Shown here one piece after another: positions 1 through 64,000 of a stretch of DNA of 64,000 nucleotides. The position numbers were made by a program, and so were the translations under genes. Position 1 is the stretch's first letter, and each line of letters begins with the position of its first letter. The stretch lies in IMG/VR virus record IMGVR_UViG_3300032053_000007. The stretch is one strand, 5' to 3'. The notes under the pieces are model-generated. The model ran no database searches. It saw only the letters and a program-made list of their open reading frames with translations, and was not told the DNA's origin. Source of the stretch: a virus (taxonomy: Duplodnaviria > Heunggongvirae > Uroviricota > Caudoviricetes).

Positions 1-43
1 CAAGAATAAGAACTACCTTCACTCTCCCTCTTTTTCCGCAAGA

Positions 44-51
44 TTTAAATA
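44..51 (+). promoter_or_regulatory. TATA box (promoter without GAGCATGG box)
   Basis: TTTAAATA about 37 nt before ATG 88. Confidence 0.35.
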
Positions 52-87
52 CTTCCTTTACTCTATGTTATCCCTTAGTGAGAAAAT

Positions 88-408
88 ATGCCTAACCCGA
101 AAATTCATGAAGATATTGATTGGAAAATTTTTGGAGAATCTTATCCCGAAGTTCATAAGTGGATAGATGGAACATATAATGGAACTAACGGACGTACTCA
201 TTGGATAGATACACACTATACAATTGCAATTTATGATAAATACAACCCAGAGGATTACCCAGATATAAAACAACGTGAAAGATTTATTGAAGTAGCAAAG
301 ATGCACGTTATGTTCGATTGGGCACTCTATTATAAGAGAATACTTCTACCAATTTCTCGTGACGATGTAATTAGAGAATTAAGGTCCGAGGGTATATTGA
401 TTGAGTGA
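88..408 (+). CDS. hypothetical protein
   Basis: track ORF; TATA upstream; no recognisable domain. Confidence 0.6.
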   Translation: MPNPKIHEDIDWKIFGESYPEVHKWIDGTYNGTNGRTHWIDTHYTIAIYDKYNPEDYPDIKQRERFIEVAKMHVMFDWALYYKRILLPISRDDVIRELRSEGILIE

Positions 409-802
409 ACGAAAGGTATATACAAAGCATGACCTATTAGGTTTCAAATTTACATGTGTTCATGAATGTAGTGAATGGAAACATGATATATGTAAACATT
501 GTCGTTCTCGACATTTATGCAATGACCATGTTCGCCCAGTTTATCTTTCCGAAACTGGGGTTTGTTTTGCAACAGAAACAGTAGAAATTGCTCCCAGATA
601 TTCTCAGGATTTAGGAACATATATTCATGAATTCACAGAAGTTGAGATTATCAAAATCCTAATAAAGTATCGCAAAGATTGGAATGCAGACTTTAACATT
701 AAAGGATATAGAGGAACTTTCATAGCTCACTTCATTTCTTTGTATGGAGTAAATGGCACTTGCCTAGAACCTGTAACAAAGAGAAATAGACCAAGATGGT
801 AA
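401..802 (+). CDS. hypothetical Cys/His-rich protein (paralog of 52399..52782)
   Basis: TTG start overlapping previous stop; YIHEFTEVEI resembles FVHEFNEVAI of 52399 gene. Confidence 0.55.
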   Translation: MSERKVYTKHDLLGFKFTCVHECSEWKHDICKHCRSRHLCNDHVRPVYLSETGVCFATETVEIAPRYSQDLGTYIHEFTEVEIIKILIKYRKDWNADFNIKGYRGTFIAHFISLYGVNGTCLEPVTKRNRPRW

Positions 803-803
803 T

Positions 804-962
804 ATGAGTTTCGAATATGATGGACTTTGGATTCATGCAACCGATAGATATAGTATAGAATGGAAAATGAAGGGCGAAAATCTTATTCCACCAGTTGAGG
901 GATTTCATCATCAATTTATTATTCTGAGACATCTTGGAAAAGAACAGAGACTCGAAAGTTGA
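804..962 (+). CDS. hypothetical small protein (52 aa)
   Basis: ATG 2 nt after previous stop; its TGA is the first 3 nt of the promoter cassette at 960; below track cutoff. Confidence 0.45.
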   Translation: MSFEYDGLWIHATDRYSIEWKMKGENLIPPVEGFHHQFIILRHLGKEQRLES

Positions 963-992
963 GCATGGTCTTTCTAGGGCAAGGTTTATATA
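960..992 (+). promoter_or_regulatory. GAGCATGG-box/TATA promoter cassette
   Basis: tGAGCATGGtctTTCT..TTTATATA; box-to-TATA offset 24; drives 1029 gene. Confidence 0.65.
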
Positions 993-1028
993 GGACGAAT
1001 GCGTGTATATATTCAAGGTAAGAAAAAA

Positions 1029-1298
1029 ATGATAAAACAAATCCGAAGTTGTATGCGGATTCCTTTAGAAAACATAAGCGAAGACGAGAAACGAAAAATC
1101 AAGGAAATGGATGGGCGAATCGTTGTAGTTAATGTTGAAGAACCGTGTCTTACTTGTGGACGACATAAACGTATGAAGTACACACAACATATTGACGGAA
1201 AGCTATTCGTTATTGAGGAATGTCTCTACTGCACAATCAACAACGGGAATGGCAAATTACATGGGATTCTCACATACGCCAATAGACAAACGAAGTAG
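1029..1298 (+). CDS. zinc-ribbon protein
   Basis: track ORF 999..1298 trimmed: ATG 999 lies 7 nt after the TATA box; ATG 1029 fits TSS; CLTC..CLYC. Confidence 0.55.
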   Translation: MIKQIRSCMRIPLENISEDEKRKIKEMDGRIVVVNVEEPCLTCGRHKRMKYTQHIDGKLFVIEECLYCTINNGNGKLHGILTYANRQTK

Positions 1299-1306
1299 AT
1301 GGTTTT

Positions 1307-1537
1307 ATGCCAGATTATATGTCAATGGTTTACATCGGAGAAAAAACTTATCTTGTTGACCGAGAAGCATACTATTTGCTTTGTAAGTTACAAGAGAAGA
1401 AGATGCCGAGAACCCCATATGAGACTATCTATCTAAAAGTTCTTAGCTGGCTAGTGGATAATAAAAAAGCCATTGAATTATCGCAGAAACCAATACAATT
1501 GGTAATACCGCATTTCAATCAATGGAGCGAAGAATAA
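1307..1537 (+). CDS. hypothetical protein
   Basis: track ORF. Confidence 0.55.
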   Translation: MPDYMSMVYIGEKTYLVDREAYYLLCKLQEKKMPRTPYETIYLKVLSWLVDNKKAIELSQKPIQLVIPHFNQWSEE

Positions 1538-1546
1538 AGGTGGTGA

Positions 1547-1933
1547 ATGAGTTTGAACCCTAGATGTCCAGAACCAAAATGTATTAGATTACTGCGAACC
1601 AGAAAACTCATAACTAACTTGGGATTATCCGAATGCCCTAACTGTAAAAGAAGTCAATCTAAGCCATTCATCTTGACCGAGAAAAAGAAAGGTATGCGTA
1701 AATGCTTGAAATGCCGCAAAGATTTCATGCCTAAATGCCGAGAAGGACTCACCAAATATTTCATATGCCAAGACCATCCGTGGCAGAAATTCAAAGTTGG
1801 TGCAGAAGTCATCTCATACAAGACTAAACCAAAGACGGCAGAAGAATTAGTTAGAGATGCTGGCGCAAAGAAACCATTCCAAGCGAAGAAGAAACAGAGG
1901 CAATCTAATGTCCAAATGCGACCACGAGCATAA
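1547..1933 (+). CDS. basic zinc-ribbon protein
   Basis: CPEPKC..CPNC, CLKC; K/R-rich. Confidence 0.6.
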   Translation: MSLNPRCPEPKCIRLLRTRKLITNLGLSECPNCKRSQSKPFILTEKKKGMRKCLKCRKDFMPKCREGLTKYFICQDHPWQKFKVGAEVISYKTKPKTAEELVRDAGAKKPFQAKKKQRQSNVQMRPRA

Positions 1934-2165
1934 GGTCTGCGAAAGTCGTTTGCGTACAGTCCTTAAAGGTGTAACCGCAAAGATGTTGGAAGTAGTATTT
2001 GACTTCATAGTTCTCGACCTTATCTTCCAACGTCCAGCGGAATCTTTAGGCGTAGCAATTGGGATAGAAGGACTTTGTTATGCTATTACCTATTTCAATG
2101 AACGTGGATGGAATAGAATACAATGGGGAAGAAAAATAATCAATGTTGCCACTAATAGAAATTGA
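1908..2165 (+). CDS. hypothetical protein, possibly membrane
   Basis: track ORF 1857..2165 trimmed to ATG 1908; hydrophobic stretches. Confidence 0.35.
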   Translation: MSKCDHEHKVCESRLRTVLKGVTAKMLEVVFDFIVLDLIFQRPAESLGVAIGIEGLCYAITYFNERGWNRIQWGRKIINVATNRN

Positions 2166-3078
2166 GGGCTTCAAAGTTTCTTTCACTCTTCTTTGGGTTA
2201 GAGATGATACCCCATTTTTAGGGAAAGTAGCTAAAGATGTAGTTCTTCTTGTGCCTATTTACAATACTACAAGACGTTGCTGGAAAGTTTTCGAACGAGC
2301 ACTTTATCGCTTAGACCCACAGCCTGAAAAAGTCATCTTCTGCGAAAACAATAGCGTAGATAATACTCTTGAACTGATTGAAAAGTTTCAGTTGCCACAC
2401 GAAGTTATTCGTATTTGGTTCAAAGAAGATGCCGCTAAGGGACAACCTTATGAGCCAATAGCTAATGTTCGTCAACTGCTTTTAACACGGGCAAGAACAT
2501 TTGGTGCAAACATAGCGATATTTCTCGATGATGACTGTATCCCACAGGATAAAGATTTTATTCAAAGGTTTTTGGATAATATTTATTACGACAATAATCT
2601 CGATATTTGTGGCGGGTCATATACTAGGGATTTTCCACAAGAAACTATGGTAGCAACCGTATGGTCTATTGATGCTCCTATTAAGGACATGCCGAAAGGG
2701 ACTGTTCCGATTATAAAACGAGGAATTGCAAAAGAGATAAGAAAAGCCAGACAACTTAATCTTAATGTTCTCGGCTTTAAATATCAAGATTATGACGAGG
2801 GAAAGATATACAAAGCGACTTGCACAAGTGCTGGTGCTTTGGCGTTAAGCAGAAAAATTCTTAATGATAAAAGATTGAATTTTGTTCCTATACGCCATGA
2901 TTTGGCTAAACAAGAAGAGGGGGCAAGCGAAGACTTTGGATTTTGTCTTTTAGCTGGTAGTTTGGGATATTCAGTTCATCTTGATTTCAGAATAAAGTTC
3001 GCTCATTTGGGTGCTATGTCTAATGAAACGGCAAAAAACCGTCCGTGGGCTACCTATGTGAAAGATTTCAAATATTGA
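2143..3078 (+). CDS. glycosyltransferase family 2-like
   Basis: VLLVPIYNT N-terminus, FLDDDC DxD motif; stop TGA inside cassette 3076. Confidence 0.65.
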   Translation: MLPLIEIEGFKVSFTLLWVRDDTPFLGKVAKDVVLLVPIYNTTRRCWKVFERALYRLDPQPEKVIFCENNSVDNTLELIEKFQLPHEVIRIWFKEDAAKGQPYEPIANVRQLLLTRARTFGANIAIFLDDDCIPQDKDFIQRFLDNIYYDNNLDICGGSYTRDFPQETMVATVWSIDAPIKDMPKGTVPIIKRGIAKEIRKARQLNLNVLGFKYQDYDEGKIYKATCTSAGALALSRKILNDKRLNFVPIRHDLAKQEEGASEDFGFCLLAGSLGYSVHLDFRIKFAHLGAMSNETAKNRPWATYVKDFKY

Positions 3079-3108
3079 GCATGGTGTTTTTTACGCAAGA
3101 TTTATATA
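3076..3108 (+). promoter_or_regulatory. GAGCATGG-box/TATA promoter cassette
   Basis: tGAGCATGGtgtTTTT..TTTATATA; offset 24. Confidence 0.65.
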
Positions 3109-3141
3109 GGACGACTGATATAATAGGATAGTGACCTAAAA

Positions 3142-3309
3142 ATGGGTAAAATAACTATAAGGGATTACGAGAGCTTGAGAAGATGGGCACAAAGAAAAAT
3201 AGGCGAATCCTATAATCTTTGGATAATGGAACAAGCTCTTAGGGAAATAAATGAAGCATTCAAAGCCTATATCGTTATGGGAGCCAAATCAGTAGAGGTT
3301 AATGAATAA
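3142..3309 (+). CDS. hypothetical small protein (55 aa)
   Basis: first ATG after cassette; TAATG overlap with next gene. Confidence 0.45.
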   Translation: MGKITIRDYESLRRWAQRKIGESYNLWIMEQALREINEAFKAYIVMGAKSVEVNE

Positions 3310-3698
3310 TGCCAGAAATACCGAAAGTACCAACAATCAAGCCAGTTCTTCCTATCAATCAAGAGAAATGTCCGAAGTGCGGCTCAATAGAAGTCAAACT
3401 TACATATGTTTCAGAAACTTATACAAAGATGGAATGTCGTAAATGTGGTTATCGGGTTGGTGACGATTGGAGACAACCAGCACCACTTAAGGAAGGATGG
3501 GTTTGGTTTCTTAATAGCAAAAAGGCACATTATGTCAAGGAACATCGTGCGCTTTGCGGACGTTGGCTATATCTAGGAAACACTTATGAGTTAGGAAATG
3601 ACGACAGCGTAGATAATTGTGCGGAATGCAAACGAAAATTGCTCAAAACGAATTGGAGAGAAGCAAAGAAATTAGCAAAGGAAGGATTGATACAATAA
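3309..3698 (+). CDS. zinc-ribbon protein
   Basis: CPKCGS..CRKCGY and CAEC. Confidence 0.6.
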   Translation: MPEIPKVPTIKPVLPINQEKCPKCGSIEVKLTYVSETYTKMECRKCGYRVGDDWRQPAPLKEGWVWFLNSKKAHYVKEHRALCGRWLYLGNTYELGNDDSVDNCAECKRKLLKTNWREAKKLAKEGLIQ

Positions 3699-4012
3699 TG
3701 CCAGTAACCATTCATTGTCCACATTGTAACGCAGAACTTCAACTCAAAGAAGAGAATAAAGGTCCAGAAGGTTTACTTGAATGTCCTAAATGTAAATGCA
3801 CATTCAGAGTTTGCTTGGCTACTTTTAATAGAGAATGTTTTGCTAAAATTTATCCAAAAACTGAGTGGAAAGCAGACAAAGACATTCAGATGGAAATTGG
3901 GGAAACTCTTGAGAAACGAAAGCGTGGGCGACCAAAGAAGGATAAAGTAGAATGGCAAGGTGGTCCTATGCAAGAAGTACCAAAAGAGAAGGAAGAAAAA
4001 AATGCCTCTTGA
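3698..4012 (+). CDS. zinc-ribbon protein
   Basis: track ORF 3617.. trimmed to ATG 3698 (TAATG overlap); CPHC..CPKCKC. Confidence 0.55.
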   Translation: MPVTIHCPHCNAELQLKEENKGPEGLLECPKCKCTFRVCLATFNRECFAKIYPKTEWKADKDIQMEIGETLEKRKRGRPKKDKVEWQGGPMQEVPKEKEEKNAS

Positions 4013-4358
4013 ATTGAATTTTCCTAATGCACCACAGATAAAGACAATACGAATAAAAGACAAGTATATATTCAAAGAACCTGATATAGATGAAGACCCC
4101 TATATTATCTGGGTCTGGAACAAAAGACTTCAATCTGGAAATACATTCTATGCAAAGCCTATTAACTTGGTGACGATGAATCTTTATATGGCTAAGAAGA
4201 TGCATGACTGTCCAGAGGATATGGTCGGAATAAGTCAATTCATGAGTGCTGTCTTGGTTGAGGAACTTTCTCATTGTGCAACTCGTTCAATGAAGAATCA
4301 TGAGAATTGGATTAGTTTCTTAGTCAAACTACAGGAGCAACTTCATTATGGCGTATAA
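4002..4358 (+). CDS. hypothetical protein
   Basis: track ORF 3960.. trimmed to ATG 4002. Confidence 0.5.
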   Translation: MPLELNFPNAPQIKTIRIKDKYIFKEPDIDEDPYIIWVWNKRLQSGNTFYAKPINLVTMNLYMAKKMHDCPEDMVGISQFMSAVLVEELSHCATRSMKNHENWISFLVKLQEQLHYGV

Positions 4359-4524
4359 GAGAAAAACTGTTGAAGAAATTCATATGATGATTGATTCTTT
4401 CAAGAAGTTGAGAGAAAAAGCTAAAGTTGACCACGAGTGGGCGATGTTCCATATTTTGAAAAGTTACATAGATTTGTTAGAATGGACTTTAGGAGAAAAA
4501 GAACTCAATGTGCCAAGTAAATGA
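4348..4524 (+). CDS. hypothetical small protein (58 aa)
   Basis: ATG overlapping the end of the previous gene; below cutoff. Confidence 0.4.
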   Translation: MAYKRKTVEEIHMMIDSFKKLREKAKVDHEWAMFHILKSYIDLLEWTLGEKELNVPSK

Positions 4525-4525
4525 A

Positions 4526-4786
4526 ATGAAACTTCACGTTCGGTGCAAGACTCTCGAAGACCCAGCCATTGTTTATATAACTTGGAAAAAGAAGGGTCAA
4601 ATAGGTGTATGTGCCAAATGCTGGGAGCGTATTGCAGATAAGGATTGGGAAACTGGTGATAGTCCCAAATCAACTATGGAAGAAATACTTTCCGATAAAG
4701 CTAGGTTCGGAGAAAATCCAGTAGAAACCGAATACAAACTTAGAGGTAAGAAACTTGAAGAGCAAAAAGACGAAGAAGATTTCTAA
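4526..4786 (+). CDS. hypothetical protein
   Basis: track ORF 4508.. trimmed to ATG 4526 just after previous stop; CAKCW. Confidence 0.5.
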   Translation: MKLHVRCKTLEDPAIVYITWKKKGQIGVCAKCWERIADKDWETGDSPKSTMEEILSDKARFGENPVETEYKLRGKKLEEQKDEEDF

Positions 4787-5030
4787 GTCCTATCGCACAT
4801 TTCTTTTTAAAGAACGCATGATAAACATAATTTCTATAATGCAAAGGTCTAATCCAACAATATGCTACTTTTGTGGTTTGCCTTTTGATGCATCCGATTT
4901 TCCGATTGATGGAAGGGACAAAGTTGATATTCACCATGTTTCTTATTCTCCTGAATATCTAGTATTGGCTCACACAAAATGTCACAAAAAGTTTCACGCC
5001 AAGCAGAAAAAAATCAGAACTAAAGTTTGA
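4755..5030 (+). CDS. HNH endonuclease-like protein
   Basis: CYFCG, DIHHVS, AHTKCHKKFH; start uncertain (alternative ATG 4818). Confidence 0.5.
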   Translation: MKSKKTKKISKSYRTFLFKERMINIISIMQRSNPTICYFCGLPFDASDFPIDGRDKVDIHHVSYSPEYLVLAHTKCHKKFHAKQKKIRTKV

Positions 5031-5096
5031 TAACTATATTATAAAGCATGTTGAAAGCATGGGAAAACGGCGGAGAAGGTTATCAAAACCAATATT

Positions 5097-5112
5097 TTAA
5101 TCAGTTGATTAA
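5097..5112. promoter_or_regulatory. TTAATCA-NN-TGATTAA palindrome (operator candidate)
   Basis: ttaatcagttgattaa, 22 nt upstream of box 5134. Confidence 0.55.
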
Positions 5113-5133
5113 CTGGCATCATAACCTTTAAAT

Positions 5134-5166
5134 TGAGCATGGTTATTCTAGCGTAAGGTTTATAAG
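5134..5166 (+). promoter_or_regulatory. GAGCATGG-box/TATA promoter cassette
   Basis: tGAGCATGGttaTTCT..TTTATAAG; offset 24. Confidence 0.65.
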
Positions 5167-5204
5167 GGACGGAGAGATTATAGTAGTTGGAGTATTGATG
5201 TATA

Positions 5205-5897
5205 ATGGCTCTTAATATAGATATGAGATTTTGGATTAACACGTTAATTTTCAATAATCTAGCTGAAATTTGTCCATTGCTAAGTCTTACTGGCGAAGAC
5301 CGAAAGGTTTATGAAATCTGCATTGAAGACTTTAAGAATTATACTGAATATCTTGACAGAAACCATATGAGTGTTGATAAACAAATATCTCAAGAGTTTC
5401 TACCTTCGCAACAAGTAATCATGGAAGAGATTATATCATTAATTGTAGAAAATTTTGGCGTAACCAAAAATTTGCAAGATATAAAAGACACAGAGGAATT
5501 TGTTCATTTTTGGGTTCAGTCGTGGTGGAAGAAATGGCAATATAGGACGAAAATTATTTTCAAAGACCAACCACATATGATTAATGTTAATTCACACTTT
5601 ACGGTGAATGATTTTACAGGAGAAGAACTTAACGAATTAACTCATGTCGTGACTGACAGACTTATACAATGTGGTGAGATATGCTGTGTCAACATTATGG
5701 CTGATGCCCTTATTAAGAAAGATATTCAAGCCGCTCAAAAATCAGAATGGACCGTTCAAGATAAACTTAATCTGATTCCAAGATTGCAAAGAGAAGTTAA
5801 GGAAATGAGTTATACCCACGGTCCACTCGTGTTCATTAAGGCAAACAAAAGTTACGGACTGAGGGAATGGCGGGATGGCTCAAACAAAATTATATAG
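5205..5897 (+). CDS. hypothetical protein
   Basis: track ORF, 230 aa, no recognisable domain. Confidence 0.6.
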   Translation: MALNIDMRFWINTLIFNNLAEICPLLSLTGEDRKVYEICIEDFKNYTEYLDRNHMSVDKQISQEFLPSQQVIMEEIISLIVENFGVTKNLQDIKDTEEFVHFWVQSWWKKWQYRTKIIFKDQPHMINVNSHFTVNDFTGEELNELTHVVTDRLIQCGEICCVNIMADALIKKDIQAAQKSEWTVQDKLNLIPRLQREVKEMSYTHGPLVFIKANKSYGLREWRDGSNKII

Positions 5898-6021
5898 GCA
5901 AATCCATAATCACAAATTTCGACTTGGAAATAACAAATGCAGAGCGGCTTTAGGATGGTACACTCGTTTTATTATGATGGCAATTAAATTTGTAGAAGAA
6001 GAAAAGGTTACGTTCACATGA
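5875..6021 (+). CDS. VxFT-tail mini-protein (48 aa)
   Basis: ends EEKVTFT, ovl ATGA; W-x-R..A..E motif shared with 6018 and 16732 ORFs. Confidence 0.4.
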   Translation: MAQTKLYRQIHNHKFRLGNNKCRAALGWYTRFIMMAIKFVEEEKVTFT

Positions 6022-6167
6022 AACCAAAAAATACATGGGGATGTATAATACCACCACCGACCACTCAATGTGGTAGTAATCATAGAGCATGTATGAGATG
6101 GTTTGTACGACTTGCTCACGAATATTACAACTATTTTCATAAAATAGAGAAGGTCCAATTCGATTGA
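6018..6167 (+). CDS. VxFT-tail mini-protein (49 aa)
   Basis: ends EKVQFD, ovl TTGA. Confidence 0.55.
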   Translation: MKPKNTWGCIIPPPTTQCGSNHRACMRWFVRLAHEYYNYFHKIEKVQFD

Positions 6168-6343
6168 AATGCCTTAATTGCGGTATCGAATTCGAATGTG
6201 ATGCCAAGTTTAAAGACTGTAGAACCAAAGAATGTTTCTGTAGAAAATGTTGGAAGAAAACTCGTTCGTATATTGAGAATCCCCATGCATTTGATGACTG
6301 TTATAAAGTTCGTGTAGAGTCTGAAAAGGTGAAGTTCGATTGA
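6164..6343 (+). CDS. ZR-F family zinc-ribbon mini-protein (59 aa)
   Basis: CLNCGIEFEC..CFCRKC; ends EKVKFD, ovl TTGA. Confidence 0.6.
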   Translation: MKCLNCGIEFECDAKFKDCRTKECFCRKCWKKTRSYIENPHAFDDCYKVRVESEKVKFD

Positions 6344-6519
6344 TAAAAGAACTTAGAATACGTCCTTCGATGGTTCAAAGAATTTATTGGACAGACCGAA
6401 AGCCTTACTTCTTTATCGAGTTGTTTCTATTTTTAGATATTCCAGAGTTTCCAAAATACCCAGATGACATTATGGTTCTCGTCAATGAATGGTTGACCCT
6501 CTCATTGATTAGAAGTTGA
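6340..6519 (+). CDS. hypothetical small protein (59 aa)
   Basis: TTG in junction; stop TGA opens cassette 6517. Confidence 0.5.
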   Translation: MIKELRIRPSMVQRIYWTDRKPYFFIELFLFLDIPEFPKYPDDIMVLVNEWLTLSLIRS

Positions 6520-6549
6520 GCATGGAGTTTCTGACGCAAAGTTTAAATA
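6517..6549 (+). promoter_or_regulatory. GAGCATGG-box/TATA promoter cassette
   Basis: tGAGCATGGagtTTCT..TTTAAATA; offset 24. Confidence 0.65.
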
Positions 6550-6584
6550 GGACGAGTGCGTAATACCTTTATAGTGATTGAAAT

Positions 6585-7298
6585 ATGAAACAAAAACAGA
6601 AATGTTCATCATGTGGACAAGATTATTTCGTAACAATGTTGAAGGTTTACGTCTTCAAGAAACATACTTGCCCTGACGACAAAACAGAATTGGCGAAGTC
6701 TATTGATGGGAATATTTTTGGTTGCCCTAAATGTAAGAAGGTATTTCGTAAAACTGTTCCAACCGAATGGAATAGTATGGGCACAAAAATTGAGGGTTCA
6801 ACTCGAAGTCTCGAAGAAAAAGGAAAAAGACTAATAAAGGAACCGAACACAGAGGTTGACAATGTTATGATTCCAGAGAAATCAATGTGCCAGAAATGTC
6901 GTAATTGGCAAATTAGAAGCGAACAAGCTACCAAGAATCGTGAACGAAAAATTGCAATGGGTGTGCCTGATGACATAAAGGTGGTTCCAGATTCGATAAG
7001 TAACGCTGATATTTACAAATATGAAATTTTCAGAAAAACCCAGACAGACTATCAGGAAACTAGAAAAGCGGAAGCATATGAACTACAGAAGAAAGAACGT
7101 GCCGCAATGGAAGCTGAACGCCAAGCAAAACTAGCCGAACAATTTAAGAAACCAGAAACTATGATACCCACAAAAGAAGAAATGATACCATTGATTGACC
7201 CCGAAACTGCAAAAATCATAGAAGAAGTAAAGAAGAAAGACGCTCACATAGCCGAACTGAAAAAGAAACTTGAGAAAGCACAAAAGGCTGAGAAGTAA
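6585..7298 (+). CDS. zinc-ribbon / coiled-coil protein
   Basis: CSSC, CPKC, CQKC; K/E-rich helical C-terminus; SD GTGATTGAA. Confidence 0.6.
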   Translation: MKQKQKCSSCGQDYFVTMLKVYVFKKHTCPDDKTELAKSIDGNIFGCPKCKKVFRKTVPTEWNSMGTKIEGSTRSLEEKGKRLIKEPNTEVDNVMIPEKSMCQKCRNWQIRSEQATKNRERKIAMGVPDDIKVVPDSISNADIYKYEIFRKTQTDYQETRKAEAYELQKKERAAMEAERQAKLAEQFKKPETMIPTKEEMIPLIDPETAKIIEEVKKKDAHIAELKKKLEKAQKAEK

Positions 7299-8416
7299 TG
7301 ACAGGCGCAGATAATCCAGACGAAATCTGGAAACCTTCCAAAGTATTCAAAAGGTTGGAGAAATTAGGAAAGAAGATGAGAAAACCACGAAAGATTCCAG
7401 AAGGATTCGAATGGGACCCTAAAGCTAAAGAATTGATTGATACTAGATGTAATAATGCAAAACTGAGAAAGTTGGTTAAGGAATCTGTTAAGGTTGATTT
7501 CGATAAACCAGCCATATGTATATCTCCATTCTTTACTGGAACAAAGAAACGCCAAAAAGAACTTCCGTGGGAACACTACCCTCATATTCCTATTTTGACA
7601 ACTAATGCCAGACTTAGAAGGTCATTGCTCGGACTTAGACTTCAATGGACAATAAAAGAAGATGGTGAAAATGTTACCATATGGAAGAGAAAGAAACCAC
7701 ATACGCGGAAACAGTTCGAGTTTGTCATATCAAGTCATAATCAAGAGATAGCCGCTAAGGATATTCAAGCCAGAGTAAGAAAAGATTGTGTAGAGGATTA
7801 TGAGAAAATCGTAGCACTAATCGAAGCTAATCCAACATTCAGAGTAATTGTAGAAGAATGTGCCAAAGGTGCAAGCGTCACAGGGATAAGAAGGTATGAA
7901 AAGCCTATCCTGTTCGTTGTTGACATCTACGATACCGCACTCAAGAATTTCCTTCCTTATACACAGGTATATCAATATTGTTATCACTCTAAAATTCCAG
8001 TTGTCCAGCTTTACGCATCAACAAGACACAGAACAATAAAGGATTTGATAAAGTTTTCTAATCACGTTCTGGAATACTGTAACACCGAAAAGGATTACGG
8101 CAAAGATGAAGGTATGGTACTGAAAACATTCGATAAAGAAGGAGAGTATATTCAAGCAAAAGTGAAACTAGATATTCCAAAGCCAATAGTCGAACGGATA
8201 CGAGAGGGACCGCCAAAGTTACCACAAATTCCAGAGAGCGAAATCATGGGTGCAATAAGCCATGTCGAAGCGGACTTTGGATTAGATGGTACACCAAAAC
8301 ATGATATGCCACTTATTGCTAAAGCCGTTTCAGAAGAATGCCGAAAACATCTCTACTCAAGTCGTGGAAACTTGTTCACATTCTATGAAGATTACATGGA
8401 GCGAAGAAAGAAATGA
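7298..8416 (+). CDS. ATP-dependent RNA/DNA ligase-like nucleotidyltransferase
   Basis: motif I KEDG (K120), motif IV EGMVLK, motif V AKVK. Confidence 0.6.
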   Translation: MTGADNPDEIWKPSKVFKRLEKLGKKMRKPRKIPEGFEWDPKAKELIDTRCNNAKLRKLVKESVKVDFDKPAICISPFFTGTKKRQKELPWEHYPHIPILTTNARLRRSLLGLRLQWTIKEDGENVTIWKRKKPHTRKQFEFVISSHNQEIAAKDIQARVRKDCVEDYEKIVALIEANPTFRVIVEECAKGASVTGIRRYEKPILFVVDIYDTALKNFLPYTQVYQYCYHSKIPVVQLYASTRHRTIKDLIKFSNHVLEYCNTEKDYGKDEGMVLKTFDKEGEYIQAKVKLDIPKPIVERIREGPPKLPQIPESEIMGAISHVEADFGLDGTPKHDMPLIAKAVSEECRKHLYSSRGNLFTFYEDYMERRKK

Positions 8417-8529
8417 GAAGGTATCCCGTTAACTTTAGACCGTATAATTGTTGTGCAACCTGTGGAAATGAAGAATGCACCCATAGATGGTGGGGAAGTT
8501 GCAGAGAATGGACGGAGAAGAAAAAATGA
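8413..8529 (+). CDS. Cys-rich mini-protein (38 aa)
   Basis: ATGA overlap at both ends; CCATCG..C..C. Confidence 0.45.
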   Translation: MRRYPVNFRPYNCCATCGNEECTHRWWGSCREWTEKKK

Positions 8530-8810
8530 AAGCTACATTTGAAGGAATATTAAATCTTTCTAATGAGGAATGGGAACAGAAAAAGAAAGAGATAGAATCC
8601 TTTCGAAATTGTACTATTTGTAATGCACGGCTTGTTATGAATCTTTGTCATCTTTACGAAGACAAATACTATTGTGAAGAACATTGCCCAGAACATAAAT
8701 GGCAAAGTGATTATGATTGGGTTACAGAATGTGCCAAATGTGGATTACATTACGAACATTATCTCCAAAAACTTCTCGAAGATAATAAAATTTCTTATTT
8801 AAAAAGATGA
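8526..8810 (+). CDS. Cys/His-rich protein
   Basis: track ORF 8487.. trimmed to ATG 8526 (ovl). Confidence 0.55.
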   Translation: MKATFEGILNLSNEEWEQKKKEIESFRNCTICNARLVMNLCHLYEDKYYCEEHCPEHKWQSDYDWVTECAKCGLHYEHYLQKLLEDNKISYLKR

Positions 8811-8839
8811 TGATAGTGATATATGGAGAGTAGAAAGAA

Positions 8840-8956
8840 ATGACCGATGAAGAATTACGAATAATTTCAGAAAGTCTTAAAGAATATTTGGAAGCAAGGC
8901 GAGAATATAACAGAGTCTATAGGTATCTTAAAGTTGTAAAGGTAATGAGAAAATGA
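8840..8956 (+). CDS. hypothetical mini-protein (38 aa)
   Basis: ATGA overlap with 8953 gene. Confidence 0.4.
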   Translation: MTDEELRIISESLKEYLEARREYNRVYRYLKVVKVMRK

Positions 8957-9174
8957 TATGTCCACATTGCAGAAAAGGAGAATTAGTAAATCCCAGACAT
9001 AACGTTCAACTAGATGCCGACCTTTATACTTGTAATGTTTGTCATCGTGGTTGGCATCAGGATAAAAAGAAGAGATGGCACAGTCACTTTGCGGCAGACG
9101 TTGAAGTATATAGTGAAAATGGGCATACTCTAATAGACTGTTCAACTTGGCACATAAATGAGGGAAGAAAATGA
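8953..9174 (+). CDS. zinc-ribbon protein
   Basis: CPHC..CNVC. Confidence 0.6.
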   Translation: MICPHCRKGELVNPRHNVQLDADLYTCNVCHRGWHQDKKKRWHSHFAADVEVYSENGHTLIDCSTWHINEGRK

Positions 9175-9596
9175 ACTGGCTTAAAAAAGCTAAAAAGAGT
9201 CTTAAAGAAAAATATAACCCCGATACACAGATAGATAAATGTGAATTGTGCGTATGTTGCTTCAAGAAATATAGAGAAGAATATGCCGTGGATTTTAACG
9301 ATGTATTTTTGAGGGCTTCTAATCTCGATAGTCGTATTAGTGGGGAATATTCACCTTATTACAACCTTATTAGGTTGAACAAAATGTATTTGAAACGTTT
9401 GTTCCAATTGAAAACCGTTGATGATGTAATTAGCCACGAGTTGGAACATGCATTAATTTATCGAATAATGCGGCGATTTGGTTTTTCAGAAGAAGTAAGC
9501 GATATTGGTTCTCTCTGTGTTTCCAAACCGTCACAATTTGATTTAAAAGATTTACGAGAGAAACTACATAAAAGGAAGCCAAAAAAATATGCCTGA
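9171..9596 (+). CDS. small HExxH metallopeptidase-like protein
   Basis: VISHELEHALIY. Confidence 0.55.
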   Translation: MNWLKKAKKSLKEKYNPDTQIDKCELCVCCFKKYREEYAVDFNDVFLRASNLDSRISGEYSPYYNLIRLNKMYLKRLFQLKTVDDVISHELEHALIYRIMRRFGFSEEVSDIGSLCVSKPSQFDLKDLREKLHKRKPKKYA

Positions 9597-10266
9597 TGAA
9601 GAGAAAAGAAAAGAAATAAGACACCCAAGTTTTGGTGTAATAAATATCTCTAGGGGCGTTTGCTCAGAGAAAATGAATTTGTTTGGAAGCAGTATCCAGC
9701 AGAGAACATTCATCAGAGTAGATATTAGCAAAGCTATTCTTATGAGGGACCTTTACAAAGATTGGATTATGTCGGACCACGGCGTACCGATAGTATCCGT
9801 TTATCTTTCGCCGTCACAGTTTGCAGATGCTATAACATCTTTGAATCAGGGTGAAGGAACCCCATGCACAATACGTTACATGGATGGACATGAAGTAAAA
9901 GAGGCACAATTTGAAAGTAAACGTGTGCAGTTCGATACCGAATTCGAAGATAAGATGAAGGAAGTCGCATCGACTACTAACCAATTTTACACCAAGATTG
10001 CTGGGATACTAGCGAAGCCGAGCATAGGAAAACATGATAGGGAAGAAATTCAAAAGCAACTCGACCAGTTAAAGATGCAGATAGAAAATAATGTTCCTTT
10101 TATAAAAAGACAATTCTCAGAACAGATGGATGAAACTGTAGTCGAAGCAAAGAATGAAGTTACCGCATTCATAGAAGACAAAATAAAGAAGTTGGGCTTA
10201 GAGGGATACAAAAAGGAACTACAGAAATCTTTAGAATTCAAGGAAGAAAAGAAGGAAGAACCATGA
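9589..10266 (+). CDS. hypothetical protein
   Basis: track ORF 225 aa; helical K/E-rich C-terminal half. Confidence 0.6.
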   Translation: MPDEEKRKEIRHPSFGVINISRGVCSEKMNLFGSSIQQRTFIRVDISKAILMRDLYKDWIMSDHGVPIVSVYLSPSQFADAITSLNQGEGTPCTIRYMDGHEVKEAQFESKRVQFDTEFEDKMKEVASTTNQFYTKIAGILAKPSIGKHDREEIQKQLDQLKMQIENNVPFIKRQFSEQMDETVVEAKNEVTAFIEDKIKKLGLEGYKKELQKSLEFKEEKKEEP

Positions 10267-10430
10267 ACTTTAACGAAGCCAGATGGAAAATTCAAGTGGA
10301 CATAATGTTTTTCCTAGATAGAAAAAATATTCCAATGGCTCTTGAAATTAGTCTATGGCTTACAACCCCGATAACTCTTTGGTACTGGATTATAGGAACA
10401 TTCGTCAAATTGGGGATTCTCGATTTATGA
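10263..10430 (+). CDS. small membrane protein (55 aa)
   Basis: ATGA overlap at both ends; W-rich TM segment. Confidence 0.4.
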   Translation: MNFNEARWKIQVDIMFFLDRKNIPMALEISLWLTTPITLWYWIIGTFVKLGILDL

Positions 10431-10615
10431 CCGAGGAAGTTAAACTTCTTAAATGCCCCAAATGTGGTGAATTGCTTATTCGGGTTAATGAAGAGAAGGA
10501 ACGTCAGCGTGTCGATTGCAAATGGATGTGTATTAACCAAGATTGTAGAAAAGGTTTAGAGTTTCCTGTCTATTATGGTTATACACAAAAAGATATTGAC
10601 AATCAGGTGAAATAA
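10427..10615 (+). CDS. zinc-ribbon protein
   Basis: track ORF 10355.. trimmed to ATG 10427; CPKCG..C..C. Confidence 0.5.
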   Translation: MTEEVKLLKCPKCGELLIRVNEEKERQRVDCKWMCINQDCRKGLEFPVYYGYTQKDIDNQVK

Positions 10616-10746
10616 TGGTTGCTATTAAATCTTGTGACCATTGTGGAAACGATGTTCTCGTTCAAGAAGTTCATCTTTACTGGAACGGCACTTCAATGTC
10701 ATGGATATGTGAAGTGTGTTGGAATAAATGTGGTAGTAAAAATTGA
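10615..10746 (+). CDS. zinc-ribbon mini-protein (43 aa)
   Basis: TAATG overlap; CDHCG..CEVCWNKC. Confidence 0.5.
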   Translation: MVAIKSCDHCGNDVLVQEVHLYWNGTSMSWICEVCWNKCGSKN

Positions 10747-10754
10747 ATGAAACA

Positions 10755-10922
10755 ATGAAACAATGGGTTAAGTCGTCTGGTAAAAAATGTAAAAGTTGTA
10801 AAAGAGAATTAACAGAAATCGAAGCGGCATATTGTGAGAATTTGCATACCTGTGCATACTATTGTATTAACTGTCTTTCAAAGAAGTATTATCTAATGCC
10901 AAAATTGCATGAGGACGATTGA
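10755..10922 (+). CDS. Cys-rich mini-protein (55 aa)
   Basis: CKSC..C..C..CINC. Confidence 0.45.
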   Translation: MKQWVKSSGKKCKSCKRELTEIEAAYCENLHTCAYYCINCLSKKYYLMPKLHEDD

Positions 10923-10936
10923 TATGTTCGAAATTT

Positions 10937-10969
10937 TGAGCATGGGCGTTCTACCACAAAGTTTATAAG
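10937..10969 (+). promoter_or_regulatory. GAGCATGG-box/TATA promoter cassette
   Basis: tGAGCATGGgcgTTCT..TTTATAAG; offset 24. Confidence 0.65.
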
Positions 10970-11008
10970 GAATGAATGCGTATTAGTGTGTAGATAGGTG
11001 AAACAGTA

Positions 11009-11404
11009 ATGTTTGAAATCTGGAAAGACCATTTGGCAACTTGTAACATCTTAGAATCTATGACTCCCGAAGGATGGATAATCGTAGATGTTAGAGATAT
11101 AAAGGATGGAACTGGCAACGATATTGAAGCTATAAAAACCAAAATACAAATCATAGCTAACCTTCTTTCTGTCGGGCAAAAAGTTGTAGTTAGATGTTGC
11201 GGCGGAATATCTCGGTCAAATACTATCGCATGTGCCGTAATGGTATTTATGCTTAATATTGACGGCAGAGATTTCGCTTATCATTGGGCAAAAGTTCGAA
11301 AAGCATGTCCACGGGCACTTATAAATATGGGATTCTTTGATGAAGTAAAGAAAGCCTTAGAAGAATTAGGCGTTGAAGAGAAACGGTTATTCTATGATAC
11401 CTAA
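11009..11404 (+). CDS. Cys-based (dual-specificity-type) protein phosphatase
   Basis: C-X5-R signature VVVRCCGGISRSNT. Confidence 0.7.
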   Translation: MFEIWKDHLATCNILESMTPEGWIIVDVRDIKDGTGNDIEAIKTKIQIIANLLSVGQKVVVRCCGGISRSNTIACAVMVFMLNIDGRDFAYHWAKVRKACPRALINMGFFDEVKKALEELGVEEKRLFYDT

Positions 11405-11651
11405 AAAGAAAGTATGGTTAGTCTGGGAATTTCAAATAGTAACTATAGAAACTGCTAAAGTTCAGTTACAGAGTCTTAGAGTTATCGCTGATACGGAAGA
11501 GAAAGGCGTTATCTATAAAGCCATATTTGAAAGAGAGAAACAATGGAAGTTTACTAAAGATGAATTATGGTTTGAACTTGAGGAAAGAGAGGTTAATCAT
11601 ATGTTCGGAATAGAAGACTTGAACAGATATGTGAGTAGAAATAGAATATGA
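11394..11651 (+). CDS. hypothetical protein
   Basis: track ORF 11373.. trimmed to ATG 11394. Confidence 0.5.
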   Translation: MIPKKKVWLVWEFQIVTIETAKVQLQSLRVIADTEEKGVIYKAIFEREKQWKFTKDELWFELEEREVNHMFGIEDLNRYVSRNRI

Positions 11652-12304
11652 ACAAACTTATTTGCTTAATGCCAGTTTACAACTCGGCTGATGTAGTTCT
11701 AGAAGCCTTAAAATCTATAGACGGCAAAGTTGATGAGATATTTTGTCTTGACGGGCGATGGATTGGTACGAGTGGTTTAGACCATTCAACTGATGAAACA
11801 CAGGAAATAATTTTGAATTTTTCTGAACATTCAAAATCTCGTGTTTGTTACACAAGATTACGACCTATGCATCAATGGGAAGCTAGGACAGAATCATTAA
11901 AATTTTGTGGTGATGGAGATTGGGCAATTTTTCTCGACTCAGATGAGATAATAATCATGTGGGGCGATAATGTTCGTAAAACGCTTGAAATATCAAATGA
12001 GAAAGTATATCGTATTTATTGGAAATTTTATAAACCTCATACGGCACTTCTAAGATATGGACTTGTTAAAAAGACAGAAACAATACATTGGTCAACAGAC
12101 CATAGGAGAATATTTGATAAAGATGGTGAATTAGATATAGTACATGCTCCAATAATCAATATTGTATTTGACCATCAAAAAATAGCCGACATAAAGAAGA
12201 TGCGTAAACGAGAGGAAGAATACAAACATTGGCTTCACGAATATGAAACTACACATTGGAATTTAGAAGATGGTCCAGACCCCAATCAAATTGATTTGGG
12301 ATAA
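11648..12304 (+). CDS. glycosyltransferase family 2-like
   Basis: LMPVYNSADVV N-terminus; FLDSDE DxD motif. Confidence 0.6.
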   Translation: MNKLICLMPVYNSADVVLEALKSIDGKVDEIFCLDGRWIGTSGLDHSTDETQEIILNFSEHSKSRVCYTRLRPMHQWEARTESLKFCGDGDWAIFLDSDEIIIMWGDNVRKTLEISNEKVYRIYWKFYKPHTALLRYGLVKKTETIHWSTDHRRIFDKDGELDIVHAPIINIVFDHQKIADIKKMRKREEEYKHWLHEYETTHWNLEDGPDPNQIDLG

Positions 12305-12555
12305 TCAAGATAGGAATTAGGTGGGTAATAAATTTTCCCATCAAAACATGGTATTTCTTTATAGTTCAATTCTTTACAACAAAAGTACCGATGATGACCA
12401 TTCAGAATTATGGCTTTTCCATCTTCACGAAACATTACTCGCAAAGGCTCTTTTAATCCATTAACTCGAATATCTTCAAGTAATACCTTCTCAACTTTGG
12501 GATTTCCTCTTGGAATTATTTTGTCTATGGGAACCATAATTATAGGGATTTTCAA
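12286..12555 (-). CDS. ParB/sulfiredoxin-like N-terminal domain protein (nuclease-type)
   Basis: PLRV..ILNGHHRYFCC..IPC; TTG start in junction. Confidence 0.65.
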   Translation of the reverse strand: MKIPIIMVPIDKIIPRGNPKVEKVLLEDIRVNGLKEPLRVMFREDGKAIILNGHHRYFCCKELNYKEIPCFDGKIYYPPNSYLDYPKSI

Positions 12556-12671
12556 GTGAACTGCACCTTAGTTTTTTCTTTTATATGTTTACAATTCTCA
12601 CAGAGCCATCGTGTCGTCTTTGGCTTCTTGTATAATACTTGAACATCTTTGCCACACCCATCGCAAATCAA
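12552..12671 (-). CDS. zinc-ribbon VxFT-tail mini-protein (39 aa)
   Basis: CDGCGK..CENC; ends TKVQFT; ovl at both ends. Confidence 0.55.
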   Translation of the reverse strand: MICDGCGKDVQVLYKKPKTTRWLCENCKHIKEKTKVQFT

Positions 12672-12850
12672 GTGAACTCGACCTTCTCTCCAAGTTCTCT
12701 ATAACCACATTCTTTAATTTGACCTTTACTTTTACAAGTGCATTTTTTACAAAGACAAACAGAAAGTCCTTTTGACACACTTTCCTCACACACTATATCA
12801 CCTTTACAGAAAAATTCTTTTCCACAATCAACACATTTCATTTTTATCAA
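12668..12850 (-). CDS. ZR-F family zinc-ribbon mini-protein
   Basis: CVDCGKEFFCKGDIVC..CLCKKC; ends EKVEFT. Confidence 0.65.
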   Translation of the reverse strand: MIKMKCVDCGKEFFCKGDIVCEESVSKGLSVCLCKKCTCKSKGQIKECGYRELGEKVEFT

Positions 12851-12960
12851 TCGAACTGCACCTTTACCCTCTCATCTTCTTTTTTCGGAAATTTAGGTTT
12901 CATTTTGTCGGCTGGAAGTAGAACAATGTTGTAATAGTCATCCCAACGATAGTTGCACAT
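12847..12960 (-). CDS. VxFT-tail mini-protein (37 aa)
   Basis: track ORF ..13089 trimmed to ATG 12960, 30 nt from TATA; ends VKVQFD. Confidence 0.45.
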   Translation of the reverse strand: MCNYRWDDYYNIVLLPADKMKPKFPKKEDERVKVQFD

Positions 12961-12985
12961 GGTAATCAATAGAACAATAACCATA

Positions 12986-13016
12986 AGACTTATATATACC
13001 TTTCTCCTTCTATATA
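12986..13016. promoter_or_regulatory. divergent promoter region (TATA boxes for minus operon and 13037 gene)
   Basis: cttatatatac plus ctatatac between divergent starts 12960(-) and 13037(+). Confidence 0.45.
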
Positions 13017-13036
13017 CAGATTGTGTAGTGATAAGC

Positions 13037-13201
13037 ATGGCAAAGCCATTTATTCCTTTGACAAAAGAGGAACAACAGGCTAGAGCCACTAGGATAGCAC
13101 AACGGGTTTGTACTTCATGCCGTTACGACTACGAAACTGGATGCAAAAAATGTATCTGGTATTTCATAATGAATGGAATGATAGGAGAGGAAGAATTTTG
13201 A
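13037..13201 (+). CDS. Cys-rich small protein
   Basis: track ORF 12953.. trimmed to ATG 13037 after SD GTGATAAGC; CTSC..CKKC. Confidence 0.5.
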   Translation: MAKPFIPLTKEEQQARATRIAQRVCTSCRYDYETGCKKCIWYFIMNGMIGEEEF

Positions 13202-13274
13202 GCGAGGAAGAATTAGAAGACGGTTCATTATTCTGGCAAGCATATCTTACTGACAATTGGGTGTTTAATCCTTC

Positions 13275-13481
13275 ATGAATCCCCTCAAGAAACTCTGGAA
13301 TCTTTTCATTACTCTACAGCTTTCTCTAATGTGGTGGCTTCTAACGGCTGTGATTCTTTTCAATTACTTTGGGTTTCTGGGATTGGTATGGGCGTTTTTT
13401 ATCATGTATTATGCCCGATACGCTAAACGAGAAGACCTCAAAAAGATGAGAGAAACCGCAAGGTTTATTAGTGACCGATAG
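13275..13481 (+). CDS. small membrane protein (2 TM)
   Basis: two hydrophobic helices. Confidence 0.55.
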   Translation: MNPLKKLWNLFITLQLSLMWWLLTAVILFNYFGFLGLVWAFFIMYYARYAKREDLKKMRETARFISDR

Positions 13482-13494
13482 ATACATTCTATAG

Positions 13495-14250
13495 ATGACT
13501 AATATGGCAAAATATATGATATGTATTTGCGGTTGGGTAAGTGAAGAATATCCAGATAATTGGATGCCTATAGGTTTAGGCGGAGTATTGGACTGTCCAA
13601 TATGTCATGCTCAACAACGAAATGCTACACTTGAAATGTGTTACGGTCACGTTTCTGTAGTTACCTTAAAGGAACTCAAAATGATTAGAGAATTTGAAGC
13701 AAGAGATATTCCGTGGGAAAAAGCAATATCGTTGTATCATGAAATAAAAATATGGGAAGGAGCTAGTGTGGAAAACTTGGCTAAAACTTATGAAAAACTT
13801 GAAACCAAATCTATTCATTGTCATCTTGCGTGGTTTGGTAGCGAGTTGGTTTGCAAAGAATGTAACCCAGTTTGCTATAAGAATCACCAGATGGGCAACC
13901 CAAATCATCTCAAATGGTGTGGCGAAGAGAAGTGTCCGATAAATCCCGAAAGATTCAAGAAACCAACATTTCCAGTAACATATAACCAAGAATTAGCTGA
14001 CTATCTAAGTTCTCCGCGAGAAGGTGTTTCTCCTAGAGAAAAAAAGGAAATAAAAAAGGGATTAGACGCATTAAAGACAGAAGAGGCTAAACCATTTGTT
14101 CCTGTAATACGTTCTCGAAGTGATGAATGCTGGGAAGAAGAGGAAGAACTGGAAGCAAAAGAGGATGCTATTCGAATGTCAAAGCGCAAGTCAATTCGCA
14201 AGGGTGGAAAATATAAAGAGCGAGGCAAGGAAAAACGGCGTGAACCATGA
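13495..14250 (+). CDS. Cys-rich protein with K/E-rich tail
   Basis: track ORF; several CxxC/CxxH pairs. Confidence 0.6.
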   Translation: MTNMAKYMICICGWVSEEYPDNWMPIGLGGVLDCPICHAQQRNATLEMCYGHVSVVTLKELKMIREFEARDIPWEKAISLYHEIKIWEGASVENLAKTYEKLETKSIHCHLAWFGSELVCKECNPVCYKNHQMGNPNHLKWCGEEKCPINPERFKKPTFPVTYNQELADYLSSPREGVSPREKKEIKKGLDALKTEEAKPFVPVIRSRSDECWEEEEELEAKEDAIRMSKRKSIRKGGKYKERGKEKRREP

Positions 14251-14411
14251 GTGATTGTAATAGATGTCCATATTGTGGTTCTGTTCCTATTCATGACCCA
14301 ATAATGTGTATAAATAAGTGCCCCCATTGTGGACGAATATGGTCTGATATTTACGCTGAGAATTATCTTTCAGATTTTTGGAACCGACCAGTAAAGGTAC
14401 AATTCGACTAA
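14247..14411 (+). CDS. zinc-ribbon VxFT-tail mini-protein (54 aa)
   Basis: CNRCPYCG..CPHCG; ends VKVQFD; stop TAA. Confidence 0.55.
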   Translation: MSDCNRCPYCGSVPIHDPIMCINKCPHCGRIWSDIYAENYLSDFWNRPVKVQFD

Positions 14412-14449
14412 CCGTAAAGTTTATATACTTCTTTTAATACAGTATCTCT

Positions 14450-14735
14450 TAGACACGGGTAATTGTTCACAACTTACATAGATGGACATGCCCCATGTTA
14501 GGACCTTTCGGGTACACGATTGGCGACAACATGATTGGTCGGACAACGAACAAGACCTATAGGAGTTGGGTGAACCCGCCAGCAATGCATTGGGGGTGGC
14601 GAAACCCTGACAAAACCGTGTCATGACCGAAGACCCACGGTGGGAGCGAAACGTACACTATGATATACGGATTGGCAGAACGGCTCGCCGTGATAGCTAT
14701 GGGGTCGGGTGTACTTTACCCGTCCCCACATTCTA
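14450..14735 (+). ncRNA. candidate structured ncRNA, class unknown
   Basis: own TATA (14420-14427); GC-richer than flanks; no + ORF; ends pair (acgggtaa 14455 / ttacccgt 14718); internal hairpins and GATTGG..ACAAC repeats. Confidence 0.45.
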
Positions 14736-14785
14736 TTTCCATAACCTTTAAATACCCGTTTTTCTTCTCATTCTAATGGATAGCA

Positions 14786-15229
14786 ATGGCTAGAATAAAG
14801 AAAAACATCAAAGGTATTCCGTTATTTTTATACGACTTTTTACAAATTTCCTTGTCAGCCTTCAAAGATTATTATCTAAAATTGAAGGTTTCTATAACAG
14901 GAGAAAATTATATTGGTCGTTATGTGGGAATCATTAGTTCATCTGAAAGACGACTTAGTTTTGAGAAATGCATAGCTGGTGGCTATACGGGGTATGTTCA
15001 GATAAAACTTTTCTCAAATCCAGATTGTGATGATTATGAAGAATGTGCAGAAGAAATTCTCAATCATGAAATACTTCATCAAGTGCTTGACAAAGTTGTG
15101 GGGCATGAAGCCAAAATGGGATTAGATAATATTCACAAGTCTTTCTATGTTCTCGATTGCAATGATAATAAGTGGCGGTTTGTGATAAAATTCATTAGCA
15201 AGAAAAAAGGGAATGTAGCCATTATCTGA
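14786..15229 (+). CDS. small HExxH metallopeptidase-like protein
   Basis: ILNHEILHQV; TATA TTTAAATA at 14747. Confidence 0.55.
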   Translation: MARIKKNIKGIPLFLYDFLQISLSAFKDYYLKLKVSITGENYIGRYVGIISSSERRLSFEKCIAGGYTGYVQIKLFSNPDCDDYEECAEEILNHEILHQVLDKVVGHEAKMGLDNIHKSFYVLDCNDNKWRFVIKFISKKKGNVAII

Positions 15230-15301
15230 GGTAAACAAAAACCTATAAGATGAACCGAAAGATTTATATATTAGTTAGAAGTATATAAGTTTGTGATTTC
15301 A

Positions 15302-15679
15302 ATGTCATTAAAAGATAGAAAACAAAAAAGACAATATATGAAAGATTATTGGATAACTCATCCAGAGAAATATGCGGACCAAAAGAAATCCATGACAAAA
15401 TTTCATAGAAAACAAAGACAATCGTTGAGAGTTGAGATTATTCAACTGCTCGGTAGCAAGTGTTCTAATACAGATTGTCCTATTCCACCTGAAAAGATGG
15501 ATATTAGATGTTTGCAAATAGACCATATAAATGGAAACGGAAATAAAGAACGAAGTCAATTTAGCAATTATAACCAATGGTTGAAATTTATCTTACCAAA
15601 AATACAAGTTGGTTCTAAAGATTATCAACTTCTTTGTGCATATTGTAATTGGATAAAACGTTATACTGAAAAATCCTAG
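15302..15679 (+). CDS. HNH endonuclease
   Basis: CLQIDHINGNGN..LLCAYCNWIK; trimmed to ATG 15302; TATA 15263. Confidence 0.65.
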   Translation: MSLKDRKQKRQYMKDYWITHPEKYADQKKSMTKFHRKQRQSLRVEIIQLLGSKCSNTDCPIPPEKMDIRCLQIDHINGNGNKERSQFSNYNQWLKFILPKIQVGSKDYQLLCAYCNWIKRYTEKS

Positions 15680-15727
15680 TATAAAAACCTATCGCAAGAT
15701 GTAAATAGGCGTTATACGTGAATTCTT

Positions 15728-15743
15728 TTAATCATATGATTAA
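15728..15743. promoter_or_regulatory. TTAATCA-NN-TGATTAA palindrome
   Basis: ttaatcatatgattaa. Confidence 0.5.
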
Positions 15744-15845
15744 ACTTTCAAAATGTGCGATTGGGCAAAAAGCGATTTCAAATCTTAACACCGTGGCTCT
15801 GCTCCGCACCATATGTTCAAACCGACTTATAAATGTTGCGGAAAT

Positions 15846-15878
15846 TGAGTATGGAGTTTCTAGCGCAAGGTTTATAAG
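15846..15878 (+). promoter_or_regulatory. GAGCATGG-box/TATA promoter cassette
   Basis: tGAGTATGGagtTTCT..TTTATAAG; offset 24; heads array 1. Confidence 0.65.
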
Positions 15879-15910
15879 GGACGAAAGACATTATTATTCC
15901 CAGATGGAAA

Positions 15911-16153
15911 ATGAGCGACAATCGTAAAACCCCATTCGGAAAACTCAACAGACGAGCAGAGCAAATTGCTGGTGATATTGATACAAAGAAGTTGGAAGAC
16001 GAGATTGGTGAGGCATTAGCAGATGCATGGCAAGCTGGCTATGACGAAGGATGCGGTACAGCACATGATGAGGGTTATCAGGAAGGAAAGGCAGAGGGCA
16101 TAAGGGAAGCCGAAGAGAAGTTTAAAGCCAAAGAGAAAGTGACGTTCACATGA
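15911..16153 (+). CDS. acidic VxFT-tail mini-protein
   Basis: ends EKVTFT, ovl ATGA. Confidence 0.6.
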   Translation: MSDNRKTPFGKLNRRAEQIAGDIDTKKLEDEIGEALADAWQAGYDEGCGTAHDEGYQEGKAEGIREAEEKFKAKEKVTFT

Positions 16154-16287
16154 TGAAGCCACCGAAAGAATGTTTTGTTTGTAGAGGAATTGGTTACGTG
16201 ATAGAAAGAAATCCAGACCCAAAAGGAGATAGATGGATTAGAGTTATGTGTAGAAGATGTAAAGGAGCGGGGTTTCTGAGAGAATGA
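16150..16287 (+). CDS. DnaJ-type CxxCxGxG zinc-finger mini-protein (45 aa)
   Basis: CFVCRGIG and CRRCKGAG; ATGA overlap at both ends. Confidence 0.55.
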   Translation: MMKPPKECFVCRGIGYVIERNPDPKGDRWIRVMCRRCKGAGFLRE

Positions 16288-16502
16288 TTCATTGTGAATG
16301 GAGAGGGTGTTCTAAGAAATCGGAATATGTTATCAATTGGAAAAACGAGCCTAGACCAATAATCATTGAACCTTTTGCGGACCATAACTTTCTTTGTGGA
16401 ACACACTTCAAAAAATTACAGCATGATTTTCCTGAGACAAAACAGAAACCTATAGAAATCTATGAACTTACAGACCCAGTTATAAAGGTGACATTTACTT
16501 GA
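16284..16502 (+). CDS. VxFT-tail mini-protein
   Basis: ends IKVTFT, ovl TTGA. Confidence 0.6.
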   Translation: MIHCEWRGCSKKSEYVINWKNEPRPIIIEPFADHNFLCGTHFKKLQHDFPETKQKPIEIYELTDPVIKVTFT

Positions 16503-16735
16503 ACTTTGACAAAATAAGGGCTGGCGACATTGTAATGTTCGAGCGAGAAGGAAAAATGCTTCATGGCAGAGTGTCAGCTAAAGGTTATCGTTATGTTGTT
16601 AGACCATTTGTGAATACTGATGAGCCAATTCTTTTCATTAGAGTGATTGAACATCCAGAATGGAAGGAAATAACTTTGTCTAGTAAAGAAGTAAAAAATA
16701 TTATCACAATAGGAGAAGTAGTGCATTTCACATGA
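16499..16735 (+). CDS. VxFT-tail mini-protein
   Basis: TTG start; ends EVVHFT. Confidence 0.6.
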   Translation: MNFDKIRAGDIVMFEREGKMLHGRVSAKGYRYVVRPFVNTDEPILFIRVIEHPEWKEITLSSKEVKNIITIGEVVHFT

Positions 16736-16833
16736 ACAGAAAAGATATAGACTATCCTCTCATCTTTAGACGACTTCGCTGGTTTAAACGACTTGCTAAA
16801 GAATATCAGAAAGAAAAGGTGCAGTTCACATGA
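16732..16833 (+). CDS. VxFT-tail mini-protein (33 aa)
   Basis: ends EKVQFT; ovl at both ends. Confidence 0.5.
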   Translation: MNRKDIDYPLIFRRLRWFKRLAKEYQKEKVQFT

Positions 16834-17102
16834 CAATCATACTTAAAAAGAACTTCAAGAAATGTCCTATGTGCGGCTCACGAAATTTAGCCCCTCATCT
16901 TCATAGCCAACATACTGAAAAGGAAGTACCGTGGGTTCGTTGCGAAGATTGTACGGCAATGTTTGTTAGAAGTTGTTCAAGTAATTCCCCAACAGAATCT
17001 ATTGTTATTTGGAATCGTAGAGGAAATGGCACTAAAATTGAGCCTGAAAGCACTAGCGTCTTTGTAACGCCAGAAGACCCAGAGGTTGTGCATTTTACAT
17101 GA
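16830..17102 (+). CDS. Lar-like (restriction-alleviation family) zinc-ribbon protein
   Basis: KCPMCGS..VRCEDC..IVIWNRR pattern; ends EVVHFT. Confidence 0.5.
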   Translation: MTIILKKNFKKCPMCGSRNLAPHLHSQHTEKEVPWVRCEDCTAMFVRSCSSNSPTESIVIWNRRGNGTKIEPESTSVFVTPEDPEVVHFT

Positions 17103-17347
17103 TTGGGTCAACTATTGCTAATATAAGAAAAGACGGACACACTAGATGTGTAGCAATGCATGGTCGGAGTGACCAATGCCCAAAAGAGGCAGAATTCTTA
17201 CTTTACTATAAAATACAAGGAAGAGTTAATGTTGAACCGTTTTGCGAAGATGACGCATATGAATTCTCAATGTATTTCTCGAATTATCTAGGGCTAAAAG
17301 TAATAATCGAAGAGATGAGACTTAAAGAGAGGGTACAATTTACATGA
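17099..17347 (+). CDS. Cys-rich VxFT-tail protein (paralog of 18682)
   Basis: AYEFSMYFSNYLGLKV shared; ends ERVQFT. Confidence 0.6.
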   Translation: MIGSTIANIRKDGHTRCVAMHGRSDQCPKEAEFLLYYKIQGRVNVEPFCEDDAYEFSMYFSNYLGLKVIIEEMRLKERVQFT

Positions 17348-17595
17348 TGAAGAGACCATGTGACAAGTGCAATAATATGTCTGATGCGTTAGTAAGAGTA
17401 CATCCAATTGATAAAAATGGACAAAATTTGGAAACTGTTTATCTTTGCCCAAATTGTCGTGCGGCGTGGGGAAAAGTTTATGATAAGGAAGTAAAGAATG
17501 TTGATTCTATTAAATTCCAAAGTGCGTGGACTAATTCTTGGGAAAACTTTATGAGTGGGAAATATGAAGAACGAGAAGTGGTGCAGTTTACATGA
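17344..17595 (+). CDS. ZR-W family zinc-ribbon mini-protein
   Basis: CDKC..CPNCRAAW; ends EVVQFT. Confidence 0.65.
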   Translation: MMKRPCDKCNNMSDALVRVHPIDKNGQNLETVYLCPNCRAAWGKVYDKEVKNVDSIKFQSAWTNSWENFMSGKYEEREVVQFT

Positions 17596-17774
17596 GTGCT
17601 GAACCAGTTCTTTTAACGCATCCTTCTAAACTGAACGTTAAATGGAGTATTTCGGGATGCACAGTACATAATTCGCTTAACAAAGAATATTGCATAAAAT
17701 CTTGCAGAATAAGAGAACATTGTACGGTTTATGTGTCAATTATGAATGAACGGGAGAAGGTTCAATTCACATGA
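17592..17774 (+). CDS. VxFT-tail mini-protein
   Basis: ends EKVQFT. Confidence 0.55.
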   Translation: MSAEPVLLTHPSKLNVKWSISGCTVHNSLNKEYCIKSCRIREHCTVYVSIMNEREKVQFT

Positions 17775-17998
17775 AACAACTCAAAGTTTTGCATTATGAT
17801 AAAGATTGTGGTTTGGTTCGTTTGACTACGCGAGAACATAGGTCTATACATTCTAATATTTGTTTCGGTTGTGGATATAATGGAGCAATAAAATGGAATT
17901 CTTATAACAAAGTTGTTCAATGTCACAATTGCGGACAGATAATAGCTAAACCAGAAAGTCATCCAGAATTAGAACGAGAGGTAGTGCAATTTACATGA
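17771..17998 (+). CDS. zinc-ribbon VxFT-tail mini-protein
   Basis: CFGCG..CHNCG; ends EVVQFT. Confidence 0.6.
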   Translation: MKQLKVLHYDKDCGLVRLTTREHRSIHSNICFGCGYNGAIKWNSYNKVVQCHNCGQIIAKPESHPELEREVVQFT

Positions 17999-18210
17999 CT
18001 GAACTACTAATTATTGGAATGATAAGTACAATTTGTGGTCTAATTATTGCAATGGTATTAGAGGCAAAAAGACAAAAACGCAAAATGATAAAAAGAGTAA
18101 GAATATATATCAAAGACCGTAATAAAACTTTACGTCTTTCAAAATGGAAAAGAATTGCTACTGAATGGAGAGAAGAATTAAAGAGACCTGTAAAGGTGAA
18201 GTTTACATGA
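17995..18210 (+). CDS. N-terminal-TM VxFT-tail mini-protein
   Basis: hydrophobic N-terminus; ends VKVKFT. Confidence 0.6.
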   Translation: MTELLIIGMISTICGLIIAMVLEAKRQKRKMIKRVRIYIKDRNKTLRLSKWKRIATEWREELKRPVKVKFT

Positions 18211-18560
18211 GCAAATTTTTACGGGCATATCTAGTTCAGGGTAACAAGAAATATGAGGGGATTTCATCAGTCGATATGACAGTAAAAGTGAATGGTGGCG
18301 ACATTTGGGAAATCGAACTTAAAATAGATAACGCACAGAAATTATGTAAAGATTGTGATAATAACAAAATGTTCAGGCTTCATATAGAAAGTACATCAAT
18401 GAAGGATTCAAAACCAATGATTGAAACTACTACAGGGGAAATACTAATAACTGAGATTGAATTTTTATCACAAACTCAATGTCGTGTAAATGGAATCGCA
18501 TCTAATATACGTTGGGCTTCCAGAGAAGGAATCACTAGAGAAAAGGTGCAATTTACGTGA
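18207..18560 (+). CDS. VxFT-tail protein
   Basis: track ORF 18165.. trimmed to junction ATG 18207; ends EKVQFT. Confidence 0.55.
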   Translation: MSKFLRAYLVQGNKKYEGISSVDMTVKVNGGDIWEIELKIDNAQKLCKDCDNNKMFRLHIESTSMKDSKPMIETTTGEILITEIEFLSQTQCRVNGIASNIRWASREGITREKVQFT

Positions 18561-18685
18561 AGTCAAAGTTATTTGATAATTGGGATACAGAAATTCAATA
18601 CAAAGCTAGAGTAATAGATTGGATGCTTGTTGTTGCAATTTGGAGACAGAACAAACACAGAAGGGAAAAGGTGCAGTTTACTTGA
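18557..18685 (+). CDS. VxFT-tail mini-protein (42 aa)
   Basis: GTG in junction ACGTGA; ends EKVQFT. Confidence 0.45.
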   Translation: MKSKLFDNWDTEIQYKARVIDWMLVVAIWRQNKHRREKVQFT

Positions 18686-18930
18686 ATGGTCGTGTTTTAA
18701 CCTGTTGTCTCGCGGTTGATTGTAGAAAAGAATCAGAGATTATTTTGTCATACAAAATGGTGCGAAGCGAAGGGAGCACTCGTGAATTTGCTACAAAAAT
18801 AACACATATATGCCACGATGAATTTTGTGAAGAACATGCTTATGAGTTCGGTATGTATTTTTCAAATTACTTAGGACTAAAAGTAAGAACAAAGAGAATA
18901 AATAGACCAGTAAAGGTGCAGTTTACATGA
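18682..18930 (+). CDS. Cys-rich VxFT-tail protein (paralog of 17099)
   Basis: track ORF 18619.. trimmed to junction TTG; ends VKVQFT. Confidence 0.6.
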   Translation: MNGRVLTCCLAVDCRKESEIILSYKMVRSEGSTREFATKITHICHDEFCEEHAYEFGMYFSNYLGLKVRTKRINRPVKVQFT

Positions 18931-19157
18931 AACGATGGTATCATAAAAAGTGTTGTTATTGCCATTGCAGTTTTATGTGTCACGGAGAATGTGGAATAGA
19001 ACTTAAAGCTAAACAAGAAACTGCTTGCTATTGTGGGGCTTGCATTCAAGAATTTGAGAGAGAGAAGGGTGGCAGAGAAATTGTCTCTGGAAAAGAGCGT
19101 TGTAGAAGTAGAATGGATTTTGGAATTGATGCAAAGGAGAAGGTGGAATTCACATAG
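18927..19157 (+). CDS. Cys-rich VxFT-tail mini-protein
   Basis: ends EKVEFT but stop is TAG (ACATAG), junction start lost. Confidence 0.6.
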   Translation: MKRWYHKKCCYCHCSFMCHGECGIELKAKQETACYCGACIQEFEREKGGREIVSGKERCRSRMDFGIDAKEKVEFT

Positions 19158-19201
19158 CTCTCAATACTTTTGGTTTAAAATTCAACTTCACTAAATGCCC
19201 T

Positions 19202-19405
19202 ATGTGCCATTCACGAAATATAGAAAAGAAAGAAGTATGTATGGAATGTAAAGATTGTCATGCTCAGTTTGTTCGAAGAGTACATCTTTTCGACAAAGAA
19301 TCATTGACGTGTATTTGGAATAGAAAAACAGATGGGACATATTTTGAGCATAGCAACAAAGTTTTTATAGTACCAGAGGACCCAGAGGTAGTGCAGTTCA
19401 CATGA
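19202..19405 (+). CDS. Lar-like zinc-ribbon protein, N-terminally compromised paralog of 16830
   Basis: homology continues upstream (FNFTKCPMC) to ATA 19154; first ATG removes first Cys; ends EVVQFT. Confidence 0.45.
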   Translation: MCHSRNIEKKEVCMECKDCHAQFVRRVHLFDKESLTCIWNRKTDGTYFEHSNKVFIVPEDPEVVQFT

Positions 19406-19692
19406 CTGTTTGGATTTGTCCGTTCTGTAAAAGTGAACTGATATTTACTGGAAAACGAAATGGCATAGGTTGGTTTGGAGATTTAGGCGCGAGTTTCTAT
19501 GCTTGTGAGTGCGGGCACAATATTATTAGCGAGGCATTCAAAAATGAAGATGGGACTCCAAAGATTTTCTATGATAATAAATGGGAACATCTTCTTAATG
19601 ACAAATGGAGATTTTATGATGAAAGGGATATGTGGGGAACGCCTAAAGATGTGCCGAAAGAATTAAAGAGAATAAAGGTGCAGTTTACTTGA
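19402..19692 (+). CDS. zinc-ribbon VxFT-tail protein
   Basis: CPFC..CECG; ends IKVQFT. Confidence 0.6.
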   Translation: MTVWICPFCKSELIFTGKRNGIGWFGDLGASFYACECGHNIISEAFKNEDGTPKIFYDNKWEHLLNDKWRFYDERDMWGTPKDVPKELKRIKVQFT

Positions 19693-19868
19693 CTGAATAT
19701 AAATGTACTTGTTGCACACTTACCAAAGGATGCATATTACGGACTAACAAACATGGAGAAATTTTTTGCACTCATGGTGGTAAAAGTATCAAAATTCCAA
19801 TTGAAAGGGAAATAAAACGTGGGGATTTAAAAGTGATAATACCGAGAGAGGTAGTGCAATTCACATGA
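19689..19868 (+). CDS. Cys-rich VxFT-tail mini-protein (59 aa)
   Basis: TTG junction start; ends EVVQFT. Confidence 0.5.
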   Translation: MTEYKCTCCTLTKGCILRTNKHGEIFCTHGGKSIKIPIEREIKRGDLKVIIPREVVQFT

Positions 19869-20104
19869 GAGCTAATTGGCTTAAAGGTAGAAAATGTGAC
19901 CGTTGTGGAAAAGAATCTGAATTGGTTTTAGGCAAATTTGAACATTTTCTTTGCAGAGAATGTAGTACAGAATGGGGTAATTTTATACAACCATTTCTTT
20001 CCAAACTTCATGATGTAGCGAGAACTCCTAAATGGTCTGAATTATGGGAAAAAATTTACGCCAAGTTTTTGGCTGAATGGATAGAGAAGGTACAATTCAC
20101 TTGA
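19865..20104 (+). CDS. ZR-W family zinc-ribbon mini-protein
   Basis: CDRCGK..CRECSTEW; ends EKVQFT. Confidence 0.65.
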   Translation: MRANWLKGRKCDRCGKESELVLGKFEHFLCRECSTEWGNFIQPFLSKLHDVARTPKWSELWEKIYAKFLAEWIEKVQFT

Positions 20105-20385
20105 CCGAAGAAATAAATCTTGAAAACCTCATTATTAAGGTGCGAAAAAGTACGCCTAAAAATCATAGACGAGCAAAAATTTGGGTTAAAAAAGGTTCGG
20201 CTAAAGTGGAGATTACTGACCAAGAAAAGTGGCTTAATGTAGAAGATATGTGTTGCGTTCTTAATCACGAGTTTCTTCATTGGATAATTACAAATATGAC
20301 AAAAACAAGACCTAAACAATATGACAAATACTTAGAGAGTCTTGGATTGTACTACCACGAAATATTAAGGGAAATATGGCAATAA
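20101..20385 (+). CDS. small HExxH metallopeptidase-like protein
   Basis: track ORF 20077.. trimmed to junction TTG; VLNHEFLHWI. Confidence 0.55.
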   Translation: MTEEINLENLIIKVRKSTPKNHRRAKIWVKKGSAKVEITDQEKWLNVEDMCCVLNHEFLHWIITNMTKTRPKQYDKYLESLGLYYHEILREIWQ

Positions 20386-20564
20386 GGGTAGTGAATAAGA
20401 TACCATTTGAAGAGATAAAGGAACGTGCAAAATGTAAGGAATGTTTAAGGGAAGAATACTGCAAGCGTATTCCAGTAAACGACCTTATCGTTCAGGCAAT
20501 AAAGGAGAATGGCAAGTGCCCAGACTTTATTACAACAGCTTCCCCGCCACCCGCTTCCTTCTGA
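20376..20564 (+). CDS. Cys-rich small protein
   Basis: CKEC..C..C; last gene of array 1. Confidence 0.5.
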   Translation: MAIRVVNKIPFEEIKERAKCKECLREEYCKRIPVNDLIVQAIKENGKCPDFITTASPPPASF

Positions 20565-20978
20565 GCATATACCAACTTTCTCTGGGATAGTCCCCTACCC
20601 CTAGCTCCCCTAGACGTTCAAAACTCCCTGAAAAAAAGACGTTTTCAGTTATTTTCTTTTCTCGAATCCTTAGTAAATCTAAATCGAAATGCTCAGGAAA
20701 TAGGAAATAAAAATAATACCAAAATAACAATCATAACAGAAATCACAAAGTTCGCCGACCAAAATCAAATTTTCGCCTGCGCGCCGCCTATGTGTGGGTA
20801 TGTGGTTTCAAAAAGTGTGACCGATGGTTTTTTCCTAAAGGTTTTTCTGCGTTACCCTTTTCCGTGTTTCCGTCTGGGTCACTTTCGAGGTTACGGTTAG
20901 TGTAACTTTCTGTGTCATTGAAAGTTCAACTCTTCCTTATATAATACGAGTTGCACCATATAAACCTTTCGGTAGTTA

Positions 20979-20994
20979 TTAATCAACTGATTAA
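20979..20994. promoter_or_regulatory. TTAATCA-NN-TGATTAA palindrome
   Basis: ttaatcaactgattaa. Confidence 0.55.
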
Positions 20995-21042
20995 AAGTTT
21001 GGGGCATGGAGCCGAGGGGGTGGAAAAAAGCCATCTGACCCC

Positions 21043-21174
21043 CGAACTGAATCGAACTCGGCAATACGAGCAAATTTCGGGGCGATTTGGCTCCCGCCCT
21101 TTCCCACCGAGAAAATTTCCCATAGGGTGAGTTTCGAACTGAGTCGAATTTCCGAAAACGAGCAAATTTCGAGG
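21043..21174 (+). repeat. two 40-nt imperfect direct repeats (period 92)
   Basis: cgaactgaRtcgaa..acgagcaaatttcgRgg at 21043-21082 and 21135-21174. Confidence 0.6.
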
Positions 21175-21311
21175 CAGATAATTTTTACAGGTCTCGCAAA
21201 TGACCATCACTTTTTTGCTGGTTGGGGATGTTTGTATGGAGAGAATGGCTTTCGAAATTTTTCGAAGTGCCAAAAAAGCTCCCAACCCTGCTGGTCATGG
21301 AAACCGAATGT

Positions 21312-21327
21312 TTAATCAACTGATTAA
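21312..21327. promoter_or_regulatory. TTAATCA-NN-TGATTAA palindrome
   Basis: ttaatcaactgattaa. Confidence 0.55.
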
Positions 21328-21392
21328 AATAGTTCCTTTTATGACCTTCGGCATGGAGAAGTCCATGCAAACCAGCGATACTCATAGGGTTT

Positions 21393-21425
21393 TGAGCATG
21401 GGAGTTCTTACTAAACCTTTATATA
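21393..21425 (+). promoter_or_regulatory. GAGCATGG-box/TATA promoter cassette
   Basis: tGAGCATGGgagTTCT..TTTATATA; offset 24. Confidence 0.65.
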
Positions 21426-21459
21426 GGGGAAAGCTATATCTCTAGGTAGTGACCGATTA

Positions 21460-21681
21460 ATGGGAAAAGTTAGAGATACAATGAAGCAGATAGGAATCAG
21501 GAACAGACCGAAAACCAATCTCGATAATGCTCAATGTCTCATTCAATGGGTTGCAAAGAAACACCCAAAAGTCTTAACTGAATATCTTGACTCCGAATTT
21601 TTCAAGATTCTAACGAGAACAAACCAATACGTTAGCGTCATGGAAGCAATGCACTTTCTTGATACAGGGAAGGATGAATAA
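21460..21681 (+). CDS. hypothetical protein
   Basis: track ORF. Confidence 0.55.
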   Translation: MGKVRDTMKQIGIRNRPKTNLDNAQCLIQWVAKKHPKVLTEYLDSEFFKILTRTNQYVSVMEAMHFLDTGKDE

Positions 21682-22337
21682 TGATTGAGGAAAAGAGAAA
21701 GAAAATTATAGTTACAATGGAACGGTTGCAAGACCTTCACCATTTAGCTATTCGACACCCGTTTCGTGTGAGTAGAAAAGGTACAACAGATGAATATTAT
21801 GACGTTCTTGATGAACTCGGTGAAGTTTTTCTAGCGTTAGTAAAGAAGTCTTTCGAGAACTCGGACATACCTTATCCGTGGTATCCGACAGGTAGATGGA
21901 TTTGGTCACACCAATATTGGTCATGCCTTCTTTCTCTCAGAGGGGAGATTGACGCTCAAACACCCGAATACATGGAAACTGTCGAACATTACCTAAATAC
22001 AATTCATCAATTCATGGAAAGAGAAAAACTCGAATCTTTCTATATGCACTCTGGTTATTCAACTTATGACAAGAAACAGCATGAAGAAAATCCCATGCGA
22101 AGTATGTTGTATGTCTATTATCCGAAAAGTAAAAGATGGGATTTGACAAAGTTCTGGGCTGAACGGGAATTGGAATATTGGAAGAAAGAACTAGCCGATG
22201 ATTTGGAACAAGTCAGGAAAGCAAAAAAAGATAAGGGACAATTCGTAAAAGTAAACGTCAACTATTATGAACGAAACACATATTACGATAGAAGAAGAAT
22301 AAAGGAATTGAAGGAGATAATAAATGGTGAAGCATAG
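21681..22337 (+). CDS. hypothetical protein
   Basis: track ORF 218 aa; TAATG overlap with previous. Confidence 0.6.
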   Translation: MIEEKRKKIIVTMERLQDLHHLAIRHPFRVSRKGTTDEYYDVLDELGEVFLALVKKSFENSDIPYPWYPTGRWIWSHQYWSCLLSLRGEIDAQTPEYMETVEHYLNTIHQFMEREKLESFYMHSGYSTYDKKQHEENPMRSMLYVYYPKSKRWDLTKFWAERELEYWKKELADDLEQVRKAKKDKGQFVKVNVNYYERNTYYDRRRIKELKEIINGEA

Positions 22338-22428
22338 ATTCATTCCGCGTCCTTTCATTGAGGACGATGAACGCCCGACTAGACCGATGCCTCACGGGAA
22401 TCCATTCGACTTAGGAGAACTTGATTAA
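22324..22428 (+). CDS. hypothetical mini-protein (34 aa)
   Basis: TAATG overlap with 22428 gene. Confidence 0.35.
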   Translation: MVKHRFIPRPFIEDDERPTRPMPHGNPFDLGELD

Positions 22429-22661
22429 TGCCTAAGAAATTCTACGCGCGTTGTGGTTTGTGCAAGAAAAACTTTGCAACAAAGAGAGGCGTTGATACTC
22501 ATTTTAAAAGTGAAGAACATCTCAGACGACTTGCAAGATGGTATGAACTTTGTACGGAAGGTAAAGAAAAAGGATTCACTTATATTTTAGGAAACATGGA
22601 AGGAAGTGCAAAGGAAGTTCTTGCAGAAGAGGAACGTCCAGAAGTTGTTAGCTTTGACTAA
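22428..22661 (+). CDS. C2H2 zinc-finger protein with VxFD tail
   Basis: C-x2-C-x12-H-x5-H (CGLCKKNF..HFKSEEH); ends EVVSFD. Confidence 0.55.
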   Translation: MPKKFYARCGLCKKNFATKRGVDTHFKSEEHLRRLARWYELCTEGKEKGFTYILGNMEGSAKEVLAEEERPEVVSFD

Positions 22662-22893
22662 AAGAAACTGTGAGAAATGTGGACGAGTTTTCACGGTGAC
22701 AGAAGATAAACTAAAATATCCTCATTCTATAGACGCTATTCTTTGTGGTTCTTGTCTAAGAAAATGGCTAGAGTTTTTTGCTGACCATAATACATTTTTT
22801 GTTGCTAAATATCCTAAGAAAATAAACCCAACTTGGGAAGTATTTAAGGGGAAAATTGCAGACTATACTAGAGAGAAGGTTGTGTTCACTTGA
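22654..22893 (+). CDS. ZR-W family zinc-ribbon mini-protein
   Basis: track ORF 22606.. trimmed to TTG 22654; CEKCG..CGSCLRKW; ends EKVVFT. Confidence 0.6.
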   Translation: MTKRNCEKCGRVFTVTEDKLKYPHSIDAILCGSCLRKWLEFFADHNTFFVAKYPKKINPTWEVFKGKIADYTREKVVFT

Positions 22894-23078
22894 CGACTTG
22901 GCAAATTGTTAAGTGTGACGTTTGCGGACGGTCTTATGAACAATACGGGGACGCTCACGATATTGGTGAACAAAACTTCTGCTGTGAACATTGCCTCTGG
23001 ACAGCAGTTAGTAATAGTGGAGAACCACAACCTAGACATACTTGCATAGAGGTAAAGGAAAAGGTGAACTTTACTTGA
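22890..23078 (+). CDS. zinc-ribbon VxFT-tail mini-protein
   Basis: CDVCG..CCEHC; ends EKVNFT. Confidence 0.6.
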   Translation: MTTWQIVKCDVCGRSYEQYGDAHDIGEQNFCCEHCLWTAVSNSGEPQPRHTCIEVKEKVNFT

Positions 23079-23263
23079 GTGGTTTATCAATTAATCGTGG
23101 TTGCTTCAACTGTAAGAAATACAAAAATTGTCGTGGTTCCATAGATAGTGAAAAAGGAATAGACCCAAAAGAAATTCAGAAAGGTAGAAATAATATACCT
23201 TATCGTGCTGGCTGTTGTTGCCAAAATTACGAGTTTGTCAAAGAAAAGGTGCTGTTCACATGA
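23075..23263 (+). CDS. GCFNC family mini-protein
   Basis: trimmed to junction TTG; RGCFNCKKYKNC..YRAGCCC; ends EKVLFT. Confidence 0.6.
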   Translation: MSGLSINRGCFNCKKYKNCRGSIDSEKGIDPKEIQKGRNNIPYRAGCCCQNYEFVKEKVLFT

Positions 23264-23535
23264 TTTGTGCTAAATGCGGAAAGGAAAACGGAAAAGCCAC
23301 GATGTTTAGGGAAACGGGGACAACCAACATTCTTAAACTAAATCCTGTATTTTATATTGGTGCTGATTGTGGTTGTTTTTGGAAGTGGTTGAAATTTCTT
23401 AAAGAGAAAGACCCAAATATCAAAATTGAAAAGAAAAGATGGGGCGCGTCTATAATATTTTCAAAGGGAATAGGTGAAGCAAACGAATTAGCCAAAGAGT
23501 TCGCGGACGATTTTGTGAAGGTGCAATTCACTTGA
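23260..23535 (+). CDS. zinc-ribbon VxFT-tail protein
   Basis: trimmed to junction ATG; ICAKCGK..CGCFWKW; ends VKVQFT. Confidence 0.6.
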   Translation: MICAKCGKENGKATMFRETGTTNILKLNPVFYIGADCGCFWKWLKFLKEKDPNIKIEKKRWGASIIFSKGIGEANELAKEFADDFVKVQFT

Positions 23536-23735
23536 AATGCCAAATTCCGATGTGCAATAAAGAAGCTGTAAAAGAAGTTCACGTTTACAAAAAGGTGAAC
23601 AGAGTAGAAATAATTTTTCTTTGTGAAGAACATTTTAAACAAGAAAATAAATGGCTCAGATATAAGAATATACAGCGAGAGATTTTCGACTTGAAACCTA
23701 AAGTGGATGATAGAATAAGGGTGCAATTTACTTGA
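23532..23735 (+). CDS. VxFT-tail mini-protein
   Basis: CQIPMC..CEEH; ends IRVQFT. Confidence 0.6.
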   Translation: MKCQIPMCNKEAVKEVHVYKKVNRVEIIFLCEEHFKQENKWLRYKNIQREIFDLKPKVDDRIRVQFT

Positions 23736-23968
23736 AACCGAAAAATAGACAAAACGTAAAATGTCCTAAATGTGGAAACGGATGGAATGAATGGGGATTT
23801 GCTTTTGAGCAAAAAGACATAAAATGGGTTCCGAACGGACATAAATTCTTAATGGGATATAAAGTTGTTGAAGGACACGACCCTTATCCTCTTAAAGTAA
23901 CTTGCAAGAAATGTGGTAAAGTTTTCAGAATAGAGTATGTTGATAAGGAAAAGGTCGAGTTCACTTGA
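23732..23968 (+). CDS. zinc-ribbon VxFT-tail mini-protein
   Basis: CPKCG..CKKCG; ends EKVEFT. Confidence 0.6.
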   Translation: MKPKNRQNVKCPKCGNGWNEWGFAFEQKDIKWVPNGHKFLMGYKVVEGHDPYPLKVTCKKCGKVFRIEYVDKEKVEFT

Positions 23969-24288
23969 CTTACTATTGTCCCTTCTGCAAACAAAAAATG
24001 TTTCATCAACCGAACAACCAAAGCGTAACTCAAGACGAAAAACTGAAAGCCAAAGTTGGAGACACTTTCAAATGTAGTTGCAGTATTTTTCAAGAAGATT
24101 CAGACGGGCAAGTTTACCAACTAAATTCGTGGAAACTTGAAAATGATGGATGGTATCATTTCGGCTCAACAAACGGCAAACCAATTAGAGAACATTTTCA
24201 CATGCACAACGAAAATGAGTGGGTAAAAATTTGTGGCAGAACTAGCGAACCATTTGATACACTTCCAGAGGTTGTGAGTTTTACTTGA
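23965..24288 (+). CDS. zinc-ribbon VxFT-tail protein
   Basis: CPFC..CSC; ends EVVSFT. Confidence 0.6.
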   Translation: MTYYCPFCKQKMFHQPNNQSVTQDEKLKAKVGDTFKCSCSIFQEDSDGQVYQLNSWKLENDGWYHFGSTNGKPIREHFHMHNENEWVKICGRTSEPFDTLPEVVSFT

Positions 24289-24443
24289 GCAAAAGAATCA
24301 CTATGAGTATAGACTACGCTGACATTCAGAAAGCCATAGAAATAATGGAGAAAGACGGGTTCTTGGTTGCTATTAGAGGAGATAAAATGATTGTCATGGG
24401 AAAACCAATAAAGGATACAAAGGAGAAGGTACAGTTTACATGA
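24285..24443 (+). CDS. VxFT-tail mini-protein (52 aa)
   Basis: junction TTG; ends EKVQFT. Confidence 0.5.
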   Translation: MSKRITMSIDYADIQKAIEIMEKDGFLVAIRGDKMIVMGKPIKDTKEKVQFT

Positions 24444-24580
24444 CCGAACTTCCAGAACATAAGTGCAAAGGTTGTCAAATGGATTGTTGGGGCAAAGAAT
24501 GGGACGATGAGAAGAAACAATATTTCTGTATAGCTGACGGATTTTATATTCAACAGAAAGAAAGAGTTGAGTTTACTTGA
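24440..24580 (+). CDS. Cys-rich VxFT-tail mini-protein (46 aa)
   Basis: CKGCQMDC; ends ERVEFT. Confidence 0.5.
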   Translation: MTELPEHKCKGCQMDCWGKEWDDEKKQYFCIADGFYIQQKERVEFT

Positions 24581-24870
24581 CAGACCTGAAAATTTGTTCT
24601 GTTTGTAATGAGGAAAAGACATGCCATTCTATTGCCCCATATACTATATGTAAAGATTGTTTTTCAAAATGGACACACTTTCTTGACAAAGGAAGTAGAA
24701 TACAAAGATTAAATGATGCTCGTAAAAATTATAACAATAGTGCAAAATTTGGAAATGATAACGATGAGGGTGAAAAAGCGTGGAAAGAATTCAGCGAAAT
24801 TTGGAACAAATATTTTGAAGAGTTTTTGAAAAACATAGAAACCAGAAAAGAGAAGGTTGCATTTACATGA
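24577..24870 (+). CDS. ZR-W family zinc-ribbon mini-protein
   Basis: CSVC..CKDCFSKW; ends EKVAFT. Confidence 0.65.
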   Translation: MTDLKICSVCNEEKTCHSIAPYTICKDCFSKWTHFLDKGSRIQRLNDARKNYNNSAKFGNDNDEGEKAWKEFSEIWNKYFEEFLKNIETRKEKVAFT

Positions 24871-25013
24871 ATGCCAAAATCACTATGGCTTATACAGGAT
24901 TAACGTGTGACGGATGCGGAAGAAAACAGATTGTGGTAGTTCTTAAAGGAAGAAAGTGGCTTTGTTATGACTGTATGCACAAAATGGACGTGGAGAAAGT
25001 AACCTTTACTTGA
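24867..25013 (+). CDS. zinc-ribbon VxFT-tail mini-protein (48 aa)
   Basis: CDGCG..CYDC; ends EKVTFT; TGA opens cassette 25011. Confidence 0.55.
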   Translation: MNAKITMAYTGLTCDGCGRKQIVVVLKGRKWLCYDCMHKMDVEKVTFT

Positions 25014-25043
25014 GCATGGTTCTTCTACCACAACCTTTATATA
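25011..25043 (+). promoter_or_regulatory. GAGCATGG-box/TATA promoter cassette
   Basis: offset 24; downstream only a 31-aa ORF (25071..25166) or noncoding RNA. Confidence 0.55.
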
Positions 25044-25369
25044 GTAGTTTGCACATACTACTTCTCAGCTATGGGTGATAGCATGGAAAACTACACCACA
25101 ACGAATCGTCTGAATGCTAGAATAGGACTTGAAACAACGATTACTGTTTCCATTATATATATTTAATGAATTGGTATATAGAATTAAAATGCGTGTAGAA
25201 AGAAACACGTACTTCTAGCCTAATCGTGCCCGTCCCGTTCAAGTGGACGAAGCGAAACCCCCTAACGGCTGTTCCGTTTTGGATGTTTCATTTTCAATTT
25301 TTCTACGTTAGTTTTTTTTCGAATGCTCAAAATTTTGCGCGAGCGCGACTCACCCGATTTTTCGAATTT

Positions 25370-25385
25370 TTAATCAGTTGATTAA
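25370..25385. promoter_or_regulatory. TTAATCA-NN-TGATTAA palindrome
   Basis: ttaatcagttgattaa. Confidence 0.55.
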
Positions 25386-25420
25386 TTATCCTATATTGTC
25401 CATGCAATATACGACCACGG

Positions 25421-25436
25421 TTAATCACCTGATTAA
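25421..25436. promoter_or_regulatory. TTAATCA-NN-TGATTAA palindrome
   Basis: ttaatcacctgattaa. Confidence 0.55.
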
Positions 25437-25439
25437 AAT

Positions 25440-25762
25440 TCTAAAATATAATTTTAATATTTTTTATATCTATGTCCTTTTGTCAAACGGGGCATTCTTA
25501 TGGCTTCTCTGGGCAATCGGATAGTTATTTTAATCCATAAAATCCTAAATAATTATATTTTCTTTTCGAAAATTGTTCGAATAGTCTATGGTAAAAGTAT
25601 GGACTTTTTGATGTTTCGAACTAACTCCGAAATCTATCAAGGATTATATTTAGGATTTATGGAATAGTTTATAACCTATGGGAAAAGACCATGAAAAATT
25701 ATATAACAGTCCCATTAAATCTTAAATTTAATTCATATACTTTTTCGAACTAACTTCGAAAC
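25440..25762. other. AT-rich noncoding block with inverted and direct repeats (origin-like)
   Basis: IR arms 25534-25558 / 25643-25663; tttcgaactaacYYcgaaa at 25614 and 25743. Confidence 0.35.
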
Positions 25763-25795
25763 TGAGCATGGCAATTCTTAGGGAAAGTTTATAAG
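25763..25795 (+). promoter_or_regulatory. GAGCATGG-box/TATA promoter cassette
   Basis: tGAGCATGGcaaTTCT..TTTATAAG; offset 24. Confidence 0.65.
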
Positions 25796-25827
25796 GGACA
25801 TTGCTATCTTAGTGTGTAGTGATTGAA

Positions 25828-26235
25828 ATGAACGACAAGAAATCAACTCAAGTCGTAGTAAAAACCTATGGAACTTCGTGGATAACTTCGCTGATTATCG
25901 CACTCATAGTCGGTGCTGTCGGCTTTCTAATTACGTCAAGCATACAAGGATTCATAGTCGGCTTCGTTATGGTTTTCCTGACTGAACTCATAATGCTGGC
26001 TTCGCTTATTCCCTACGTTGGCATATATCTCTATTGGGTCTGGGCGATACAACTAAATCAATTACTGATTAGTCTGGGAAACTTTACAACTGCACAAACA
26101 GCAACCTTCACAAACTTGCTAATCTATGCCCCATTGATTTACTGCCTGATTATCGGAATAATTCTTTTTGCCGTTTCAACACTCGTAGTCACGGTGTTCA
26201 TAGGAGCTTTGATAGGAGCATTGCTATCTCGATGA
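25828..26235 (+). CDS. polytopic membrane protein
   Basis: ATG after SD GTGATTGAA; about 4 TM helices. Confidence 0.6.
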   Translation: MNDKKSTQVVVKTYGTSWITSLIIALIVGAVGFLITSSIQGFIVGFVMVFLTELIMLASLIPYVGIYLYWVWAIQLNQLLISLGNFTTAQTATFTNLLIYAPLIYCLIIGIILFAVSTLVVTVFIGALIGALLSR

Positions 26236-26429
26236 ACACGATAAAAACCAAAAAACTTCACCTTTTTTTAGAAGGAAAGAAAATAAAACAAACGTCCGAA
26301 GAAAAAGAATGGGAAGCACATGAAGCTGGATTTTCAGAGGGTTATGACGCTGGCGCGGACGATTTTGAAGAGGTTGCAAGACGTAAAGCAAAACTTAGAG
26401 CAAAAGGAATCCCCGTGATGCACGATTAA
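26232..26429 (+). CDS. hypothetical acidic small protein
   Basis: track ORF; ATGA overlap. Confidence 0.5.
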   Translation: MNTIKTKKLHLFLEGKKIKQTSEEKEWEAHEAGFSEGYDAGADDFEEVARRKAKLRAKGIPVMHD

Positions 26430-26430
26430 T

Positions 26431-26463
26431 CGAGCATGGACGTTCTAACGCAAAGTTTATAAG
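26431..26463 (+). promoter_or_regulatory. GAGCATGG-box/TATA promoter cassette
   Basis: cGAGCATGGacgTTCT..TTTATAAG; offset 24. Confidence 0.65.
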
Positions 26464-26498
26464 TCACATTGAGATAGTATAGAAGTAAAGTGATTGAA

Positions 26499-26657
26499 AT
26501 GGTTGACAGAGATACGAAAAAGATAGATACCAAGTCCGAGAAGATTTGGATAACACAAATTCAACAAAGACATGGCTACGATACGTTAGTCACGATGCTT
26601 GTTCCAAACCCGAATTTGGGTGGAAAAAAGAACAAACGAAAACGTAGAGAAGATTAG
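26499..26657 (+). CDS. hypothetical small protein (52 aa), basic C-terminus
   Basis: ATG after SD GTGATTGAA. Confidence 0.45.
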   Translation: MVDRDTKKIDTKSEKIWITQIQQRHGYDTLVTMLVPNPNLGGKKNKRKRRED

Positions 26658-26658
26658 A

Positions 26659-26928
26659 ATGCAAGTAGAAAAACACGACAAATGGAATGCAAAAATAGGT
26701 TTCATAGTTCCAGAAGAGAAGCAACGGGGAGCAGAGTATCATTATACTGCTTATGCAGAAGGGAAAACTCCTAAAGAGTTGCGAAAAGCGATACGCGAGA
26801 AGATAAAATATCTTGAAAACAACGGAAGAGTAGTGAAAACGATTGAATTAGTTCACGATGTTAGTTTGGCTCTTATTTTTTCAAAAGAAGAATATCTAAG
26901 CGGAAAGGCAAAGGGGAAAAGAGAATGA
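26659..26928 (+). CDS. hypothetical protein
   Basis: track ORF 26599.. trimmed to ATG 26659. Confidence 0.5.
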   Translation: MQVEKHDKWNAKIGFIVPEEKQRGAEYHYTAYAEGKTPKELRKAIREKIKYLENNGRVVKTIELVHDVSLALIFSKEEYLSGKAKGKRE

Positions 26929-27242
26929 TAGACCCCTCAATGCTTTTCAACATTTCTAACATTCTCTTTCTGCTTGGCACATCTGCGCTGATTAGGGCAG
27001 TATTGAAGAACCGAAACATCTTGAAAGGCTACGATTGGCTAGGGGCATTGCTAACTTTGTCGGCGATGGCTTGCGTTCAGGGAGCGTATATTGTCTTTAT
27101 CGGACAGGGTTTGGGAAATTATTGGGTTTCATTTTTCTTCGCTCTTCCAACAGTTGCATATTGGGTTCTAGTCACAGTTTACTCGGTAAAGAACAAAATA
27201 CAAAAAGGCAAAATCGAAATCAAAGAAATAGAGGACGATTGA
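26925..27242 (+). CDS. small 3-TM membrane protein
   Basis: three hydrophobic helices; ATGA overlap. Confidence 0.55.
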   Translation: MIDPSMLFNISNILFLLGTSALIRAVLKNRNILKGYDWLGALLTLSAMACVQGAYIVFIGQGLGNYWVSFFFALPTVAYWVLVTVYSVKNKIQKGKIEIKEIEDD

Positions 27243-27243
27243 A

Positions 27244-27477
27244 ATGTTCGGATGGGGAAAGAAAGATAAATGCGATAGTTGTCCAACAGCGAAAATTTTA
27301 GAGGACGCAATGAGATTAGAGAGCGAAACGATTCGTACTTACCGCGACAGAATGGAAACACTTACGAATTATCTTCACCATTTCGAATTACGATACTTAG
27401 ACTTGAAAGAGGAAAACGAAGGTTTAAGAAAAGAGTTAAAGAAGTTGACGGGAAAAGAAAAGGTTCAATTCACTTGA
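27244..27477 (+). CDS. coiled-coil VxFT-tail protein
   Basis: heptad-like LKEENEGLRKELKKL; ends EKVQFT. Confidence 0.6.
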   Translation: MFGWGKKDKCDSCPTAKILEDAMRLESETIRTYRDRMETLTNYLHHFELRYLDLKEENEGLRKELKKLTGKEKVQFT

Positions 27478-27487
27478 GTTGATTGAA

Positions 27488-27679
27488 ATGTCCGAAATAA
27501 AATTCGTAGGTACTTTCCATTTAGGCGAAAGATTCTACGCGATGCTTTCTAATCTAGCTTTCTATTTCCAGATAGGCATAGTTCCAAACCCAAAGATAGA
27601 ACATTTTATCTATTTGCAGATAGACTTTGAGGACAAGAAGATTCATTGGAGATTCTTTAAATTCACTAATTTAAGGTGA
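27488..27679 (+). CDS. hypothetical protein
   Basis: ATG after GTTGATTGAA. Confidence 0.5.
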   Translation: MSEIKFVGTFHLGERFYAMLSNLAFYFQIGIVPNPKIEHFIYLQIDFEDKKIHWRFFKFTNLR

Positions 27680-27684
27680 TTGAA

Positions 27685-27894
27685 ATGTCTGAAAAACAAA
27701 AAGCACAAGCACAGGGAATACTAGACGCGCTGAAAGAATTAGGTTACTTGTCGATTGAATATGATTGTGGACATAGAGTAACCGTTTCTATAAGTGCTGG
27801 CGATGCACAGCGTTCAAGACCGAAAGCAACTGCGCTGGCTGTTGTAAAACTTCGAGAAATTATCCTTCAAGCGATAGTAAAGACAGAGGAATAA
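27685..27894 (+). CDS. hypothetical protein
   Basis: ATG after GGTGATTGAA. Confidence 0.5.
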   Translation: MSEKQKAQAQGILDALKELGYLSIEYDCGHRVTVSISAGDAQRSRPKATALAVVKLREIILQAIVKTEE

Positions 27895-27896
27895 AA

Positions 27897-28841
27897 ATGA
27901 GCGAAGAACAAAGTAAAAAAGAACTAGAGGAAAGAGCTAAATCTGTAATGGAGAGAATGGAAGAGATAATCGCTAAGGCTCAGAATGATGGAACGCTAGA
28001 GAGTTTTAACAAACCAATTCAACTTACTAAAGACTTTCTGACCACTAGACCGAACGATGCAAAGATAAAGACACAAATAGCATTATTCAAAAGCAGAACC
28101 TTCCTAGACAATTTCTTCTTAGACAAAGACGATAAACCTATGGGGGGCATTCCGAAAGTTGCACAGATAGGTGTGGTCGGAAACCCAGATGTCGGCAAGT
28201 CTTTAATCGCTCAGGAAGTTGCGCTCAGATTAGCTAGTGACGGAAACAAAGTTATTTTCACAACTAGCGAAGATATTTTCCAAGCTGACAACGACAGATT
28301 TGATTTGCAGAGTCGAATGAAACAGATGGCAACTTTTCTGGGACTGAGTTGGGAAAACATAAAGCAGAATCTTTTTGTGCTGGACGTTATTGCACACGGC
28401 GAACTTAGAGAATGGAATACACTTGTTTCAACTTATCGCGTACTCGTAGAACAGGAAAAGGCTGAGTTTCTAATTGTCGATTCGTTAACTCTCCTAGATG
28501 ATTATCGTGCTGGACTGAAATTCCACTTAGGCGAATTTGTCCGCTATAATCAGAAGAAAGGCGTGACAGGAATCTTTATCTCACAGAAAGCAAATGAGGA
28601 ATCAGTTGACCAACACGGACTTGCAGGGGGCATTGCATTAAGCCATTTGCTAGACGTGGAGTTTGAAATCAACTTTAAGAAACTCTCAAGTTGGGACGCT
28701 CAAATGAAAATCGACACCGAAGCAAAACAAGGCGAACTTCTACACTTCATACGGGTTCTCAAGTGTCGGCTAGGCAAGGCTGATATGCGATACCACAAAC
28801 TCCAAATAAGTAAAGATGGGATACTTCAATTAATCAAGTGA
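27897..28841 (+). CDS. KaiC/RadA-like RecA-superfamily ATPase
   Basis: Walker A GNPDVGKS, Walker B FLIVDSLT. Confidence 0.7.
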   Translation: MSEEQSKKELEERAKSVMERMEEIIAKAQNDGTLESFNKPIQLTKDFLTTRPNDAKIKTQIALFKSRTFLDNFFLDKDDKPMGGIPKVAQIGVVGNPDVGKSLIAQEVALRLASDGNKVIFTTSEDIFQADNDRFDLQSRMKQMATFLGLSWENIKQNLFVLDVIAHGELREWNTLVSTYRVLVEQEKAEFLIVDSLTLLDDYRAGLKFHLGEFVRYNQKKGVTGIFISQKANEESVDQHGLAGGIALSHLLDVEFEINFKKLSSWDAQMKIDTEAKQGELLHFIRVLKCRLGKADMRYHKLQISKDGILQLIK

Positions 28842-28846
28842 TTAAT

Positions 28847-28963
28847 ATGTTGACCGAACTTCAATTCTACGGCTTGATGGCTCTCTACTTTCTCGGTGTG
28901 GTTATATTCGCTCACTTGAAGTATGAGAAGCACAAACCCCCAGAACCGTTCAAACGTGATTGA
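28847..28963 (+). CDS. small TM protein (38 aa)
   Basis: hydrophobic core; TGA opens cassette 28961. Confidence 0.45.
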   Translation: MLTELQFYGLMALYFLGVVIFAHLKYEKHKPPEPFKRD

Positions 28964-28993
28964 GTATGGTCTTTCTAGGGAAACCTTTATTAG
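28961..28993 (+). promoter_or_regulatory. GAGCATGG-box/TATA promoter cassette
   Basis: tGAGTATGGtctTTCT..TTTATTAG; offset 24. Confidence 0.6.
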
Positions 28994-29028
28994 TTACGCT
29001 GTTATAACATAAGTATAAAGTGGTTGAA

Positions 29029-29136
29029 ATGACAAAGAAGATATTGGGCTACACAACTCAATTCGGAAAAGTTTGCGAAATCGTTGAGAAGGATAAAGAA
29101 ATAGTTGTCGAAGAAACAAACATAGATAGTGACTGA
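29029..29136 (+). CDS. hypothetical mini-protein (35 aa)
   Basis: ATG after GTGGTTGAA. Confidence 0.4.
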   Translation: MTKKILGYTTQFGKVCEIVEKDKEIVVEETNIDSD

Positions 29137-29138
29137 AG

Positions 29139-29408
29139 ATGGAAACAAGAAAACGAAAACTCGAAAGCGAATTGACGAAGATTGCAGAGATGGAAAAAGA
29201 ATCAAAACAACTCAGAACTTTTGAATCTTTTACAGACAAAGAAAAGATAGAATATTTCCGTAAAGTTTACGCATTCGCCAAAAAAATCATGGACGAAAAA
29301 CTCGGCGAAGATTGGTGTGAAGATAACGATAATGACCACTATGCTTTCGAGTTAGTTATGGAAATCTTCGGCAAAGACATTTGGAAACTCTACAATGGAA
29401 GCGATTAA
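29139..29408 (+). CDS. hypothetical protein
   Basis: track ORF. Confidence 0.55.
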   Translation: METRKRKLESELTKIAEMEKESKQLRTFESFTDKEKIEYFRKVYAFAKKIMDEKLGEDWCEDNDNDHYAFELVMEIFGKDIWKLYNGSD

Positions 29409-29409
29409 A

Positions 29410-29586
29410 ATGAAGTGTCCTAATTGCGGAAGTTCAAAAATCGCATACGATGTGAATCGTTCAAAGTTATCGAAGAAAGCAAAGGCAGAAGCGTACAGGC
29501 ATATTGAGGGAATAGTAAAGTCAGAGGGTCGGACAGATTTTCACGCAACATGTAAAAAGTGTGGCTATAAAGGAGAAATAAGATAA
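29410..29586 (+). CDS. zinc-ribbon protein
   Basis: CPNCGS..CKKCGY; alternative start 29395. Confidence 0.55.
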   Translation: MKCPNCGSSKIAYDVNRSKLSKKAKAEAYRHIEGIVKSEGRTDFHATCKKCGYKGEIR

Positions 29587-29843
29587 TGGCACACGTTAGA
29601 CTTAGAAATCGGGAAACTCCAAAGAGTGAAATAGAATGTCAAATAGGGGAAACGGTTAACCCAAAAAAGGTTTGTCCGAAATGTGCTTATGCAACGGGAT
29701 GCTCTGATTATGAGAATTATCTAAGCGAAAGGCATAGACGACATCAGGTATTAACAAAAATCAAACTAGAATTACAATATCGGTATTGGCAACTTAGAGT
29801 TTGGCTTGACAACTACAAACTGAGGTATTGGAACTATGAATAG
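29586..29843 (+). CDS. hypothetical protein
   Basis: track ORF; CPKC. Confidence 0.5.
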   Translation: MAHVRLRNRETPKSEIECQIGETVNPKKVCPKCAYATGCSDYENYLSERHRRHQVLTKIKLELQYRYWQLRVWLDNYKLRYWNYE

Positions 29844-30057
29844 CGGTTGTAACTGTCACGAGTGCAACGGTTGTCGTGAAGTTCCCCGTAAAATGCTCAA
29901 AGAAAGACTGAAAATAATTCGAACACAAGATAAACGAATCGAAAGGGATTTAGAAAAAATGATTGCTCAAGAAACCATTCGAATACTGATAATGAATATA
30001 GGTGAACTAATAGAATATTCAGACCTATACCTAGAAAGCAAAGGTGTTTTCAGATGA
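29836..30057 (+). CDS. hypothetical protein
   Basis: track ORF. Confidence 0.5.
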   Translation: MNSGCNCHECNGCREVPRKMLKERLKIIRTQDKRIERDLEKMIAQETIRILIMNIGELIEYSDLYLESKGVFR

Positions 30058-30317
30058 GCGAATGTCGAGAACATCATTGGGGTTCTAACGGGCGATGCTC
30101 AGTTTGCAGTATGCAAGCTAGATATTACGGTGAAGGTATGGGAAATTTGAGGGCTTGGTCGAAAAGAGAAATTGTTGGCGATAAGGCTCATTATGAAAGT
30201 TGTCTTGAATCTATGAAGTGTCATCCTCACGTTCATTGGTTACACACATCTCACATAATGTTGCCAACTGAGAAATCTCCACTAGCACAACTTTACAATA
30301 TGGAAGGGAACCAATAA
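30054..30317 (+). CDS. hypothetical Cys/His-rich protein
   Basis: track ORF; ATGA overlap. Confidence 0.5.
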   Translation: MSECREHHWGSNGRCSVCSMQARYYGEGMGNLRAWSKREIVGDKAHYESCLESMKCHPHVHWLHTSHIMLPTEKSPLAQLYNMEGNQ

Positions 30318-30469
30318 TGAACAAAATAAATTGGAAGAAAGAAATCCGAGATTGGCGAAATTGGGTGTGGATTGGTATGTCTAGCTTTGGAACTTGGATA
30401 TGGTTTCTTAGTTGGGTTACTTCACCACAGGGACAGCAATTCATTCAACATCTGGGGCGTTTAGCATGA
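30317..30469 (+). CDS. Trp-rich small membrane protein (50 aa)
   Basis: TAATG and ATGA overlaps. Confidence 0.4.
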   Translation: MNKINWKKEIRDWRNWVWIGMSSFGTWIWFLSWVTSPQGQQFIQHLGRLA

Positions 30470-30678
30470 ACGTAAGATGTATGAATAGGGGACAATTACG
30501 AAAACATCTTGCCATTTGGGATTATCTGGGAATATCCGAAGAGGAATTTCGAAAACGTGCGCTATATGGGTCGTGTGTCAAATGCGGTCAAACAGCAAGA
30601 GTACCAGATTCTTGTTTGTGTTTAGCGCACACGAGAGGATACCACAAATGGAGAAACACTAGAGAGCGAAAACTATGA
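30466..30678 (+). CDS. hypothetical protein
   Basis: track ORF 30412.. trimmed to ATG 30466; CVKCG. Confidence 0.5.
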   Translation: MNVRCMNRGQLRKHLAIWDYLGISEEEFRKRALYGSCVKCGQTARVPDSCLCLAHTRGYHKWRNTRERKL

Positions 30679-30839
30679 ATCAAGACGAACGCCGAGCATT
30701 GAAACTTCTTCGTGAACGATGCTTCTTAGTTGACGAAATGGAATTTAGAAAGTGGTGCGATAGCAGAGTAAAAGGCGAACGTGAAGGGCAATTACAAATA
30801 TCAGAACTTTGGTTAGCAAGGAATAGGTTGAATCAATGA
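30675..30839 (+). CDS. hypothetical small protein (54 aa)
   Basis: ATGA overlap at both ends. Confidence 0.45.
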   Translation: MNQDERRALKLLRERCFLVDEMEFRKWCDSRVKGEREGQLQISELWLARNRLNQ

Positions 30840-31060
30840 CTAAAGAAAGACATTGTATTCGATGCGGACGGAGAATCTTTAATCCTTCGGACACTTGTTT
30901 TGAATGCAATAAAGAATGGCAGACGTATATGAAAACTCATCCTTTGAAAACTAACATAGATTATTCCAGAGATAACGTAGAACAAAAACTTAGAGAAATG
31001 AGAGAGGAATCAAACAAACGCTGGAAAGGCTTTATTAGCGAAAAGGTGATGTTCACTTGA
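30836..31060 (+). CDS. ZR-W family zinc-ribbon mini-protein
   Basis: CIRCG..CFECNKEW; ends EKVMFT. Confidence 0.6.
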   Translation: MTKERHCIRCGRRIFNPSDTCFECNKEWQTYMKTHPLKTNIDYSRDNVEQKLREMREESNKRWKGFISEKVMFT

Positions 31061-31197
31061 AGTGGACAGTTGTAACTAGCAAACGTAAATTTGAAGTTAA
31101 GGCTAAAAGAAAAGCAGACGCGGAGCGAGAGGCGTGGAAACTAGCCGAGAAAGGCGAAGAAATTCTTTTTGTCGTTCCTAAATTTCCCTCTGACTAA
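31057..31197 (+). CDS. hypothetical mini-protein (46 aa), paralog of 37318
   Basis: VTSKR..EILF shared with 37318..37482. Confidence 0.45.
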   Translation: MKWTVVTSKRKFEVKAKRKADAEREAWKLAEKGEEILFVVPKFPSD

Positions 31198-31213
31198 TTA
31201 ATCAGGTGTTTAA
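31198..31213. promoter_or_regulatory. degenerate TTAATCA-NN-TGATTAA palindrome
   Basis: ttaatcaggtgtttaa. Confidence 0.4.
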
Positions 31214-31215
31214 CC

Positions 31216-31485
31216 GTGAGTGAAAAAGTAAAACAATATCTGCAATGTGGATGCAAAACAAAATTTATTCTTCTTGCTAGAGAGGAACACGAGAAACTTC
31301 ACAGAGATGCGTTTATACATTCTCTTGCACTATATAATGGTGCGATTGTTCACAACAACGTGGCACTACTTCATAGCGGAGAATCTTATTATCCTTCTAT
31401 TTCACTTAATTTAGGGGTTCGCCGTTTAGCTTGGCAAAGACGAGTTGAAATCTGGAACGAACCCGAACGTGTTCAATTTACTTGA
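31216..31485 (+). CDS. VxFT-tail protein
   Basis: GTG start; ends ERVQFT; TGA opens cassette 31483. Confidence 0.55.
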   Translation: MSEKVKQYLQCGCKTKFILLAREEHEKLHRDAFIHSLALYNGAIVHNNVALLHSGESYYPSISLNLGVRRLAWQRRVEIWNEPERVQFT

Positions 31486-31515
31486 ACATGGACTTTCTTA
31501 GCGAAGGTTTATAAG
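31483..31515 (+). promoter_or_regulatory. GAGCATGG-box/TATA promoter cassette
   Basis: tGAACATGGactTTCT..TTTATAAG; offset 24. Confidence 0.6.
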
Positions 31516-31553
31516 TGACGCTGATAACTTACTTTCAGTAAGGTCGAGAATAA

Positions 31554-32450
31554 ATGAGAAATATACTAAAGAATAAAAACGGCGAATGGAGCATTATTCG
31601 AATTGCTATTGTTGTCATCATTTCCGCATTTCTAGTGTTGACAGGCGTTCTAGGAATCAGGACTGTTCCAAGCGGTTACATAGGCGTTTCTACTCAATTC
31701 GGGCAAATTACAGGCACAACGGGTGAAGGCATTCATTGGGTCAACATTTGGTTTGGACAAGACATAGTGAACATTGACTTGCAGATTCATAAAGCAGAAC
31801 TAGCAAACATGTCTTGTGGAACTAACGACATGCAAGAAGTCACAACCACAGTTGCAATAAACTATCGAATTGAGTCTGGATTTGCAGAGGATATTTACAG
31901 AACACTCCGCACAGATTGGGAATCACGGGTTATAATCAACAACATGCAAGAAAGTCTAAAAGGTTCAATCTCTACTTTCAAAGCAGAAGAACTTCTCCAA
32001 AAACGAGATGCAGTAAAAGTTCTCTTTTTAGACACACTTCGCTCACGAATAAAGGATTATCACATAACAGTCGTTGACGTTCAGCTAGAGAACTTCGCAT
32101 TCTCAACAAAGTTCAACGAAGCCATTGAGAACAAAGTAACAGCCGAACAGCAAGCAATCACAGAAAAGAACAACTTAGAAATAGTTCGCTATCAACAGGA
32201 ACAGGAAATTCTCAAGCAACAAGCACAAGCAAACATGACAAGAATTGAAGCAGACGCATACGCATACGCAACTTTGGCAAAAGCCAATGCAGACGCGGAA
32301 GCATTGCAATTAATCGCACAGAAACTAAATGTTAGCCCAGAATATCTTCAATATCTCTATCTGCAACAATGGGACGGCAAACTGCCGACCTATTACGGAA
32401 GCGGTATAATTCCGTTCTTCCAACTGCCAACCAATTCGACAACTCCATAA
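31554..32450 (+). CDS. SPFH/band-7 (prohibitin-like) membrane protein
   Basis: N-terminal TM, RTVPSGYIGVSTQFGQ SPFH core, A/Q/E-rich coiled C-terminus. Confidence 0.75.
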   Translation: MRNILKNKNGEWSIIRIAIVVIISAFLVLTGVLGIRTVPSGYIGVSTQFGQITGTTGEGIHWVNIWFGQDIVNIDLQIHKAELANMSCGTNDMQEVTTTVAINYRIESGFAEDIYRTLRTDWESRVIINNMQESLKGSISTFKAEELLQKRDAVKVLFLDTLRSRIKDYHITVVDVQLENFAFSTKFNEAIENKVTAEQQAITEKNNLEIVRYQQEQEILKQQAQANMTRIEADAYAYATLAKANADAEALQLIAQKLNVSPEYLQYLYLQQWDGKLPTYYGSGIIPFFQLPTNSTTP

Positions 32451-32451
32451 A

Positions 32452-32470
32452 ATCTTCCTTTCTTTTTTTG
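32452..32470 (+). terminator. oligo-T terminator
   Basis: cttcctttctttttttg directly after stop. Confidence 0.5.
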
Positions 32471-32501
32471 TATATGGGTTTTCTTAGTAAACATTTATAT
32501 A
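32470..32501 (+). promoter_or_regulatory. degenerate box/TATA promoter cassette
   Basis: gtatATGGgttTTCT..TTTATATA; offset 24. Confidence 0.5.
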
Positions 32502-32537
32502 GAGGATTGTTATAGTATTCTAGTAAGGTCGAGAAAA

Positions 32538-33218
32538 ATGAAAAAAAGAAATTTGATAATAATCGCGCTTTTGATTGCGTTAGTGATACCAATAGTGATA
32601 GTTCCAGCATTTGCTTCTGACGACAATGATAAGCCAAATTGCAATGACGGTGACGATGGCAACTCTTGTAACAACAAGACCAAAATAATCTACGTGGACA
32701 GAATTGTTTACGTCAACCAAACGGTTGAAGTTCCTGTTTACGTGGACAGAATAGTGTACGTTGACAGAGTTGTTGAGAAAATCGTTTACAAAGACAGAAT
32801 AGTGGAAAAGACTGTTTACATTGACAGAATAGTTGAAAAGATTGTCTATGTTGACAAAGTTGTTGAAACAGTCGTTTACGTTGAAGTGCCAATAGAGGTC
32901 ATCAAAGAAGTCATTAAGGAAGTGCCTGTCGAAGTCATCAAGGAAGTCGAAATAATCAAATACTGCAACAACACGGTCTATATCGAAGTGCCAAAAGAAG
33001 TCATCAAGTACATCGAGAAAGTCCTTTACGTGAACAGAGTTGTTTACGTTGACAAGCCATTCTACGTCTATATCACCGACAACAAGAAAGACTGTAACCC
33101 ATGTTGGCTCTTGATAATCATACTGACTTTCATACTAGGACTGATAATTGGGGCATTGCTCAACAATCGAAAGTGTGTTTGCGTCAAAGAAACCAAAAAC
33201 AAAAATACCAAACAATAG
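32538..33218 (+). CDS. secreted/anchored repeat protein (x-V-Y-x-D-R-I-V-E-K decapeptide repeats)
   Basis: N-terminal signal/TM, Cys/Asp/Asn-rich stretch, about 10 repeats, then (E)VIKEV repeats, C-terminal TM. Confidence 0.65.
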   Translation: MKKRNLIIIALLIALVIPIVIVPAFASDDNDKPNCNDGDDGNSCNNKTKIIYVDRIVYVNQTVEVPVYVDRIVYVDRVVEKIVYKDRIVEKTVYIDRIVEKIVYVDKVVETVVYVEVPIEVIKEVIKEVPVEVIKEVEIIKYCNNTVYIEVPKEVIKYIEKVLYVNRVVYVDKPFYVYITDNKKDCNPCWLLIIILTFILGLIIGALLNNRKCVCVKETKNKNTKQ

Positions 33219-33256
33219 AGCATTTTTTTAATTGCTCTCTATATTTCTCTTTTTTA
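33217..33256 (+). terminator. hairpin plus T-run terminator
   Basis: agagca-tttttttaat-tgctct then tttctctttttt. Confidence 0.55.
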
Positions 33257-33388
33257 ATCTAGTTATCCATTTTAGGGCATACTGCTTTAATTTTCTGTAA
33301 CTTTAAAACATAACAAACTCTTCTGGTTTTATATATGAACCCTTCTTAAACACTACTACTGTGGGCGGAACGGCAAATTTGAGAAATT

Positions 33389-33404
33389 TTAATCAGTTGA
33401 TTAA
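33389..33404. promoter_or_regulatory. TTAATCA-NN-TGATTAA palindrome
   Basis: ttaatcagttgattaa. Confidence 0.55.
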
Positions 33405-33446
33405 TTAATTTATTGGAAAGACCGTGGAATTTTTTCCAAAGTCGAG

Positions 33447-33462
33447 TTAATCAACTGTTTAA
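33447..33462. promoter_or_regulatory. degenerate palindrome
   Basis: ttaatcaactgtttaa. Confidence 0.45.
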
Positions 33463-33506
33463 AAAAGTGGCTTTTGATGGCACAAGGGCTTGGACAGACG
33501 GTTATA

Positions 33507-33539
33507 TTGGCATGGATGTTCTAGGCAAAAGTTTATAAG
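33507..33539 (+). promoter_or_regulatory. GAGCATGG-box/TATA promoter cassette
   Basis: ttGGCATGGatgTTCT..TTTATAAG; offset 24; leaderless ATG 33563. Confidence 0.6.
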
Positions 33540-33562
33540 GGACGCTGATAATATATCCTAAT

Positions 33563-33853
33563 ATGACAACAAGAGAAGATGCAATAAAGCACATTCAGAA
33601 TTATAACAAGCCAAACGAACATATCTGTCTAATAATTTGGAATGTTGAGGACGTTCTGGGACGGGCAAAAGACAGGGGTATGAAAATTACCAAAAATGAA
33701 GCAGAGGAAATTATTGACATAATGGAACATAGACATGACGCAACAATAGGTGTAACTTGGGATACTATTGACTGTTATCTAGGAGATTTAGATGACAAAC
33801 GCCAAGAAGAGGAAAAGGCAAAGAATGGGGCAGAAAAGGTGTCCTTCACTTGA
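33563..33853 (+). CDS. VxFT-tail protein
   Basis: ends EKVSFT; TGA opens cassette 33851. Confidence 0.6.
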   Translation: MTTREDAIKHIQNYNKPNEHICLIIWNVEDVLGRAKDRGMKITKNEAEEIIDIMEHRHDATIGVTWDTIDCYLGDLDDKRQEEEKAKNGAEKVSFT

Positions 33854-33883
33854 GTATGGGGTTTTAGGGCAAAGGTTTATAAG
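33851..33883 (+). promoter_or_regulatory. GAGCATGG-box/TATA promoter cassette
   Basis: tGAGTATGGggtTTTA..TTTATAAG; offset 24. Confidence 0.6.
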
Positions 33884-33916
33884 GGTCGATGCTATTAATA
33901 ATTCAGGGTAGATTAG

Positions 33917-34174
33917 ATGACAAAGAAAAAAGAAACATTAATGCGTGATTTGAGTGTTAATCCAGAAAACGAAATGGATATTGAAACGGCAGTTCAAAAG
34001 CTAAAAGAAAGACAACGTAGAGCAATGCTTGTTCGAGATAAACGTATGGAAGAGTTTTCAATGTTCCGTTCGAAGAAACTTGCGTGTTTTTGGATTTTCG
34101 GGGGTTTGTTGTTAGCTTTGGCATTCATAGAGTTTATGAATGTACTATTAAGCAGTATGGCAACACCACTTTAG
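33917..34174 (+). CDS. C-terminal-TM small protein
   Basis: track ORF; hydrophobic C-terminus. Confidence 0.55.
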   Translation: MTKKKETLMRDLSVNPENEMDIETAVQKLKERQRRAMLVRDKRMEEFSMFRSKKLACFWIFGGLLLALAFIEFMNVLLSSMATPL

Positions 34175-34183
34175 GTGAATGGA

Positions 34184-35041
34184 ATGACCGAAACAGAAAA
34201 TAAAATCGCGGTTGAAATATCTGAACCCGATAAGGTTCAAGAAATGAGCGATGCAATACTTGAAATGATAGTGAAGAACCTAGTCGATAACGGAAGATTG
34301 CTTGTTATTGGGCTAGGGGGAACGGGCAAGACAAACGCCGTGAAGCACATAGTAAGATACATTCGAAACTCACAAAGATATAAAGAGGGAAAAATAGTAA
34401 TTCGAATAGGCGATAGTGCTAATACATGGAAACTCACATTTGATGAAATACCCTACGTTGACATAACAAAGAAACCGAGCATTCCAGAGGACGAGAAAAC
34501 AGTTTTGCTTGATTTGGGATTCTTATCAACTGCAAAAAATGTTAGCCTAGTCGAAAACTTAGTCGGACAAGACTATTACATTCAGAGAGAATCAATGAAC
34601 AAGAACAACGGGACGGCAGAAATCCAGAGAATCTACGTTCTGGAAGAGATTCAGAACTTGTTTGGTTCTTACAAGAAATCTGACTTCTGGTTGAAGATTT
34701 GGAGCGAATCAAGAAATTATAGTCAATTCTTCATAGGAATAGGTCAACGTCTGAGTGACATTTCTACTCAGATAGTTGAGCGCACAAAATATCTACTGAT
34801 AGGTTCTCTCGCTGGCGATAACGACATCTCGAAATTGAAAAGGGCATTTGGTTCAGAGAAGGGACAGAGAATAGCAAATGTAGTTATGAGTTTGCGAAAA
34901 GGCGAATTTCTCTGGGTTGACAGAGAGGGCGAAAACTCTATGAAAATTTCGTTTCCAAAGTTCGAACAGAACGGTAAACCTTATGAATTTAACGACAAAA
35001 CCATTAACACAAGGATTCATGCCGAGAGAGTTTTCCTATGA
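34184..35041 (+). CDS. P-loop NTPase (FtsK/HerA/A32-type candidate)
   Basis: Walker A GLGGTGKT, Walker B-like RIYVLEE; ATG 34184 after SD AGGTGA (track used GTG 34175). Confidence 0.6.
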   Translation: MTETENKIAVEISEPDKVQEMSDAILEMIVKNLVDNGRLLVIGLGGTGKTNAVKHIVRYIRNSQRYKEGKIVIRIGDSANTWKLTFDEIPYVDITKKPSIPEDEKTVLLDLGFLSTAKNVSLVENLVGQDYYIQRESMNKNNGTAEIQRIYVLEEIQNLFGSYKKSDFWLKIWSESRNYSQFFIGIGQRLSDISTQIVERTKYLLIGSLAGDNDISKLKRAFGSEKGQRIANVVMSLRKGEFLWVDREGENSMKISFPKFEQNGKPYEFNDKTINTRIHAERVFL

Positions 35042-35187
35042 ATTTCTGGAAAGTTTATCAGAAATGGGTTTTGGTTACGGGCAATATTATTGCCTATTAC
35101 ACCCATTCTGAATTTCTTCTTTTCCTTTTTTTCCTTCTCAATGACCCATTAATAGTTTTAGCATTGAAAGGGAGAACAACAGAATGA
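35038..35187 (+). CDS. small hydrophobic protein (49 aa)
   Basis: ATGA overlap at both ends. Confidence 0.4.
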   Translation: MNFWKVYQKWVLVTGNIIAYYTHSEFLLFLFFLLNDPLIVLALKGRTTE

Positions 35188-35405
35188 TTAAGGTCAGATG
35201 TGCGAATTGCAAAAAAGAATTTTACTGTAATGGTAATGATATGTGTTCTGTCGGCATTCGAGTTTCACAATTTCACAAAAAGATACATGAATGTTATTGT
35301 GAAGAATGTACGAGAAAACAACGCTTAGATACCGCGAAAGGAATTAAAAAATGCGGTTACAGAAAAGTTGAGGACGTAGAACCAGAAATGGTGAAATTCA
35401 CATGA
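35184..35405 (+). CDS. ZR-F family zinc-ribbon mini-protein
   Basis: CANCKKEFYCNGNDMC..CYCEEC; ends EMVKFT. Confidence 0.65.
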   Translation: MIKVRCANCKKEFYCNGNDMCSVGIRVSQFHKKIHECYCEECTRKQRLDTAKGIKKCGYRKVEDVEPEMVKFT

Positions 35406-35725
35406 TTGTCGGATTAAAAATCTTAGATGATTTTCAAGTTGGGGACGCGGAAGAGTTAGTCGAACAACTGAGAAAACGCGGTTTGCTAGATTTGACTCTT
35501 GAACAAGTGAAAGAGAAAGTTAAGAAAGAATATAATGGCACAGATTTTGAGGACGTAGTTTGTAACGATGATTGTATAGACTATATTCTCAAAGATTTAG
35601 CTGACGGTTGTTTTTATTGGGAATACCACAATAGTTCAGAACAATTTACGATAAACATAATTGACCCTAATAAACCATTCACTAAAGACGGTAAAGAACC
35701 AAAGGTTAAGGTGCAATTCAGTTGA
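35402..35725 (+). CDS. acidic VxFS-tail protein
   Basis: ends VKVQFS (AGTTGA junction). Confidence 0.6.
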   Translation: MIVGLKILDDFQVGDAEELVEQLRKRGLLDLTLEQVKEKVKKEYNGTDFEDVVCNDDCIDYILKDLADGCFYWEYHNSSEQFTINIIDPNKPFTKDGKEPKVKVQFS

Positions 35726-35949
35726 GTTTACCAACACAGGGCTGTTTCAACTGTTTGTTTAACAACCGAAAAAAAGGATATTGTGATACGAAAGGAGAAC
35801 AATATGGAACGAGATATGAGAATATAGGAAAACACAGCGAAAAATCCATTAAGACGACAGGAAGCAGTTGTATAACTTGGAAACAAGGAATAGACCTTTT
35901 CGCAAAATGGGATAAAGAGAAAGTAAAGGAAAGGGTGAAGTTTACTTGA
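35722..35949 (+). CDS. GCFNC family mini-protein
   Basis: QGCFNC..GSSC; ends ERVKFT. Confidence 0.6.
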   Translation: MSLPTQGCFNCLFNNRKKGYCDTKGEQYGTRYENIGKHSEKSIKTTGSSCITWKQGIDLFAKWDKEKVKERVKFT

Positions 35950-36119
35950 AGTGTAAAAATTGTAAAAAAGAGTTTAATTGCAAGCAATCATGTGATGCGA
36001 AAAATAGAAAGATGAACCAATGTTTATGTCCTGATTGTTGGGTGAAAAAGAAAGAAAGACTTGTAGAATGTCTTAAAGTCAAGCAACCAAATGAAAGGGA
36101 AATAGTGATGTTCACTTGA
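35946..36119 (+). CDS. ZR-F family zinc-ribbon mini-protein (57 aa)
   Basis: CKNCKKEFNCKQSC..CLCPDC; ends EIVMFT. Confidence 0.6.
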   Translation: MKCKNCKKEFNCKQSCDAKNRKMNQCLCPDCWVKKKERLVECLKVKQPNEREIVMFT

Positions 36120-36265
36120 ACAAAATAATACCCAGAGGACAAGCCAACAGAGAAGAGTTGAAAGTTGGAGATGTCTTTCACAAAAACGGTTATCGTTATC
36201 TGGTTCAAAAAATAGTTCATGGGATTCCATATTTAGAAGAACAAGAGGAAGTGCAATTCACTTGA
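36116..36265 (+). CDS. VxFT-tail mini-protein (49 aa)
   Basis: ends EEVQFT. Confidence 0.5.
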   Translation: MNKIIPRGQANREELKVGDVFHKNGYRYLVQKIVHGIPYLEEQEEVQFT

Positions 36266-36390
36266 ATCGAGAACAGATAATCAAAAATCTAAAATCTGTT
36301 CCAACAGGAAATGTCCAACAGAATCAGCAAATAATTGCTCAGGCATTAATTTACATCTTGGAGAATAAAGAAAAGGTGTCCTTCACTTGA
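36262..36390 (+). CDS. VxFT-tail mini-protein (42 aa)
   Basis: ends EKVSFT. Confidence 0.5.
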   Translation: MNREQIIKNLKSVPTGNVQQNQQIIAQALIYILENKEKVSFT

Positions 36391-36551
36391 GAAGAATGCA
36401 ACTGCAAGCTAACATAAAAACGGGCGTAACTACTCTGAAAGTTTTGATATGCACAAACTATTTACAAGACAGATGCCAAAAGTGTGACATGTATTCTGTG
36501 TGCGATGTTAGTGGCAAAAAGCCTAAAAAGGAAGTTGTGTGTTTCACTTGA
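36387..36551 (+). CDS. Cys-rich VxFT-tail mini-protein (54 aa)
   Basis: CQKCDMYSVC; ends EVVCFT. Confidence 0.5.
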   Translation: MRRMQLQANIKTGVTTLKVLICTNYLQDRCQKCDMYSVCDVSGKKPKKEVVCFT

Positions 36552-36763
36552 CCGAAAAAATTCCGCTAGAAGAAGATTATGACCCCCCAGATTATAGAGA
36601 GAAACTTACTTGTTATAATTGTGAGAAGTTCGCAAGTAGTATTAGAGAAATAGGCAATGGGGGAAGAGTAAAATTTGCTCACAAGTTTTGGTGGCTTTGT
36701 CCCGAATGTTTCAAAAAGCTAATTTTGAAAGAAAAAAGAAAAGAGAGGGTTGAGTTCACATGA
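36548..36763 (+). CDS. zinc-ribbon VxFT-tail mini-protein
   Basis: trimmed to junction TTG; CYNC..CPEC; ends ERVEFT. Confidence 0.6.
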   Translation: MTEKIPLEEDYDPPDYREKLTCYNCEKFASSIREIGNGGRVKFAHKFWWLCPECFKKLILKEKRKERVEFT

Positions 36764-37047
36764 CACGTAAAGTTAGTTTAAGATGGCTTGCGTATTCTAA
36801 TGACCCTCTTGCAGTAAAATTTAGAGGGGGTATAAGTGGGGGTTCAGAGGAATGTGCTCTTTGCTCTATGTTTTTTGAAGATGACTACGATGACGGAGAA
36901 CATATATCTAAATGTTCATTTGAAGAGATACACGAAAGCGAGATAGAACACTTTCAACAGATGGCAGATGAGATGATTTTGGATATTAAAATTACTTCAC
37001 TAGGCGATATAAGGAACGCTATAAAAGAAGTAGTTCAGTTCACTTGA
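36760..37047 (+). CDS. VxFT-tail protein
   Basis: ends EVVQFT; TGA opens cassette 37045. Confidence 0.6.
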   Translation: MTRKVSLRWLAYSNDPLAVKFRGGISGGSEECALCSMFFEDDYDDGEHISKCSFEEIHESEIEHFQQMADEMILDIKITSLGDIRNAIKEVVQFT

Positions 37048-37077
37048 GTATGGTAGTTCTGGGCTAAGGTTTATATA
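37045..37077 (+). promoter_or_regulatory. GAGCATGG-box/TATA promoter cassette
   Basis: tGAGTATGGtagTTCT..TTTATATA; offset 24. Confidence 0.6.
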
Positions 37078-37108
37078 GGACGATGCTAATATACTCTTGT
37101 TGATAAAA

Positions 37109-37318
37109 ATGGACTCCGAAGTTGATTTGATTATCGCCTACGAATCAGGCGAACTAGACGAACAGAAAACTCTGGAACTTTTCTCGATGCTAGTGAAAAA
37201 CGGACACGCTTGGAGTTTACAGGGAACCTACGGACGCATGGCTCACCAATTAATCGAAGCTGGCTACCTAGATAAACAGGGAAATATAACTCGAACATTC
37301 GAAGAGGACGAAGGTTAA
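37109..37318 (+). CDS. hypothetical protein
   Basis: trimmed to ATG 37109. Confidence 0.5.
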   Translation: MDSEVDLIIAYESGELDEQKTLELFSMLVKNGHAWSLQGTYGRMAHQLIEAGYLDKQGNITRTFEEDEG

Positions 37319-37482
37319 TGCCTGAACCGAAATTCAAAATAGTTACGAGTAAACGCAATTGGGTTGAGAAAGCGAAGGACAAGCAAACAGCCTACATACA
37401 GGCAGAGAAAAAGTTGGACAGGGACGAAAAGATTCTCTTCAACTTAGCATGGAATCAGGAAGCAAAACTTAGCGGTGAATGA
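37318..37482 (+). CDS. hypothetical small protein (54 aa), paralog of 31057
   Basis: TAATG overlap. Confidence 0.45.
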   Translation: MPEPKFKIVTSKRNWVEKAKDKQTAYIQAEKKLDRDEKILFNLAWNQEAKLSGE

Positions 37483-37483
37483 A

Positions 37484-37618
37484 ATGCCAAAAACCCTTTA
37501 TGATGTTGTCTTAAAGGAATTGGACAAACAATTGAAATACTACGGAGAAGATGTCGATTCAGAAATAGTTGCTTCGGAGATTGTAAAAAAAGTTGAGAAG
37601 TTTCTAGGAGAAAAGTAA
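37484..37618 (+). CDS. hypothetical mini-protein (44 aa)
   Basis: ATG 1 nt after previous stop. Confidence 0.4.
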   Translation: MPKTLYDVVLKELDKQLKYYGEDVDSEIVASEIVKKVEKFLGEK

Positions 37619-37619
37619 A

Positions 37620-37790
37620 ATGCCAAAACAAGCAACAGATGAACAAGTAAAAGACCTAGTTCGAAAGATAGACTTTCGGTCAAGAGTTTACGAAAGACTC
37701 AGAGTTCTAGGCTATTCAAAAGAAGATGCAACAGAAATAGTTATCGAATTAAGAAAAGCAATGGAGAAAATAGACGATGCCAACGCTTGA
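37620..37790 (+). CDS. hypothetical small helical protein (56 aa)
   Basis: ATG 1 nt after previous stop. Confidence 0.4.
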   Translation: MPKQATDEQVKDLVRKIDFRSRVYERLRVLGYSKEDATEIVIELRKAMEKIDDANA

Positions 37791-38013
37791 ATCTTCGATT
37801 TACATTGAAGCCCAAAAGAAAAAGAAAGACCCGAATGCAGAACTTAGACGAATGAAGGGAACGGCGATTCTTTTCATCTGCGATAATCCGACCCCGATAT
37901 TCACACGACAATTTAATGCGGAGAAACAAGCCGTTTCCGAGTTGGCGTTTTCGGAAGAAATGGTTGAGAACCCCGAAAAAAGGAAGGAAAGACTTAGAGG
38001 TTACGTTTGCTGA
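37777..38013 (+). CDS. hypothetical protein
   Basis: track ORF; TGA opens cassette 38011. Confidence 0.5.
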   Translation: MPTLESSIYIEAQKKKKDPNAELRRMKGTAILFICDNPTPIFTRQFNAEKQAVSELAFSEEMVENPEKRKERLRGYVC

Positions 38014-38043
38014 GTACGTTCGTTCTAGGCATACATTTATATA
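38011..38043 (+). promoter_or_regulatory. GAGCATGG-box/TATA promoter cassette (variant box)
   Basis: tGAGTACGTtcgTTCT..TTTATATA; offset 24; heads 17-gene array. Confidence 0.6.
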
Positions 38044-38076
38044 GGACGAACACATAGACATAACTGAGTGTCTGCA

Positions 38077-38343
38077 ATGGAAGGAAGTAAAGCGTTTCGC
38101 GCTCAGATAGACAAACTTGTTAAGCAACGAACAAAACTTAAACTAGACGATGACGTAAAAATATTGAGGGGGGAAAACAAAGGCAAGATAGGGTTCATTG
38201 ACAAAATAGGCTCTATAACAGACATTAAAGACGTAAATTCTACACACGTTCAATATCTTGTTCGTGTTGGCAAAGACCTTCTTGCATACGATGATTTTGA
38301 ATTACAGGTAACAATGAAACCTGAGAAAGTGGACTTCACATGA
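38077..38343 (+). CDS. VxFT-tail protein
   Basis: trimmed to ATG 38077; ends EKVDFT. Confidence 0.6.
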   Translation: MEGSKAFRAQIDKLVKQRTKLKLDDDVKILRGENKGKIGFIDKIGSITDIKDVNSTHVQYLVRVGKDLLAYDDFELQVTMKPEKVDFT

Positions 38344-38606
38344 TGTTGAAAACGGATTGTCTAAAATGTGGTGCATGGGTTCCTGAATATAATCGGGACG
38401 ATGATATGATAGACGTTTCTTTGTGCAAAGATTGTCTTGCGATGTGGCACAAATTTCATCACAAATATGGAAGGGATATTGAAAGAAAATATACTCAGGG
38501 CATAAATGGACATCACGCAAGTTGGGCTGTTTTTCTAGGCGAACTTCCTAACTTCTGGGATAAGAGTATAGACAAACCTAAAAAAGAACGAGTGCAATTT
38601 ACATGA
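38340..38606 (+). CDS. ZR-W family zinc-ribbon mini-protein
   Basis: CLKCG..CKDCLAMW; ends ERVQFT. Confidence 0.65.
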   Translation: MMLKTDCLKCGAWVPEYNRDDDMIDVSLCKDCLAMWHKFHHKYGRDIERKYTQGINGHHASWAVFLGELPNFWDKSIDKPKKERVQFT

Positions 38607-38761
38607 ATAACCCCGATTGTGAAAAGTGTCATTGCAACGGTTGTGCTAACTTCTGCTATAAAACTTGTAAAAGTCATTCATGTGGTGCTGACAGAGAAAA
38701 TTATCCTTACAAAATTTTGTGCAGAGAAATCAAAATCAGAGAGAAGGTATTGTTCACTTGA
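38603..38761 (+). CDS. Cys-rich VxFT-tail mini-protein (52 aa)
   Basis: 9 Cys; ends EKVLFT. Confidence 0.5.
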   Translation: MNNPDCEKCHCNGCANFCYKTCKSHSCGADRENYPYKILCREIKIREKVLFT

Positions 38762-38985
38762 AGTGCGCTAAATGTCACAAAGAAATTCAGGGACGAGAAG
38801 TTAAGATAGGAGAATCTAAAGAAACTATGAGAATTATTTGTATGGGGTGCAGAACAGTTTGGATAAAAATTTATGAGAAAAAGATTCAGATATTAGAAGG
38901 TTTCCAACTTCAAAATAAAGTTTGGAAAGAAGAGTATCACAAGTTCATAGGAATTATAGACAAAGAACAGGTAGAATTTACATGA
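38758..38985 (+). CDS. ZR-W family zinc-ribbon mini-protein
   Basis: trimmed to junction TTG; CAKC..CMGCRTVW; ends EQVEFT. Confidence 0.6.
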   Translation: MKCAKCHKEIQGREVKIGESKETMRIICMGCRTVWIKIYEKKIQILEGFQLQNKVWKEEYHKFIGIIDKEQVEFT

Positions 38986-39128
38986 ATCGAAACGAACAAC
39001 CTGATTATTGCAAAAAGTGTGAGTTGGATTGTGAGGGAAGAGTATGGGATTCAAAAAGAGGATTGTGGTATTGCACAAGTTGGACTTGCTTTATTCCAGA
39101 TAACAGAGAGCGAGTTGAGTTTACTTGA
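38982..39128 (+). CDS. Cys-rich VxFT-tail mini-protein (48 aa)
   Basis: trimmed to junction ATG; CKKCELDC; ends ERVEFT. Confidence 0.55.
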   Translation: MNRNEQPDYCKKCELDCEGRVWDSKRGLWYCTSWTCFIPDNRERVEFT

Positions 39129-39505
39129 GTGGCACTTTTTCGAATTGGACTTTACGCAAAGAACCTGAGTTTGAAACCGAACTAACAGATATTATGGAAG
39201 AATATTCAGATGACACGATAGAGAAAAATATCCTTATCATTTTGAAACGGGAGAAATTATGGGATAAGGGGTTTGAACTGATTTTTCCTATTGGAGCTTT
39301 CAAAGAGATAGATAAAGAAAATGATAGCTACCAATTTGACTATGAGATTTGGAAGGGCGATAAGGTAATTGCTAGTGGAACTTGTTACGGGACTGTCACA
39401 ACCGACTTGGCATATTCAGAAATTTTAGATATGACACTAGAAATAAATGAGGGATATAGCGAACTTGTACGTTTACATTCAAAAGAAAAGGTTGAGTTTA
39501 CATGA
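39125..39505 (+). CDS. acidic VxFT-tail protein
   Basis: ends EKVEFT. Confidence 0.6.
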   Translation: MSGTFSNWTLRKEPEFETELTDIMEEYSDDTIEKNILIILKREKLWDKGFELIFPIGAFKEIDKENDSYQFDYEIWKGDKVIASGTCYGTVTTDLAYSEILDMTLEINEGYSELVRLHSKEKVEFT

Positions 39506-39717
39506 TAGTCCCCGAACTTTTCAAAAGAACTTGTAGAACGTGTGGACGAATTTTTTACTGTGATAATGATTGTGGAAAACTTGAAAAGAGCAAACATAGT
39601 AATGGTTGTGAATGTGGATTATGCCACGCAAAAACAGTAAGGGAAAATGGTCGTTCTTGCGAAGAACGAATGGAGCGAAACAAATATCGTTATCAAGAGG
39701 TTGTACAATTTACATGA
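39502..39717 (+). CDS. ZR-F family zinc-ribbon mini-protein
   Basis: CRTCGRIFYCDNDC..CECGLC; ends EVVQFT. Confidence 0.65.
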   Translation: MIVPELFKRTCRTCGRIFYCDNDCGKLEKSKHSNGCECGLCHAKTVRENGRSCEERMERNKYRYQEVVQFT

Positions 39718-39815
39718 ACCATCTACAACATATTTTTACAAAATATAGAAGTCTCAAAAAATGGTATGACCGTTTTGAAATTGAGAAAGAACCCGTGAGA
39801 GTGCAATTCACATGA
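39714..39815 (+). CDS. VxFT-tail mini-protein (33 aa)
   Basis: trimmed to junction ATG; ends VRVQFT. Confidence 0.5.
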   Translation: MNHLQHIFTKYRSLKKWYDRFEIEKEPVRVQFT

Positions 39816-40027
39816 CACAAAAATCCTATAATCGTATTTGTGAAAAATGCGGTGAATCTTTTCAAACGAATAACGATATTCTTTGTCAAAAATGCAGAGA
39901 AAAATGGTATAATTTTTACGAACTTCACAAAAACGATGCCGACATTCCAGAATCCGAAGCAAAAGCAACCTTTCTCTGGGACAAGTTTATTAAAAGGGTA
40001 GATAAAGAGGTAGTGCAATTTACATGA
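39812..40027 (+). CDS. ZR-W family zinc-ribbon mini-protein
   Basis: CEKCG..CQKCREKW; ends EVVQFT. Confidence 0.65.
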   Translation: MTQKSYNRICEKCGESFQTNNDILCQKCREKWYNFYELHKNDADIPESEAKATFLWDKFIKRVDKEVVQFT

Positions 40028-40233
40028 AGAAATATCCATTAGCTCTAACAAAGAAGTGCGGTAATTGTGGTAGAACTTTCACTTGTAAAGGGAGAGGATG
40101 GACTAAATCTTCAATAACGGGAAAATGTCCTCACGAATATAGCGTTTGTTGGTGTGAAAAATGCAATCATGGGTCGGGTCGTCCAGAAGGTTGCGAAGAG
40201 GTTGACTTAAAAGAAGTGGTGCAATTCACATGA
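40024..40233 (+). CDS. ZR-F family zinc-ribbon mini-protein
   Basis: CGNCGRTFTCKG..CWCEKC; ends EVVQFT. Confidence 0.65.
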   Translation: MKKYPLALTKKCGNCGRTFTCKGRGWTKSSITGKCPHEYSVCWCEKCNHGSGRPEGCEEVDLKEVVQFT

Positions 40234-40373
40234 CGGAAATATACTGCGCTGGAAAAATAATTTACTGCGATGTCGGGGAGATAAATCATTATGACGATTT
40301 TTGTCAAAAGAGTTGCAGACAACGTTCGATTTGTGAAGTGAGAAAACAAAAAGAAGAGGTTCAATTCACTTGA
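40230..40373 (+). CDS. Cys-rich VxFT-tail mini-protein (47 aa)
   Basis: ends EEVQFT. Confidence 0.5.
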   Translation: MTEIYCAGKIIYCDVGEINHYDDFCQKSCRQRSICEVRKQKEEVQFT

Positions 40374-40567
40374 AAGAAATGACGTGCCAAGTTTGCGGAA
40401 AAAAGTTCTTCTGTAATTGTGACGAAGAATGTTCCCCAGACGCTACATTATGCTATTGTAAAGAATGTTCAATCAAAAAATGGGGAACAAAATTTACTGA
40501 AGATATAGGGTCACTTGAATTGTGCTATGGGGGAATACCCGAAAAAGAGAAGGTGTTATTCACTTGA
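40370..40567 (+). CDS. ZR-F family zinc-ribbon mini-protein
   Basis: CQVCGKKFFCNC..CYCKEC; ends EKVLFT. Confidence 0.65.
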   Translation: MKEMTCQVCGKKFFCNCDEECSPDATLCYCKECSIKKWGTKFTEDIGSLELCYGGIPEKEKVLFT

Positions 40568-40773
40568 CAAACAAACTCGTTGATAAAGAAGAACTTCCAG
40601 ATTTTTGTCCCGTGTGCGGAGAAAAGAATAACGGAAAATGGGCGTTTCTTTGTATAAAATGTTGGATGGTTTTTGTCAAGTGGAGTCATGAAAAATATCC
40701 GAATGACATAATAATTTCAGACCATATTCCAGAATATTTAGCCAAACTCAAAGAGAAGGTAGAGTTCACTTGA
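40564..40773 (+). CDS. ZR-W family zinc-ribbon mini-protein
   Basis: trimmed to junction TTG; CPVCG..CIKCWMVF; ends EKVEFT. Confidence 0.6.
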   Translation: MTNKLVDKEELPDFCPVCGEKNNGKWAFLCIKCWMVFVKWSHEKYPNDIIISDHIPEYLAKLKEKVEFT

Positions 40774-41048
40774 AATGTTCGAAATGTGGAAAACCAATAA
40801 CTGTAACTCTTCCAAAAAAGAAATGGTTCCACGTAAGCAATTCTAATAATTTTGAACATAAAGACGAAGATACCAAAACGATAGATGCGGTTTTAATCTT
40901 TTTAGTAAATAGCGGATTTAAACATAACATCTGGATTTGTAGAGGATGTTATGACGAATGGGGCATCTTTCATGGGAAACATTTTGGAAGATGGGAATAT
41001 TGCTGGAATCTCTGGTTTAATATGAGAGAGGTTGTTCGATTCACATGA
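40770..41048 (+). CDS. ZR-W family zinc-ribbon mini-protein
   Basis: CSKCGK..CRGCYDEW; ends EVVRFT. Confidence 0.65.
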   Translation: MKCSKCGKPITVTLPKKKWFHVSNSNNFEHKDEDTKTIDAVLIFLVNSGFKHNIWICRGCYDEWGIFHGKHFGRWEYCWNLWFNMREVVRFT

Positions 41049-41260
41049 ACAAAATTTGTGGAAAATGCGGAAAACATTTCGTGTGCAATAATGGGTGCGC
41101 TAGATTAGGTCTTAGTCATGGCAAAGTGCAATACGGGGGTTGTTATTGCTCCGATTGTGCGCGAAAGTTTGAGAAATCCGAAGTTGGGGAATACCCAAAA
41201 GATTTGAAAGAAGTTTGTTCACGATTCTGTAAAGCTAAAGAAACGGTGTCATTCACATGA
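41045..41260 (+). CDS. ZR-F family zinc-ribbon mini-protein
   Basis: CGKCGKHFVCNNGC..CYCSDC; ends ETVSFT. Confidence 0.65.
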   Translation: MNKICGKCGKHFVCNNGCARLGLSHGKVQYGGCYCSDCARKFEKSEVGEYPKDLKEVCSRFCKAKETVSFT

Positions 41261-41487
41261 CCCATAAATCTCCGCTTGCACAATGGAAAAAGAAACCACT
41301 TGTCGAATTGAAAAGTGAAATTCATACTTTACAAGCATTGAGCAACCGATTAACTAGGTCTGCGGAACTACATAAAAAAGAGAGAAATTTTCCAATGCAA
41401 ATGGTTTGTCTGATAAAGAAGAGAAAAGTCGATATTAGAATTTCTGAACTTATGTTTCGGATTCCAGAAAAGGTGAGTTTCGATTGA
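41257..41487 (+). CDS. VxFD-tail protein
   Basis: ends EKVSFD. Confidence 0.6.
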   Translation: MTHKSPLAQWKKKPLVELKSEIHTLQALSNRLTRSAELHKKERNFPMQMVCLIKKRKVDIRISELMFRIPEKVSFD

Positions 41488-41624
41488 CAGAAGAGAAAAT
41501 GATAGAATGTTTTAGATGTGGAAAACTTTGGTTCTGCAAACCCTTCGCTGGAAGTCGTGCACTTTTTTGTCCCGAATGTCTAAAACTATTGTATAAACAA
41601 AAAGAGAAAGTTCGGTTCGATTAG
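41484..41624 (+). CDS. zinc-ribbon VxFD-tail mini-protein (46 aa)
   Basis: CFRCGKLWFC..CPEC; ends EKVRFD; stop TAG, last gene of array. Confidence 0.55.
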   Translation: MTEEKMIECFRCGKLWFCKPFAGSRALFCPECLKLLYKQKEKVRFD

Positions 41625-41729
41625 TCCCCTACCCCTAGCTACATTTGACAGGTAAATAGACTAGGGAAAAAGACGTTCTGGATGCTAGGGCGAAGCCAAT
41701 GGGAACTGAAGCCTGAAGTCGGTGCTTTT

Positions 41730-41745
41730 TTAATCAGTTGATTAA
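41730..41745. promoter_or_regulatory. TTAATCA-NN-TGATTAA palindrome
   Basis: ttaatcagttgattaa. Confidence 0.55.
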
Positions 41746-41899
41746 AAGTCTGGGGAATACGTTGGGGGCTGGCAGAGGGCTTCACCATAAACCGAAATCT
41801 AATTGGGAAGAAAAAACGCCTATGTGCGTTATGTGACACTCAGGATTCTACTAAAAATTTAATTTTCGAGGGGACGGAAAGTTACACCGAAAGTGTGAC

Positions 41900-42031
41900 C
41901 TAGCCTTCGTCCTCTAGTGCTTCCTCAAGTTCTGACGGGTCGGGACAACCAACGGGTCGCCTGAAAGTTTTAACTACTTTTGCAAGAACAATTAAACCTA
42001 TTATGAAACCCAGAGTATCAAACGGAAACAT
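41900..42031 (-). CDS. small membrane protein (43 aa)
   Basis: MFPFDTLGFIIGLIVLAKVV..; ATG about 12 nt after TSS predicted from minus-strand cassette 42067-42099. Confidence 0.4.
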   Translation of the reverse strand: MFPFDTLGFIIGLIVLAKVVKTFRRPVGCPDPSELEEALEDEG

Positions 42032-42066
42032 ATTTGTGCCTCTTTGTGAATACTACAACACGGTAG

Positions 42067-42099
42067 CTTATAAATCTTTCCCTAAAAACGCCATGCTCA
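42067..42099 (-). promoter_or_regulatory. GAGCATGG-box/TATA promoter cassette (minus strand)
   Basis: reverse complement reads tGAGCATGGcgtTTTT..TTTATAAG; offset 24. Confidence 0.55.
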
Positions 42100-42164
42100 A
42101 TTTCCAGCACAGCTTTCACAATGGTCGCTTTTGCCAAACGGGACGCGGTGCGAGGCGCATTTAA

Positions 42165-42180
42165 TTAATCAGGTGATTAA
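42165..42180. promoter_or_regulatory. TTAATCA-NN-TGATTAA palindrome
   Basis: ttaatcaggtgattaa. Confidence 0.55.
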
Positions 42181-42230
42181 CTGCTTCACGCCCCTTCACG
42201 CCGAGGCACGATGCGAACTGTTGAGCTTAT

Positions 42231-42246
42231 TTAATCAAATGATTAA
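42231..42246. promoter_or_regulatory. TTAATCA-NN-TGATTAA palindrome
   Basis: ttaatcaaatgattaa. Confidence 0.5.
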
Positions 42247-42340
42247 TTTCAAAACTCGAAGCCTTTACATTCGAAGTCTGCGCGTTGCCGTTTTCCAAGA
42301 CTGATTTTCCAAAACGAACCCGAACGAAACCCAGATTCCA

Positions 42341-42520
42341 TAGGACTGATGGTCTTTTTAACATCGTTTCCATTGGTCGAAAAGCATTATTTGAGCCTCT
42401 TCGAACAAAAGAAGGACACTCGTTCAATATCGTTTATATATGTTCGAAATTATTGAACGATTTGCCCCGAAGAGAACGCTCAGGGGATGAAATTGAGAGT
42501 CGGGCATTATCCACAGTCCT
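42341..42520 (+). repeat. conserved 180-nt noncoding element, copy 1 (candidate structured RNA)
   Basis: collinear with 56347-56526: taggactgatg .. hairpin cgttcaat/attgaacg .. cgggcattatccacagtcct. Confidence 0.5.
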
Positions 42521-42629
42521 TTGGGGGACACTACTTCGGGGCACAGTTAAACTCTAGGTGTAATAAAAGTTTCGACCATGCCTTTGACCATCAACATTTA
42601 AGTCACTCAGAGTGCAACCTTTCACTTTT

Positions 42630-42645
42630 TTAAACAGTTGATTAA
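42630..42645. promoter_or_regulatory. palindrome (one mismatch)
   Basis: ttaaacagttgattaa, 7 nt upstream of box. Confidence 0.5.
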
Positions 42646-42651
42646 CTAAAA

Positions 42652-42684
42652 CGAGCATGGTCGTTCTGGGGAAACCTTTATAAG
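42652..42684 (+). promoter_or_regulatory. GAGCATGG-box/TATA promoter cassette
   Basis: cGAGCATGGtcgTTCT..TTTATAAG; offset 24; leader cgctggcatctata shared with 44919 cassette. Confidence 0.65.
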
Positions 42685-42714
42685 CTACGCTGGCATCTAT
42701 AAAGGTGTGGAAAA

Positions 42715-44442
42715 ATGACAAAGCAGAAACAAGCAAAGACGAACAACTTCTCTAAGATACTTGACGAGATGAGGAATCTTGCCATAGCAATTACGAAGGA
42801 CAAACGGATTCGTATCAAGTATATTCCAGAACAACCAACTTCTGCTTTCAATATGGAAAACTTTGAGATTTCTTTGAGTTTACAGAGTTATCCCGATTTC
42901 GTGAAAACATCGCCCCGTCTATTCCGAAAAATCCTAGACGGTGACATGGTTCACGAGTGCGGTCATCTGATTCTAACAAAACCGAATTGGGAATTTTTCA
43001 ACAATTGGACAACAAAAATCAAACGACAGAGAGGATTTTACAAGCTGGCTCACGAAGTTTGCAACATAGTTGAAGATAAGCGCGTGAATCATTTCATAAT
43101 TCTCAGATACAGGTTTGATGTCGGCAAGAGGCTACTTTTGGCGAATTTGATACTAAAAGACATGATAGACAACACAATTGAAAAGCCACAAATAGCCATG
43201 TCAACCATCTTACCGAAGGGCGAAAACTTAGGCGAAAACGAAATTCCAAACATGACAATTCAAGCTGGACAACAAGACGGGGTTTACATGGTTGCAATTT
43301 TGTGCAATGAAGGTCTATATGAGGCTAAATGCACAGAGTTATGGAACAAACTAAGCCCAGATGCTAGAAAGGACTGTGAAACAGCCCTTAAAGTGCTAGA
43401 GGGGACGAAATATCAACGTGTCAAACTCGACATAATAAGGTCTTGCCAAACGATTTATGAATTGGTAGCTAAACACTTGAACGCTGACTATACGACAAAG
43501 GAATATGTCGTTTCTAGAAGAGGGGGCAACGTAAAGGGCAAAATATCGGACAGACTTAGGCAATTACTAGAAAAAGAGGAAGAGCAAGAAAAGGCAGAAG
43601 AGGACAAGAAGAAACACCTAGAAGATTTGCAGAAAGGTTCGGGTGCTGGCGAAGGCACAGGCGAAGAGATTCCAGCCCCAGACCCAGATTTTGAGGCGTA
43701 TTCGAAACTTCTGGACGAATGCAAGCCTGAAATTTCCGAGCTATTGAATCAACTAAAGAAGAAAATGAAACCGAGAGTTCAACGGGACATTTTCCAGAAA
43801 CGCGGAAAAATGATGAGTCCAATTGTTCCACGCATCTACACAAACAGCTTTAGGGGAACCGTTCGCAATGTGTATCTGCGTACAACAACAAAATTTGAGA
43901 AGGAACAAGTCGCAATTCAATTTTGGTTCGATTTCTCAGGGTCAGTTAGTCGAATAGAGGCTGAAAAGATAACCACTATACTGAATGAGGTCTTTGGACA
44001 TTACGTTGACGATTACGGGTTCAGTATTGGGTGCTTTGGGGCAGATACCCAGAAAGTAAAGACTTTCTTTGAAACCTTCGAAAACACACGGGCAAGAATT
44101 GGAGCTATTTCGGTGAATGCTGGCGGTACTGAGGTTTCCGTTGGATTAGAGGCAAGCCTGAGAATGTTCAATACGATTAAAGGCGAACGCCGAAAGATTC
44201 TGGTCATTGCGTCCGATTTCTGCTTCTGTGGTGATGAAGAAACGAAAGCAGAGGAATTAATCGACCAATATGCGAAAGCTGGAATTGAATGTATCTTCAT
44301 AGGTTTCTGTGACTGTGAGAATGTAGAAACCTTCGCAAGCAAAGTGAAAAACTTGAAGTGCTCACGAACACGGATAAACCAAATATCCGAATTACCTCAG
44401 AGATTCCTAAACGTGTATCTAAACGTAGAAACCCAGAAGTGA
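42715..44442 (+). CDS. vWA-domain protein with N-terminal HExxH putative metallopeptidase domain
   Basis: MVHECGHLI; MIDAS-like FDFSGSVS; E/K-rich linker; architecture as in metallopeptidase-plus-VWA proteins partnered with MoxR ATPases. Confidence 0.65.
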   Translation: MTKQKQAKTNNFSKILDEMRNLAIAITKDKRIRIKYIPEQPTSAFNMENFEISLSLQSYPDFVKTSPRLFRKILDGDMVHECGHLILTKPNWEFFNNWTTKIKRQRGFYKLAHEVCNIVEDKRVNHFIILRYRFDVGKRLLLANLILKDMIDNTIEKPQIAMSTILPKGENLGENEIPNMTIQAGQQDGVYMVAILCNEGLYEAKCTELWNKLSPDARKDCETALKVLEGTKYQRVKLDIIRSCQTIYELVAKHLNADYTTKEYVVSRRGGNVKGKISDRLRQLLEKEEEQEKAEEDKKKHLEDLQKGSGAGEGTGEEIPAPDPDFEAYSKLLDECKPEISELLNQLKKKMKPRVQRDIFQKRGKMMSPIVPRIYTNSFRGTVRNVYLRTTTKFEKEQVAIQFWFDFSGSVSRIEAEKITTILNEVFGHYVDDYGFSIGCFGADTQKVKTFFETFENTRARIGAISVNAGGTEVSVGLEASLRMFNTIKGERRKILVIASDFCFCGDEETKAEELIDQYAKAGIECIFIGFCDCENVETFASKVKNLKCSRTRINQISELPQRFLNVYLNVETQK

Positions 44443-44448
44443 GTAAAA

Positions 44449-44613
44449 ATGGTTTGCATAATTGACGATAAAGAATGTAGAAAATTGGCAGACGAAATTT
44501 CTAAAGACCTCTTCGAATACAATAAACACAAGATAAAGCTAACCAAAAAATTCTTGTGGACTATGCTTTATTGCGAATTGAAACGAAGTAAACTTAACAA
44601 AACTCGAATGTGA
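44449..44613 (+). CDS. hypothetical small protein (54 aa)
   Basis: ATG 6 nt after vWA stop. Confidence 0.4.
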   Translation: MVCIIDDKECRKLADEISKDLFEYNKHKIKLTKKFLWTMLYCELKRSKLNKTRM

Positions 44614-44619
44614 TAACTT

Positions 44620-44847
44620 GTGAAATATAAAAGACATTGCACACATTGTAAGAACAATTTTTTCTGCAACGGAAAATGCAAAAGTGATAGACTTAAAAAT
44701 CCGAATGACTGTTATTGTCTTGAGTGTGTAAAAAAAGTTTCGGAAGAGTTTTCAAAGTTGTCTGGGGCAGACTCTACTTATGAATCTTTTAACGTTGTTC
44801 AATTTCATTGCCAAGAATCGGGCAGAGAAGAAGTGCAATTTACTTAA
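44620..44847 (+). CDS. ZR-F family zinc-ribbon mini-protein
   Basis: CTHCKNNFFCNGKC..CYCLEC; ends EEVQFT with TAA and no downstream gene. Confidence 0.65.
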   Translation: MKYKRHCTHCKNNFFCNGKCKSDRLKNPNDCYCLECVKKVSEEFSKLSGADSTYESFNVVQFHCQESGREEVQFT

Positions 44848-44896
44848 ACTTTTGGTGCAACCTTTGGTTCGGGCGGGAGAGGGGTTTTGAGAAATT

Positions 44897-44912
44897 TTAA
44901 TCAGTTGATTAA
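44897..44912. promoter_or_regulatory. TTAATCA-NN-TGATTAA palindrome
   Basis: ttaatcagttgattaa, 7 nt upstream of box. Confidence 0.55.
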
Positions 44913-44918
44913 CTAAAA

Positions 44919-44951
44919 TGAACATGGTCTTTCTAAGCAAACATTTAAATA
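44919..44951 (+). promoter_or_regulatory. GAGCATGG-box/TATA promoter cassette
   Basis: tGAACATGGtctTTCT..TTTAAATA; offset 24. Confidence 0.65.
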
Positions 44952-44985
44952 GGACGCTGGCATCTATACTCGTAAGGTAATAAAG

Positions 44986-45873
44986 ATGAACTCAGAATTT
45001 GAAAAGATTCATGCAAAGGTCGAATCAGCACTTGAAGGTGCTGGCATCTACGTCAAAGGCATCGAGTTCGTGGACGAACATGGCTACATTGAAAAGTCAA
45101 GAGCGATTCTTGAAATTGTCGGCAACCTTAGATTAGTCGGCGAAACGGGGACGGGCAAAACAACTCTTGTTCACAAGTTGGCTGAATTGTTAGAGGTTCC
45201 GCTTTTTGAAATTGTCTTAACACGGGACGTGACAAAGTGGGATTTGCTGGCATGTGATACTCTGAAAGCTGGAAGCACAGAAACAAGAGATGGAATCATA
45301 ATTCAATGGTTGAACAGCGAGAAAGGTCTGCTTTACATAGACGGGTTCAACTATGCAGAACCATCGATAATTTCACTTCTGGAATCATTGGCAGACTTTA
45401 GGGGAAACGTGTATATTCCAGAATACAAGAAGCAATTCACACGGACAGCACAGCACTATCTCGTTATCAGCTATAACCCCTCAGAAAAATCGGGTTACTC
45501 TGGGACATTCATCGAGAACATTGCAACCATTAGACGATTTGAAGGTCTGATAATCGAATACCTTAGCCCCCAGAAAGAACGCGAATTGGTAAAGAAGTTC
45601 TCTGGAAACTATGACTTTTCTGCGAAGTTCGTAGAAATTGCCAAAAAGACGCGAACCGAATACGAGAACGGAAAACTTAGAACGCCCCTCACGACAGGCA
45701 ACCTAATAAACTACGGCAAACTCTACAAAGCGAAGATGTCCGAAGAGGACATAATCGATATAGCAAGTTCGCTTTACACCGCAAGAGAAGAGCGCAATTT
45801 ATTTAGGTCGTTCTTCGAAGATAGCTCTGAGATAGACGTAGAAAAGTTGAAAAAGAAAGAAGAGGATACCTAA
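44986..45873 (+). CDS. AAA+ ATPase, MoxR/CbbQ/CobS-like (AAA_5 type)
   Basis: Walker A GETGTGKTT; LLYIDGFNYA Walker B region (Gly where Glu is expected); IRRFEG like the MoxR DRF motif. Confidence 0.7.
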   Translation: MNSEFEKIHAKVESALEGAGIYVKGIEFVDEHGYIEKSRAILEIVGNLRLVGETGTGKTTLVHKLAELLEVPLFEIVLTRDVTKWDLLACDTLKAGSTETRDGIIIQWLNSEKGLLYIDGFNYAEPSIISLLESLADFRGNVYIPEYKKQFTRTAQHYLVISYNPSEKSGYSGTFIENIATIRRFEGLIIEYLSPQKERELVKKFSGNYDFSAKFVEIAKKTRTEYENGKLRTPLTTGNLINYGKLYKAKMSEEDIIDIASSLYTAREERNLFRSFFEDSSEIDVEKLKKKEEDT

Positions 45874-46200
45874 ATGAATAGATTCTTTTGCAATAGAAAA
45901 ATTATAGTAGCGAACCCTGCTGGCGAAGAACCCCCAACACCACAACCGACACGAAAAACTTTGCAGAAACCGTTTGACCCCAAAAACCCCCCGAAAGGTA
46001 TCTGTGAAATTTGCCTAGACCCGAAACACAAAACTGCACATTGCGAAGCACACGGACGGATTCACTATATTCACAAAAAATGCCACAAAATTGCAGATGG
46101 AAAACTTCTCGAATTCATACGTCATTTCTACTGTAAAGAATTCGAAGAGTTACCAATTGAACAACGTGCAATTTGGCTATGGCTACACGATAAATGGTAA
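45874..46200 (+). CDS. Cys/His-rich (zinc-binding?) protein
   Basis: CEIC..HC..H..C..H; starts right after AAA+ stop. Confidence 0.5.
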   Translation: MNRFFCNRKIIVANPAGEEPPTPQPTRKTLQKPFDPKNPPKGICEICLDPKHKTAHCEAHGRIHYIHKKCHKIADGKLLEFIRHFYCKEFEELPIEQRAIWLWLHDKW

Positions 46201-46233
46201 ACCCAAAATTCCACTTTTTTGAGGAAAACCAAA

Positions 46234-46386
46234 ATGACTGATTATATTGAAGAGGCGTTAGCGCGAAGAGAAATGCAAGAATTTCTAATCGAGAGAAGAA
46301 AAGACTATCAGAAAAAATACGCTCAAACTCACAAACGAAAATCGAAACCGAAAAAGAAAGTTGAACGGGAAATTTTCCATTGGTGA
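46234..46386 (+). CDS. basic small protein (50 aa)
   Basis: below cutoff; K/R-rich. Confidence 0.4.
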   Translation: MTDYIEEALARREMQEFLIERRKDYQKKYAQTHKRKSKPKKKVEREIFHW

Positions 46387-46390
46387 AAAA

Positions 46391-46606
46391 ATGACATATA
46401 TCGGGCAAGACGAAGAATTAACGATAGAGCGTGGTTGTTTTAATTGCGCTCGATTCAAAAAATGTCATCTTATTGAGGGACAAAGAAGAAATGGAATTAA
46501 TTTTATGGAGATTTTGAAGGACGGTGCGGAAGATTATCGTTATGGTTGTTGTTGCACAACTTATCTAGCAGAATCCGAAGCTAGAGAACAGGTGCAATTT
46601 ACTTGA
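46391..46606 (+). CDS. GCFNC family mini-protein
   Basis: trimmed to ATG 46391; RGCFNCARFKKC..YRYGCCC; ends EQVQFT. Confidence 0.6.
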   Translation: MTYIGQDEELTIERGCFNCARFKKCHLIEGQRRNGINFMEILKDGAEDYRYGCCCTTYLAESEAREQVQFT

Positions 46607-46890
46607 TTCAAAATTGTCCGTCTTGCGGTTCAATTCGCTTGACTCGAAAATGTCCGTCTTGTGGTTCTATTCTGGAAGAACAAAGTGGAACACTTTTTTT
46701 CACAGATAGTTTTTCACAACACGATAGACAAAAAATAAGGGAAACTCACTTTTTGCATTATTTTTGCGAAGTTTGTCGTAAAAATGATTTGCCTTTTGAC
46801 TTTTTATTTTTCAAAGGAAAACAATTCATTTATGATAAGGGCAGATGGAACCTCTTAGCTCCTGAGAGAGAATGTGTTCAATTCACCTAA
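46603..46890 (+). CDS. zinc-ribbon VxFT-tail protein
   Basis: CPSCGS..CPSCGS; ends ECVQFT encoded GAATGTGTTCAATTCACCTAA (no SD, TAA stop). Confidence 0.6.
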   Translation: MIQNCPSCGSIRLTRKCPSCGSILEEQSGTLFFTDSFSQHDRQKIRETHFLHYFCEVCRKNDLPFDFLFFKGKQFIYDKGRWNLLAPERECVQFT

Positions 46891-46946
46891 TTAATCAACC
46901 ATAAGACTTAAATACTTAATTAACCATCTATTAATTAGTGTTTCAA

Positions 46947-47300
46947 ATGAAATGTCAAGACTGTGAAAAAGAAACAAATACAAAATCTCAAAGATGTCCT
47001 GAATGCCAAAAGATATATCACCAAAAATGGCTAGAAGAATTAAAACTCTGGGCGATTCAAAAGTTAGGCGATAAGTGTTTTCATTGCGATAAACATTTTG
47101 ATTCTTGTGTTTATGATTTTCACCATGAAGGAAACGATACATGGCTTCGTTGCAATGAACAACAAAAAAATGCGAATCGAAGAGTAAAAGAATTGGTTCG
47201 TTGGAGAAGGGCAGAGAAAATTCCAGAGGACGTTCGATTAGTCTGCGCGAATTGTCACAGAATTATTAGTCATAAATCGTTTAATCACCTGATTAAGTAA
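46947..47300 (+). CDS. HNH endonuclease
   Basis: CFHCDK..DFHHEGN..LVCANCHRIISH; 3-prime end encodes palindrome 47281 (FNHLIK). Confidence 0.65.
   Translation: MKCQDCEKETNTKSQRCPECQKIYHQKWLEELKLWAIQKLGDKCFHCDKHFDSCVYDFHHEGNDTWLRCNEQQKNANRRVKELVRWRRAEKIPEDVRLVCANCHRIISHKSFNHLIK
47281..47296. promoter_or_regulatory. TTAATCA-NN-TGATTAA palindrome
   Basis: ttaatcacctgattaa inside end of HNH CDS, 7 nt upstream of box. Confidence 0.55.
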
Positions 47301-47302
47301 AA

Positions 47303-47335
47303 TGAGAATGGAGATTCCTAGCAAACGTTTATATA
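47303..47335 (+). promoter_or_regulatory. GAGCATGG-box/TATA promoter cassette
   Basis: tGAGAATGGagaTTCC..TTTATATA; offset 24. Confidence 0.6.
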
Positions 47336-47352
47336 GGACGCTGTATTTATAG

Positions 47353-47368
47353 TTAATCAAGTGATTAA
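47353..47368. promoter_or_regulatory. TTAATCA-NN-TGATTAA palindrome on predicted TSS
   Basis: ttaatcaagtgattaa centred about 27 nt after TATA centre. Confidence 0.55.
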
Positions 47369-47369
47369 A

Positions 47370-48059
47370 ATGGCTGACCAAAAAACGACAAACAAACTCA
47401 TCATAGACGAAAAGGCTCTTGAATCGTTAGGACTACACGGCGAAACGATTTATACAATAGAGTATGACCTTTACAGCGAGAAATATCTGACGGACGCGGA
47501 AAAGAAAAAGTTGACAAAAGAACAACGGGACGCAAACACGCGATTCAACAAACTTGCGCGAATTTTCAGAAACGCAATTGTGTTCGCTCTGAAATTCAAG
47601 CTGGACGCTGTGAAACATCTCGAAAGCAGTTGGCTTCTGGACGGCGATAAGCTGGACTTAGCTGTTGCAGAAATTGAAGAGATAAAGGCAAAGGCAAAGA
47701 GCAAAGGATTTGAGGACATCGACAGACGCATAAAAATCATTCCGATTTTCACGACCCCAGAAGGATTCGAAAACTACAAAGACAAGAAAGCAGAGTTCAT
47801 TCTTAACTTCATAATGGAACACGTCAAGATGGCAGAGGACGGGTTAAAAGACAAACGCATGGCTCAGAGCACACTTTGGAGATGTCGAAAAGCAGTTGAG
47901 ATTTGCAATTCACACATCGAAAGCATGAAGGGACACGAGCGATATAACGAAATGTTAGACACCGTGAATATGCTGGACGAATTGAACGGGCAATGCGAAA
48001 GTTTTCTCTGTGACCAAAAGGCAGAAAAGGCAAAGAAGAACAAGAAAGAAGAGGACTGA
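47370..48059 (+). CDS. hypothetical helical protein
   Basis: trimmed to ATG 47370; K/E-rich. Confidence 0.55.
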   Translation: MADQKTTNKLIIDEKALESLGLHGETIYTIEYDLYSEKYLTDAEKKKLTKEQRDANTRFNKLARIFRNAIVFALKFKLDAVKHLESSWLLDGDKLDLAVAEIEEIKAKAKSKGFEDIDRRIKIIPIFTTPEGFENYKDKKAEFILNFIMEHVKMAEDGLKDKRMAQSTLWRCRKAVEICNSHIESMKGHERYNEMLDTVNMLDELNGQCESFLCDQKAEKAKKNKKEED

Positions 48060-48091
48060 AAACTTAGACAAAAATTCGAGCGTGAAAGAAA

Positions 48092-48370
48092 ATGTTTCAA
48101 TTCAATATAATTTCAACCAAAGAAATAGAAGAGGACGCTAAACTGTTCTCAAACCTTAAAGTACCATGTTCTCTGTTGCTCATTAGAAAAGACGGTTTCG
48201 ACATAGAAGAACAGGAAGATATTGACCTTATATGCAACCTTCTTTCTCAATTTGAATATGAGGTTAGTACCGAGTCCACTTTTTATGTTTCGACAAAAGA
48301 CATAGGCAAAATTAAAGAAGTCTTAGTTGCCTACGGAATTGCATTAAATCCACACATTAAGGAAGATTAA
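48092..48370 (+). CDS. hypothetical acidic protein
   Basis: track ORF. Confidence 0.5.
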   Translation: MFQFNIISTKEIEEDAKLFSNLKVPCSLLLIRKDGFDIEEQEDIDLICNLLSQFEYEVSTESTFYVSTKDIGKIKEVLVAYGIALNPHIKED

Positions 48371-48373
48371 AAA

Positions 48374-48490
48374 ATGAGTAAAGAACTAACGGGCTACGAA
48401 ATATTTCGTAAAATCTTTAGTGAAACTGAGGGTGGCAAAAAGTTTTCAGAACACCCGTTAGCGAAAAAAATCTTTAAGGAACGGACGTGA
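48374..48490 (+). CDS. hypothetical mini-protein (38 aa)
   Basis: GTGA overlap with next. Confidence 0.35.
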   Translation: MSKELTGYEIFRKIFSETEGGKKFSEHPLAKKIFKERT

Positions 48491-48648
48491 AAACTTTGAC
48501 AAAACAACCTTCGTGGACGGATAACCGAATTTTGACACGCAACGAAGTTAGACGGGGATTAGTAGAAAATTGGCTGAACGGTTGTGAATTTTCCGAAGCG
48601 TTTCTTAATTCAGACCTTTACAAACTAGAGAACAAGAGCGTGAAATAA
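48487..48648 (+). CDS. hypothetical small protein (53 aa)
   Basis: GTG start; TAATG overlap with next. Confidence 0.4.
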   Translation: MKTLTKQPSWTDNRILTRNEVRRGLVENWLNGCEFSEAFLNSDLYKLENKSVK

Positions 48649-48803
48649 TGTCTAAAAAGAAATTCTTAGTTACATACGAAGGGGACGACCCCCCGACATT
48701 GCTCGACATGAAAGACTGTCTGTTATCAAACGGAATGGACGAAGGGGGCATTCTCACAGTCGTAGAGGTCAAACGGACGAAGGAAAAGGTTGCATTTACA
48801 TGA
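48648..48803 (+). CDS. VxFT-tail mini-protein (51 aa)
   Basis: ends EKVAFT. Confidence 0.5.
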   Translation: MSKKKFLVTYEGDDPPTLLDMKDCLLSNGMDEGGILTVVEVKRTKEKVAFT

Positions 48804-49021
48804 ATCAAATAATAAAAGCTGGCGATTTTGTACGGTTGCTTAAATCAAATAATCCTTACGTTCCCGTAGGCACGATACTAGAAGTTGAATCAATTACAAA
48901 AAAAACCCCACTTGTTTTTACCGTGTGTGTGGTAAAACGAAAATGGTCAAAGTATTTCGTTCACGGTGACATAATTCGAAAGGTGAAATTCATGGTTCCT
49001 GAGAGGGTTGAATTTACATGA
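48800..49021 (+). CDS. VxFT-tail mini-protein
   Basis: ends ERVEFT. Confidence 0.6.
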   Translation: MNQIIKAGDFVRLLKSNNPYVPVGTILEVESITKKTPLVFTVCVVKRKWSKYFVHGDIIRKVKFMVPERVEFT

Positions 49022-49266
49022 CTGATTTGAAGAACGTAGCTCGAAAACTTGGGCATATTGGATTTGGAGTTCGAATTGAGGGGGACAAACTAATCGTTTA
49101 TGAGGGATGGATGAAAGATTGTCTGCTCATTCTGGGCGTTAAATCCTATAAGGACGGGCTGGCGAAGAGGGCGAAGCAATTAGAGGCTGAATATGGGCTT
49201 AAACTCGAAAGTTGTAAGATACGGAACAGTATTTCGAGAATGGTCTTTCTGGAACAACCTTTATAA
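49018..49266 (+). CDS. hypothetical protein
   Basis: track ORF; reads through cassette 49235 and stops in its TATA (tttaTAAg). Confidence 0.5.
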   Translation: MTDLKNVARKLGHIGFGVRIEGDKLIVYEGWMKDCLLILGVKSYKDGLAKRAKQLEAEYGLKLESCKIRNSISRMVFLEQPL

Positions 49267-49267
49267 G
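49235..49267 (+). promoter_or_regulatory. GAGCATGG-box/TATA promoter cassette
   Basis: cGAGAATGGtctTTCT..TTTATAAG; offset 24. Confidence 0.6.
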
Positions 49268-49284
49268 TCACGGTGTTGTTCTAG

Positions 49285-49300
49285 TTAATCAGGTGATTAA
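49285..49300. promoter_or_regulatory. TTAATCA-NN-TGATTAA palindrome on predicted TSS
   Basis: ttaatcaggtgattaa. Confidence 0.55.
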
Positions 49301-49464
49301 TACGGGAAAACTTCATAGGATAAAGCGCAAACTCGCAAAACGCAAAGTCACGGGGGTCTGCCGTTGAACGTCCGAAAACTTAGACGTTTCTATTCAAGTC
49401 TGCCGACAGGCTCACATCACGGTCAACCGTTCGCACATGGCAAGTTTAGAGAGGGGTTGAAAGC

Positions 49465-49662
49465 GTGACGGATTTAAACTTAAAGGCTCTTCTGAAAAAT
49501 CACGATGTCCCTATTTGCATTGATGAGGCAGAATGTCCTCATAAGGTTCACAGAAAGAACCCCTATAAACCTCTATGCTTATTGCCTTTTCTTAACTATA
49601 AACATAAAGAATGCAAAGCGCAAAGATACCCAGACGCAAAGGAAAAGGTGAACTTTACATGA
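49465..49662 (+). CDS. VxFT-tail mini-protein
   Basis: GTG start; ends EKVNFT. Confidence 0.55.
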   Translation: MTDLNLKALLKNHDVPICIDEAECPHKVHRKNPYKPLCLLPFLNYKHKECKAQRYPDAKEKVNFT

Positions 49663-49952
49663 CGGGTAAATGGGTCTGGGATGGAACTAATTCGTGGAGA
49701 ATAGGAACCGAATTTCTTAGTTTAGACGTTTATGAAGATTGTGAAACTCATACTCCCAATGAATGTGAGTGCACAGAGATTTGGCTCAGAGATGATAAAA
49801 CAGGAAAATACGATACTGAGGGAATCTTTAACACTTATGAAGAGGCAAAAAGTCATGCTGAACAATTTATGAGAGAAAATCCGAATGGATGGCTTTTAAA
49901 GGACAGTTTAAAAACAGAATACGACAAAAGGGAAAAGGTGACGTTTACATGA
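49659..49952 (+). CDS. VxFT-tail protein
   Basis: trimmed to junction ATG; ends EKVTFT. Confidence 0.6.
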   Translation: MTGKWVWDGTNSWRIGTEFLSLDVYEDCETHTPNECECTEIWLRDDKTGKYDTEGIFNTYEEAKSHAEQFMRENPNGWLLKDSLKTEYDKREKVTFT

Positions 49953-50068
49953 CTGACTGTGCTATAATAGTGTTCGACAAAGATACAGGAAAACTTAGAT
50001 GTTTCATTCATACGGCAGAGTTTAATCGCTGGCTAGACAGAAGAAAAGAACGGGTGATTTTCTCGTGA
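49949..50068 (+). CDS. VxFS-tail mini-protein (39 aa)
   Basis: ends ERVIFS, GTGA junction. Confidence 0.45.
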   Translation: MTDCAIIVFDKDTGKLRCFIHTAEFNRWLDRRKERVIFS

Positions 50069-50259
50069 CGTTTCAAGTTGGCGATAAGGCAAAGCTAAAA
50101 TACGCTGGCTTTAGGCATTGCCCCAAAGGTTCATTTGTTAAAATTACAAGAATTATGTCAAACAGAACCATTGATATAAGATATAAAACCGAAAGGTATG
50201 TTGTATCTGATACAGATTTAATCGAATTACAACAAAAGGAGAAGGTATGTTTCACATGA
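50065..50259 (+). CDS. VxFT-tail mini-protein
   Basis: ends EKVCFT. Confidence 0.6.
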   Translation: MTFQVGDKAKLKYAGFRHCPKGSFVKITRIMSNRTIDIRYKTERYVVSDTDLIELQQKEKVCFT

Positions 50260-50462
50260 CAACAATAGACGATAACGGTTATATCGAGTACGATTATGAG
50301 GATTTGTGTACGGAATGCAAGATGCACGATAAATGTCACGAAAACAGTATTGATTATGATGAAATTGATAAATGTTGTCAAGAACTTAATTCTCAAATGA
50401 AAGCGCGAGGAACCAAACTATATAAAACCCCAGAGCCAAAAGAGAAGGTGTTATTCACATGA
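50256..50462 (+). CDS. acidic Cys-rich VxFT-tail mini-protein
   Basis: trimmed to junction ATG; CTECKMHDKC; ends EKVLFT. Confidence 0.6.
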   Translation: MTTIDDNGYIEYDYEDLCTECKMHDKCHENSIDYDEIDKCCQELNSQMKARGTKLYKTPEPKEKVLFT

Positions 50463-50605
50463 CGGGCGTTCTCGTTATACCGTGTTCAAAATGTGGCAGA
50501 CCTCTCAATATTCCCGTTAAAAACTATGCGGATGCAAAGAAGATAGGTTCAAGAATGTGTAAGCAATGCAACAACAAAGGAAGAGAAAAGGTCTGTTTCA
50601 CATGA
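50459..50605 (+). CDS. zinc-ribbon VxFT-tail mini-protein (48 aa)
   Basis: CSKCG..CKQC; ends EKVCFT. Confidence 0.55.
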   Translation: MTGVLVIPCSKCGRPLNIPVKNYADAKKIGSRMCKQCNNKGREKVCFT

Positions 50606-50820
50606 TTTGTTCTAAATGTGGAAACGAGTTCAAACAACGAATTAACGAGAAATTATGCTTTAATTGTATGATGTACGAGCTAGACAGGCTCAGAGAGCAA
50701 GGCGAACGCATAGACAAGTTACTTTCCGATAACCCAGAGATAATGGAACTCTTAGACAAAATGAAGGCGCGAGAGATTATTAACCGTCTAAAGGGACGGG
50801 AAACGGTGACGTTCACATGA
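50602..50820 (+). CDS. zinc-ribbon VxFT-tail mini-protein
   Basis: trimmed to junction ATG; CSKCG..CFNC; ends ETVTFT. Confidence 0.6.
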   Translation: MICSKCGNEFKQRINEKLCFNCMMYELDRLREQGERIDKLLSDNPEIMELLDKMKAREIINRLKGRETVTFT

Positions 50821-50996
50821 TTTGTAAAGTTTGTGGAAAGAGATTCACTTGCAATAATATATGTGATAGTTTGCATAAATTGAGCGCGAACGTGTGTTAT
50901 TGCAAACCATGTTCAATAGAAAGAGGATTCAAAGGCAATACCCTAAATGTTTGTTATAAAAAGGCTAACGAAAAAGAACAGGTCGAGTTCACATGA
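50817..50996 (+). CDS. ZR-F family zinc-ribbon mini-protein (59 aa)
   Basis: CKVCGKRFTCNNIC..CYCKPC; ends EQVEFT. Confidence 0.6.
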   Translation: MICKVCGKRFTCNNICDSLHKLSANVCYCKPCSIERGFKGNTLNVCYKKANEKEQVEFT

Positions 50997-51232
50997 TAAA
51001 TTCAAACCGTAAAAAGTGTTGTATTTGCGGTAAAAAAGGTTATGCAAATTATCACGATATACAGACTGAGGAAAAACTTTATCTTTGCGACTCACATGGT
51101 ATTTTGTGGGAAAAATCACAAGAACGACATGACTTCTTTCACGATAGAAGAGATAATACTTGGGAGTCTTTTTTCAAAAAGTGGCTATTAAAACGCAAAG
51201 TAACAACAAAAGAGAAGGTCAATTTCACTTGA
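50993..51232 (+). CDS. zinc-ribbon VxFT-tail mini-protein (ZR-W-like)
   Basis: CCICGK..CDSHGILW; ends EKVNFT. Confidence 0.6.
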   Translation: MINSNRKKCCICGKKGYANYHDIQTEEKLYLCDSHGILWEKSQERHDFFHDRRDNTWESFFKKWLLKRKVTTKEKVNFT

Positions 51233-51456
51233 AAGAGAAAGGTTGCTTTAACTGTTCGAACAAGAGGAATCTCGACAAGATTTATTATAAATGCACAGAG
51301 ATGCGCTCACAACCTAACTTAACTGAACCGAACGGGAAAGCTACAGGATTTTTAAGGGACGTGAAAACTCCGTTAGGTAGTCCTAGACATTCTTATCGTT
51401 TAGGTTGTTCATGTGAGTATTGGAAGAGTGAACGGGAAACGGTTGAATTTACATGA
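51229..51456 (+). CDS. GCFNC family mini-protein
   Basis: trimmed to junction TTG; KGCFNC..YRLGCSC; ends ETVEFT. Confidence 0.6.
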   Translation: MKEKGCFNCSNKRNLDKIYYKCTEMRSQPNLTEPNGKATGFLRDVKTPLGSPRHSYRLGCSCEYWKSERETVEFT

Positions 51457-51695
51457 CAAAATTTAAAGGACGTTGTAGAAAATGCAAAAGAATAGTTAGC
51501 GGTCAATTTCCAATTAAACTATTATTGGCTGTTCTCTGCGAAAGTTGTAACGAAGAATGGAAGAGATATTTTTCAAAAAGGTTTGACAAAGAACATGGGA
51601 CGCTTTTAGGTTTTCATACGCCCATTGAAGAATGGGAAAAGGAAAAGTGGTTTAAGGATTTTCTCAACAGCAAAGAGAAGGTAGAGTTTACATGA
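51453..51695 (+). CDS. ZR-W family zinc-ribbon mini-protein
   Basis: CRKCK..CESCNEEW; ends EKVEFT. Confidence 0.65.
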   Translation: MTKFKGRCRKCKRIVSGQFPIKLLLAVLCESCNEEWKRYFSKRFDKEHGTLLGFHTPIEEWEKEKWFKDFLNSKEKVEFT

Positions 51696-51907
51696 TTCAA
51701 CTAACAAAAACCGATTATAATATTTGTATTTCATCAATAAGCTATTATAGTTGCACTAATTGTTGGAAAAACAGCCTAAAAGTTTATCGTTTGAAAGGAA
51801 AAGTACAAGAAAGAGGAAAAATTGGCATAACTTTAACGTGGCTCTGCCCTGACTGTTTCGAAAAAATCATCAAAAAGAAAGACATAGAACAGGTTCAATT
51901 TACATAA
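51692..51907 (+). CDS. zinc-ribbon VxFT-tail mini-protein
   Basis: CTNC..CPDC; ends EQVQFT with ACATAA (no start formed). Confidence 0.6.
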   Translation: MIQLTKTDYNICISSISYYSCTNCWKNSLKVYRLKGKVQERGKIGITLTWLCPDCFEKIIKKKDIEQVQFT

Positions 51908-51948
51908 ACCATAACCTTTATAAGCAACTTCTACTATTTTATCTTTAG

Positions 51949-52275
51949 ATGATTCAGATGCGATTAAAGTCTATTGGAAATTTTGACGTTGAAATAAAAG
52001 AGAAAACTGAATCACAAAAAAAGAGACAACGAGAACAAATAAAAATGTGGGGAAAAAAACACCCAGAGCGAACTAAAATGAAGAATGCAAAACGGCGAGA
52101 ATTAGGGTTTGACCCTTTTAATGGGAGATTTATTGGCTCTGTTGCTCATCATATAGATTTTGAATGTGTTATCTATATTCCCAGAGAACTTCATATTTCT
52201 ATTCATCATTGCGTTTGGACAGGTCAGGGTATGGCAGAAATAAATGATAAAGTTTTCGAATGGCTTACCACATAA
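51949..52275 (+). CDS. HNH-like protein (weak)
   Basis: VAHHIDFE..LHISIHH; TATA 51917; alternative ATG 51958. Confidence 0.4.
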   Translation: MIQMRLKSIGNFDVEIKEKTESQKKRQREQIKMWGKKHPERTKMKNAKRRELGFDPFNGRFIGSVAHHIDFECVIYIPRELHISIHHCVWTGQGMAEINDKVFEWLTT

Positions 52276-52305
52276 ACGTGGCGACAAGTGGTTTTTAGCG
52301 AATTT

Positions 52306-52321
52306 TTAATCAGTTGATTAA
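52306..52321. promoter_or_regulatory. TTAATCA-NN-TGATTAA palindrome
   Basis: ttaatcagttgattaa, 3 nt upstream of box. Confidence 0.55.
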
Positions 52322-52323
52322 CT

Positions 52324-52356
52324 CGAACATGGACGTTCTAGGCGAAACTTTATATA
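52324..52356 (+). promoter_or_regulatory. GAGCATGG-box/TATA promoter cassette
   Basis: cGAACATGGacgTTCT..TTTATATA; offset 24. Confidence 0.6.
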
Positions 52357-52370
52357 GCGCGCTGTACTGA

Positions 52371-52386
52371 TTAATCAGTTGATTAA
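52371..52386. promoter_or_regulatory. TTAATCA-NN-TGATTAA palindrome on predicted TSS
   Basis: ttaatcagttgattaa. Confidence 0.55.
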
Positions 52387-52398
52387 TTGGTGAACGCG

Positions 52399-52782
52399 AT
52401 GAACACGGAGAAAATTTACTTCGATAACGCTGAACTCGATGGAACAGCTTTGGCTTCTGGGACTATTTCAAGATATGATACTAAAATTACCAAAGTTATC
52501 TATTCCATTGACGGTATAATCGCTGATGATATTGGTGCTGAGTTGTTCGTTCACGAATTCAATGAAGTTGCAATTTATGAAGTATTGAATCGAATTCTTC
52601 CATACGAAAGTTTATCAGCTATTTCTCACAACTTGAACGCTGAAAGCGATAACGAGTATGTAGAAGAGAGAAACCTTTTACATGGTTATGTAAAGAGCGA
52701 TAGACTTCCAGCTATTGACAAAGTTTTCACACAACAAGAAACAGACGAGTTTAGGGCAAGAGCAAACAAACCTAGACGATAA
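52399..52782 (+). CDS. hypothetical protein (paralog of 401..802)
   Basis: trimmed to ATG 52399 after SD TGGTGA; FVHEFNEVAIYEVL. Confidence 0.55.
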   Translation: MNTEKIYFDNAELDGTALASGTISRYDTKITKVIYSIDGIIADDIGAELFVHEFNEVAIYEVLNRILPYESLSAISHNLNAESDNEYVEERNLLHGYVKSDRLPAIDKVFTQQETDEFRARANKPRR

Positions 52783-52783
52783 A

Positions 52784-52816
52784 CGAGCATGGACTTTTTC
52801 CCGAAACATTTATATA
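52784..52816 (+). promoter_or_regulatory. GAGCATGG-box/TATA promoter cassette
   Basis: cGAGCATGGactTTTT..TTTATATA; offset 24. Confidence 0.6.
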
Positions 52817-52837
52817 CTTGATTGACATCTGTAATAA

Positions 52838-53090
52838 CATGACGCACTCGCGTCTAACTAAAGGGCGCGTAAGACCGAAGGACGCACAACGTCCAAAAAC
52901 TTACCGACCCTTCAAAGTCGCTAGGGTTACGTTCGAAATAAGCGACAAGAACGGAACCGCACAAGACCGAAGGTTTGTCTCGCGGTAAAACGGGGCATTC
53001 CACCAACTTGTGCTTCAACTGACAAAAAAACCACAAACCACGTCCGAAAACGGGGCATGGCACACTCTCCATGCCCCCTCTCTCCTTTTT
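52838..53090 (+). other. promoter-to-terminator unit: GC-rich RNA or leaderless 49-aa basic ORF (52838..52987)
   Basis: ATG at predicted TSS; atypically GC-rich; repeats aagaccgaagg x2 and aaacggggcat x2; ends in hairpin plus T5. Confidence 0.35.
53052..53090 (+). terminator. hairpin plus T-run terminator
   Basis: ggggcatgg-cacactct-ccatgcccc ..ccttttt. Confidence 0.55.
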
Positions 53091-53122
53091 AAGTATGGTC
53101 TTTCTATGACAAGGTTTATATA
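53091..53122 (+). promoter_or_regulatory. GAGCATGG-box/TATA promoter cassette (variant box)
   Basis: aAGTATGGtctTTCT..TTTATATA; offset 24. Confidence 0.55.
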
Positions 53123-53144
53123 GGACGCAGACATATTACTTTTG

Positions 53145-53262
53145 GGTTCGTGCGGAACACTCTCAGATAGTCGGCGAGTTAATGAGCCATGAAAAACCGC
53201 TAGGGTATGGGAGTTAGGCGTGGGTAATGGCACTCACGGTGTATCAGCCACACGAACTCACT
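53145..53262 (+). ncRNA. candidate small RNA (about 120 nt)
   Basis: cassette-driven; no ORF over 11 aa; terminal 10-bp stem gttcgtgcgg / ccacacgaac. Confidence 0.4.
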
Positions 53263-53265
53263 AAT

Positions 53266-53298
53266 TGAATATGGTCTTTCTTAGCGAAAGTTTATATA
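53266..53298 (+). promoter_or_regulatory. GAGCATGG-box/TATA promoter cassette (variant box)
   Basis: tGAATATGGtctTTCT..TTTATATA; offset 24. Confidence 0.55.
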
Positions 53299-53319
53299 GT
53301 TGGGTGTGTATTATACTCT

Positions 53320-53436
53320 TCCGCACGTTGAAAAATCCTTATGCGGTGCGATACGACATAGGGCAAATTTCAACCTCTACATTAAATAAAACTAGGGTCA
53401 CGGCGAAACGCACTAGCCAAGACCCCCCTAAAATTT
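53320..53436 (+). ncRNA. candidate small RNA (about 115 nt)
   Basis: cassette-driven; no ORF over 6 aa before next cassette. Confidence 0.4.
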
Positions 53437-53469
53437 TGAGCACGTTCTTTCTTAGCAAACCTTTATATA
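53437..53469 (+). promoter_or_regulatory. GAGCATGG-box/TATA promoter cassette (variant box)
   Basis: tGAGCACGTtctTTCT..TTTATATA; offset 24. Confidence 0.6.
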
Positions 53470-53503
53470 GGACGGCGAACACTACATCTCAAAGGTTGAA
53501 ACT

Positions 53504-53893
53504 ATGAAATTGCAAGAACTTAGGGAAAAGTTGACATCGAAGGACGTTAAACCCTCAGAGTCATGGCTAGAAAATCAATATCCAGCACAACCATCTGAAC
53601 GATACTCTAAGCTAACATATTTGAACCTAGCGAACATTGAGGACAATTTCGGCAAAGAGGCAAAAGAACAACTAGAAAAATATCTTCTAAAGAACCCAGA
53701 AAAACGTGTCGTTGTTCTCGCGGAACTCACAGAGAAGGGCAATGTCAAAAAGCGACCCAGAATCTTCGTAGATTCAGGTGTTGGTTATGACAACTTTGCG
53801 TCATACTACGGAATCTATGAGCTATTCGCGTGTTCCGTTCACATGCACGGATTCATTGAAGTTTTCCAGAATATCAAAGACGGACAACAATAG
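53504..53893 (+). CDS. hypothetical protein
   Basis: track ORF. Confidence 0.6.
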   Translation: MKLQELREKLTSKDVKPSESWLENQYPAQPSERYSKLTYLNLANIEDNFGKEAKEQLEKYLLKNPEKRVVVLAELTEKGNVKKRPRIFVDSGVGYDNFASYYGIYELFACSVHMHGFIEVFQNIKDGQQ

Positions 53894-53904
53894 GTGACTG
53901 AGCA

Positions 53905-54252
53905 ATGAAGAACTTCCTAACATCAAAAGACAAATTCCCACCCGTCCATTGCAATGTTTTCCAAGACTATGACAGATTAGACGCGCTGGCAAAGAAACGG
54001 GGCTACCACGCTATTGAACTAGGAAATGACGACAAAATTACGACCCGTTCAGGCACAGGGCTTCAAAATGAACACCTTCATTCTGGATGGATAACAACTA
54101 TGGGTGAATCTGGAACAGACCCGAAAGCAATGACCGAATTGCTGAAAGACAAGATAAAAGAGTGCGAAACGCGCGGAGAAACCGTTATTATTGGCTTCTG
54201 CCAAACGGGATGGTTCTCAGTCGGATATACGCTTTACTTGAAGGACGCTTAA
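53905..54252 (+). CDS. hypothetical protein
   Basis: track ORF. Confidence 0.6.
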   Translation: MKNFLTSKDKFPPVHCNVFQDYDRLDALAKKRGYHAIELGNDDKITTRSGTGLQNEHLHSGWITTMGESGTDPKAMTELLKDKIKECETRGETVIIGFCQTGWFSVGYTLYLKDA

Positions 54253-54255
54253 GCC

Positions 54256-54435
54256 ATGATGGACAAAGAGTTTAAGGTCAAAATAACCCCTAAACAAGCT
54301 CGATACGTCATAAAGCTCTTGAAAGATGCCGTAAAGACGAAAAGACGCAAAAAACAGCAAAACATCGACAGCATTGAAATACTCGTCACGGACATCGACA
54401 TTCAGGTATCAACCGAGAACACACGATTTCTCTAA
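54256..54435 (+). CDS. small basic protein (59 aa), possible DNA binder
   Basis: below cutoff; KVKITPKQARYVIKLLKD strand-helix pattern (weak). Confidence 0.4.
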   Translation: MMDKEFKVKITPKQARYVIKLLKDAVKTKRRKKQQNIDSIEILVTDIDIQVSTENTRFL

Positions 54436-54450
54436 CCTTCTCTTTTTTTG
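54436..54450 (+). terminator. oligo-T terminator
   Basis: ccttctctttttttg. Confidence 0.5.
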
Positions 54451-54481
54451 TGCATGGACGTTCTACCACAATCTTTATATA
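54449..54481 (+). promoter_or_regulatory. GAGCATGG-box/TATA promoter cassette (variant box)
   Basis: tGTGCATGGacgTTCT..TTTATATA; offset 24; about 105-nt leader. Confidence 0.55.
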
Positions 54482-54608
54482 GCTGTTTGATTATTGTATT
54501 ACTCGTATGAGCACGGGAACAAGGTTTCCAAACTACGTCCTTAGCTGACGAGTGATGGACGCTTATTGGAGAATCGTCCGTGTTCCGCGCTAATCTAAGT
54601 GGTCTAAA

Positions 54609-54746
54609 ATGATAACACTAAAAACCGTGATTAAGAAAGTAAAAGAGAACGCTGGCATAATCATGGCATTTGCCCCGATAGCCTTTTTCGTAGTTGTAAT
54701 AGCTCTAATACTTTCTGGAATACTCAAAGTTCACATTGAATTTTGA
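54609..54746 (+). CDS. small TM protein (45 aa)
   Basis: hydrophobic core; TGA opens cassette 54744. Confidence 0.45.
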   Translation: MITLKTVIKKVKENAGIIMAFAPIAFFVVVIALILSGILKVHIEF

Positions 54747-54776
54747 GCATGGACGTTCTTAGGAAACCTTTATATA
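54744..54776 (+). promoter_or_regulatory. GAGCATGG-box/TATA promoter cassette
   Basis: tGAGCATGGacgTTCT..TTTATATA; offset 24. Confidence 0.65.
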
Positions 54777-54809
54777 GCTCGGTGTTGTTGTTATTATCAA
54801 GTGAACAAG

Positions 54810-55028
54810 ATGGTCAAGCAAAAAATAGGATTCTTTAAGTGGCTCTACACAAGAACCATCGAAGTCATACGTGACCCTCTAACCCAAAGTATAGGGGCAA
54901 TTCTGGGTGGAATTTTCATTTTCGCTTTTTCTGCTACTTTTGGTGCGCTATTCTCGCCTCTTCTATTTTTGGGTGTCCCTGTTGGAATATTGGTACTACT
55001 CTACGGAGTCTATAAAGTCGAACACTAG
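54810..55028 (+). CDS. small 2-TM membrane protein
   Basis: trimmed to ATG 54810. Confidence 0.55.
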   Translation: MVKQKIGFFKWLYTRTIEVIRDPLTQSIGAILGGIFIFAFSATFGALFSPLLFLGVPVGILVLLYGVYKVEH

Positions 55029-55031
55029 ATT

Positions 55032-55064
55032 CGAGCATGGTCTTTCTACCACAACCTTTATATA
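55032..55064 (+). promoter_or_regulatory. GAGCATGG-box/TATA promoter cassette
   Basis: cGAGCATGGtctTTCT..TTTATATA; offset 24; no CDS downstream. Confidence 0.6.
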
Positions 55065-55089
55065 CCCGTTTGACATACTACTCTATCAA

Positions 55090-55147
55090 GGGCGAAGGGA
55101 TATTGTTCCATTTTTTCACCGTCCTTTCTCGCGCTTTCCCTTCGCCC
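55090..55147 (+). other. 11-bp perfect hairpin at 5-prime end of a noncoding transcript
   Basis: gggcgaaggga (55090) / tcccttcgccc (55137), followed by C/T-rich tract to about 55330. Confidence 0.4.
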
Positions 55148-55335
55148 GTTCTACTCATTCCTTCTAACCTCTCTAACCCTCTACAAACTTAGACGATTTC
55201 ACTAACACTTTTTGTTAAAGACCTCAGAACCCCCGACCCAGAGAGCCTTTACACTTTTTGATTTCACCACGTCAACCGAAACTGACCCAAGTTCTGCCCA
55301 AGCCGTCTTGAGCCTCTCTCACGAAACCCAGATTT

Positions 55336-55351
55336 TTAATCAACTGATTAA
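55336..55351. promoter_or_regulatory. TTAATCA-NN-TGATTAA palindrome
   Basis: ttaatcaactgattaa. Confidence 0.55.
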
Positions 55352-55672
55352 CGAATCGTAGCTCGTAACGAGGCTGTGCACCCTTTACCCCGACCTCTAA
55401 CCATATAACACAAATTGTTAAGCAAATTCCCGAACCCCAGAGAACCCACGTCCGACCCCTAACCCAGACCCTCTAACGACCTCTAATCACTAACCCCCCC
55501 AAGAGAGCCATATACCCCCAAAAGTGGAGTCCATGCTTAAAAGAAATGCTCGATAAAAGATACTGATGACCTTTACATACGTAAAGGAAAGGGTTGTCAT
55601 ACGTAAAGGGTCTATGGAGTGGAATGTTGGCATACGACAACGGCGTGATTGACATAGTGCTGTAGCTCTATT

Positions 55673-55688
55673 TTAAACAGGTGATTAA
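55673..55688. promoter_or_regulatory. palindrome (one mismatch)
   Basis: ttaaacaggtgattaa. Confidence 0.5.
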
Positions 55689-55813
55689 CGACCCCATTAT
55701 AAAGAAGTCCCCCCCCTCTAGCTCCCCTGAATGCCAAAACAAGCCTAGAAAAAAGACGTTTTGGCAAACGGTGACTTTATTATCCGAAAGGCTCGCGGAA
55801 CTGTGGAGAATTT

Positions 55814-55829
55814 TTAATCAGGTGATTAA
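55814..55829. promoter_or_regulatory. TTAATCA-NN-TGATTAA palindrome
   Basis: ttaatcaggtgattaa. Confidence 0.55.
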
Positions 55830-56192
55830 GCAGGGCGAACCGACAGGTAGAAGGGACGGCGTGAACTCTCTGACCAGAAAATAATTGGAACCAAAAAAAC
55901 GCCTATGTGCGCTTATGTGATATTCTCAGTTGCATTCTATGGACAATTTCCTGTTAACCGAGGCGTTACCCCAAAAGTTGCACTTTTTGTTACACTAGAA
56001 GTTGTGCTAGACCAAAACGTTTATATACCCCCTATTTAAGCGTATCGCCGATAGCCTTATATAGTAGCTATTTAAACCTATCGGTTGCTTATATATGTGC
56101 AAACTTAGCAAAATTCGAACCATAAAGTACAACTCTCTATTATCACGTCCTTCGAACCATATACCGCAACTCTTATATAGATGCCATACTTA

Positions 56193-56225
56193 CTTATAAA
56201 CGTTTGCCCAGAACGACCATGCTCG
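56193..56225 (-). promoter_or_regulatory. GAGCATGG-box/TATA promoter cassette (minus strand)
   Basis: reverse complement reads cGAGCATGGtcgTTCT..TTTATAAG; offset 24; no convincing CDS downstream. Confidence 0.5.
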
Positions 56226-56346
56226 ATTTAGAGGCTGATTCAGGGCGGAAACAACTAACGGAGCACACTTACAGATTCGAACTCGCGCCGATGACTAGCT
56301 CTGAGACTGATTAACTAAAACGAACGTCATCGAACGGTGAATTCAT

Positions 56347-56526
56347 TAGGACTGATGACAATTTTGACGTTCTAACATTACCCCGAACTCCACGATTTAG
56401 CCTTATTCGACTAAACGGGGCGTACTCGCTCAATATCGTTGAGCAAATATAAAGGGAATTGAGCGTATTGCTCCGAACGACCCGCTCACAGGTTGATTTT
56501 AGAAAACGGGCATTATCCACAGTCCT
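56347..56526 (+). repeat. conserved 180-nt noncoding element, copy 2
   Basis: same landmarks and spacing as 42341-42520; hairpin cgctcaat/attgagcg shows a compensatory T-A to C-G change. Confidence 0.5.
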
Positions 56527-56792
56527 ACCCGCCATTGCTGGCGCGAACGGGCTTCGAACTTGGTTGTACTTTGAGTTACATTGAATATACATCATGCGTT
56601 ACTATGTAATATACGCTTAACGCGAACAACTCCAACTCTCTCAAACATACGTTCTCAGCGCACTATATATACGTTTGCTTTTTCCTGTACGACACATCTA
56701 CAAGTCAATGGTCGAACTGTTGGTTTAAGCTACACTTTAATGGAAACGTTTATAAGAGAGGGTGCGAACGTTATTCTAAGGACGTGAAACAC

Positions 56793-57287
56793 TTGAACGA
56801 TAAGGACGAATTGACACGACTTGAAAACTTAGCGCAAAAACTAGGTTTTACCGTGATATATAATTTAACCCTTAGCTGGAATCATTCGAAGGTTTCCTTT
56901 TATCCATGTCGAAGAATCCTTATCGGAACTAAGAACTATTCACCAAATTCAAATATCGGTTATGGAACCATACCTGATAAGGTTAAAGCGTTAATTCTGA
57001 ATCACGAGCTAGGGCATATTGTCGTATATGAAACGCTTTACCCTAACATGGATTTAGCTGATTTTTGTCTCTCAAATGATTCAAAATTCTTGGTACAACA
57101 AGAGATGTACGCATGGAAAACCGCAATAAATGAATCGCTCGATGATAATTCTGACCCTCTAGTGTTGGAATTGATACAAGAATCGATAAACCAATACATT
57201 TATTGTGAGTATATCGGAACATGCACAATAGAATCTCAGCAAGAACTACAGCAAAAAATAATTACTAAGTTTACACGTACAAAATAG
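56793..57287 (+). CDS. small HExxH metallopeptidase-like protein
   Basis: LNHELGHIVVYE; TTG 56793 six nt after AAGGACGTG (track used GTG 56784). Confidence 0.55.
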   Translation: MNDKDELTRLENLAQKLGFTVIYNLTLSWNHSKVSFYPCRRILIGTKNYSPNSNIGYGTIPDKVKALILNHELGHIVVYETLYPNMDLADFCLSNDSKFLVQQEMYAWKTAINESLDDNSDPLVLELIQESINQYIYCEYIGTCTIESQQELQQKIITKFTRTK

Positions 57288-57340
57288 TACACAAAGGTTT
57301 ATTAAGGACGGTGCTATTATACTCTTAAGGACGTGGAAAG

Positions 57341-57634
57341 ATGGTCGAAATAAAAATCTATGTCGTAACAACGGAAAACCCAGATAAGACAAAACTAGAT
57401 TCTGTGAAAGTTCAACTATGCGGTGCATTCGGCGGTTTAACCGTCATTAATAACTGTGAGGGTCTATGGCTAGATAACGGAAAATTATACGCGGACAACG
57501 TACAGATTTGGCTCATAGAAAGTTCAACTGTGGTTTCTCCTGAACAAATAATGAAATATGGTGAAGACTTAAAGGCAATATGCAAACAAAAATCTCAAAT
57601 GATAAGCATAAACGGACACCCATATTTTGTTTGA
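57341..57634 (+). CDS. hypothetical protein
   Basis: own TATA, tatact initiator region, AAGGACGTG SD. Confidence 0.6.
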   Translation: MVEIKIYVVTTENPDKTKLDSVKVQLCGAFGGLTVINNCEGLWLDNGKLYADNVQIWLIESSTVVSPEQIMKYGEDLKAICKQKSQMISINGHPYFV

Positions 57635-57645
57635 AACAATTTCCC

Positions 57646-57655
57646 TCTTTTTTTG
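57646..57655 (+). terminator. oligo-T terminator
   Basis: ctctttttttg after stop 57634. Confidence 0.45.
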
Positions 57656-57708
57656 ATATAAACCTTTATATAGAACGCTGACATTATACTATTGAAGGAC
57701 GTGTGAAC

Positions 57709-58302
57709 GTGGAACACTTACAACTTAGCGCAATATGCGAACACTTAACACAACTAGAGGACACGGACGCGGAAGGACTCTTCGATTTAAGCCTAGAATC
57801 ACAAGTGCAGTTCTTAGAATTCTTTAAACACTATAAGGACTGTGAAAAAGGCAAGGCTAAAGGAAAGGGCTTTGGAAATTGCTGGAAATTGAATTCTAAG
57901 CGTAATCCTAACGTATTTACCCATTTAGAGGCACAATTTAAGAGATTAGTGGACGACTTTAACCTAGAGTTGAACCATGAGGTACGCATAAAAGTTAAGG
58001 ATAGGTGCAACCGCTGGCACATTTTCAAATTAGACTTCTTTGACCCTAAGACCCAAATTGACATAGAAATAAGCCCAAATTGGCACAAGAATTACCTTTT
58101 AGTCGTAAGACGTGACGCATTGCGTAGAAGGCTCTTAAAACGGGTCGGGATTCGAAGTCTAACGGTTCCTGTAGTATATAAGGGCAAACACGGACACATA
58201 GATTATATAAGAGCGAAACGAATAATAAAGATAATCAAAAGTGCAACCGTCAGCCCTAACTCACTAGACTACTATACAACTAATAAAGAGGTGAATGAAT
58301 AA
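57709..58302 (+). CDS. endonuclease-fold protein (DUF559/Vsr-like, weak)
   Basis: KLDFFDPKTQIDIEISPNWH resembles DF..(h)IE.DG..H core; GTG 57709 after AAGGACGTG. Confidence 0.4.
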   Translation: MEHLQLSAICEHLTQLEDTDAEGLFDLSLESQVQFLEFFKHYKDCEKGKAKGKGFGNCWKLNSKRNPNVFTHLEAQFKRLVDDFNLELNHEVRIKVKDRCNRWHIFKLDFFDPKTQIDIEISPNWHKNYLLVVRRDALRRRLLKRVGIRSLTVPVVYKGKHGHIDYIRAKRIIKIIKSATVSPNSLDYYTTNKEVNE

Positions 58303-58535
58303 TGGAATATTTCGGAAATTGTCCCAAATGCAGACACCACACGATAGTTAAATCCGTGAAGGCTATAAAAAGTGCAACTGCGAGACTACCACAGCGTACA
58401 AGCGAATGTATCAACTGCGGAACAACTGCAAGAATAACCATAATCGGCGAAATAGTTAAACTTGCAGGGATAACTAACGTGGTCAACCCAGAGTTTGCAA
58501 CGGTAAACAGACTTGTGGTGCGCCTGTGGAGTTAA
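58302..58535 (+). CDS. zinc-ribbon protein
   Basis: CPKCRHH..CINCGT; TAATG overlap. Confidence 0.55.
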   Translation: MEYFGNCPKCRHHTIVKSVKAIKSATARLPQRTSECINCGTTARITIIGEIVKLAGITNVVNPEFATVNRLVVRLWS

Positions 58536-58537
58536 AC

Positions 58538-58577
58538 CACCGTGACATGCACGGTGCAACTTTCCCTTCTTTTTTTA
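58538..58577 (+). terminator. hairpin plus T-run terminator
   Basis: caccgtg-acatg-cacggtg ..cttcttttttt. Confidence 0.55.
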
Positions 58578-58642
58578 GTACAACTTTCTATTAACTGAAA
58601 ACTTAGCGAATTTTTAATTTTCTTCCCTGTTCGAATATTGTC

Positions 58643-58762
58643 TTCGATTCACCACAATGACGTGCTATTGAACCATACTCTCCATTGTGATGAATTTGTG
58701 TCCCACTTCGAGGTATGGTCTTTTCCCATGCTTTTCTTCGAATGTTGACTTCGATTCATCAC
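58643..58762. repeat. TTCGATTCAYCAC iteron-like repeats with hairpin
   Basis: ttcgattcaccac 58643, gtgatgaat 58687 (inverted), ttcgattcatcac 58750; related set at 59592-59780. Confidence 0.5.
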
Positions 58763-58830
58763 GAATTTTGGAAACATTGTTGGCATGGATGGAACGGTAC
58801 GGCGGAGCCGTGCGGCGAACTTAGCATTTT

Positions 58831-58846
58831 TTAATCAACTGATTAA
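58831..58846. promoter_or_regulatory. TTAATCA-NN-TGATTAA palindrome
   Basis: ttaatcaactgattaa, 20 nt upstream of TATA 58867. Confidence 0.55.
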
Positions 58847-58909
58847 CTCAGGACTGAGTAGGAATGTTTATAAGACTCGATGCTATTATACTCTTAAGGA
58901 CGTGGAATA

Positions 58910-59170
58910 ATGGCAAGAATCTTTAAAGTGAATGAAACCACAGAAATACTCTGTGAATTTGTGAGCACAAGAAGCGGTTTTAGACATGATGCAAGGCTGT
59001 TCAAAAATGGCAATGAATACGAAAAGGCTAAAGTATGCTACGTAAACAGAACATGGGAGAAATTTGACTTCGAAACCGTCATACATAAACTGCTAGAAAA
59101 GACGGACGCTTTGACCGAAACAGAAAAAGAGCAATTCAGAACCGAATTAAACAACAAATACGGCTATTAA
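58910..59170 (+). CDS. hypothetical protein
   Basis: TATA 58867, AAGGACGTG SD. Confidence 0.6.
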   Translation: MARIFKVNETTEILCEFVSTRSGFRHDARLFKNGNEYEKAKVCYVNRTWEKFDFETVIHKLLEKTDALTETEKEQFRTELNNKYGY

Positions 59171-59206
59171 CCCCCCTACCCCCTTTTTGTTTTTTTGGTG
59201 ATAATC

Positions 59207-59308
59207 ATGGAACAAAAAAGACGAATTCGGACACAACCGAAATTAAAAGGAAATCTCGGCAAACTGTTTAATAAGCGATTTTTTGAACTGCTCGAACAGA
59301 ACCGATAA
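59207..59308 (+). CDS. basic mini-protein (33 aa)
   Basis: SD TGGTGATAATC-ATG; flanked by T-run terminators. Confidence 0.4.
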   Translation: MEQKRRIRTQPKLKGNLGKLFNKRFFELLEQNR

Positions 59309-59445
59309 AACTCCCTCTTTTTTTGACTTGCAAACTTAGCGGAAAAACAAATTTTAACTTAATATATACCTATGTGCGTTACACCCCAGACAGTTACCCC
59401 CAGAAGTTCAACTTTCGGTTGACCACAACCTTTATATAGGTCGCC

Positions 59446-59497
59446 ATACCGAAACGTTTATATACTACCCTATACCGAAACCCTTATATACTACCTA
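59446..59497 (+). repeat. two 26-bp tandem repeats each carrying a TATA box
   Basis: ataccgaaacSYttatatactaccYt x2. Confidence 0.55.
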
Positions 59498-59591
59498 TTT
59501 GACTTCATAGTTCCTGTTCTAACCATACAACACCGTCACTTATAAACCTTCCTATTTAACTGTTCAACAATAATACAGTTAGTACATTGTG

Positions 59592-59780
59592 TTCGATTCA
59601 TCACAACGATGAGAGCGAAAATTTCGTTCGAGAAAATATACATGAAAACACCATAGTACGAGTAACCACTTCGAAAACACACATATGGGGCAATAAAAAG
59701 ACCATTGTGGTGAATCGTAGCCAATTTCGAAGCATGGGAAAAGCATGGTAAATTCTCGAATCGTGACTTCGATTCACCAC
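59592..59780. repeat. TTCGATTCAYCAC iteron-like repeats (second set)
   Basis: 59592 (+), 59707 (inverted), 59768 (+); central ttcgaagcatgggaaaagcatgg resembles reverse complement of 58716-58752. Confidence 0.5.
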
Positions 59781-60024
59781 GCATAGGAACAAAAGTTCAC
59801 CGTGAGTTCAACTGTGGGTGACATTCAATTCAAGTGATGCGTGTCCATGTAATATACGCTTAACGCGAGGCTCTGGTTATGAACGTGGGCACGGGACTAT
59901 TTAAACGTTTGCTTTTAACTGTTTAACGTGACTACACATGACCATATAAACTGTATATTTGACCTACACTTTAAAGCCAACCTTTAAATACTACGTTCGA
60001 CACGTTACCTAATGGTGAACAAGG

Positions 60025-60498
60025 ATGCCAATAAAAACCGTGGAATTTGTCTTATATCTCTCGGACGTTGTAAACTTAGGCTTTTCAGAATTGACGATTC
60101 AAAAAATTAAGCAGAGATTGATAGACCACTTTTCATTTGGTACGAATTTACCAGAGAATTACGTTGTAATTTATCCTCATATTGTAGCGTTTGAGATGCA
60201 CAACGAGGATAAAATTGTTCGCAAATTTAACTATACAGTTCTGCATGAATTGATACACGGATTACTTGAAGAGAGTGAACTTAATACAGAAGAGATGTGC
60301 CACGCTTGGAGTATGATACTAACCGATGACCGTGAATCAAATGTAAGCGGTCAAGGACACCACTATTATCAAATGTTAAAAGGACGAACAGAAATCGTTG
60401 TAAACGAAGAACCCAAATTCGAGGCGGAAAAGCTAAACGCGGCGCGGAATTTGTCCAGAATGCGATTAGTGAAACACCATGAGCTAACAGGACTTTAA
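60025..60498 (+). CDS. small HExxH metallopeptidase-like protein
   Basis: VLHELIHGLLEE. Confidence 0.55.
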   Translation: MPIKTVEFVLYLSDVVNLGFSELTIQKIKQRLIDHFSFGTNLPENYVVIYPHIVAFEMHNEDKIVRKFNYTVLHELIHGLLEESELNTEEMCHAWSMILTDDRESNVSGQGHHYYQMLKGRTEIVVNEEPKFEAEKLNAARNLSRMRLVKHHELTGL

Positions 60499-60581
60499 AC
60501 CGCGAAGTATATAAACCTTCTGGTTTTACCCAAACCTTTATTAATGACCGTGCTATATTATATCTCAAGGATGTTGAAAAA

Positions 60582-60884
60582 ATGGCAAACGTATTTAGTG
60601 TTAAACACTACGTAAAAATTGCCGAGCTAATAGGCAAGGCAAAAGACTTAGACGAATTTTACAGATTTTTCGTAAAGTTCGCACAAGCCGAAAACCCAAA
60701 ATTCTCTATTGAGAAGTTCTATAAAGCGGTTCAGAAAAGCCACCAATTCGGCGGAATCGGGTGCGGTGCGCCCGAATTAGCCGAGAAACCCCAAAAAGAG
60801 TGGGAATTTCCTCAAGAGGCTATAGAATCGGACGGTCAACCTGACGAAGCCCAAGAATGGCACGATTTCGACCCTGACGCTTAA
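60582..60884 (+). CDS. hypothetical protein
   Basis: own TATA (tttattaa); track ORF. Confidence 0.6.
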   Translation: MANVFSVKHYVKIAELIGKAKDLDEFYRFFVKFAQAENPKFSIEKFYKAVQKSHQFGGIGCGAPELAEKPQKEWEFPQEAIESDGQPDEAQEWHDFDPDA

Positions 60885-60901
60885 AGCGTCCCTCTTTTTT
60901 T
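60876..60901 (+). terminator. hairpin plus T-run terminator
   Basis: gacgc-ttaaa-gcgtc cctcttttttt (overlaps stop). Confidence 0.55.
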
Positions 60902-60992
60902 ATCCATAACATGTAACATAACATGTTTTCCATGCTTTGACCATGCCTGACATGACATAAAGGTTTATATAAGTCGGTTGATATAGTAGTAC

Positions 60993-61166
60993 ATGGCGAG
61001 AAAAATGAACACACACAACAACACACAAGTAAAAACTCATGTCGGGACTTTTCAAGTGAAATACCACCGTGACGGCGGAAAAGTCGGCAGTACGAGCGTG
61101 ATTATCCGAAAGAAGCTCGTTTATGAACCCTATGACATTTTAGCCTATAAATTCGGAGCAAAATAA
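60993..61166 (+). CDS. hypothetical small protein (57 aa), leaderless
   Basis: ATG 22 nt after TATA 60964-60971. Confidence 0.45.
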   Translation: MARKMNTHNNTQVKTHVGTFQVKYHRDGGKVGSTSVIIRKKLVYEPYDILAYKFGAK

Positions 61167-61168
61167 AA

Positions 61169-61291
61169 ATGCCAAAAACTTGTTTAGGAAATTTGACTCG
61201 TGACTGTTCTGGGACATGTCCAGATTATCAGGAATGCCTTAAAAAATACATGGACATGGAAATAAGAACGTCAGAACATAACAGAGATTAA
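61169..61291 (+). CDS. Cys-rich mini-protein (40 aa)
   Basis: C..C..C..C; ATG 2 nt after previous stop. Confidence 0.4.
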   Translation: MPKTCLGNLTRDCSGTCPDYQECLKKYMDMEIRTSEHNRD

Positions 61292-61522
61292 TGCAACCGA
61301 GGCGGTTCACGGGAAGTTTAACTTTAAGTTGGTTTCTAATCATGGTATCCGTGTCCATGTAATATCCCGTTTTTTCTCGCGCTGAGGTTGTCGCCCTCAA
61401 TAGTAACGTGTGCATCGAGGTATATAAACGTTTGCTTTCAAGTGTAGAACAGGACTACAGTTTAGCTACACAACAACGTTTATAAGTCACGGTGATATAA
61501 TATAGTTAAGGACGTGTGTGAC

Positions 61523-62035
61523 ATGGACGCATTAAAAAAAGCTCTTGCGGTTAAGCGTAAAATGATTCACCCAGAACGACAAAATTTTTGTCTAAACAAA
61601 CTTAGTGAATTCTCGAAACGCTTAATATTAGGAATTCAAGACACACCTTATATTTTGCTTCCTGACCAAAAACAAACCTATTCTATCGATTTGAACCTTA
61701 AGCAATGCCGAAAAGCTAAACGGGACGGTTTACAGAACGTAATTCGTGCATCATGGTCAAATCTGCCTTTTAGAAATAAAAGCGAATTTGATATTATTTA
61801 TGCTGATAATTTCGGCGATAGAAAAGACATTAACGAAATAGCGCACGAAGTAAATCGACTGAAAACCAAAAAGCTCATCGTTTTAGGTGCGGCTAGAGCA
61901 TTCAGGAAGCCAGCGAAGCGTAAATGGAAATATCTGCTCAAAACGAGGTTCCCTAAGCTAAAGCTCCAAGAATTACGGAAGGACGGCGGTTATTGTTCCA
62001 CGGTGCAATGGACAGCAATACTGTATAAGCGTTGA
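61523..62035 (+). CDS. hypothetical protein
   Basis: trimmed to ATG 61523 after AAGGACGTG; NLPFRNKSEFDIIYAD only weakly methyltransferase-like. Confidence 0.55.
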   Translation: MDALKKALAVKRKMIHPERQNFCLNKLSEFSKRLILGIQDTPYILLPDQKQTYSIDLNLKQCRKAKRDGLQNVIRASWSNLPFRNKSEFDIIYADNFGDRKDINEIAHEVNRLKTKKLIVLGAARAFRKPAKRKWKYLLKTRFPKLKLQELRKDGGYCSTVQWTAILYKR

Positions 62036-62091
62036 ACACTTAAATAGGAACGTTTATATAGCTCGCCGCATACGTTACTATTGGTGAAAAA

Positions 62092-62223
62092 ATGACCAAC
62101 AACAAAAAGCCCAAAAAGTTGAGCACGGAAGACTTTAACGCGATATTTGACGCGATAAGGAACACGGAAAAACACCCAAAAATAAAATTCTCATGTCGAA
62201 CGTTCAGAGGAGTCAGGGACTAA
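62092..62223 (+). CDS. hypothetical mini-protein (43 aa)
   Basis: TATA 62053, SD TGGTGA, T-run after stop. Confidence 0.45.
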   Translation: MTNNKKPKKLSTEDFNAIFDAIRNTEKHPKIKFSCRTFRGVRD

Positions 62224-62310
62224 AACCCTTTTTCTTTTGTAGTTCTGTTGTACACTTGAATCGAAAGGTATATAAGGAACGGTGTACACATACTATTGAG
62301 GGAAAAACTC

Positions 62311-62538
62311 ATGGCAAGGACAATAAGGGTTAACGTGGTTGTGTGCTACAGAAATAGGCTTACAAGAATGTTTAAAAACGTTGAACTTGACATAACACAC
62401 ATAAACGAACTTAATAACCGTAACATGTCAAGAGCGTTCGAAGAACAATACCCTAAACTCGTGGCAAAAATCCCAACGTGGACGGACAACCGAGGGTTTA
62501 CTTTTAGGGCTAACTTCGAATGTGAACCGCTCTACTAA
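62311..62538 (+). CDS. hypothetical protein
   Basis: trimmed to ATG 62311; TATA 62266; T-run after stop. Confidence 0.55.
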   Translation: MARTIRVNVVVCYRNRLTRMFKNVELDITHINELNNRNMSRAFEEQYPKLVAKIPTWTDNRGFTFRANFECEPLY

Positions 62539-62758
62539 AACCCCAATTTTTTGTGTATTTCTGTTCTACAGTTAAAAGCGAAGGTTTAAATAGGTCGGCG
62601 ATATACTATATTTGTCGAGCGCGGGACTCGGCGGCGCGAGCTATCGGATATTACATGGGCACGGACGGCAAGAATCCACCGAAACGTTTATAAGCAACCG
62701 CCTCACCAGAACCTTTATAAGTCTCTGTGCTATACTATTCTATAAGGACTGTGAAAAC

Positions 62759-63052
62759 ATGATAGACATGAATAAGGTCAGTATGGCGTTAACTCTAACA
62801 AACGCGAAGTTAAACGCTCTCTCAACAGAAAAATACAACACACTAAAAGCCTCTGTTGACGTACCACTTGAACCGCTGGAAATAGTGAAATATCAGAATC
62901 TAAAAGCTATCGCCCAAATAGAACAGAAAATTTCACTCGAAGTTGCACTCTGGATATACACGGCAATTGAGCATTGGGCAAAAACGACACTAGGAGAAAA
63001 AATTCTGATAACTCAAATGATAGCTGGCTGGGCTGGGATTCTTCGCAAATAA
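62759..63052 (+). CDS. hypothetical protein
   Basis: track ORF 62612.. trimmed: its 5-prime part covers two TATA boxes and a GC-rich hairpin. Confidence 0.55.
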   Translation: MIDMNKVSMALTLTNAKLNALSTEKYNTLKASVDVPLEPLEIVKYQNLKAIAQIEQKISLEVALWIYTAIEHWAKTTLGEKILITQMIAGWAGILRK

Positions 63053-63141
63053 ACCCTTTCTTTTCTGTATTATTGTTCTACAGTCAAAAGCAAACGTTTA
63101 AATACCTCTCTGAACATATACTATTATTGGTGAAAAGCGCA

Positions 63142-63288
63142 ATGAGAAACCGAAAAAGAGAATTTAGTTATGAAGAGCAACCTAGACAAATAGCTCTAGC
63201 ATTTGAACGTGAGCTATTGATAATCTGCGCTCAAGTAGAACAAGCCGAAAAAATCGAAGCACAAAAAAGACGAGGTTATCAAGTATGA
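63142..63288 (+). CDS. hypothetical mini-protein (48 aa)
   Basis: track ORF 62974.. trimmed to ATG 63142 after TATA 63097 and SD TGGTGA. Confidence 0.45.
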   Translation: MRNRKREFSYEEQPRQIALAFERELLIICAQVEQAEKIEAQKRRGYQV

Positions 63289-63377
63289 GCGAATTACTAA
63301 TAGCTCTCTTAGGCATCTTTTCAGCGTGGTTTATCTCTGACCAACTGATACAGAACGTAGGCAAAAAGAAAAAGTAA
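63285..63377 (+). CDS. TM mini-protein (30 aa)
   Basis: ATGA overlap; LLIALLGIFSAWFI. Confidence 0.4.
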   Translation: MSELLIALLGIFSAWFISDQLIQNVGKKKK

Positions 63378-63393
63378 GAGGGCTTCAATACAG

Positions 63394-63412
63394 CACGGGC
63401 TAATTGCCCGTG
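63394..63412 (+). terminator. terminator-like hairpin
   Basis: cacgggc-taatt-gcccgtg. Confidence 0.4.
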
Positions 63413-63573
63413 TTCCTAGTGATTAGCCTCTAGGTAGAATATAGCTAACTGATGAACCTTATAGGCTATGGTTTATAGGGTCAAGGTTGTTGCACTACAC
63501 TTGCAAGCTAGAGGCTATCACACAATAATACTTTTAGTACAACTAATTAGTTACACTTTTAGTTATACCAAAT

Positions 63574-63751
63574 CCTTATATACTAGCCTGTTTCACTTGT
63601 GCACAACACTACTATATAAACCTTTCACAACCCTTATATACTAGAGCCTCACTCACGAGCACAGCACTACTATATAAGGCTTACGCAACCCTTATATACT
63701 ACACCCTACCCCCTACCCCTATTTAAACTTATCGCAACGCTTATATACTAG
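63574..63751. repeat. 58-bp tandem repeats carrying inverted pairs of TATA boxes
   Basis: ccttatatactag at 63574, 63632, 63690 (and 63739); ctactatataa at 63610, 63668. Confidence 0.6.
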
Positions 63752-64000
63752 ACCCGCCCCTCTACCCCCTTATAAAGCTATCGGACAATTCTCAGTTGCA
63801 CTTTCGGTTGCACCCACAAGAGCACTAACAATTATCACAAAAAGTACAACTTTCAGTTACATCAACAAGTCCCCCGCCAGTTCCACCCACAGGCGAATCA
63901 GAGGTAATATAGTCCCCCCCTAAACACAGGAATTCGATTTTGGTGGATGGGACTAAGCTGGGTAAATTGCCCTATGTTTCAACTGGGTCATGATGTTTCA

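What the first reader, a model, noticed from the sequence alone, without database searches (positions are those of the whole stretch)
56590..63412. The right arm uses a different gene grammar: monocistronic units without the GAGCATGG box, an AAGGACGTG SD and T-run terminators
From about 56.8 kb onward, genes 56793, 57341, 57709, 58910, 60025, 60582, 60993, 61523, 62092, 62311, 62759 and 63142 each have their own promoter. The pattern is a TATA, about 10 nt, (gct)aTtATACT, and then mostly (t)AAGGACGTG or TGGTGA followed by 5-6 nt before the start. None of them has the upstream box.

Most of these genes are followed by ccctcttttttt-type terminators. No gene here carries the V-x-F-T tail.

The contrast with the polycistronic, box-dependent left 55 kb suggests either two temporal classes (box-dependent versus host-type constitutive) or a mosaic of two ancestries.
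Basis: seen in the sequence. Interest (0 to 1): 0.55.

Follow-up and report, generated by a model that had tools for sequence, protein, structure and literature searches.

The report
Box-less single-gene cassettes, archaeal virus
The right end of this window is a variable array of small stand-alone genes in a large uncultivated archaeal-type virus, and they use the same core promoter as the rest of the genome but lack its upstream control box, so they are probably a separately regulated (perhaps early) gene class rather than foreign DNA.

Summary
In 56.7-63.4 kb, 16 small ORFs sit in 12 units. Each unit has its own BRE/TATA element 29-45 nt before the start codon. None has the GAGCATGG-N3-TTCT box, which lies exactly 24 nt upstream of the TATA in 29 promoters between 1 and 55 kb (Fisher p=3e-7). 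Eight of the 12 units end in a C-rich T-run.

The "different grammar" is narrower than claimed. A matrix trained only on box promoters scores the right-arm promoters equally well over BRE/TATA and the 18 nt downstream. Only the upstream 24 nt differ. T-run terminators also close left-arm operons.

AAGGACGTG sits at the predicted transcript 5' end, 5-6 nt before the start. It equals the canonical AAGGAGGTG with one G changed, and GGAGG is absent from both strands of 73 kb.

Both arms share total avoidance of GATC, CCGG, GGCC, GGAGG, CCWGG and other sites. Distant relatives keep box promoters beside right-arm homologues. A recent mosaic is therefore unlikely.

Cassettes are gained, lost and reordered between relatives. 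The best reading is a box-independent accessory cassette array, resembling the early/anti-defence single-gene regulons of Sulfolobales viruses. Expression timing is untested.

The parts
56749..57287 (+). Unit 1. TATA 56749-56756, AAGGACGTG 56778-56786, ORF 56793-57287 (164 aa, TTG start). The protein is a small HExxH...E zinc-peptidase-like protein. There is no T-run after the ORF.
57298..57654 (+). Unit 2. TATA-like TTTATTAA 57298-57305, AAGGACGTG 57327-57335, ORF 57341-57634 (97 aa), terminator ccctc-T7 with the T-run at 57648-57654.
57665..58576 (+). Unit 3 (bicistronic). TATA 57665-57672, AAGGACGTG 57695-57703, ORF 57709-58302 (197 aa, GTG start). ORF 58302-58535 (77 aa, CxxC zinc ribbon) shares one base with it. 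T7 at 58570-58576.
   Evidence: The same gene pair is coupled in the distant relative L109.
58867..59324 (+). Unit 4. TATA 58867-58874, AAGGACGTG 58896-58904, ORF 58910-59170 (86 aa), T-runs at 59185-59196. Then a GGTGA-led 33-aa ORF at 59207-59308 and T7 at 59318-59324. This is the site of a 2-kb cassette indel between strains.
   Evidence: L006, L007, L014 and L015 carry about 2 kb of extra cassettes between two paralogous 86-aa genes, at window 58863/59058. The 33-aa ORF is conserved in L021.
59983..60498 (+). Unit 5. TATA 59983-59990, TGGTGA 60013-60018, ORF 60025-60498 (157 aa, HELIH motif). No T-run.
   Evidence: No detectable homology to the unit 1 protein apart from HExxH.
60537..60901 (+). 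Unit 6. TTTATTAA 60537-60544, AAGGATGTTG 60567-60576, ORF 60582-60884 (100 aa), hairpin plus ccctc-T7 with the T-run at 60895-60901.
   Evidence: 83% identical protein in L021.
60964..61291 (+). Unit 7 (bicistronic). TATA 60964-60971. The first ORF, 60993-61166 (57 aa), starts 29 nt from the TATA start, so it is predicted to be leaderless. Second ORF 61169-61291 (40 aa). Inverted box-like CCATGCTT/CCATGCCT copies lie upstream at 60926-60946.
   Evidence: (I24).
61479..62035 (+). Unit 8. TATA 61479-61486, AAGGACGTG 61508-61516, ORF 61523-62035 (170 aa).
   Evidence: Only two homologues were found among 5.8 billion proteins.
62053..62240 (+). Unit 9. TATA 62053-62060, TTGGTGA leader, ORF 62092-62223 (43 aa), T5CT4 terminator.
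62268..62552 (+). Unit 10. GTATATAA 62268-62275, GAGGGA leader, ORF 62311-62538 (75 aa), T6 at 62547-62552.
   Evidence: The homologue sits at a different position in L021.
62585..62700 (+). Promoter with no ORF. TATA 62585-62592, then a roughly 75-nt unit carrying the conserved motif ATATTACATGGGCACGG at 62648-62664.
   Evidence: The unit is conserved in L021 5990-6085. No common fold was found.
62714..63070 (+). Unit 11. TATA 62714-62721, AAGGACTGTG 62744-62753, ORF 62759-63052 (97 aa), a weak T-rich terminator.
   Evidence: This segment is absent from strain L003.
63097..63377 (+). Unit 12 (bicistronic). TATA 63097-63104, TTGGTGA leader, ORFs 63142-63288 (48 aa) and 63285-63377 (30 aa, ATGA overlap).
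56552..56748 (-). Divergent-promoter module 1. A minus-strand TATA (plus-strand TATATATACGTTTGC, 56664-56678) lies back to back with the unit 1 promoter. A degenerate ATATTACAT motif lies downstream on the minus strand.
   Evidence: (D5, D6, D7, D12, I10).
59795..59982 (-). Divergent-promoter module 2. Minus-strand TATA (plus-strand 59898-59912) and the motif ATATTACATGGACACGC (plus-strand 59839-59855).
61305..61478 (-). Divergent-promoter module 3. Minus-strand TATA (plus-strand 61421-61435) and the motif ATATTACATGGACACGG (plus-strand 61349-61365).
56193..56224 (-). A complete box-class promoter on the minus strand at the left edge of the arm. Box at 56224-56217, TATA at 56200-56193, 24-nt offset, reading leftwards.
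   Evidence: Conserved with a perfect TTGAGCATGGTCTTTCT in the distant relative L109.
961..55064 (+). Reference set for the contrast. 29 box promoters (tTGAGCATGG-N3-TTCT-N9-TTTAWAWR) head tightly coupled operons. The first box is at 961 and the last TATA at 55057-55064.

Best explanation
The window is part of a metagenomic contig of at least 152 kb, from an uncultivated virus or virus-like element whose expression signals are of the archaeal type.

The 56.7-63.4 kb stretch is a variable array of small, mostly orphan genes. Each gene or gene pair is an autonomous module with four parts:
- a purine-rich BRE plus a TTTAWAWR TATA box;
- a conserved CGnTG and a TATACT-like block;
- a predicted transcript start about 30 nt from the TATA start, falling at the beginning of a ribosome-binding sequence that lies 5-6 nt before the start codon;
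- usually a C-rich oligo-T terminator with no hairpin.

This core is the same one that drives the long, translationally coupled operons of the left 55 kb. The only systematic difference is that the operon promoters carry tTGAGCATGG-N3-TTCT exactly 24 nt upstream of the TATA box.

I infer that the box is the binding site of a sequence-specific regulator. An activator is the more likely kind, because the site lies upstream of BRE/TATA rather than over it. On this reading the operons form one co-regulated class, and the right-arm cassettes are read by the basal machinery alone. That would make them an independent class, probably immediate-early or constitutive, of accessory functions such as host takeover or anti-defence.

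AAGGACGTG is best read as the closest permitted version of the canonical AAGGAGGTG, because GGAGG is one of many short sites this genome excludes completely.

Shown: the anatomy, the shared core, the shared site avoidance and the cassette turnover. Inferred: the archaeal host, the transcript starts, the role of the box and the timing.
For: Source of the sequence:
- The window equals positions 14168-78167 of ENA contig ERZ27247916:k141_6238898, which is 151,756 bp long.

Archaeal-type signals:
- TATA to start distances are 38-47 nt, or 29-32 nt for apparently leaderless genes.
- A is present at -3 and -4 of the BRE in all 13 right-arm promoters.
- Sigma-70-type promoters are not enriched: 14 found against 20.6 +/- 5.4 in shuffles. 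Only one hairpin terminator follows a gene on the coding strand.
- A KaiC protein matches TIGR03878 (thermo_KaiC_2) at 2e-32.
- Pfam DUF7417 and DUF7569 are also hit, families I believe are archaeal.

Same core promoter. A matrix trained only on box promoters gives these medians:
- BRE+TATA: right arm 14.8, box promoters left-one-out 15.2, genome 99.9th percentile 10.1.
- Positions +9..+26: right arm 5.9 against 5.4.
- Positions -30..-7: right arm -29.5 against +24.2.

Box position:
- The offset is 24 nt in all 29 plus-strand and both minus-strand copies.
- The box and its offset are conserved in a relative with about 46% protein identity.

Cassette autonomy and turnover:
- A 2-kb indel lies between paralogous 86-aa genes.
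- Segments are missing or replaced in L003.
- Gene order is permuted in L021 and L109, while each gene keeps its own promoter.
- The intergenic modules are repeated in both orientations.

Shared history of the two arms:
- 22 short words are absent from both strands of 73 kb. About 105 occurrences are expected in the right arm alone.
- The same avoidance holds in all relatives.

Ribosome-binding site:
- GGAGG/CCTCC occurs 0 times against about 69 expected.
- AAGGACGUG pairs with a generic 16S tail at -8.0 kcal/mol, against -6.9 for GGUGA.
- Relatives use AAGGACGYTG, GAGGAT or GGTGA at the same position.

Precedent:
- Early and anti-defence genes of Sulfolobales viruses are small single genes that share a conserved regulatory sequence around a strong BRE/TTTAWATA promoter (PMC11065993).
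Against: - There are no expression data, so the transcript starts, the termination sites and the timing are all predictions.
- BRE/TATA quality is equal in the two classes. The box is therefore not obviously compensating for a weak core, and it could equally be an operator for a repressor.
- The host is unknown and no capsid or terminase gene was identified in the roughly 83 kb examined, so 'virus' is itself provisional.
- Codon usage, GC3, tetranucleotide content and GC skew do differ between the arms.
- Four units are bicistronic and four lack a T-run.
- Box-like CATGG elements occur inside the right arm at non-canonical positions (58.73, 59.74, 60.93 kb). The ATATTACATGGRCACGG motif shares CATGGAC with the box. 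The arm may therefore not be fully independent of the box-binding factor.
- The AAGGACG motif could be an initiator or other promoter element rather than, or as well as, a ribosome-binding site.
Confidence: 0.6

Rival explanations
1. Immunity or maintenance region of a temperate or carrier-state element. The box is an operator through which a repressor silences the large operons. The box-less right-arm cassettes are the constitutively expressed maintenance or moron genes, not early lytic genes.
For: - BRE/TATA strength is equal in the two classes, so the box need not be an activator site.
- Unit 1 encodes an ImmA/IrrE/BlaR1-like zinc peptidase fold. To my knowledge that class cleaves repressors in other mobile elements.
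- The palindrome TTAATCA-NN-TGATTAA overlaps several transcript-start regions and looks like a separate operator.
Against: - As far as I know, archaeal repressor sites usually overlap BRE/TATA or the transcript start. This box ends 16 nt upstream of the TATA.
- No integrase or recognisable repressor was found.
- Complete avoidance of many restriction sites is, in my judgement, more typical of an element that repeatedly enters new cells unmodified.
Confidence: 0.2
2. Mosaic of two ancestries. The right arm was acquired recently from a different element and keeps the donor's gene organisation.
For: - The RSCU distance of right versus left is 4.42. Contiguous left-arm blocks of the same size give 3.17 +/- 0.55, putting the right arm in the top 1.4%.
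- GC3 is 0.406 against 0.352.
- The tetranucleotide correlation is 0.82, against at least 0.90 for left-arm blocks.
- GC skew drops from about +0.15 to about 0.
- One 86-kb assembly of the same element ends at about window 56.2 kb.
Against: - The core promoter is the same by a matrix trained on the other arm.
- The terminator type is the same.
- Both arms completely avoid the same 22 short words, with about 105 occurrences expected in the right arm.
- The skew and GC change begins at about 52 kb, inside the box-promoter region, not at the arm boundary.
- L109 and L110, at 42-46% protein identity, already combine coupled genes and box promoters with right-arm homologues.
- About a third of the right arm is non-coding, which inflates the k-mer difference.
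Confidence: 0.1
3. The box is not a promoter element but an RNA-level or end-of-operon signal (processing, termination or insulation). On this reading the arms differ only in operon length, with no regulatory meaning.
For: - In several cases the upstream gene's TGA stop lies inside tTGAGCATGG (ORF ends at 962, 3078 and 6519 against boxes at 961, 3077 and 6518).
- At 54443 a T7 run directly precedes the box.
Against: - The spacing is fixed relative to the downstream TATA (24 nt in 31 of 31 copies), not relative to the upstream stop codon.
- Minus-strand copies at 42.09 and 56.2 kb have their own TATA and no upstream gene.
- The box is conserved with the same offset in L109.
Confidence: 0.05
4. 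A bacteriophage whose TTTATATA-type promoters are read by a phage-encoded RNA polymerase or sigma factor. The classes would then reflect phage polymerase specificity rather than archaeal basal factors.
For: - Ribosome-binding sites and coupled operons are also bacterial features.
- The extended promoter conservation (about 30 nt) is, in my judgement, stronger than usual for host-read archaeal promoters.
- The host has not been identified.
Against: - No RNA polymerase or sigma factor was found among 118 proteins screened.
- There is no DNA or protein match in 50,697 phage records.
- The terminators lack hairpins.
- The KaiC family hit is an archaeal one.
- Leaderless starts lie exactly 29-32 nt from the TATA.
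Confidence: 0.05

Closest known systems
Early-gene / anti-defence regulons of Sulfolobales viruses (SIRV2, SIFV2, SMV and others; Nat Commun 2024, PMC11065993)
   Same: - Clusters of small genes, mostly single and mostly unannotated.
- Each gene is preceded by a highly similar regulatory sequence built around a purine-rich BRE and a TTTAWATA box.
- The gene sequences themselves are unrelated to one another.
- The genes are accessory and vary between relatives.
   Different: - Here the conserved core is not specific to the cassettes. The operon promoters have the same core, and the classes differ by the presence or absence of an upstream box.
- The transcripts are predicted to carry a short leader with a ribosome-binding site, rather than being leaderless.
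- The element is at least 152 kb, unrelated in sequence, and found in freshwater and sediment metagenomes.
- Its position relative to the genome ends is unknown.
- Early expression and anti-defence activity are untested.
Morons and hyperplastic early regions of tailed phages (lambdoid morons; T4 early-gene regions). Recalled from general knowledge, not tested here.
   Same: - Autonomous promoter-gene-terminator units.
- The units are inserted, lost and shuffled between related genomes.
- They encode small orphan proteins.
- Their composition differs modestly from the neighbouring genes.
   Different: - The signals are archaeal-type BRE/TATA promoters and oligo-T terminators, not sigma-70 promoters and hairpin terminators.
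Activator-dependent promoter classes, such as the T4 middle promoters with a MotA box (my recollection) and archaeal upstream activators such as Sta1 on SIRV1 promoters (PMC1635249)
   Same: - A short conserved box at a fixed distance upstream of the core promoter marks one co-regulated class.
- Another class is read by the unmodified host machinery.
   Different: - No binding protein has been identified.
- Whether the box activates or represses is unknown.
- As I recall, the MotA box replaces the -35 element, whereas this box is added upstream of an intact BRE/TATA.
Intergenic repeats carrying promoters in halovirus HF2 (PMC8707807)
   Same: - Repeated intergenic modules of 30-60 nt that contain the promoters.
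- More than one repeat class occurs in a single archaeal virus genome.
   Different: - The sequences, the host group and the genome organisation are all different.
- Here the classes are segregated by region and by operon type.

Membership tests
Archaeal TBP/TFB-type (BRE/TATA) promoter | An 8-bp TTTAWATA-like TATA box | tested here: met
   12 of 13 right-arm promoters match TTTAWAWR or TTTATTAA, and one is GTATATAA. The class I-trained BRE+TATA matrix gives a median of 14.8, against a genome 99.9th percentile of 10.1.
Archaeal TBP/TFB-type (BRE/TATA) promoter | A purine-rich BRE directly upstream of the TATA, with A at -3 | tested here: met
   A is present at -3 and -4 in 13 of 13 right-arm promoters. 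The stated TFB preference is taken from PMC11065993.
Archaeal TBP/TFB-type (BRE/TATA) promoter | A transcript start about 22-27 nt downstream of the TATA box | not testable with these tools
   There are no RNA data. Indirect evidence only: apparently leaderless ORFs begin 29-32 nt from the TATA start (60993, 33563, 51949), and leadered ones begin at 38-47 nt.
Archaeal TBP/TFB-type (BRE/TATA) promoter | An archaeal host | tested here: inconclusive
   The KaiC protein hits the archaeal family TIGR03878 at 2e-32. One perfect box promoter occurs in a Bathyarchaeia MAG, but 5 hits across GTDB is near my rough estimate of chance, and the MAG region shares no proteins with this element.
Early / anti-defence regulon of archaeal viruses (criteria of PMC11065993) | Single genes not in operons | tested here: met
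   12 units hold 16 ORFs. The median intergenic gap is +84 nt, against -4 nt in the left arm.
Early / anti-defence regulon of archaeal viruses (criteria of PMC11065993) | A regulatory sequence shared around a strong promoter within the same genome | tested here: met
   Repeat families D3, D4, D11 and D17 are 24-57 nt long at 63-87% identity. Caveat: the core is also shared with the operon promoters.
Early / anti-defence regulon of archaeal viruses (criteria of PMC11065993) | Expression immediately after infection | not testable with these tools
   There is no cultured host and no transcriptome.
Early / anti-defence regulon of archaeal viruses (criteria of PMC11065993) | Anti-defence activity of the products | not tested
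Moron-like autonomous cassette | Its own promoter and its own terminator | tested here: met
   12 of 12 units have a promoter and 8 of 12 have a T-run.
Moron-like autonomous cassette | Presence/absence or position differences between related genomes | tested here: met
   A 2-kb indel at 58863/59058, loss of 62600-63048 in L003, and permuted gene order in L021 and L109.
Recently acquired foreign segment (mosaic) | An oligonucleotide signature distinct from the recipient's | tested here: not met
   All 22 words excluded from the genome are also absent from the right arm, where about 105 occurrences are expected. Only a modest codon and k-mer shift is seen.
Shine-Dalgarno ribosome-binding site (for AAGGACGTG) | Complementarity to the 3' tail of the host 16S rRNA | tested here: inconclusive
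   8 of 9 bases pair with a generic ...CACCUCCUU tail, at -8.0 kcal/mol. The host rRNA is unknown.
Shine-Dalgarno ribosome-binding site (for AAGGACGTG) | A fixed short spacing to the start codon | tested here: met
   The spacing is 5-6 nt in all 5 exact copies and both variants.
Bacterial intrinsic terminator | A GC-rich hairpin immediately followed by a U-tract | tested here: not met
   Only 60876-60901 qualifies on the coding strand. In total 10 were found against 6.6 +/- 2.7 in shuffles.

The most novel reading that the evidence does not exclude
The GAGCATGG-N3-TTCT box is the site of an activator encoded by the element, perhaps among the box-less cassettes. Through it, one factor would switch on about 30 operons (more than 50 kb) of a large archaeal virus. 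That would be a genome-wide early-to-late cascade built by adding or omitting a single upstream element on one universal core promoter. The promoter grammar alone would then identify the immediate-early (anti-defence or takeover) gene set of an uncultivated archaeal virus lineage. The ribosome-binding sites of that gene set have, in addition, been reshaped by total avoidance of restriction sites.
Probability: 0.3. Interest if true: 0.7.

Novelty: new variant of a known kind. Interest (0 to 1): 0.5.

Why it matters
If the box-less cassettes are an early class, promoter anatomy alone would pick out candidate host-takeover and anti-defence genes in a large archaeal-type virus lineage. That lineage has no cultured member and almost no annotated proteins.

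The box gives a concrete, testable handle on activator- or repressor-controlled transcription in archaea. It sits at a fixed 24-nt offset in 31 copies and is conserved in distant relatives.

The link between site avoidance and the ribosome-binding site shows how pressure from host restriction systems can reshape translation signals.

Tried and rejected
- DNA similarity to 50,697 phage and archaeal-virus records: no match for either arm. Protein searches with KaiC and the 575-aa ORF also found nothing.
- IMG/VR scans with the 575-aa protein and two box+TATA patterns: nothing.
- GTDB scan with box+TATA: 5 single hits, close to my rough estimate of chance. The Bathyarchaeia hit is a perfect promoter, but the region shares no proteins with this element.
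- The one JGI metagenome scan, seeded with the 100-aa protein of unit 6, was swamped by a widespread C-terminal motif. It returned no true relatives.
- Rfam on 52-64 kb: only one sub-threshold chance hit. No tRNAs.
- Folding of the small ATATTACATGG units: no common structure.
- RNAalifold of the 300-nt CGAAC-rich element: -12 kcal/mol with 3 covarying pairs, so it is not convincingly an RNA.
- Paralogy of the two HExxH proteins is not supported by BLASTP. The second has no sequence relative among PDB entries.
- I first took T-runs to be depleted on the coding strand. Allowing for base composition, they are not. What differs between the arms is their placement after stop codons.
- Searching papers for the sample accessions found nothing.
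- The published Bathyarchaeia virus families showed no link in a term search of the paper.

Full report
**Where the sequence comes from.** Exact-protein look-ups place the window on ENA metagenome contig ERZ27247916:k141_6238898, which is 151,756 bp long. Window position equals record position minus 14,167. Locus L005 continues the same contig 9 kb past the window end, and I used window plus extension (73,052 nt) for genome-wide statistics. Nearly identical strains and more distant relatives occur in other ENA, JGI and Logan assemblies. Nothing similar exists in 50,697 deposited phage and archaeal-virus genomes or in IMG/VR.

Almost all genes are on the plus strand and most are tiny. Recognisable domains include a KaiC/RadA-like ATPase that hits the archaeal family TIGR03878 at 2e-32. 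Others are Band 7, MoxR-type AAA, glycosyltransferases, an RNA ligase, Lar, DUF7417 and DUF7569. A glycosylation cluster lies upstream of the window. dCMP deaminase and ribonucleotide reductase lie downstream. No capsid gene was recognised, so "virus" is provisional.

The box GAGCATGG-N3-TTCT occurs at exactly 24 nt from box start to TATA start in 29 plus-strand promoters between 961 and 55,057. It occurs in none between 56,590 and 63,412, and reappears at 70,778. That is 29 of 36 promoters against 0 of 13, p=3e-7.

AAGGACGTG has five exact plus-strand copies, all in 56,778-61,516 and all 5-6 nt before a start codon. T-runs follow 8 of 16 right-arm ORFs against 15 of 175 left-arm ORFs, p=9e-5. 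[VI]xF[TS] tails end 68 of 175 left-arm ORFs and 0 of 16 right-arm ORFs. The median intergenic gap is -4 nt in the left arm and +84 nt in the right.

- Four coupled second ORFs start at 58302, 59207, 61169 and 63285.
- A promoter at 62585 has no ORF.
- Three minus-strand promoters sit in repeated divergent modules.
- A full minus-strand box promoter lies at 56,193-56,224.

**The signals look archaeal.** The TATA to start distances fit a transcript start about 30 nt from the TATA start. Apparently leaderless ORFs begin at 29-32 nt, and leadered ones at 38-47 nt with the ribosome-binding sequence at the very 5' end. Sigma-70-type promoters are not enriched (14 found against 20.6 +/- 5.4 in shuffles). 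Only one of the terminators has a hairpin. These points, together with the KaiC family hit, make an archaeal host the working assumption. They do not prove it.

**The grammar difference is narrower than claimed.** I trained a position matrix on the 29 box promoters only and scored the 13 right-arm promoters with it.

| Region scored | Right arm (median) | Box promoters, left-one-out (median) | Genome reference |
|---|---|---|---|
| BRE+TATA | 14.8 | 15.2 | 99.9th percentile 10.1 |
| +9..+26 after the TATA start | 5.9 | 5.4 | 99th percentile 3.4 |
| -30..-7 | -29.5 | +24.2 | 99.9th percentile 3.0 |

A right-arm promoter is therefore a box promoter without the box. A third flavour, aACCgyAAcc-TTTAAATA followed by a pyrimidine-rich stretch, scores -2.0 over the downstream part. 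It occurs at 44, 12,989, 14,747, 46,907 and 51,917, and repeatedly between 65.6 and 70.6 kb. The genome thus has at least three promoter classes.

The ccctc-T7 terminator also closes left-arm operons at 32,463, 35,126 and 54,443. First genes of left-arm operons carry AAGGT... at the same distance from the TATA as AAGGACGTG.

**What AAGGACGTG is.** GGAGG and CCTCC are both absent from 73 kb, where about 69 occurrences are expected. They belong to a set of 22 short words with zero occurrences on either strand. The set includes GATC (248 expected), CCGG, GGCC, CASTG, CCWGG, CGWCG, GCWGC, AAGCTT, ACTAGT, AGTACT, GATATC and GTATAC. Absence on both strands points to selection at the DNA level, most simply restriction avoidance.

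The canonical AAGGAGGTGATC therefore contains two forbidden words. AAGGACGTG is that sequence with the central G changed, and the left arm's GTGATT avoids GATC. AAGGACGUG still pairs with a generic 16S tail at -8.0 kcal/mol, against -6.9 for GGUGA.

Relatives keep a motif at the same position but vary it: AAGGACGYTG in L021, and GAGGAT, GGTGA or AAGGTGTG in L109 and L110. The position is therefore under selection, not merely duplicated. Because the motif coincides with the predicted transcript start, a role as an initiator element cannot be separated from a ribosome-binding role.

**Mosaic or regulatory class?** The arms do differ in composition:
- The RSCU distance is 4.42, against 3.17 +/- 0.55 for contiguous left-arm blocks of equal size (top 1.4%).
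- GC3 is 0.406 against 0.352.
- The tetranucleotide correlation is 0.82, against at least 0.90 for left-arm blocks.
- GC skew falls from about +0.15 to about 0.

Three observations argue against a recent mosaic. The skew change starts near 52 kb, inside the box-promoter region. About a third of the right arm is non-coding. The right arm lacks all 22 forbidden words, although about 105 occurrences are expected there.

All relatives share the core of that avoidance profile. L109, at about 46% protein identity, has coupled genes with V-x-F-T-like tails, a box promoter at the same 24-nt offset and a perfect minus-strand TTGAGCATGGTCTTTCT. All of these lie directly beside homologues of 57341, 57709, 58302 and 56793. 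The two-part architecture is therefore old, and a recent chimera is unlikely.

**The arm is a cassette array.**
- Strains L006, L007, L014 and L015 carry about 2 kb of extra units between two paralogous 86-aa genes, and the window has the recombined single copy.
- L003 lacks 62,600-63,048, and segments around 59.6-60.4 kb differ.
- L021 and L109 have the same genes in different orders, each with its own promoter.
- The intergenic DNA is built from a few repeated modules in both orientations. One is a terminator-plus-promoter junction with four copies of 54 nt. Another is a divergent-promoter block of about 230 nt at three sites. These modules could provide the homology for shuffling.

**Comparison with what is known.** The closest described system is the early/anti-defence regulon of Sulfolobales viruses. 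There, small single genes share a conserved regulatory sequence around a strong BRE/TTTAWATA promoter and are expressed immediately after infection (PMC11065993). The sequence-level criteria are met here: single genes, a strong promoter and a shared flanking sequence. Timing and function are untested.

The differences are these:
- The core promoter is universal in this genome, and the classes are set by an added upstream box.
- Leaders carry a ribosome-binding site.
- The element is far larger and unrelated in sequence.

Upstream activation of archaeal viral promoters has a precedent in Sta1 (PMC1635249). Promoter-bearing intergenic repeat classes have one in halovirus HF2 (PMC8707807). Morons and the T4 early regions are functional analogues from general knowledge.

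**Verdict.** The temporal or regulatory-class reading is the best-supported explanation but rests on inference. The mosaic reading is disfavoured. The feature is a new variant of a known kind and is of moderate interest. Its main value is as a sequence-only handle on the regulatory programme of an uncultivated archaeal-type virus.

Noticed in passing
whole window plus L005 extension; also L001, L003, L014, L017, L021, L022, L109, L110: GATC, CCGG, GGCC, GGAGG/CCTCC, CCWGG and GCWGC are completely absent from both strands. In the closer clade CASTG, CGWCG, AAGCTT, ACTAGT, AGTACT, GATATC and GTATAC are absent too. GATC alone is expected 248 times in 73 kb.
   Followed up: yes
window 1-55900: 68 of 175 ORFs end in [VI]xF[TS], and 55 overlap the next gene by ATGA. 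The tail appears to be a by-product of a conserved coupling sequence of the type AGGTGcaaTTCACATGA, which combines ribosome-binding site, stop and start.
   Followed up: partly
window about 20990, 33445, 41735, 42635, 47350, 49285, 52375, 55815, 58830; L109 728; L014 4775: The palindrome TTAATCA-NN-TGATTAA recurs between the TATA and the start codon or just after T-runs. It looks like an operator for a dimeric DNA-binding protein and is separate from the GAGCATGG box.
   Followed up: no
window 56250-56600 and 42235-42560; L003 7315-7665 and 11250-11600; L109 1400-1740: A conserved non-coding element of about 300 nt. It has islands of CGAAC/TTCGAA, TATCGTT and an invariant AGGACTG...CAGTCCT pair. 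In the window each copy lies beside a minus-strand box promoter. Support for an RNA structure is weak, so it could be a protein-binding array (origin or partition site?).
   Followed up: partly
window 55990-56200, 59424-59550, 63568-63790; L021 6700-7000: Arrays of 3-5 TATA-like elements (aaccCTTATATActa) at 26-58 nt spacing. Some face each other, and they are not followed by ORFs. They are conserved in a relative of about 73% identity. Several assemblies break in or near them.
   Followed up: partly
window 62648-62664 (+), 61349-61365 (-), 59839-59855 (-); further copies in L014 and L021: The conserved 17-mer ATATTACATGGRCACGG lies about 35 nt downstream of the predicted start of small promoter units that have no conserved ORF. 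It shares CATGGAC with the box. No common fold was found.
   Followed up: partly
window 52800-56700: An ORF-poor stretch with near-zero or negative GC skew. It holds several box promoters (TATA at 52809, 53115, 53291, 54474, 55057) with no obvious ORF downstream, so they may drive non-coding transcripts.
   Followed up: no
L027 4237-4270 (GTDB: Candidatus Bathyarchaeia MAG SPRUCE_357, JBEKKX010000005.1): One perfect box promoter, TTGAGCATGGggtTTCTcggcgAAggTTTATATG, lies upstream of a 209-aa ORF. The 8-kb region also has 0 GATC, where 29 are expected. It shares no proteins with the window. This is a weak lead to a possible host or a host factor.
   Followed up: partly
window 60582-60884 (C-terminus): The C-terminal motif GQPDEAQEWHDFDPDA recurs at the ends of unrelated small ORFs in hundreds of freshwater and marine metagenome contigs (306 confirmed among the first 600 pattern matches).
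   Followed up: no
L014 4170-4470; L021 715-1140: A promoter-driven non-coding stretch of 300-400 nt, with a conserved ...caaggacgagggacaattagccc-N-taacaa-N-gggacaattagccttctgacaca. It is present in strains that carry the 2-kb insertion and absent from the window.
   Followed up: no
L109 1139-1429: An HNH-type endonuclease ORF sits beside the 300-nt conserved element in the distant relative. The window has no gene at that place.
   Followed up: no

What the first reader, a model, noticed from the sequence alone, without database searches (positions are those of the whole stretch)
56603..56792. A duplicated ~190-bp upstream module with tandem TATA boxes precedes the right-arm genes (two of them HExxH genes)
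Three upstream regions share the same order of elements: 56603-56792, 59841-60024 and 61351-61522. The order is:
- (gtgtc)catgtaatat(a/c)c, with the 15-mer gtgtccatgtaatat identical at 59841 and 61351;
- after about 60 nt, a first TATA fused to aaacgtttgcttt;
- ctacac;
- the proximal aacgtttataag promoter.

An inverted copy of the 15-mer lies at 62648.

The module precedes the HExxH genes 56793 and 60025 and the gene at 61523. The distal TATA would give either a ~70-nt upstream transcript or a long regulated leader.
Basis: seen in the sequence. Interest (0 to 1): 0.5.

Follow-up and report, generated by a model that had tools for sequence, protein, structure and literature searches.

The report
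Back-to-back archaeal promoter cassettes with small RNA
The repeated module is real, but its two "TATA boxes" face away from each other: one drives the gene and the other most likely drives a short leftward non-coding transcript carrying a conserved 15-base box, a regulatory cassette also found in relatives of this uncultivated archaeal virus-like element.

Summary
All the listed elements are at the stated coordinates. M1-M2 and M2-M3 similarity far exceeds chance even with the promoter cores masked; M1-M3 does not.

The interpretation needs correcting. The "distal TATA fused to aaacgtttgcttt" is a BRE/TATA promoter on the minus strand. A promoter matrix trained on the left part of the window scores it +12 to +24 on the minus strand and -12 to -19 on the plus strand. 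Each module is therefore a divergent promoter pair, not tandem promoters.

The leftward promoter points at a composite element:
- a small GC hairpin;
- the box ATATTACATGGRCAC;
- 16 nt of spacer, then two GTTSMAC heptamers;
- often a T-run.

A fourth copy (62554-62698, plus strand) has the same box exactly 19 nt upstream of a further BRE/TATA promoter.

About 38 such units occur in diverged metagenomic relatives, with invariant internal spacing. They have no coding signature. One hairpin class shows covarying stems.

My best reading is a bidirectional cassette whose leftward arm makes a short non-coding RNA, with the box as a shared recognition site. A purely DNA-level operator remains a serious rival. 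No Rfam family matches. This is a new variant of a known kind and of moderate interest.

The parts
56563..56581 (-). M1 heptamer pair (ATGTAAC-tcaaa-GTACAAC), starting exactly 16 nt after the box
   Evidence: the same 16-nt phase in 17/17 type-H units
56598..56612 (-). M1 box ATATTACATAGTAAC, a degenerate copy of ATATTACATGGRCAC
   Evidence: nhmmer hit 56561-56624, E 6e-11
56614..56624 (-). M1 mini-hairpin CGC-GTTAA-GCG, abutting the box
   Evidence: invariant across M1/M2-type units; it reads CAC-GTTAA-GTG in the distant relative L072
56664..56675 (-).
   Evidence: matrix score 15.2 on the minus strand vs -18.6 on the plus strand
56685..56702 (-). M1 class-B upstream element of the leftward promoter (TGTAGATGTGTCGTACAG, inverted-repeat type TGTAG-N-CTACA)
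56718..56756 (+). M1 rightward class-B promoter: upstream element TGTTG...CTACAC (56718-56735) and BRE/TATA AACGTTTATAAG (56745-56756)
   Evidence: (score 19.2)
56784..57287 (+). HExxH gene 1 (start GTG 56784 or TTG 56793), preceded by the leader motif AAGGACGTG
59791..59824 (-). M2 heptamers ATGTCAC (59818-59824), GTTGAAC (59806-59812) and GGTGAAC (59795-59801), then TTTT (59791-59794)
59841..59855 (-). M2 box ATATTACATGGACAC
   Evidence: nhmmer 59797-59867, E 1e-15
59857..59867 (-). M2 mini-hairpin CGC-GTTAA-GCG
59898..59936 (-). M2 leftward class-B promoter: BRE/TATA AACGTTTAAATA (59898-59909) and upstream element (59919-59936); predicted TSS near 59875, giving an RNA of about 85 nt to the T-run
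   Evidence: score 11.9 vs -13.8
59952..59990 (+). M2 rightward class-B promoter (TGTAT...CTACAC, then AACCTTTAAATA), ahead of HExxH gene 2 (ATG 60025)
   Evidence: (score 21.7)
61316..61334 (-). M3 heptamer pair AACCAAC-ttaaa-GTTAAAC
61351..61365 (-). M3 box ATATTACATGGACAC
   Evidence: nhmmer 61308-61371, E 9e-12
61383..61399 (-). M3 hairpin at the 5' end of the predicted transcript: TGAGG-GCGACAA-CCTCA
   Evidence: predicted fold; covarying stems across 7 distinct sequences
61421..61459 (-). M3 leftward class-B promoter: BRE/TATA AACGTTTATATA (61421-61432) and palindromic upstream element TGTAGTCCTGTTCTACAC (61442-61459); predicted TSS near 61398
   Evidence: (score 23.7 vs -11.7)
61466..61486 (+). 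M3 rightward promoter (CTACAC, then AACGTTTATAAG), ahead of the gene at ATG 61523; it lacks 27 nt present in M1 and M2
62554..62592 (+). Fourth unit (U4): class-B promoter on the plus strand (TGTATTTCTGTTCTACAG ... AAGGTTTAAATA)
   Evidence: (score 16.1)
62616..62662 (+).
   Evidence: nhmmer 62636-62698, E 3e-14
62683..62721 (+). Two further BRE/TATA promoters (62683-62694 and 62710-62721). The BRE of the first starts exactly 19 nt after the box. They lie ahead of the gene at ATG 62759.
   Evidence: same phase in 11/11 type-P units

Best explanation
The window comes from an uncultivated archaeal virus-like element. The source contig is 151.8 kb, almost all genes lie on the plus strand, and promoters are of the BRE/TATA type.

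Each 'module' is a cassette of two class-B BRE/TATA promoters placed back to back, 58-85 bp apart. Each promoter has a TGTAG-N7-CTACA inverted-repeat upstream element.

- The rightward promoter transcribes the gene (HExxH gene 1, HExxH gene 2, or the 61523 gene).
I infer that it transcribes a short non-coding RNA of about 85-160 nt.

The predicted RNA contains, in order:
1. a GC-rich hairpin with a GNRA-like loop (GCGACAA, GCGA or GNNAA), starting within a few nucleotides of the predicted start site;
2. the invariant box AUAUUACAUGGRCACG;
3. a 16-nt spacer ending in a TGARTTCA-like octamer;
4. two or three GTTSMAC heptamers at a 12-nt period;
5. in most copies, a T-run where archaeal RNA polymerase could terminate.

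The box is a shared recognition site for one partner, most simply a virus-encoded protein. The same box, in the same phase, sits exactly 19 nt upstream of the BRE of further promoters in other copies (U4 in the window).

The cassette would therefore couple a class-B regulon: it fires a divergent, non-coding, probably regulatory or insulating transcript towards the upstream cassette, and it presents the box to the common factor.

Shown:
- the orientation of the distal promoter;
- the family of units and its fixed internal geometry;
- the lack of coding signal;
- the covarying hairpin.

Inferred:
- that the leftward promoter is active;
- the transcript ends;
- that the RNA rather than the DNA is the active form of the box;
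- the identity of the partner.
For: **1. Orientation.**
- A position matrix was built from 21 plus-strand promoters of the left 52 kb, each lying upstream of an ATG ORF of at least 60 aa.
- It scores the distal sites 15.2, 11.9 and 23.7 on the minus strand, against -18.6, -13.8 and -11.7 on the plus strand. The 99.9th percentile of all positions is 1.6.
- The distal sites are 73-82% complementary over 40-52 nt to the plus-strand promoters that precede the genes at 62311 and 63143 and the U4 unit promoter at 62581. The match includes the upstream element and the initially transcribed region (I2-I8).

**2. A unit family.**
- A profile of the box region finds exactly four copies in 64 kb, with E values from 1e-10 to 1e-15. 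All lie within 56.5-62.7 kb.
- About 38 distinct units were found in relatives with 50-99% protein identity.
- Of the first 35, 28 have a BRE/TATA 40-61 nt upstream, always in the sense orientation.

**3. Fixed geometry.**
- Box to BRE is 19 nt in 11/11 units.
- Box to first heptamer is 16 nt in 17/17 units.
- Convergent box pairs lie exactly 80 nt apart in five relatives.

**4. RNA-level signal.**
- The stems flanking the invariant GCGACAA differ between units (TGAGG/CCTCA, CTTGAG/CTCAAG, TTGCG/CGCGA, CTTGCG/CGCAAG, CGTG/CACG) yet stay complementary.
- 83% of cells are paired, against 61% in shuffles. Four of six pairs show changes on both sides. The covariation score is 0.62 against 0.18, reached by 0 of 500 shuffles. 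Slid registers give 19-50% paired.
- Three G-U pairs are tolerated only in the predicted sense strand.

**5. Not coding.**
- In-frame stops appear after 7-12 codons in several units, and 6-7 units have ATA in place of ATG.
- Conservation peaks at third-codon positions, the opposite of a coding pattern.

**6. Promoter classes are regional.**
- The class-A upstream element GAGCATGGNNNTTCT occurs about 30 times on the plus strand up to 55 kb. Right of 56.3 kb there is only one 2-mismatch minus-strand match, at 58431.
- Class-B elements occur only between 56.6 and 63.1 kb.
Against: - There is no expression data. Transcription start sites and 3' ends are predicted only from TATA spacing and T-runs.
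- The T-runs are short: T4 in M1 and M2. M3 has none before 61241-61246.
- Single-sequence folding of the predicted window RNAs is no better than shuffled sequence, with z from -1.45 to +1.96. Any structure is therefore limited to small hairpins.
- The covariation test rests on 7 short sequences in a register I chose by eye.
- Several features look like DNA-level protein binding sites:
  - the invariant phasing of the box to a downstream BRE/TATA;
  - the near-palindromic heptamers (GTT-S-AAC) and octamer (TGAATTCA);
  - the exactly symmetric 81-bp convergent arrangement;
  - at least one unit (L072 5495) that has the box right after a terminator-like T9 run with no promoter of its own.
- The leftward unit is dispensable for the gene. 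In L086/L093 the HExxH-2 allele has only the rightward class-B promoter.
Confidence: 0.5

Rival explanations
1. The composite element is a purely DNA-level operator array. On this view the box, the TGARTTCA octamer and the GTTSMAC heptamers are binding sites for one or more viral transcription factors. These factors control the adjacent promoters by activating or repressing the next BRE/TATA, or by roadblock or looping on the divergent pair. The leftward transcript would be a by-product with no function of its own.
For: - Spacing from the box to the downstream BRE is invariant (11/11), as is spacing to the heptamers (17/17).
- The heptamers and the octamer are near-palindromes.
- Heptamer pairs also sit directly upstream of plus-strand TATA boxes elsewhere, at 55976, 59390 and 63549.
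- The symmetric 81-bp convergent arrangement recurs in 5 relatives.
- Some units lack their own upstream promoter.
- Whole-RNA folding energy is poor.
Against: - The covarying stems around GCGACAA, with G-U pairs only in the sense strand, are not expected for a double-stranded DNA site.
- The box always has the same orientation relative to an upstream promoter (28/35 units).
- The hairpins start at the predicted start of the transcript.
Confidence: 0.3
2. The modules are mobile regulatory cassettes. On this view they are promoter-bearing repeats whose main consequence is homologous recombination that shuffles small gene cassettes in a hyperplastic region, like PeSLs of T4-type phages. Their similarity would be maintained by exchange rather than by a specific function of the 15-mer.
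For: - Gene order in this region is reshuffled among relatives, and the units sit ahead of different genes in different genomes: homologues of g56784, g60025, g61523, g60582 and g57341.
- Identity to L085 and L086 changes abruptly in promoter-bearing intergenic DNA, at about 56249, 58850-58863 and 59583.
- In L080, short islands at the modules and promoters are among the segments still alignable at DNA level, while HExxH gene 1, g57703 and g61523 give no HSP or have no homologue.
Against: - The breakpoints I could place do not fall inside the box or hairpin. One lies inside the HExxH-2 gene at about 60404. The L002 insertion is flanked by a 165-nt repeat of gene 58910.
- Recombination alone does not explain the invariant internal spacing or the covarying stems.
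- This reading is compatible with either functional reading rather than exclusive of them.
Confidence: 0.12
3. Both TATA boxes face right, and the distal one gives a ~70-nt upstream transcript or a long regulated leader for the HExxH genes.
For: TBP binds TATA boxes nearly symmetrically, and single-TATA bidirectional promoters are documented in Pyrococcus (PMC6640164). Some rightward initiation from the distal box therefore cannot be excluded.
Against: - Plus-strand matrix scores at the distal sites are -12 to -19, against +12 to +24 on the minus strand.
- The BRE-like GCAAACG and the class-B upstream element lie on the right-hand side of the distal box.
Confidence: 0.04
4. The leftward units encode small proteins that start at the ATG inside the box (M-D/G-T-...).
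For: - Most boxes contain ATG.
- The U5 subfamily keeps a frame reading SSVAPRVELL, with two synonymous differences between L002 and L095.
Against: - Predicted peptide lengths range from 0 to about 45 aa. There are stops after 7 codons in M2 and in L092 3777.
- ATA replaces ATG in 6-7 units, including M1.
- Conservation is highest at third-codon positions.
- Longer minus-strand ORFs carry in-frame stops in relatives.
Confidence: 0.04

Closest known systems
PeSL (promoter-early stem-loop) mobile regulatory cassettes of T4-type phages (PMC2839356, PMC4122927)
   Same: - Short composite promoter-plus-stem-loop repeats lie between small genes of unknown function in a hyperplastic, reshuffled region of a large virus genome.
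- The repeat is better conserved than the flanking genes.
   Different: - PeSLs are bacterial sigma-70 early promoters fused to a terminator stem-loop, co-directional with the genes.
- Here the promoters are archaeal BRE/TATA, arranged back to back, with an extra invariant 15-nt box and heptamer repeats.
- A role in recombination is not shown here.
Archaeal bidirectional promoters (Pyrococcus furiosus dRNA-seq, PMC6640164)
   Same: Divergent, often non-coding transcription arises upstream of archaeal genes whose upstream neighbour is head-to-tail.
   Different: - In P. furiosus one shared TATA is flanked by two BREs, with start sites 49 bp apart, and the antisense product is thought to be largely noise.
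- Here there are two complete promoters 58-85 bp apart, each with its own upstream element.
- The divergent transcribed region is itself conserved and carries a covarying hairpin.
Small antisense or divergent RNAs of phage regulatory regions (lambda oop, P22 sar; from my own knowledge, not checked here)
   Same: A short promoter-equipped non-coding RNA is transcribed against the direction of the neighbouring genes. In M3 it would overlap the 3' end of the upstream gene 61169-61291.
   Different: - Those RNAs are single-copy and act by antisense pairing to one defined mRNA.
- Here there are 3-5 paralogous units per genome sharing an invariant box, with no demonstrated target.

Membership tests
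Archaeal BRE/TATA core promoter (the distal site, read on the minus strand) | A purine-rich BRE immediately 5' of an 8-bp TATA box; the side on which the BRE lies sets the direction of transcription | tested here: met
   GCAAACG-TTTATATA reads on the minus strand in M1-M3. Matrix scores are 15.2, 11.9 and 23.7 on the minus strand against negative values on the plus strand.
Archaeal BRE/TATA core promoter (the distal site, read on the minus strand) | Transcription actually initiates about 23-27 nt downstream of the TATA box | not testable with these tools
   No transcriptome or in vitro data are available. Start sites near 56641, 59875 and 61398 are predictions.
Single-TATA bidirectional promoter (P. 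furiosus type) | One TATA element flanked by BREs on both sides, with divergent start sites about 49 bp apart | tested here: not met
   There are two separate TATA boxes 58-85 bp apart, each with a BRE on one side only. The definition comes from PMC6640164.
PeSL-type mobile regulatory cassette | A composite promoter/stem-loop repeat flanking variable ORFs in a hyperplastic region | tested here: met
   Repeated promoter-plus-hairpin units lie between reshuffled small genes.
PeSL-type mobile regulatory cassette | Indel and replacement junctions between related genomes coincide with the repeats | tested here: inconclusive
   Some identity breaks fall in promoter-bearing intergenic DNA (56249, 58850-58863). 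Others fall inside a gene (60404) or at a gene-internal repeat, as with the L002 insertion.
Structured non-coding RNA | Base pairs maintained by compensatory changes | tested here: met
   For the GCGACAA hairpin, 4 of 6 pairs have double changes and 0/500 shuffles reach the observed score. The alignment is small (7 sequences) and in a hand-chosen register.
Structured non-coding RNA | Overall fold more stable than shuffled sequence | tested here: not met
   z-scores are -1.2, +1.2, -1.45 and +1.96 for the four window units. Only L002 U5 (-2.9) and L007 (-3.0) stand out.
Any described RNA family (Rfam 15) | A covariance-model match at gathering score or at E<=1 | tested here: not met
   No hit at gathering score in the whole window. 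At E<=1 in 54400-64000 there is only one unrelated hit, E 0.38, at 57777.
CRISPR mini-array or solitary repeat unit | A 24-37 nt repeat in tandem with spacers, or identity to a host CRISPR repeat | tested here: not met
   There is no repeat-spacer-repeat structure around the boxes. A host repeat could not be compared because no host genome was found.
Protein-coding small ORF | An open frame conserved in relatives, with excess variation at third-codon positions | tested here: not met
   There are stops and ATA variants, and conservation peaks at third positions.

The most novel reading that the evidence does not exclude
The units could be a new family of virus-encoded small RNAs. Each genome would carry 3-5 paralogues, each with its own promoter, a 5' GNRA-type hairpin and an invariant 16-nt box.

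The box resembles the conserved leader motif of this region's mRNAs: ATATTAC-AAGGACGTGG in mRNA leaders against ATATTAC-ATGGACACGG in the box.

Such RNAs could act as decoys or sponges for a factor that normally binds class-B mRNA leaders. That would be a Csr/Rsm-like titration circuit, or an anti-host RNA, in an archaeal virus.
Probability: 0.15. Interest if true: 0.7.

Novelty: new variant of a known kind. Interest (0 to 1): 0.42.

Why it matters
Very little is known about how large archaeal viruses organise transcription. This region shows three things:
- two sharply separated promoter classes, each with its own upstream element;
- complete promoters placed back to back;
- a conserved transcribed box reused in fixed phase, both downstream of one promoter and upstream of another.

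If the leftward units are real small RNAs, they would be one of the few conserved ncRNA families defined in an archaeal virus lineage. They would also give a handle (the 15-mer) for finding the cognate regulator.

In practical terms, the finding corrects the strand assignment of a promoter. It also warns that TATA-like boxes in archaeal DNA must be oriented by their BRE.

Tried and rejected
- **Rfam and tRNA scans.** Rfam at gathering score and at E<=1 and a tRNA/tmRNA scan found nothing relevant.
- **Reference phage records.** BLAST of the region and of two large proteins gave no match.
- **IMG/VR scan for the 16-mer.** All 44 hits lie in unrelated phage sequence with no BRE/TATA context and are chance matches.
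- **GTDB genome scan with the promoter-plus-box pattern.** It gave 13 single chance hits in bacterial MAGs. No host or provirus was found.
- **TIGR-Tas arrays.** These came up in a literature search. The 'TATA' match was to the protein name TaTasR, and nothing here resembles the dual-spacer 36-nt units.
- **Small-protein coding.** Rejected.
- **Minus-strand ORFs 56311-56595, 59536-59784 and 61239-61415.** For 56311-56595, homologous stretches carry in-frame stops. The other two have no homologue conserved beyond the 96-100% relatives, and 61239-61415 starts upstream of the predicted TSS.
- **Bacterial sigma-70 promoters.** There are fewer than in shuffled sequence, 12 against 18.6.
- **HExxH protein families.** No Pfam, PHROG or PDB sequence match explains them. 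They are not detectable paralogues.
- **The conserved element left of M1 as a structured RNA.** The consensus fold is weak (-8 kcal/mol) with almost no covariation.
- **A trans target for the box.** The only candidate in the window is one 2-mismatch complement at 25396-25410, which is within chance expectation.

Full report
**What the window is**

GC content is about 38%, and nearly all ORFs of useful length lie on the plus strand. Most are preceded by AAnnTTTAWAWR, a BRE plus TATA box, 30-60 nt upstream of the start codon. Bacterial sigma-70 consensus sites are fewer than in shuffled sequence.

The exact source contig is a 151,756-bp metagenome assembly (ENA ERZ27247916). The window is interior to it, so the 'right arm' is not a genome end. 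A ribonucleotide reductase gene and a dCMP deaminase gene follow to the right.

There is no match in reference phage records. The only virus-like protein signal is a weak hit to a terminase large subunit. I therefore call it an uncultivated archaeal virus-like element.

**Checking the observation**

The exact 15-mer occurs twice. A 1-mismatch inverted copy lies at 62648, and M1 carries a 3-mismatch copy.

An exact 15-mer repeat alone would not be remarkable in 64 kb, so I tested the modules as wholes. Local-alignment z-scores against Markov controls are 16 (M1-M2), 14 (M2-M3) and 5.8 (M1-M3). With the BRE/TATA cores masked they are 15.5, 9.3 and 1.2.

The similarity therefore goes well beyond generic promoter motifs for M1-M2 and M2-M3. 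M1 and M3 are related mainly through M2. M2's proximal promoter is AACCTTTAAATA, not AACGTTTATAAG. Relative to M1 and M2, M3 lacks 27 nt between the two promoters.

**The distal 'TATA' faces left**

Read on the plus strand, the site is TATAAACGTTTGCTTT. Its reverse complement, AAAGCAAACGTTTATA, is the BRE/TATA form seen ahead of this element's genes.

The repeat finder shows the distal sites are 73-82% complementary over 40-52 nt to the plus-strand promoters that precede the genes at 62311 and 63143 and the U4 unit promoter at 62581. The match includes the upstream element and the initially transcribed region (I2-I8).

I trained a position matrix only on 21 plus-strand promoters from the left 52 kb. 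It scores the three distal sites as follows:

| Module | Minus strand | Plus strand |
|---|---|---|
| M1 | 15.2 | -18.6 |
| M2 | 11.9 | -13.8 |
| M3 | 23.7 | -11.7 |

The 99.9th percentile of all positions is 1.6. The side on which the BRE lies sets promoter direction in archaea, which is established knowledge. Each module is therefore a divergent pair of complete promoters, with TATA boxes 58-85 bp apart, and not a tandem pair.

**Two promoter classes**

- The class-A upstream element GAGCATGGNNNTTCT precedes about 30 plus-strand promoters between 961 and 55047. Right of 56.3 kb there is only one 2-mismatch minus-strand match, at 58431.
- The class-B element is an inverted repeat of the form TGTAG-N7-CTACA, about 8 nt upstream of the BRE. 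It occurs only between 56.6 and 63.1 kb.

**What the leftward promoter points at**

In transcript orientation, each leftward arm reads:
1. promoter;
2. 42-55 nt that include a small GC-rich hairpin;
3. ATATTACATGGRCAC;
4. 16 nt;
5. two or three GTTSMAC heptamers at a 12-nt period;
6. then often a T-run.

The 'inverted copy' at 62648 is a fourth unit on the plus strand. It has a class-B promoter at 62581, a hairpin at 62616-62630 and the box at 62648-62662. Exactly 19 nt after the box comes the BRE of another promoter (12-mer at 62683), followed by a third promoter at 62710 and the gene at 62759. A profile of the box region finds exactly these four copies in the window, with E values from 1e-10 to 1e-15, and no others.

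**Relatives**

I collected contigs ranging from 99% nucleotide identity down to 37-55% protein identity. They came from exact-protein look-ups, three homologue searches and one metagenome pattern scan. They contain about 38 distinct units.

- Of the first 35, 28 have a BRE/TATA 40-61 nt upstream in the sense orientation.
- After the box, 11/11 'type P' units have a BRE exactly 19 nt away.
- 17/17 'type H' units have the first heptamer exactly 16 nt away.
- In five relatives, two boxes face each other exactly 80 nt apart around one heptamer pair. The window's M3 retains only a decayed partner.

Gene order around the units is reshuffled among relatives, and the units precede different genes in different genomes. 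In L086/L093 the HExxH-2 allele has only the rightward promoter, so the leftward arm is an optional, portable part.

**Coding or not**

- Peptides read from the ATG inside the box would vary from 0 to about 45 aa.
- Several units stop after 7-12 codons, and 6-7 units have ATA instead of ATG.
- Per-position information is highest at what would be third-codon positions.
- The longer minus-strand ORF 56311-56595 carries in-frame stops in relatives.

I regard the units as non-coding.

**RNA or DNA**

Evidence for RNA:
- Hairpins sit at the predicted 5' end of the transcript.
- In the GCGACAA class the stems differ between units but stay complementary. 83% of cells are paired against 61% in shuffles. 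Four of six pairs show double changes. The covariation score is 0.62 against 0.18, reached by 0 of 500 shuffles. Slid registers give 19-50% paired.
- The three G-U pairs would be A-C mismatches on the other strand.
- The mini-hairpin CGC-GTTAA-GCG next to the box reads CAC-GTTAA-GTG in a distant relative.

Evidence for DNA:
- The box is phased invariantly to a downstream BRE.
- The heptamers and the octamer are near-palindromic.
- The convergent arrangement is symmetric.
- Some units have no promoter of their own.
- Whole-RNA folding energies are unremarkable.

I weight the small-RNA reading at about 0.5 and the DNA-only operator reading at about 0.3. They are not mutually exclusive.

**Comparison with known systems**

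No Rfam family matches.

The nearest described analogue in architecture and genomic setting is the PeSL promoter/stem-loop cassette of T4-type phages (PMC2839356, PMC4122927). Those are bacterial, co-directional and implicated in recombination. Here the breakpoint evidence is mixed.

Archaeal bidirectional promoters are known, but they share one TATA box and give start sites 49 bp apart (PMC6640164). That criterion is not met here.

The finding is best filed as a new variant of promoter-bearing regulatory cassettes, with a possibly new small-RNA family. It is of moderate interest.

Noticed in passing
window 56275-56560; also L095 2262-2560 and 6102-6385; L092 629-905 and 5211-5495; L093 5680-5975 and 9661-9945: A ~290-nt conserved non-coding element ('X') lies upstream of the HExxH genes, with two paralogous copies in each of three relatives. 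It has stops in all six frames and no codon periodicity. It holds many invariant blocks, including repeated YCGAAC motifs and an invariant AGGACTG...CAGTCCT inverted repeat 170 nt apart. The consensus RNA fold is weak. No Rfam family matches.
   Followed up: partly
window 59424-59502 and 63568-63783: There are true tandem arrays of BRE/TATA-like units (CGAAACNTTTATATACTACC). Three copies lie at a 26-nt period, and about four lie at 49-58-nt periods with inverted TATA partners. Both arrays are flanked by GTTRCAC heptamer pairs (59390, 63549, 63794). They could be promoter arrays, an origin-like region or a protein-binding array.
   Followed up: partly
window, about 26 sites (e.g. 5097, 20979, 25370, 33389, 41730, 44897, 52306, 52371, 55336, 58831): The 16-bp near-palindrome TTAATCAGTTGATTAA gives 44 strand-matches with up to 2 mismatches, against 0.19 expected. 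It usually lies about 10-30 nt upstream of the class-A promoter element. It is probably an operator or a terminator-like boundary element.
   Followed up: partly
window 961-55047 versus 56600-63100: There is a sharp switch of promoter class at about 56.2 kb. The class-A upstream element GAGCATGGNNNTTCT lies to the left and the class-B element TGTAG-N7-CTACA to the right. This suggests two separately regulated (temporal?) regulons.
   Followed up: partly
window 56195-56224 (minus strand) and 59541-59579 (minus strand): Two further leftward-facing promoters are present. One is class A at about 56200 (matrix score 27.6). The other is class B at about 59546 (score 14.8) and reads antisense through the 59424-59502 TATA array towards a heptamer pair. 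Neither has a convincing ORF downstream.
   Followed up: no
window 56778-56786, 57327-57335, 57695-57703, 58896-58904, 61508-61516: Genes of the class-B region share the leader motif AAGGACGTG(G) 5-7 nt before the start codon. This is a Shine-Dalgarno-like sequence with a conserved central mismatch to the canonical GGAGGTG. The 15-mer box (ATGGACACGG) and the 5' ends of several leftward units (AGGGACGGTGG) resemble it.
   Followed up: no
L002 3946-5839 compared with window 58894-59058: Near-identical strains (L002-L004) carry a 1.9-kb insertion flanked by a 165-nt repeat of the 5' part of gene 58910. The insertion brings a fifth leftward unit (box at L002 4505-4519) and a 94-aa gene. The 160-aa minus-strand gene called there spans the unit's promoter and is probably spurious.
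   Followed up: partly
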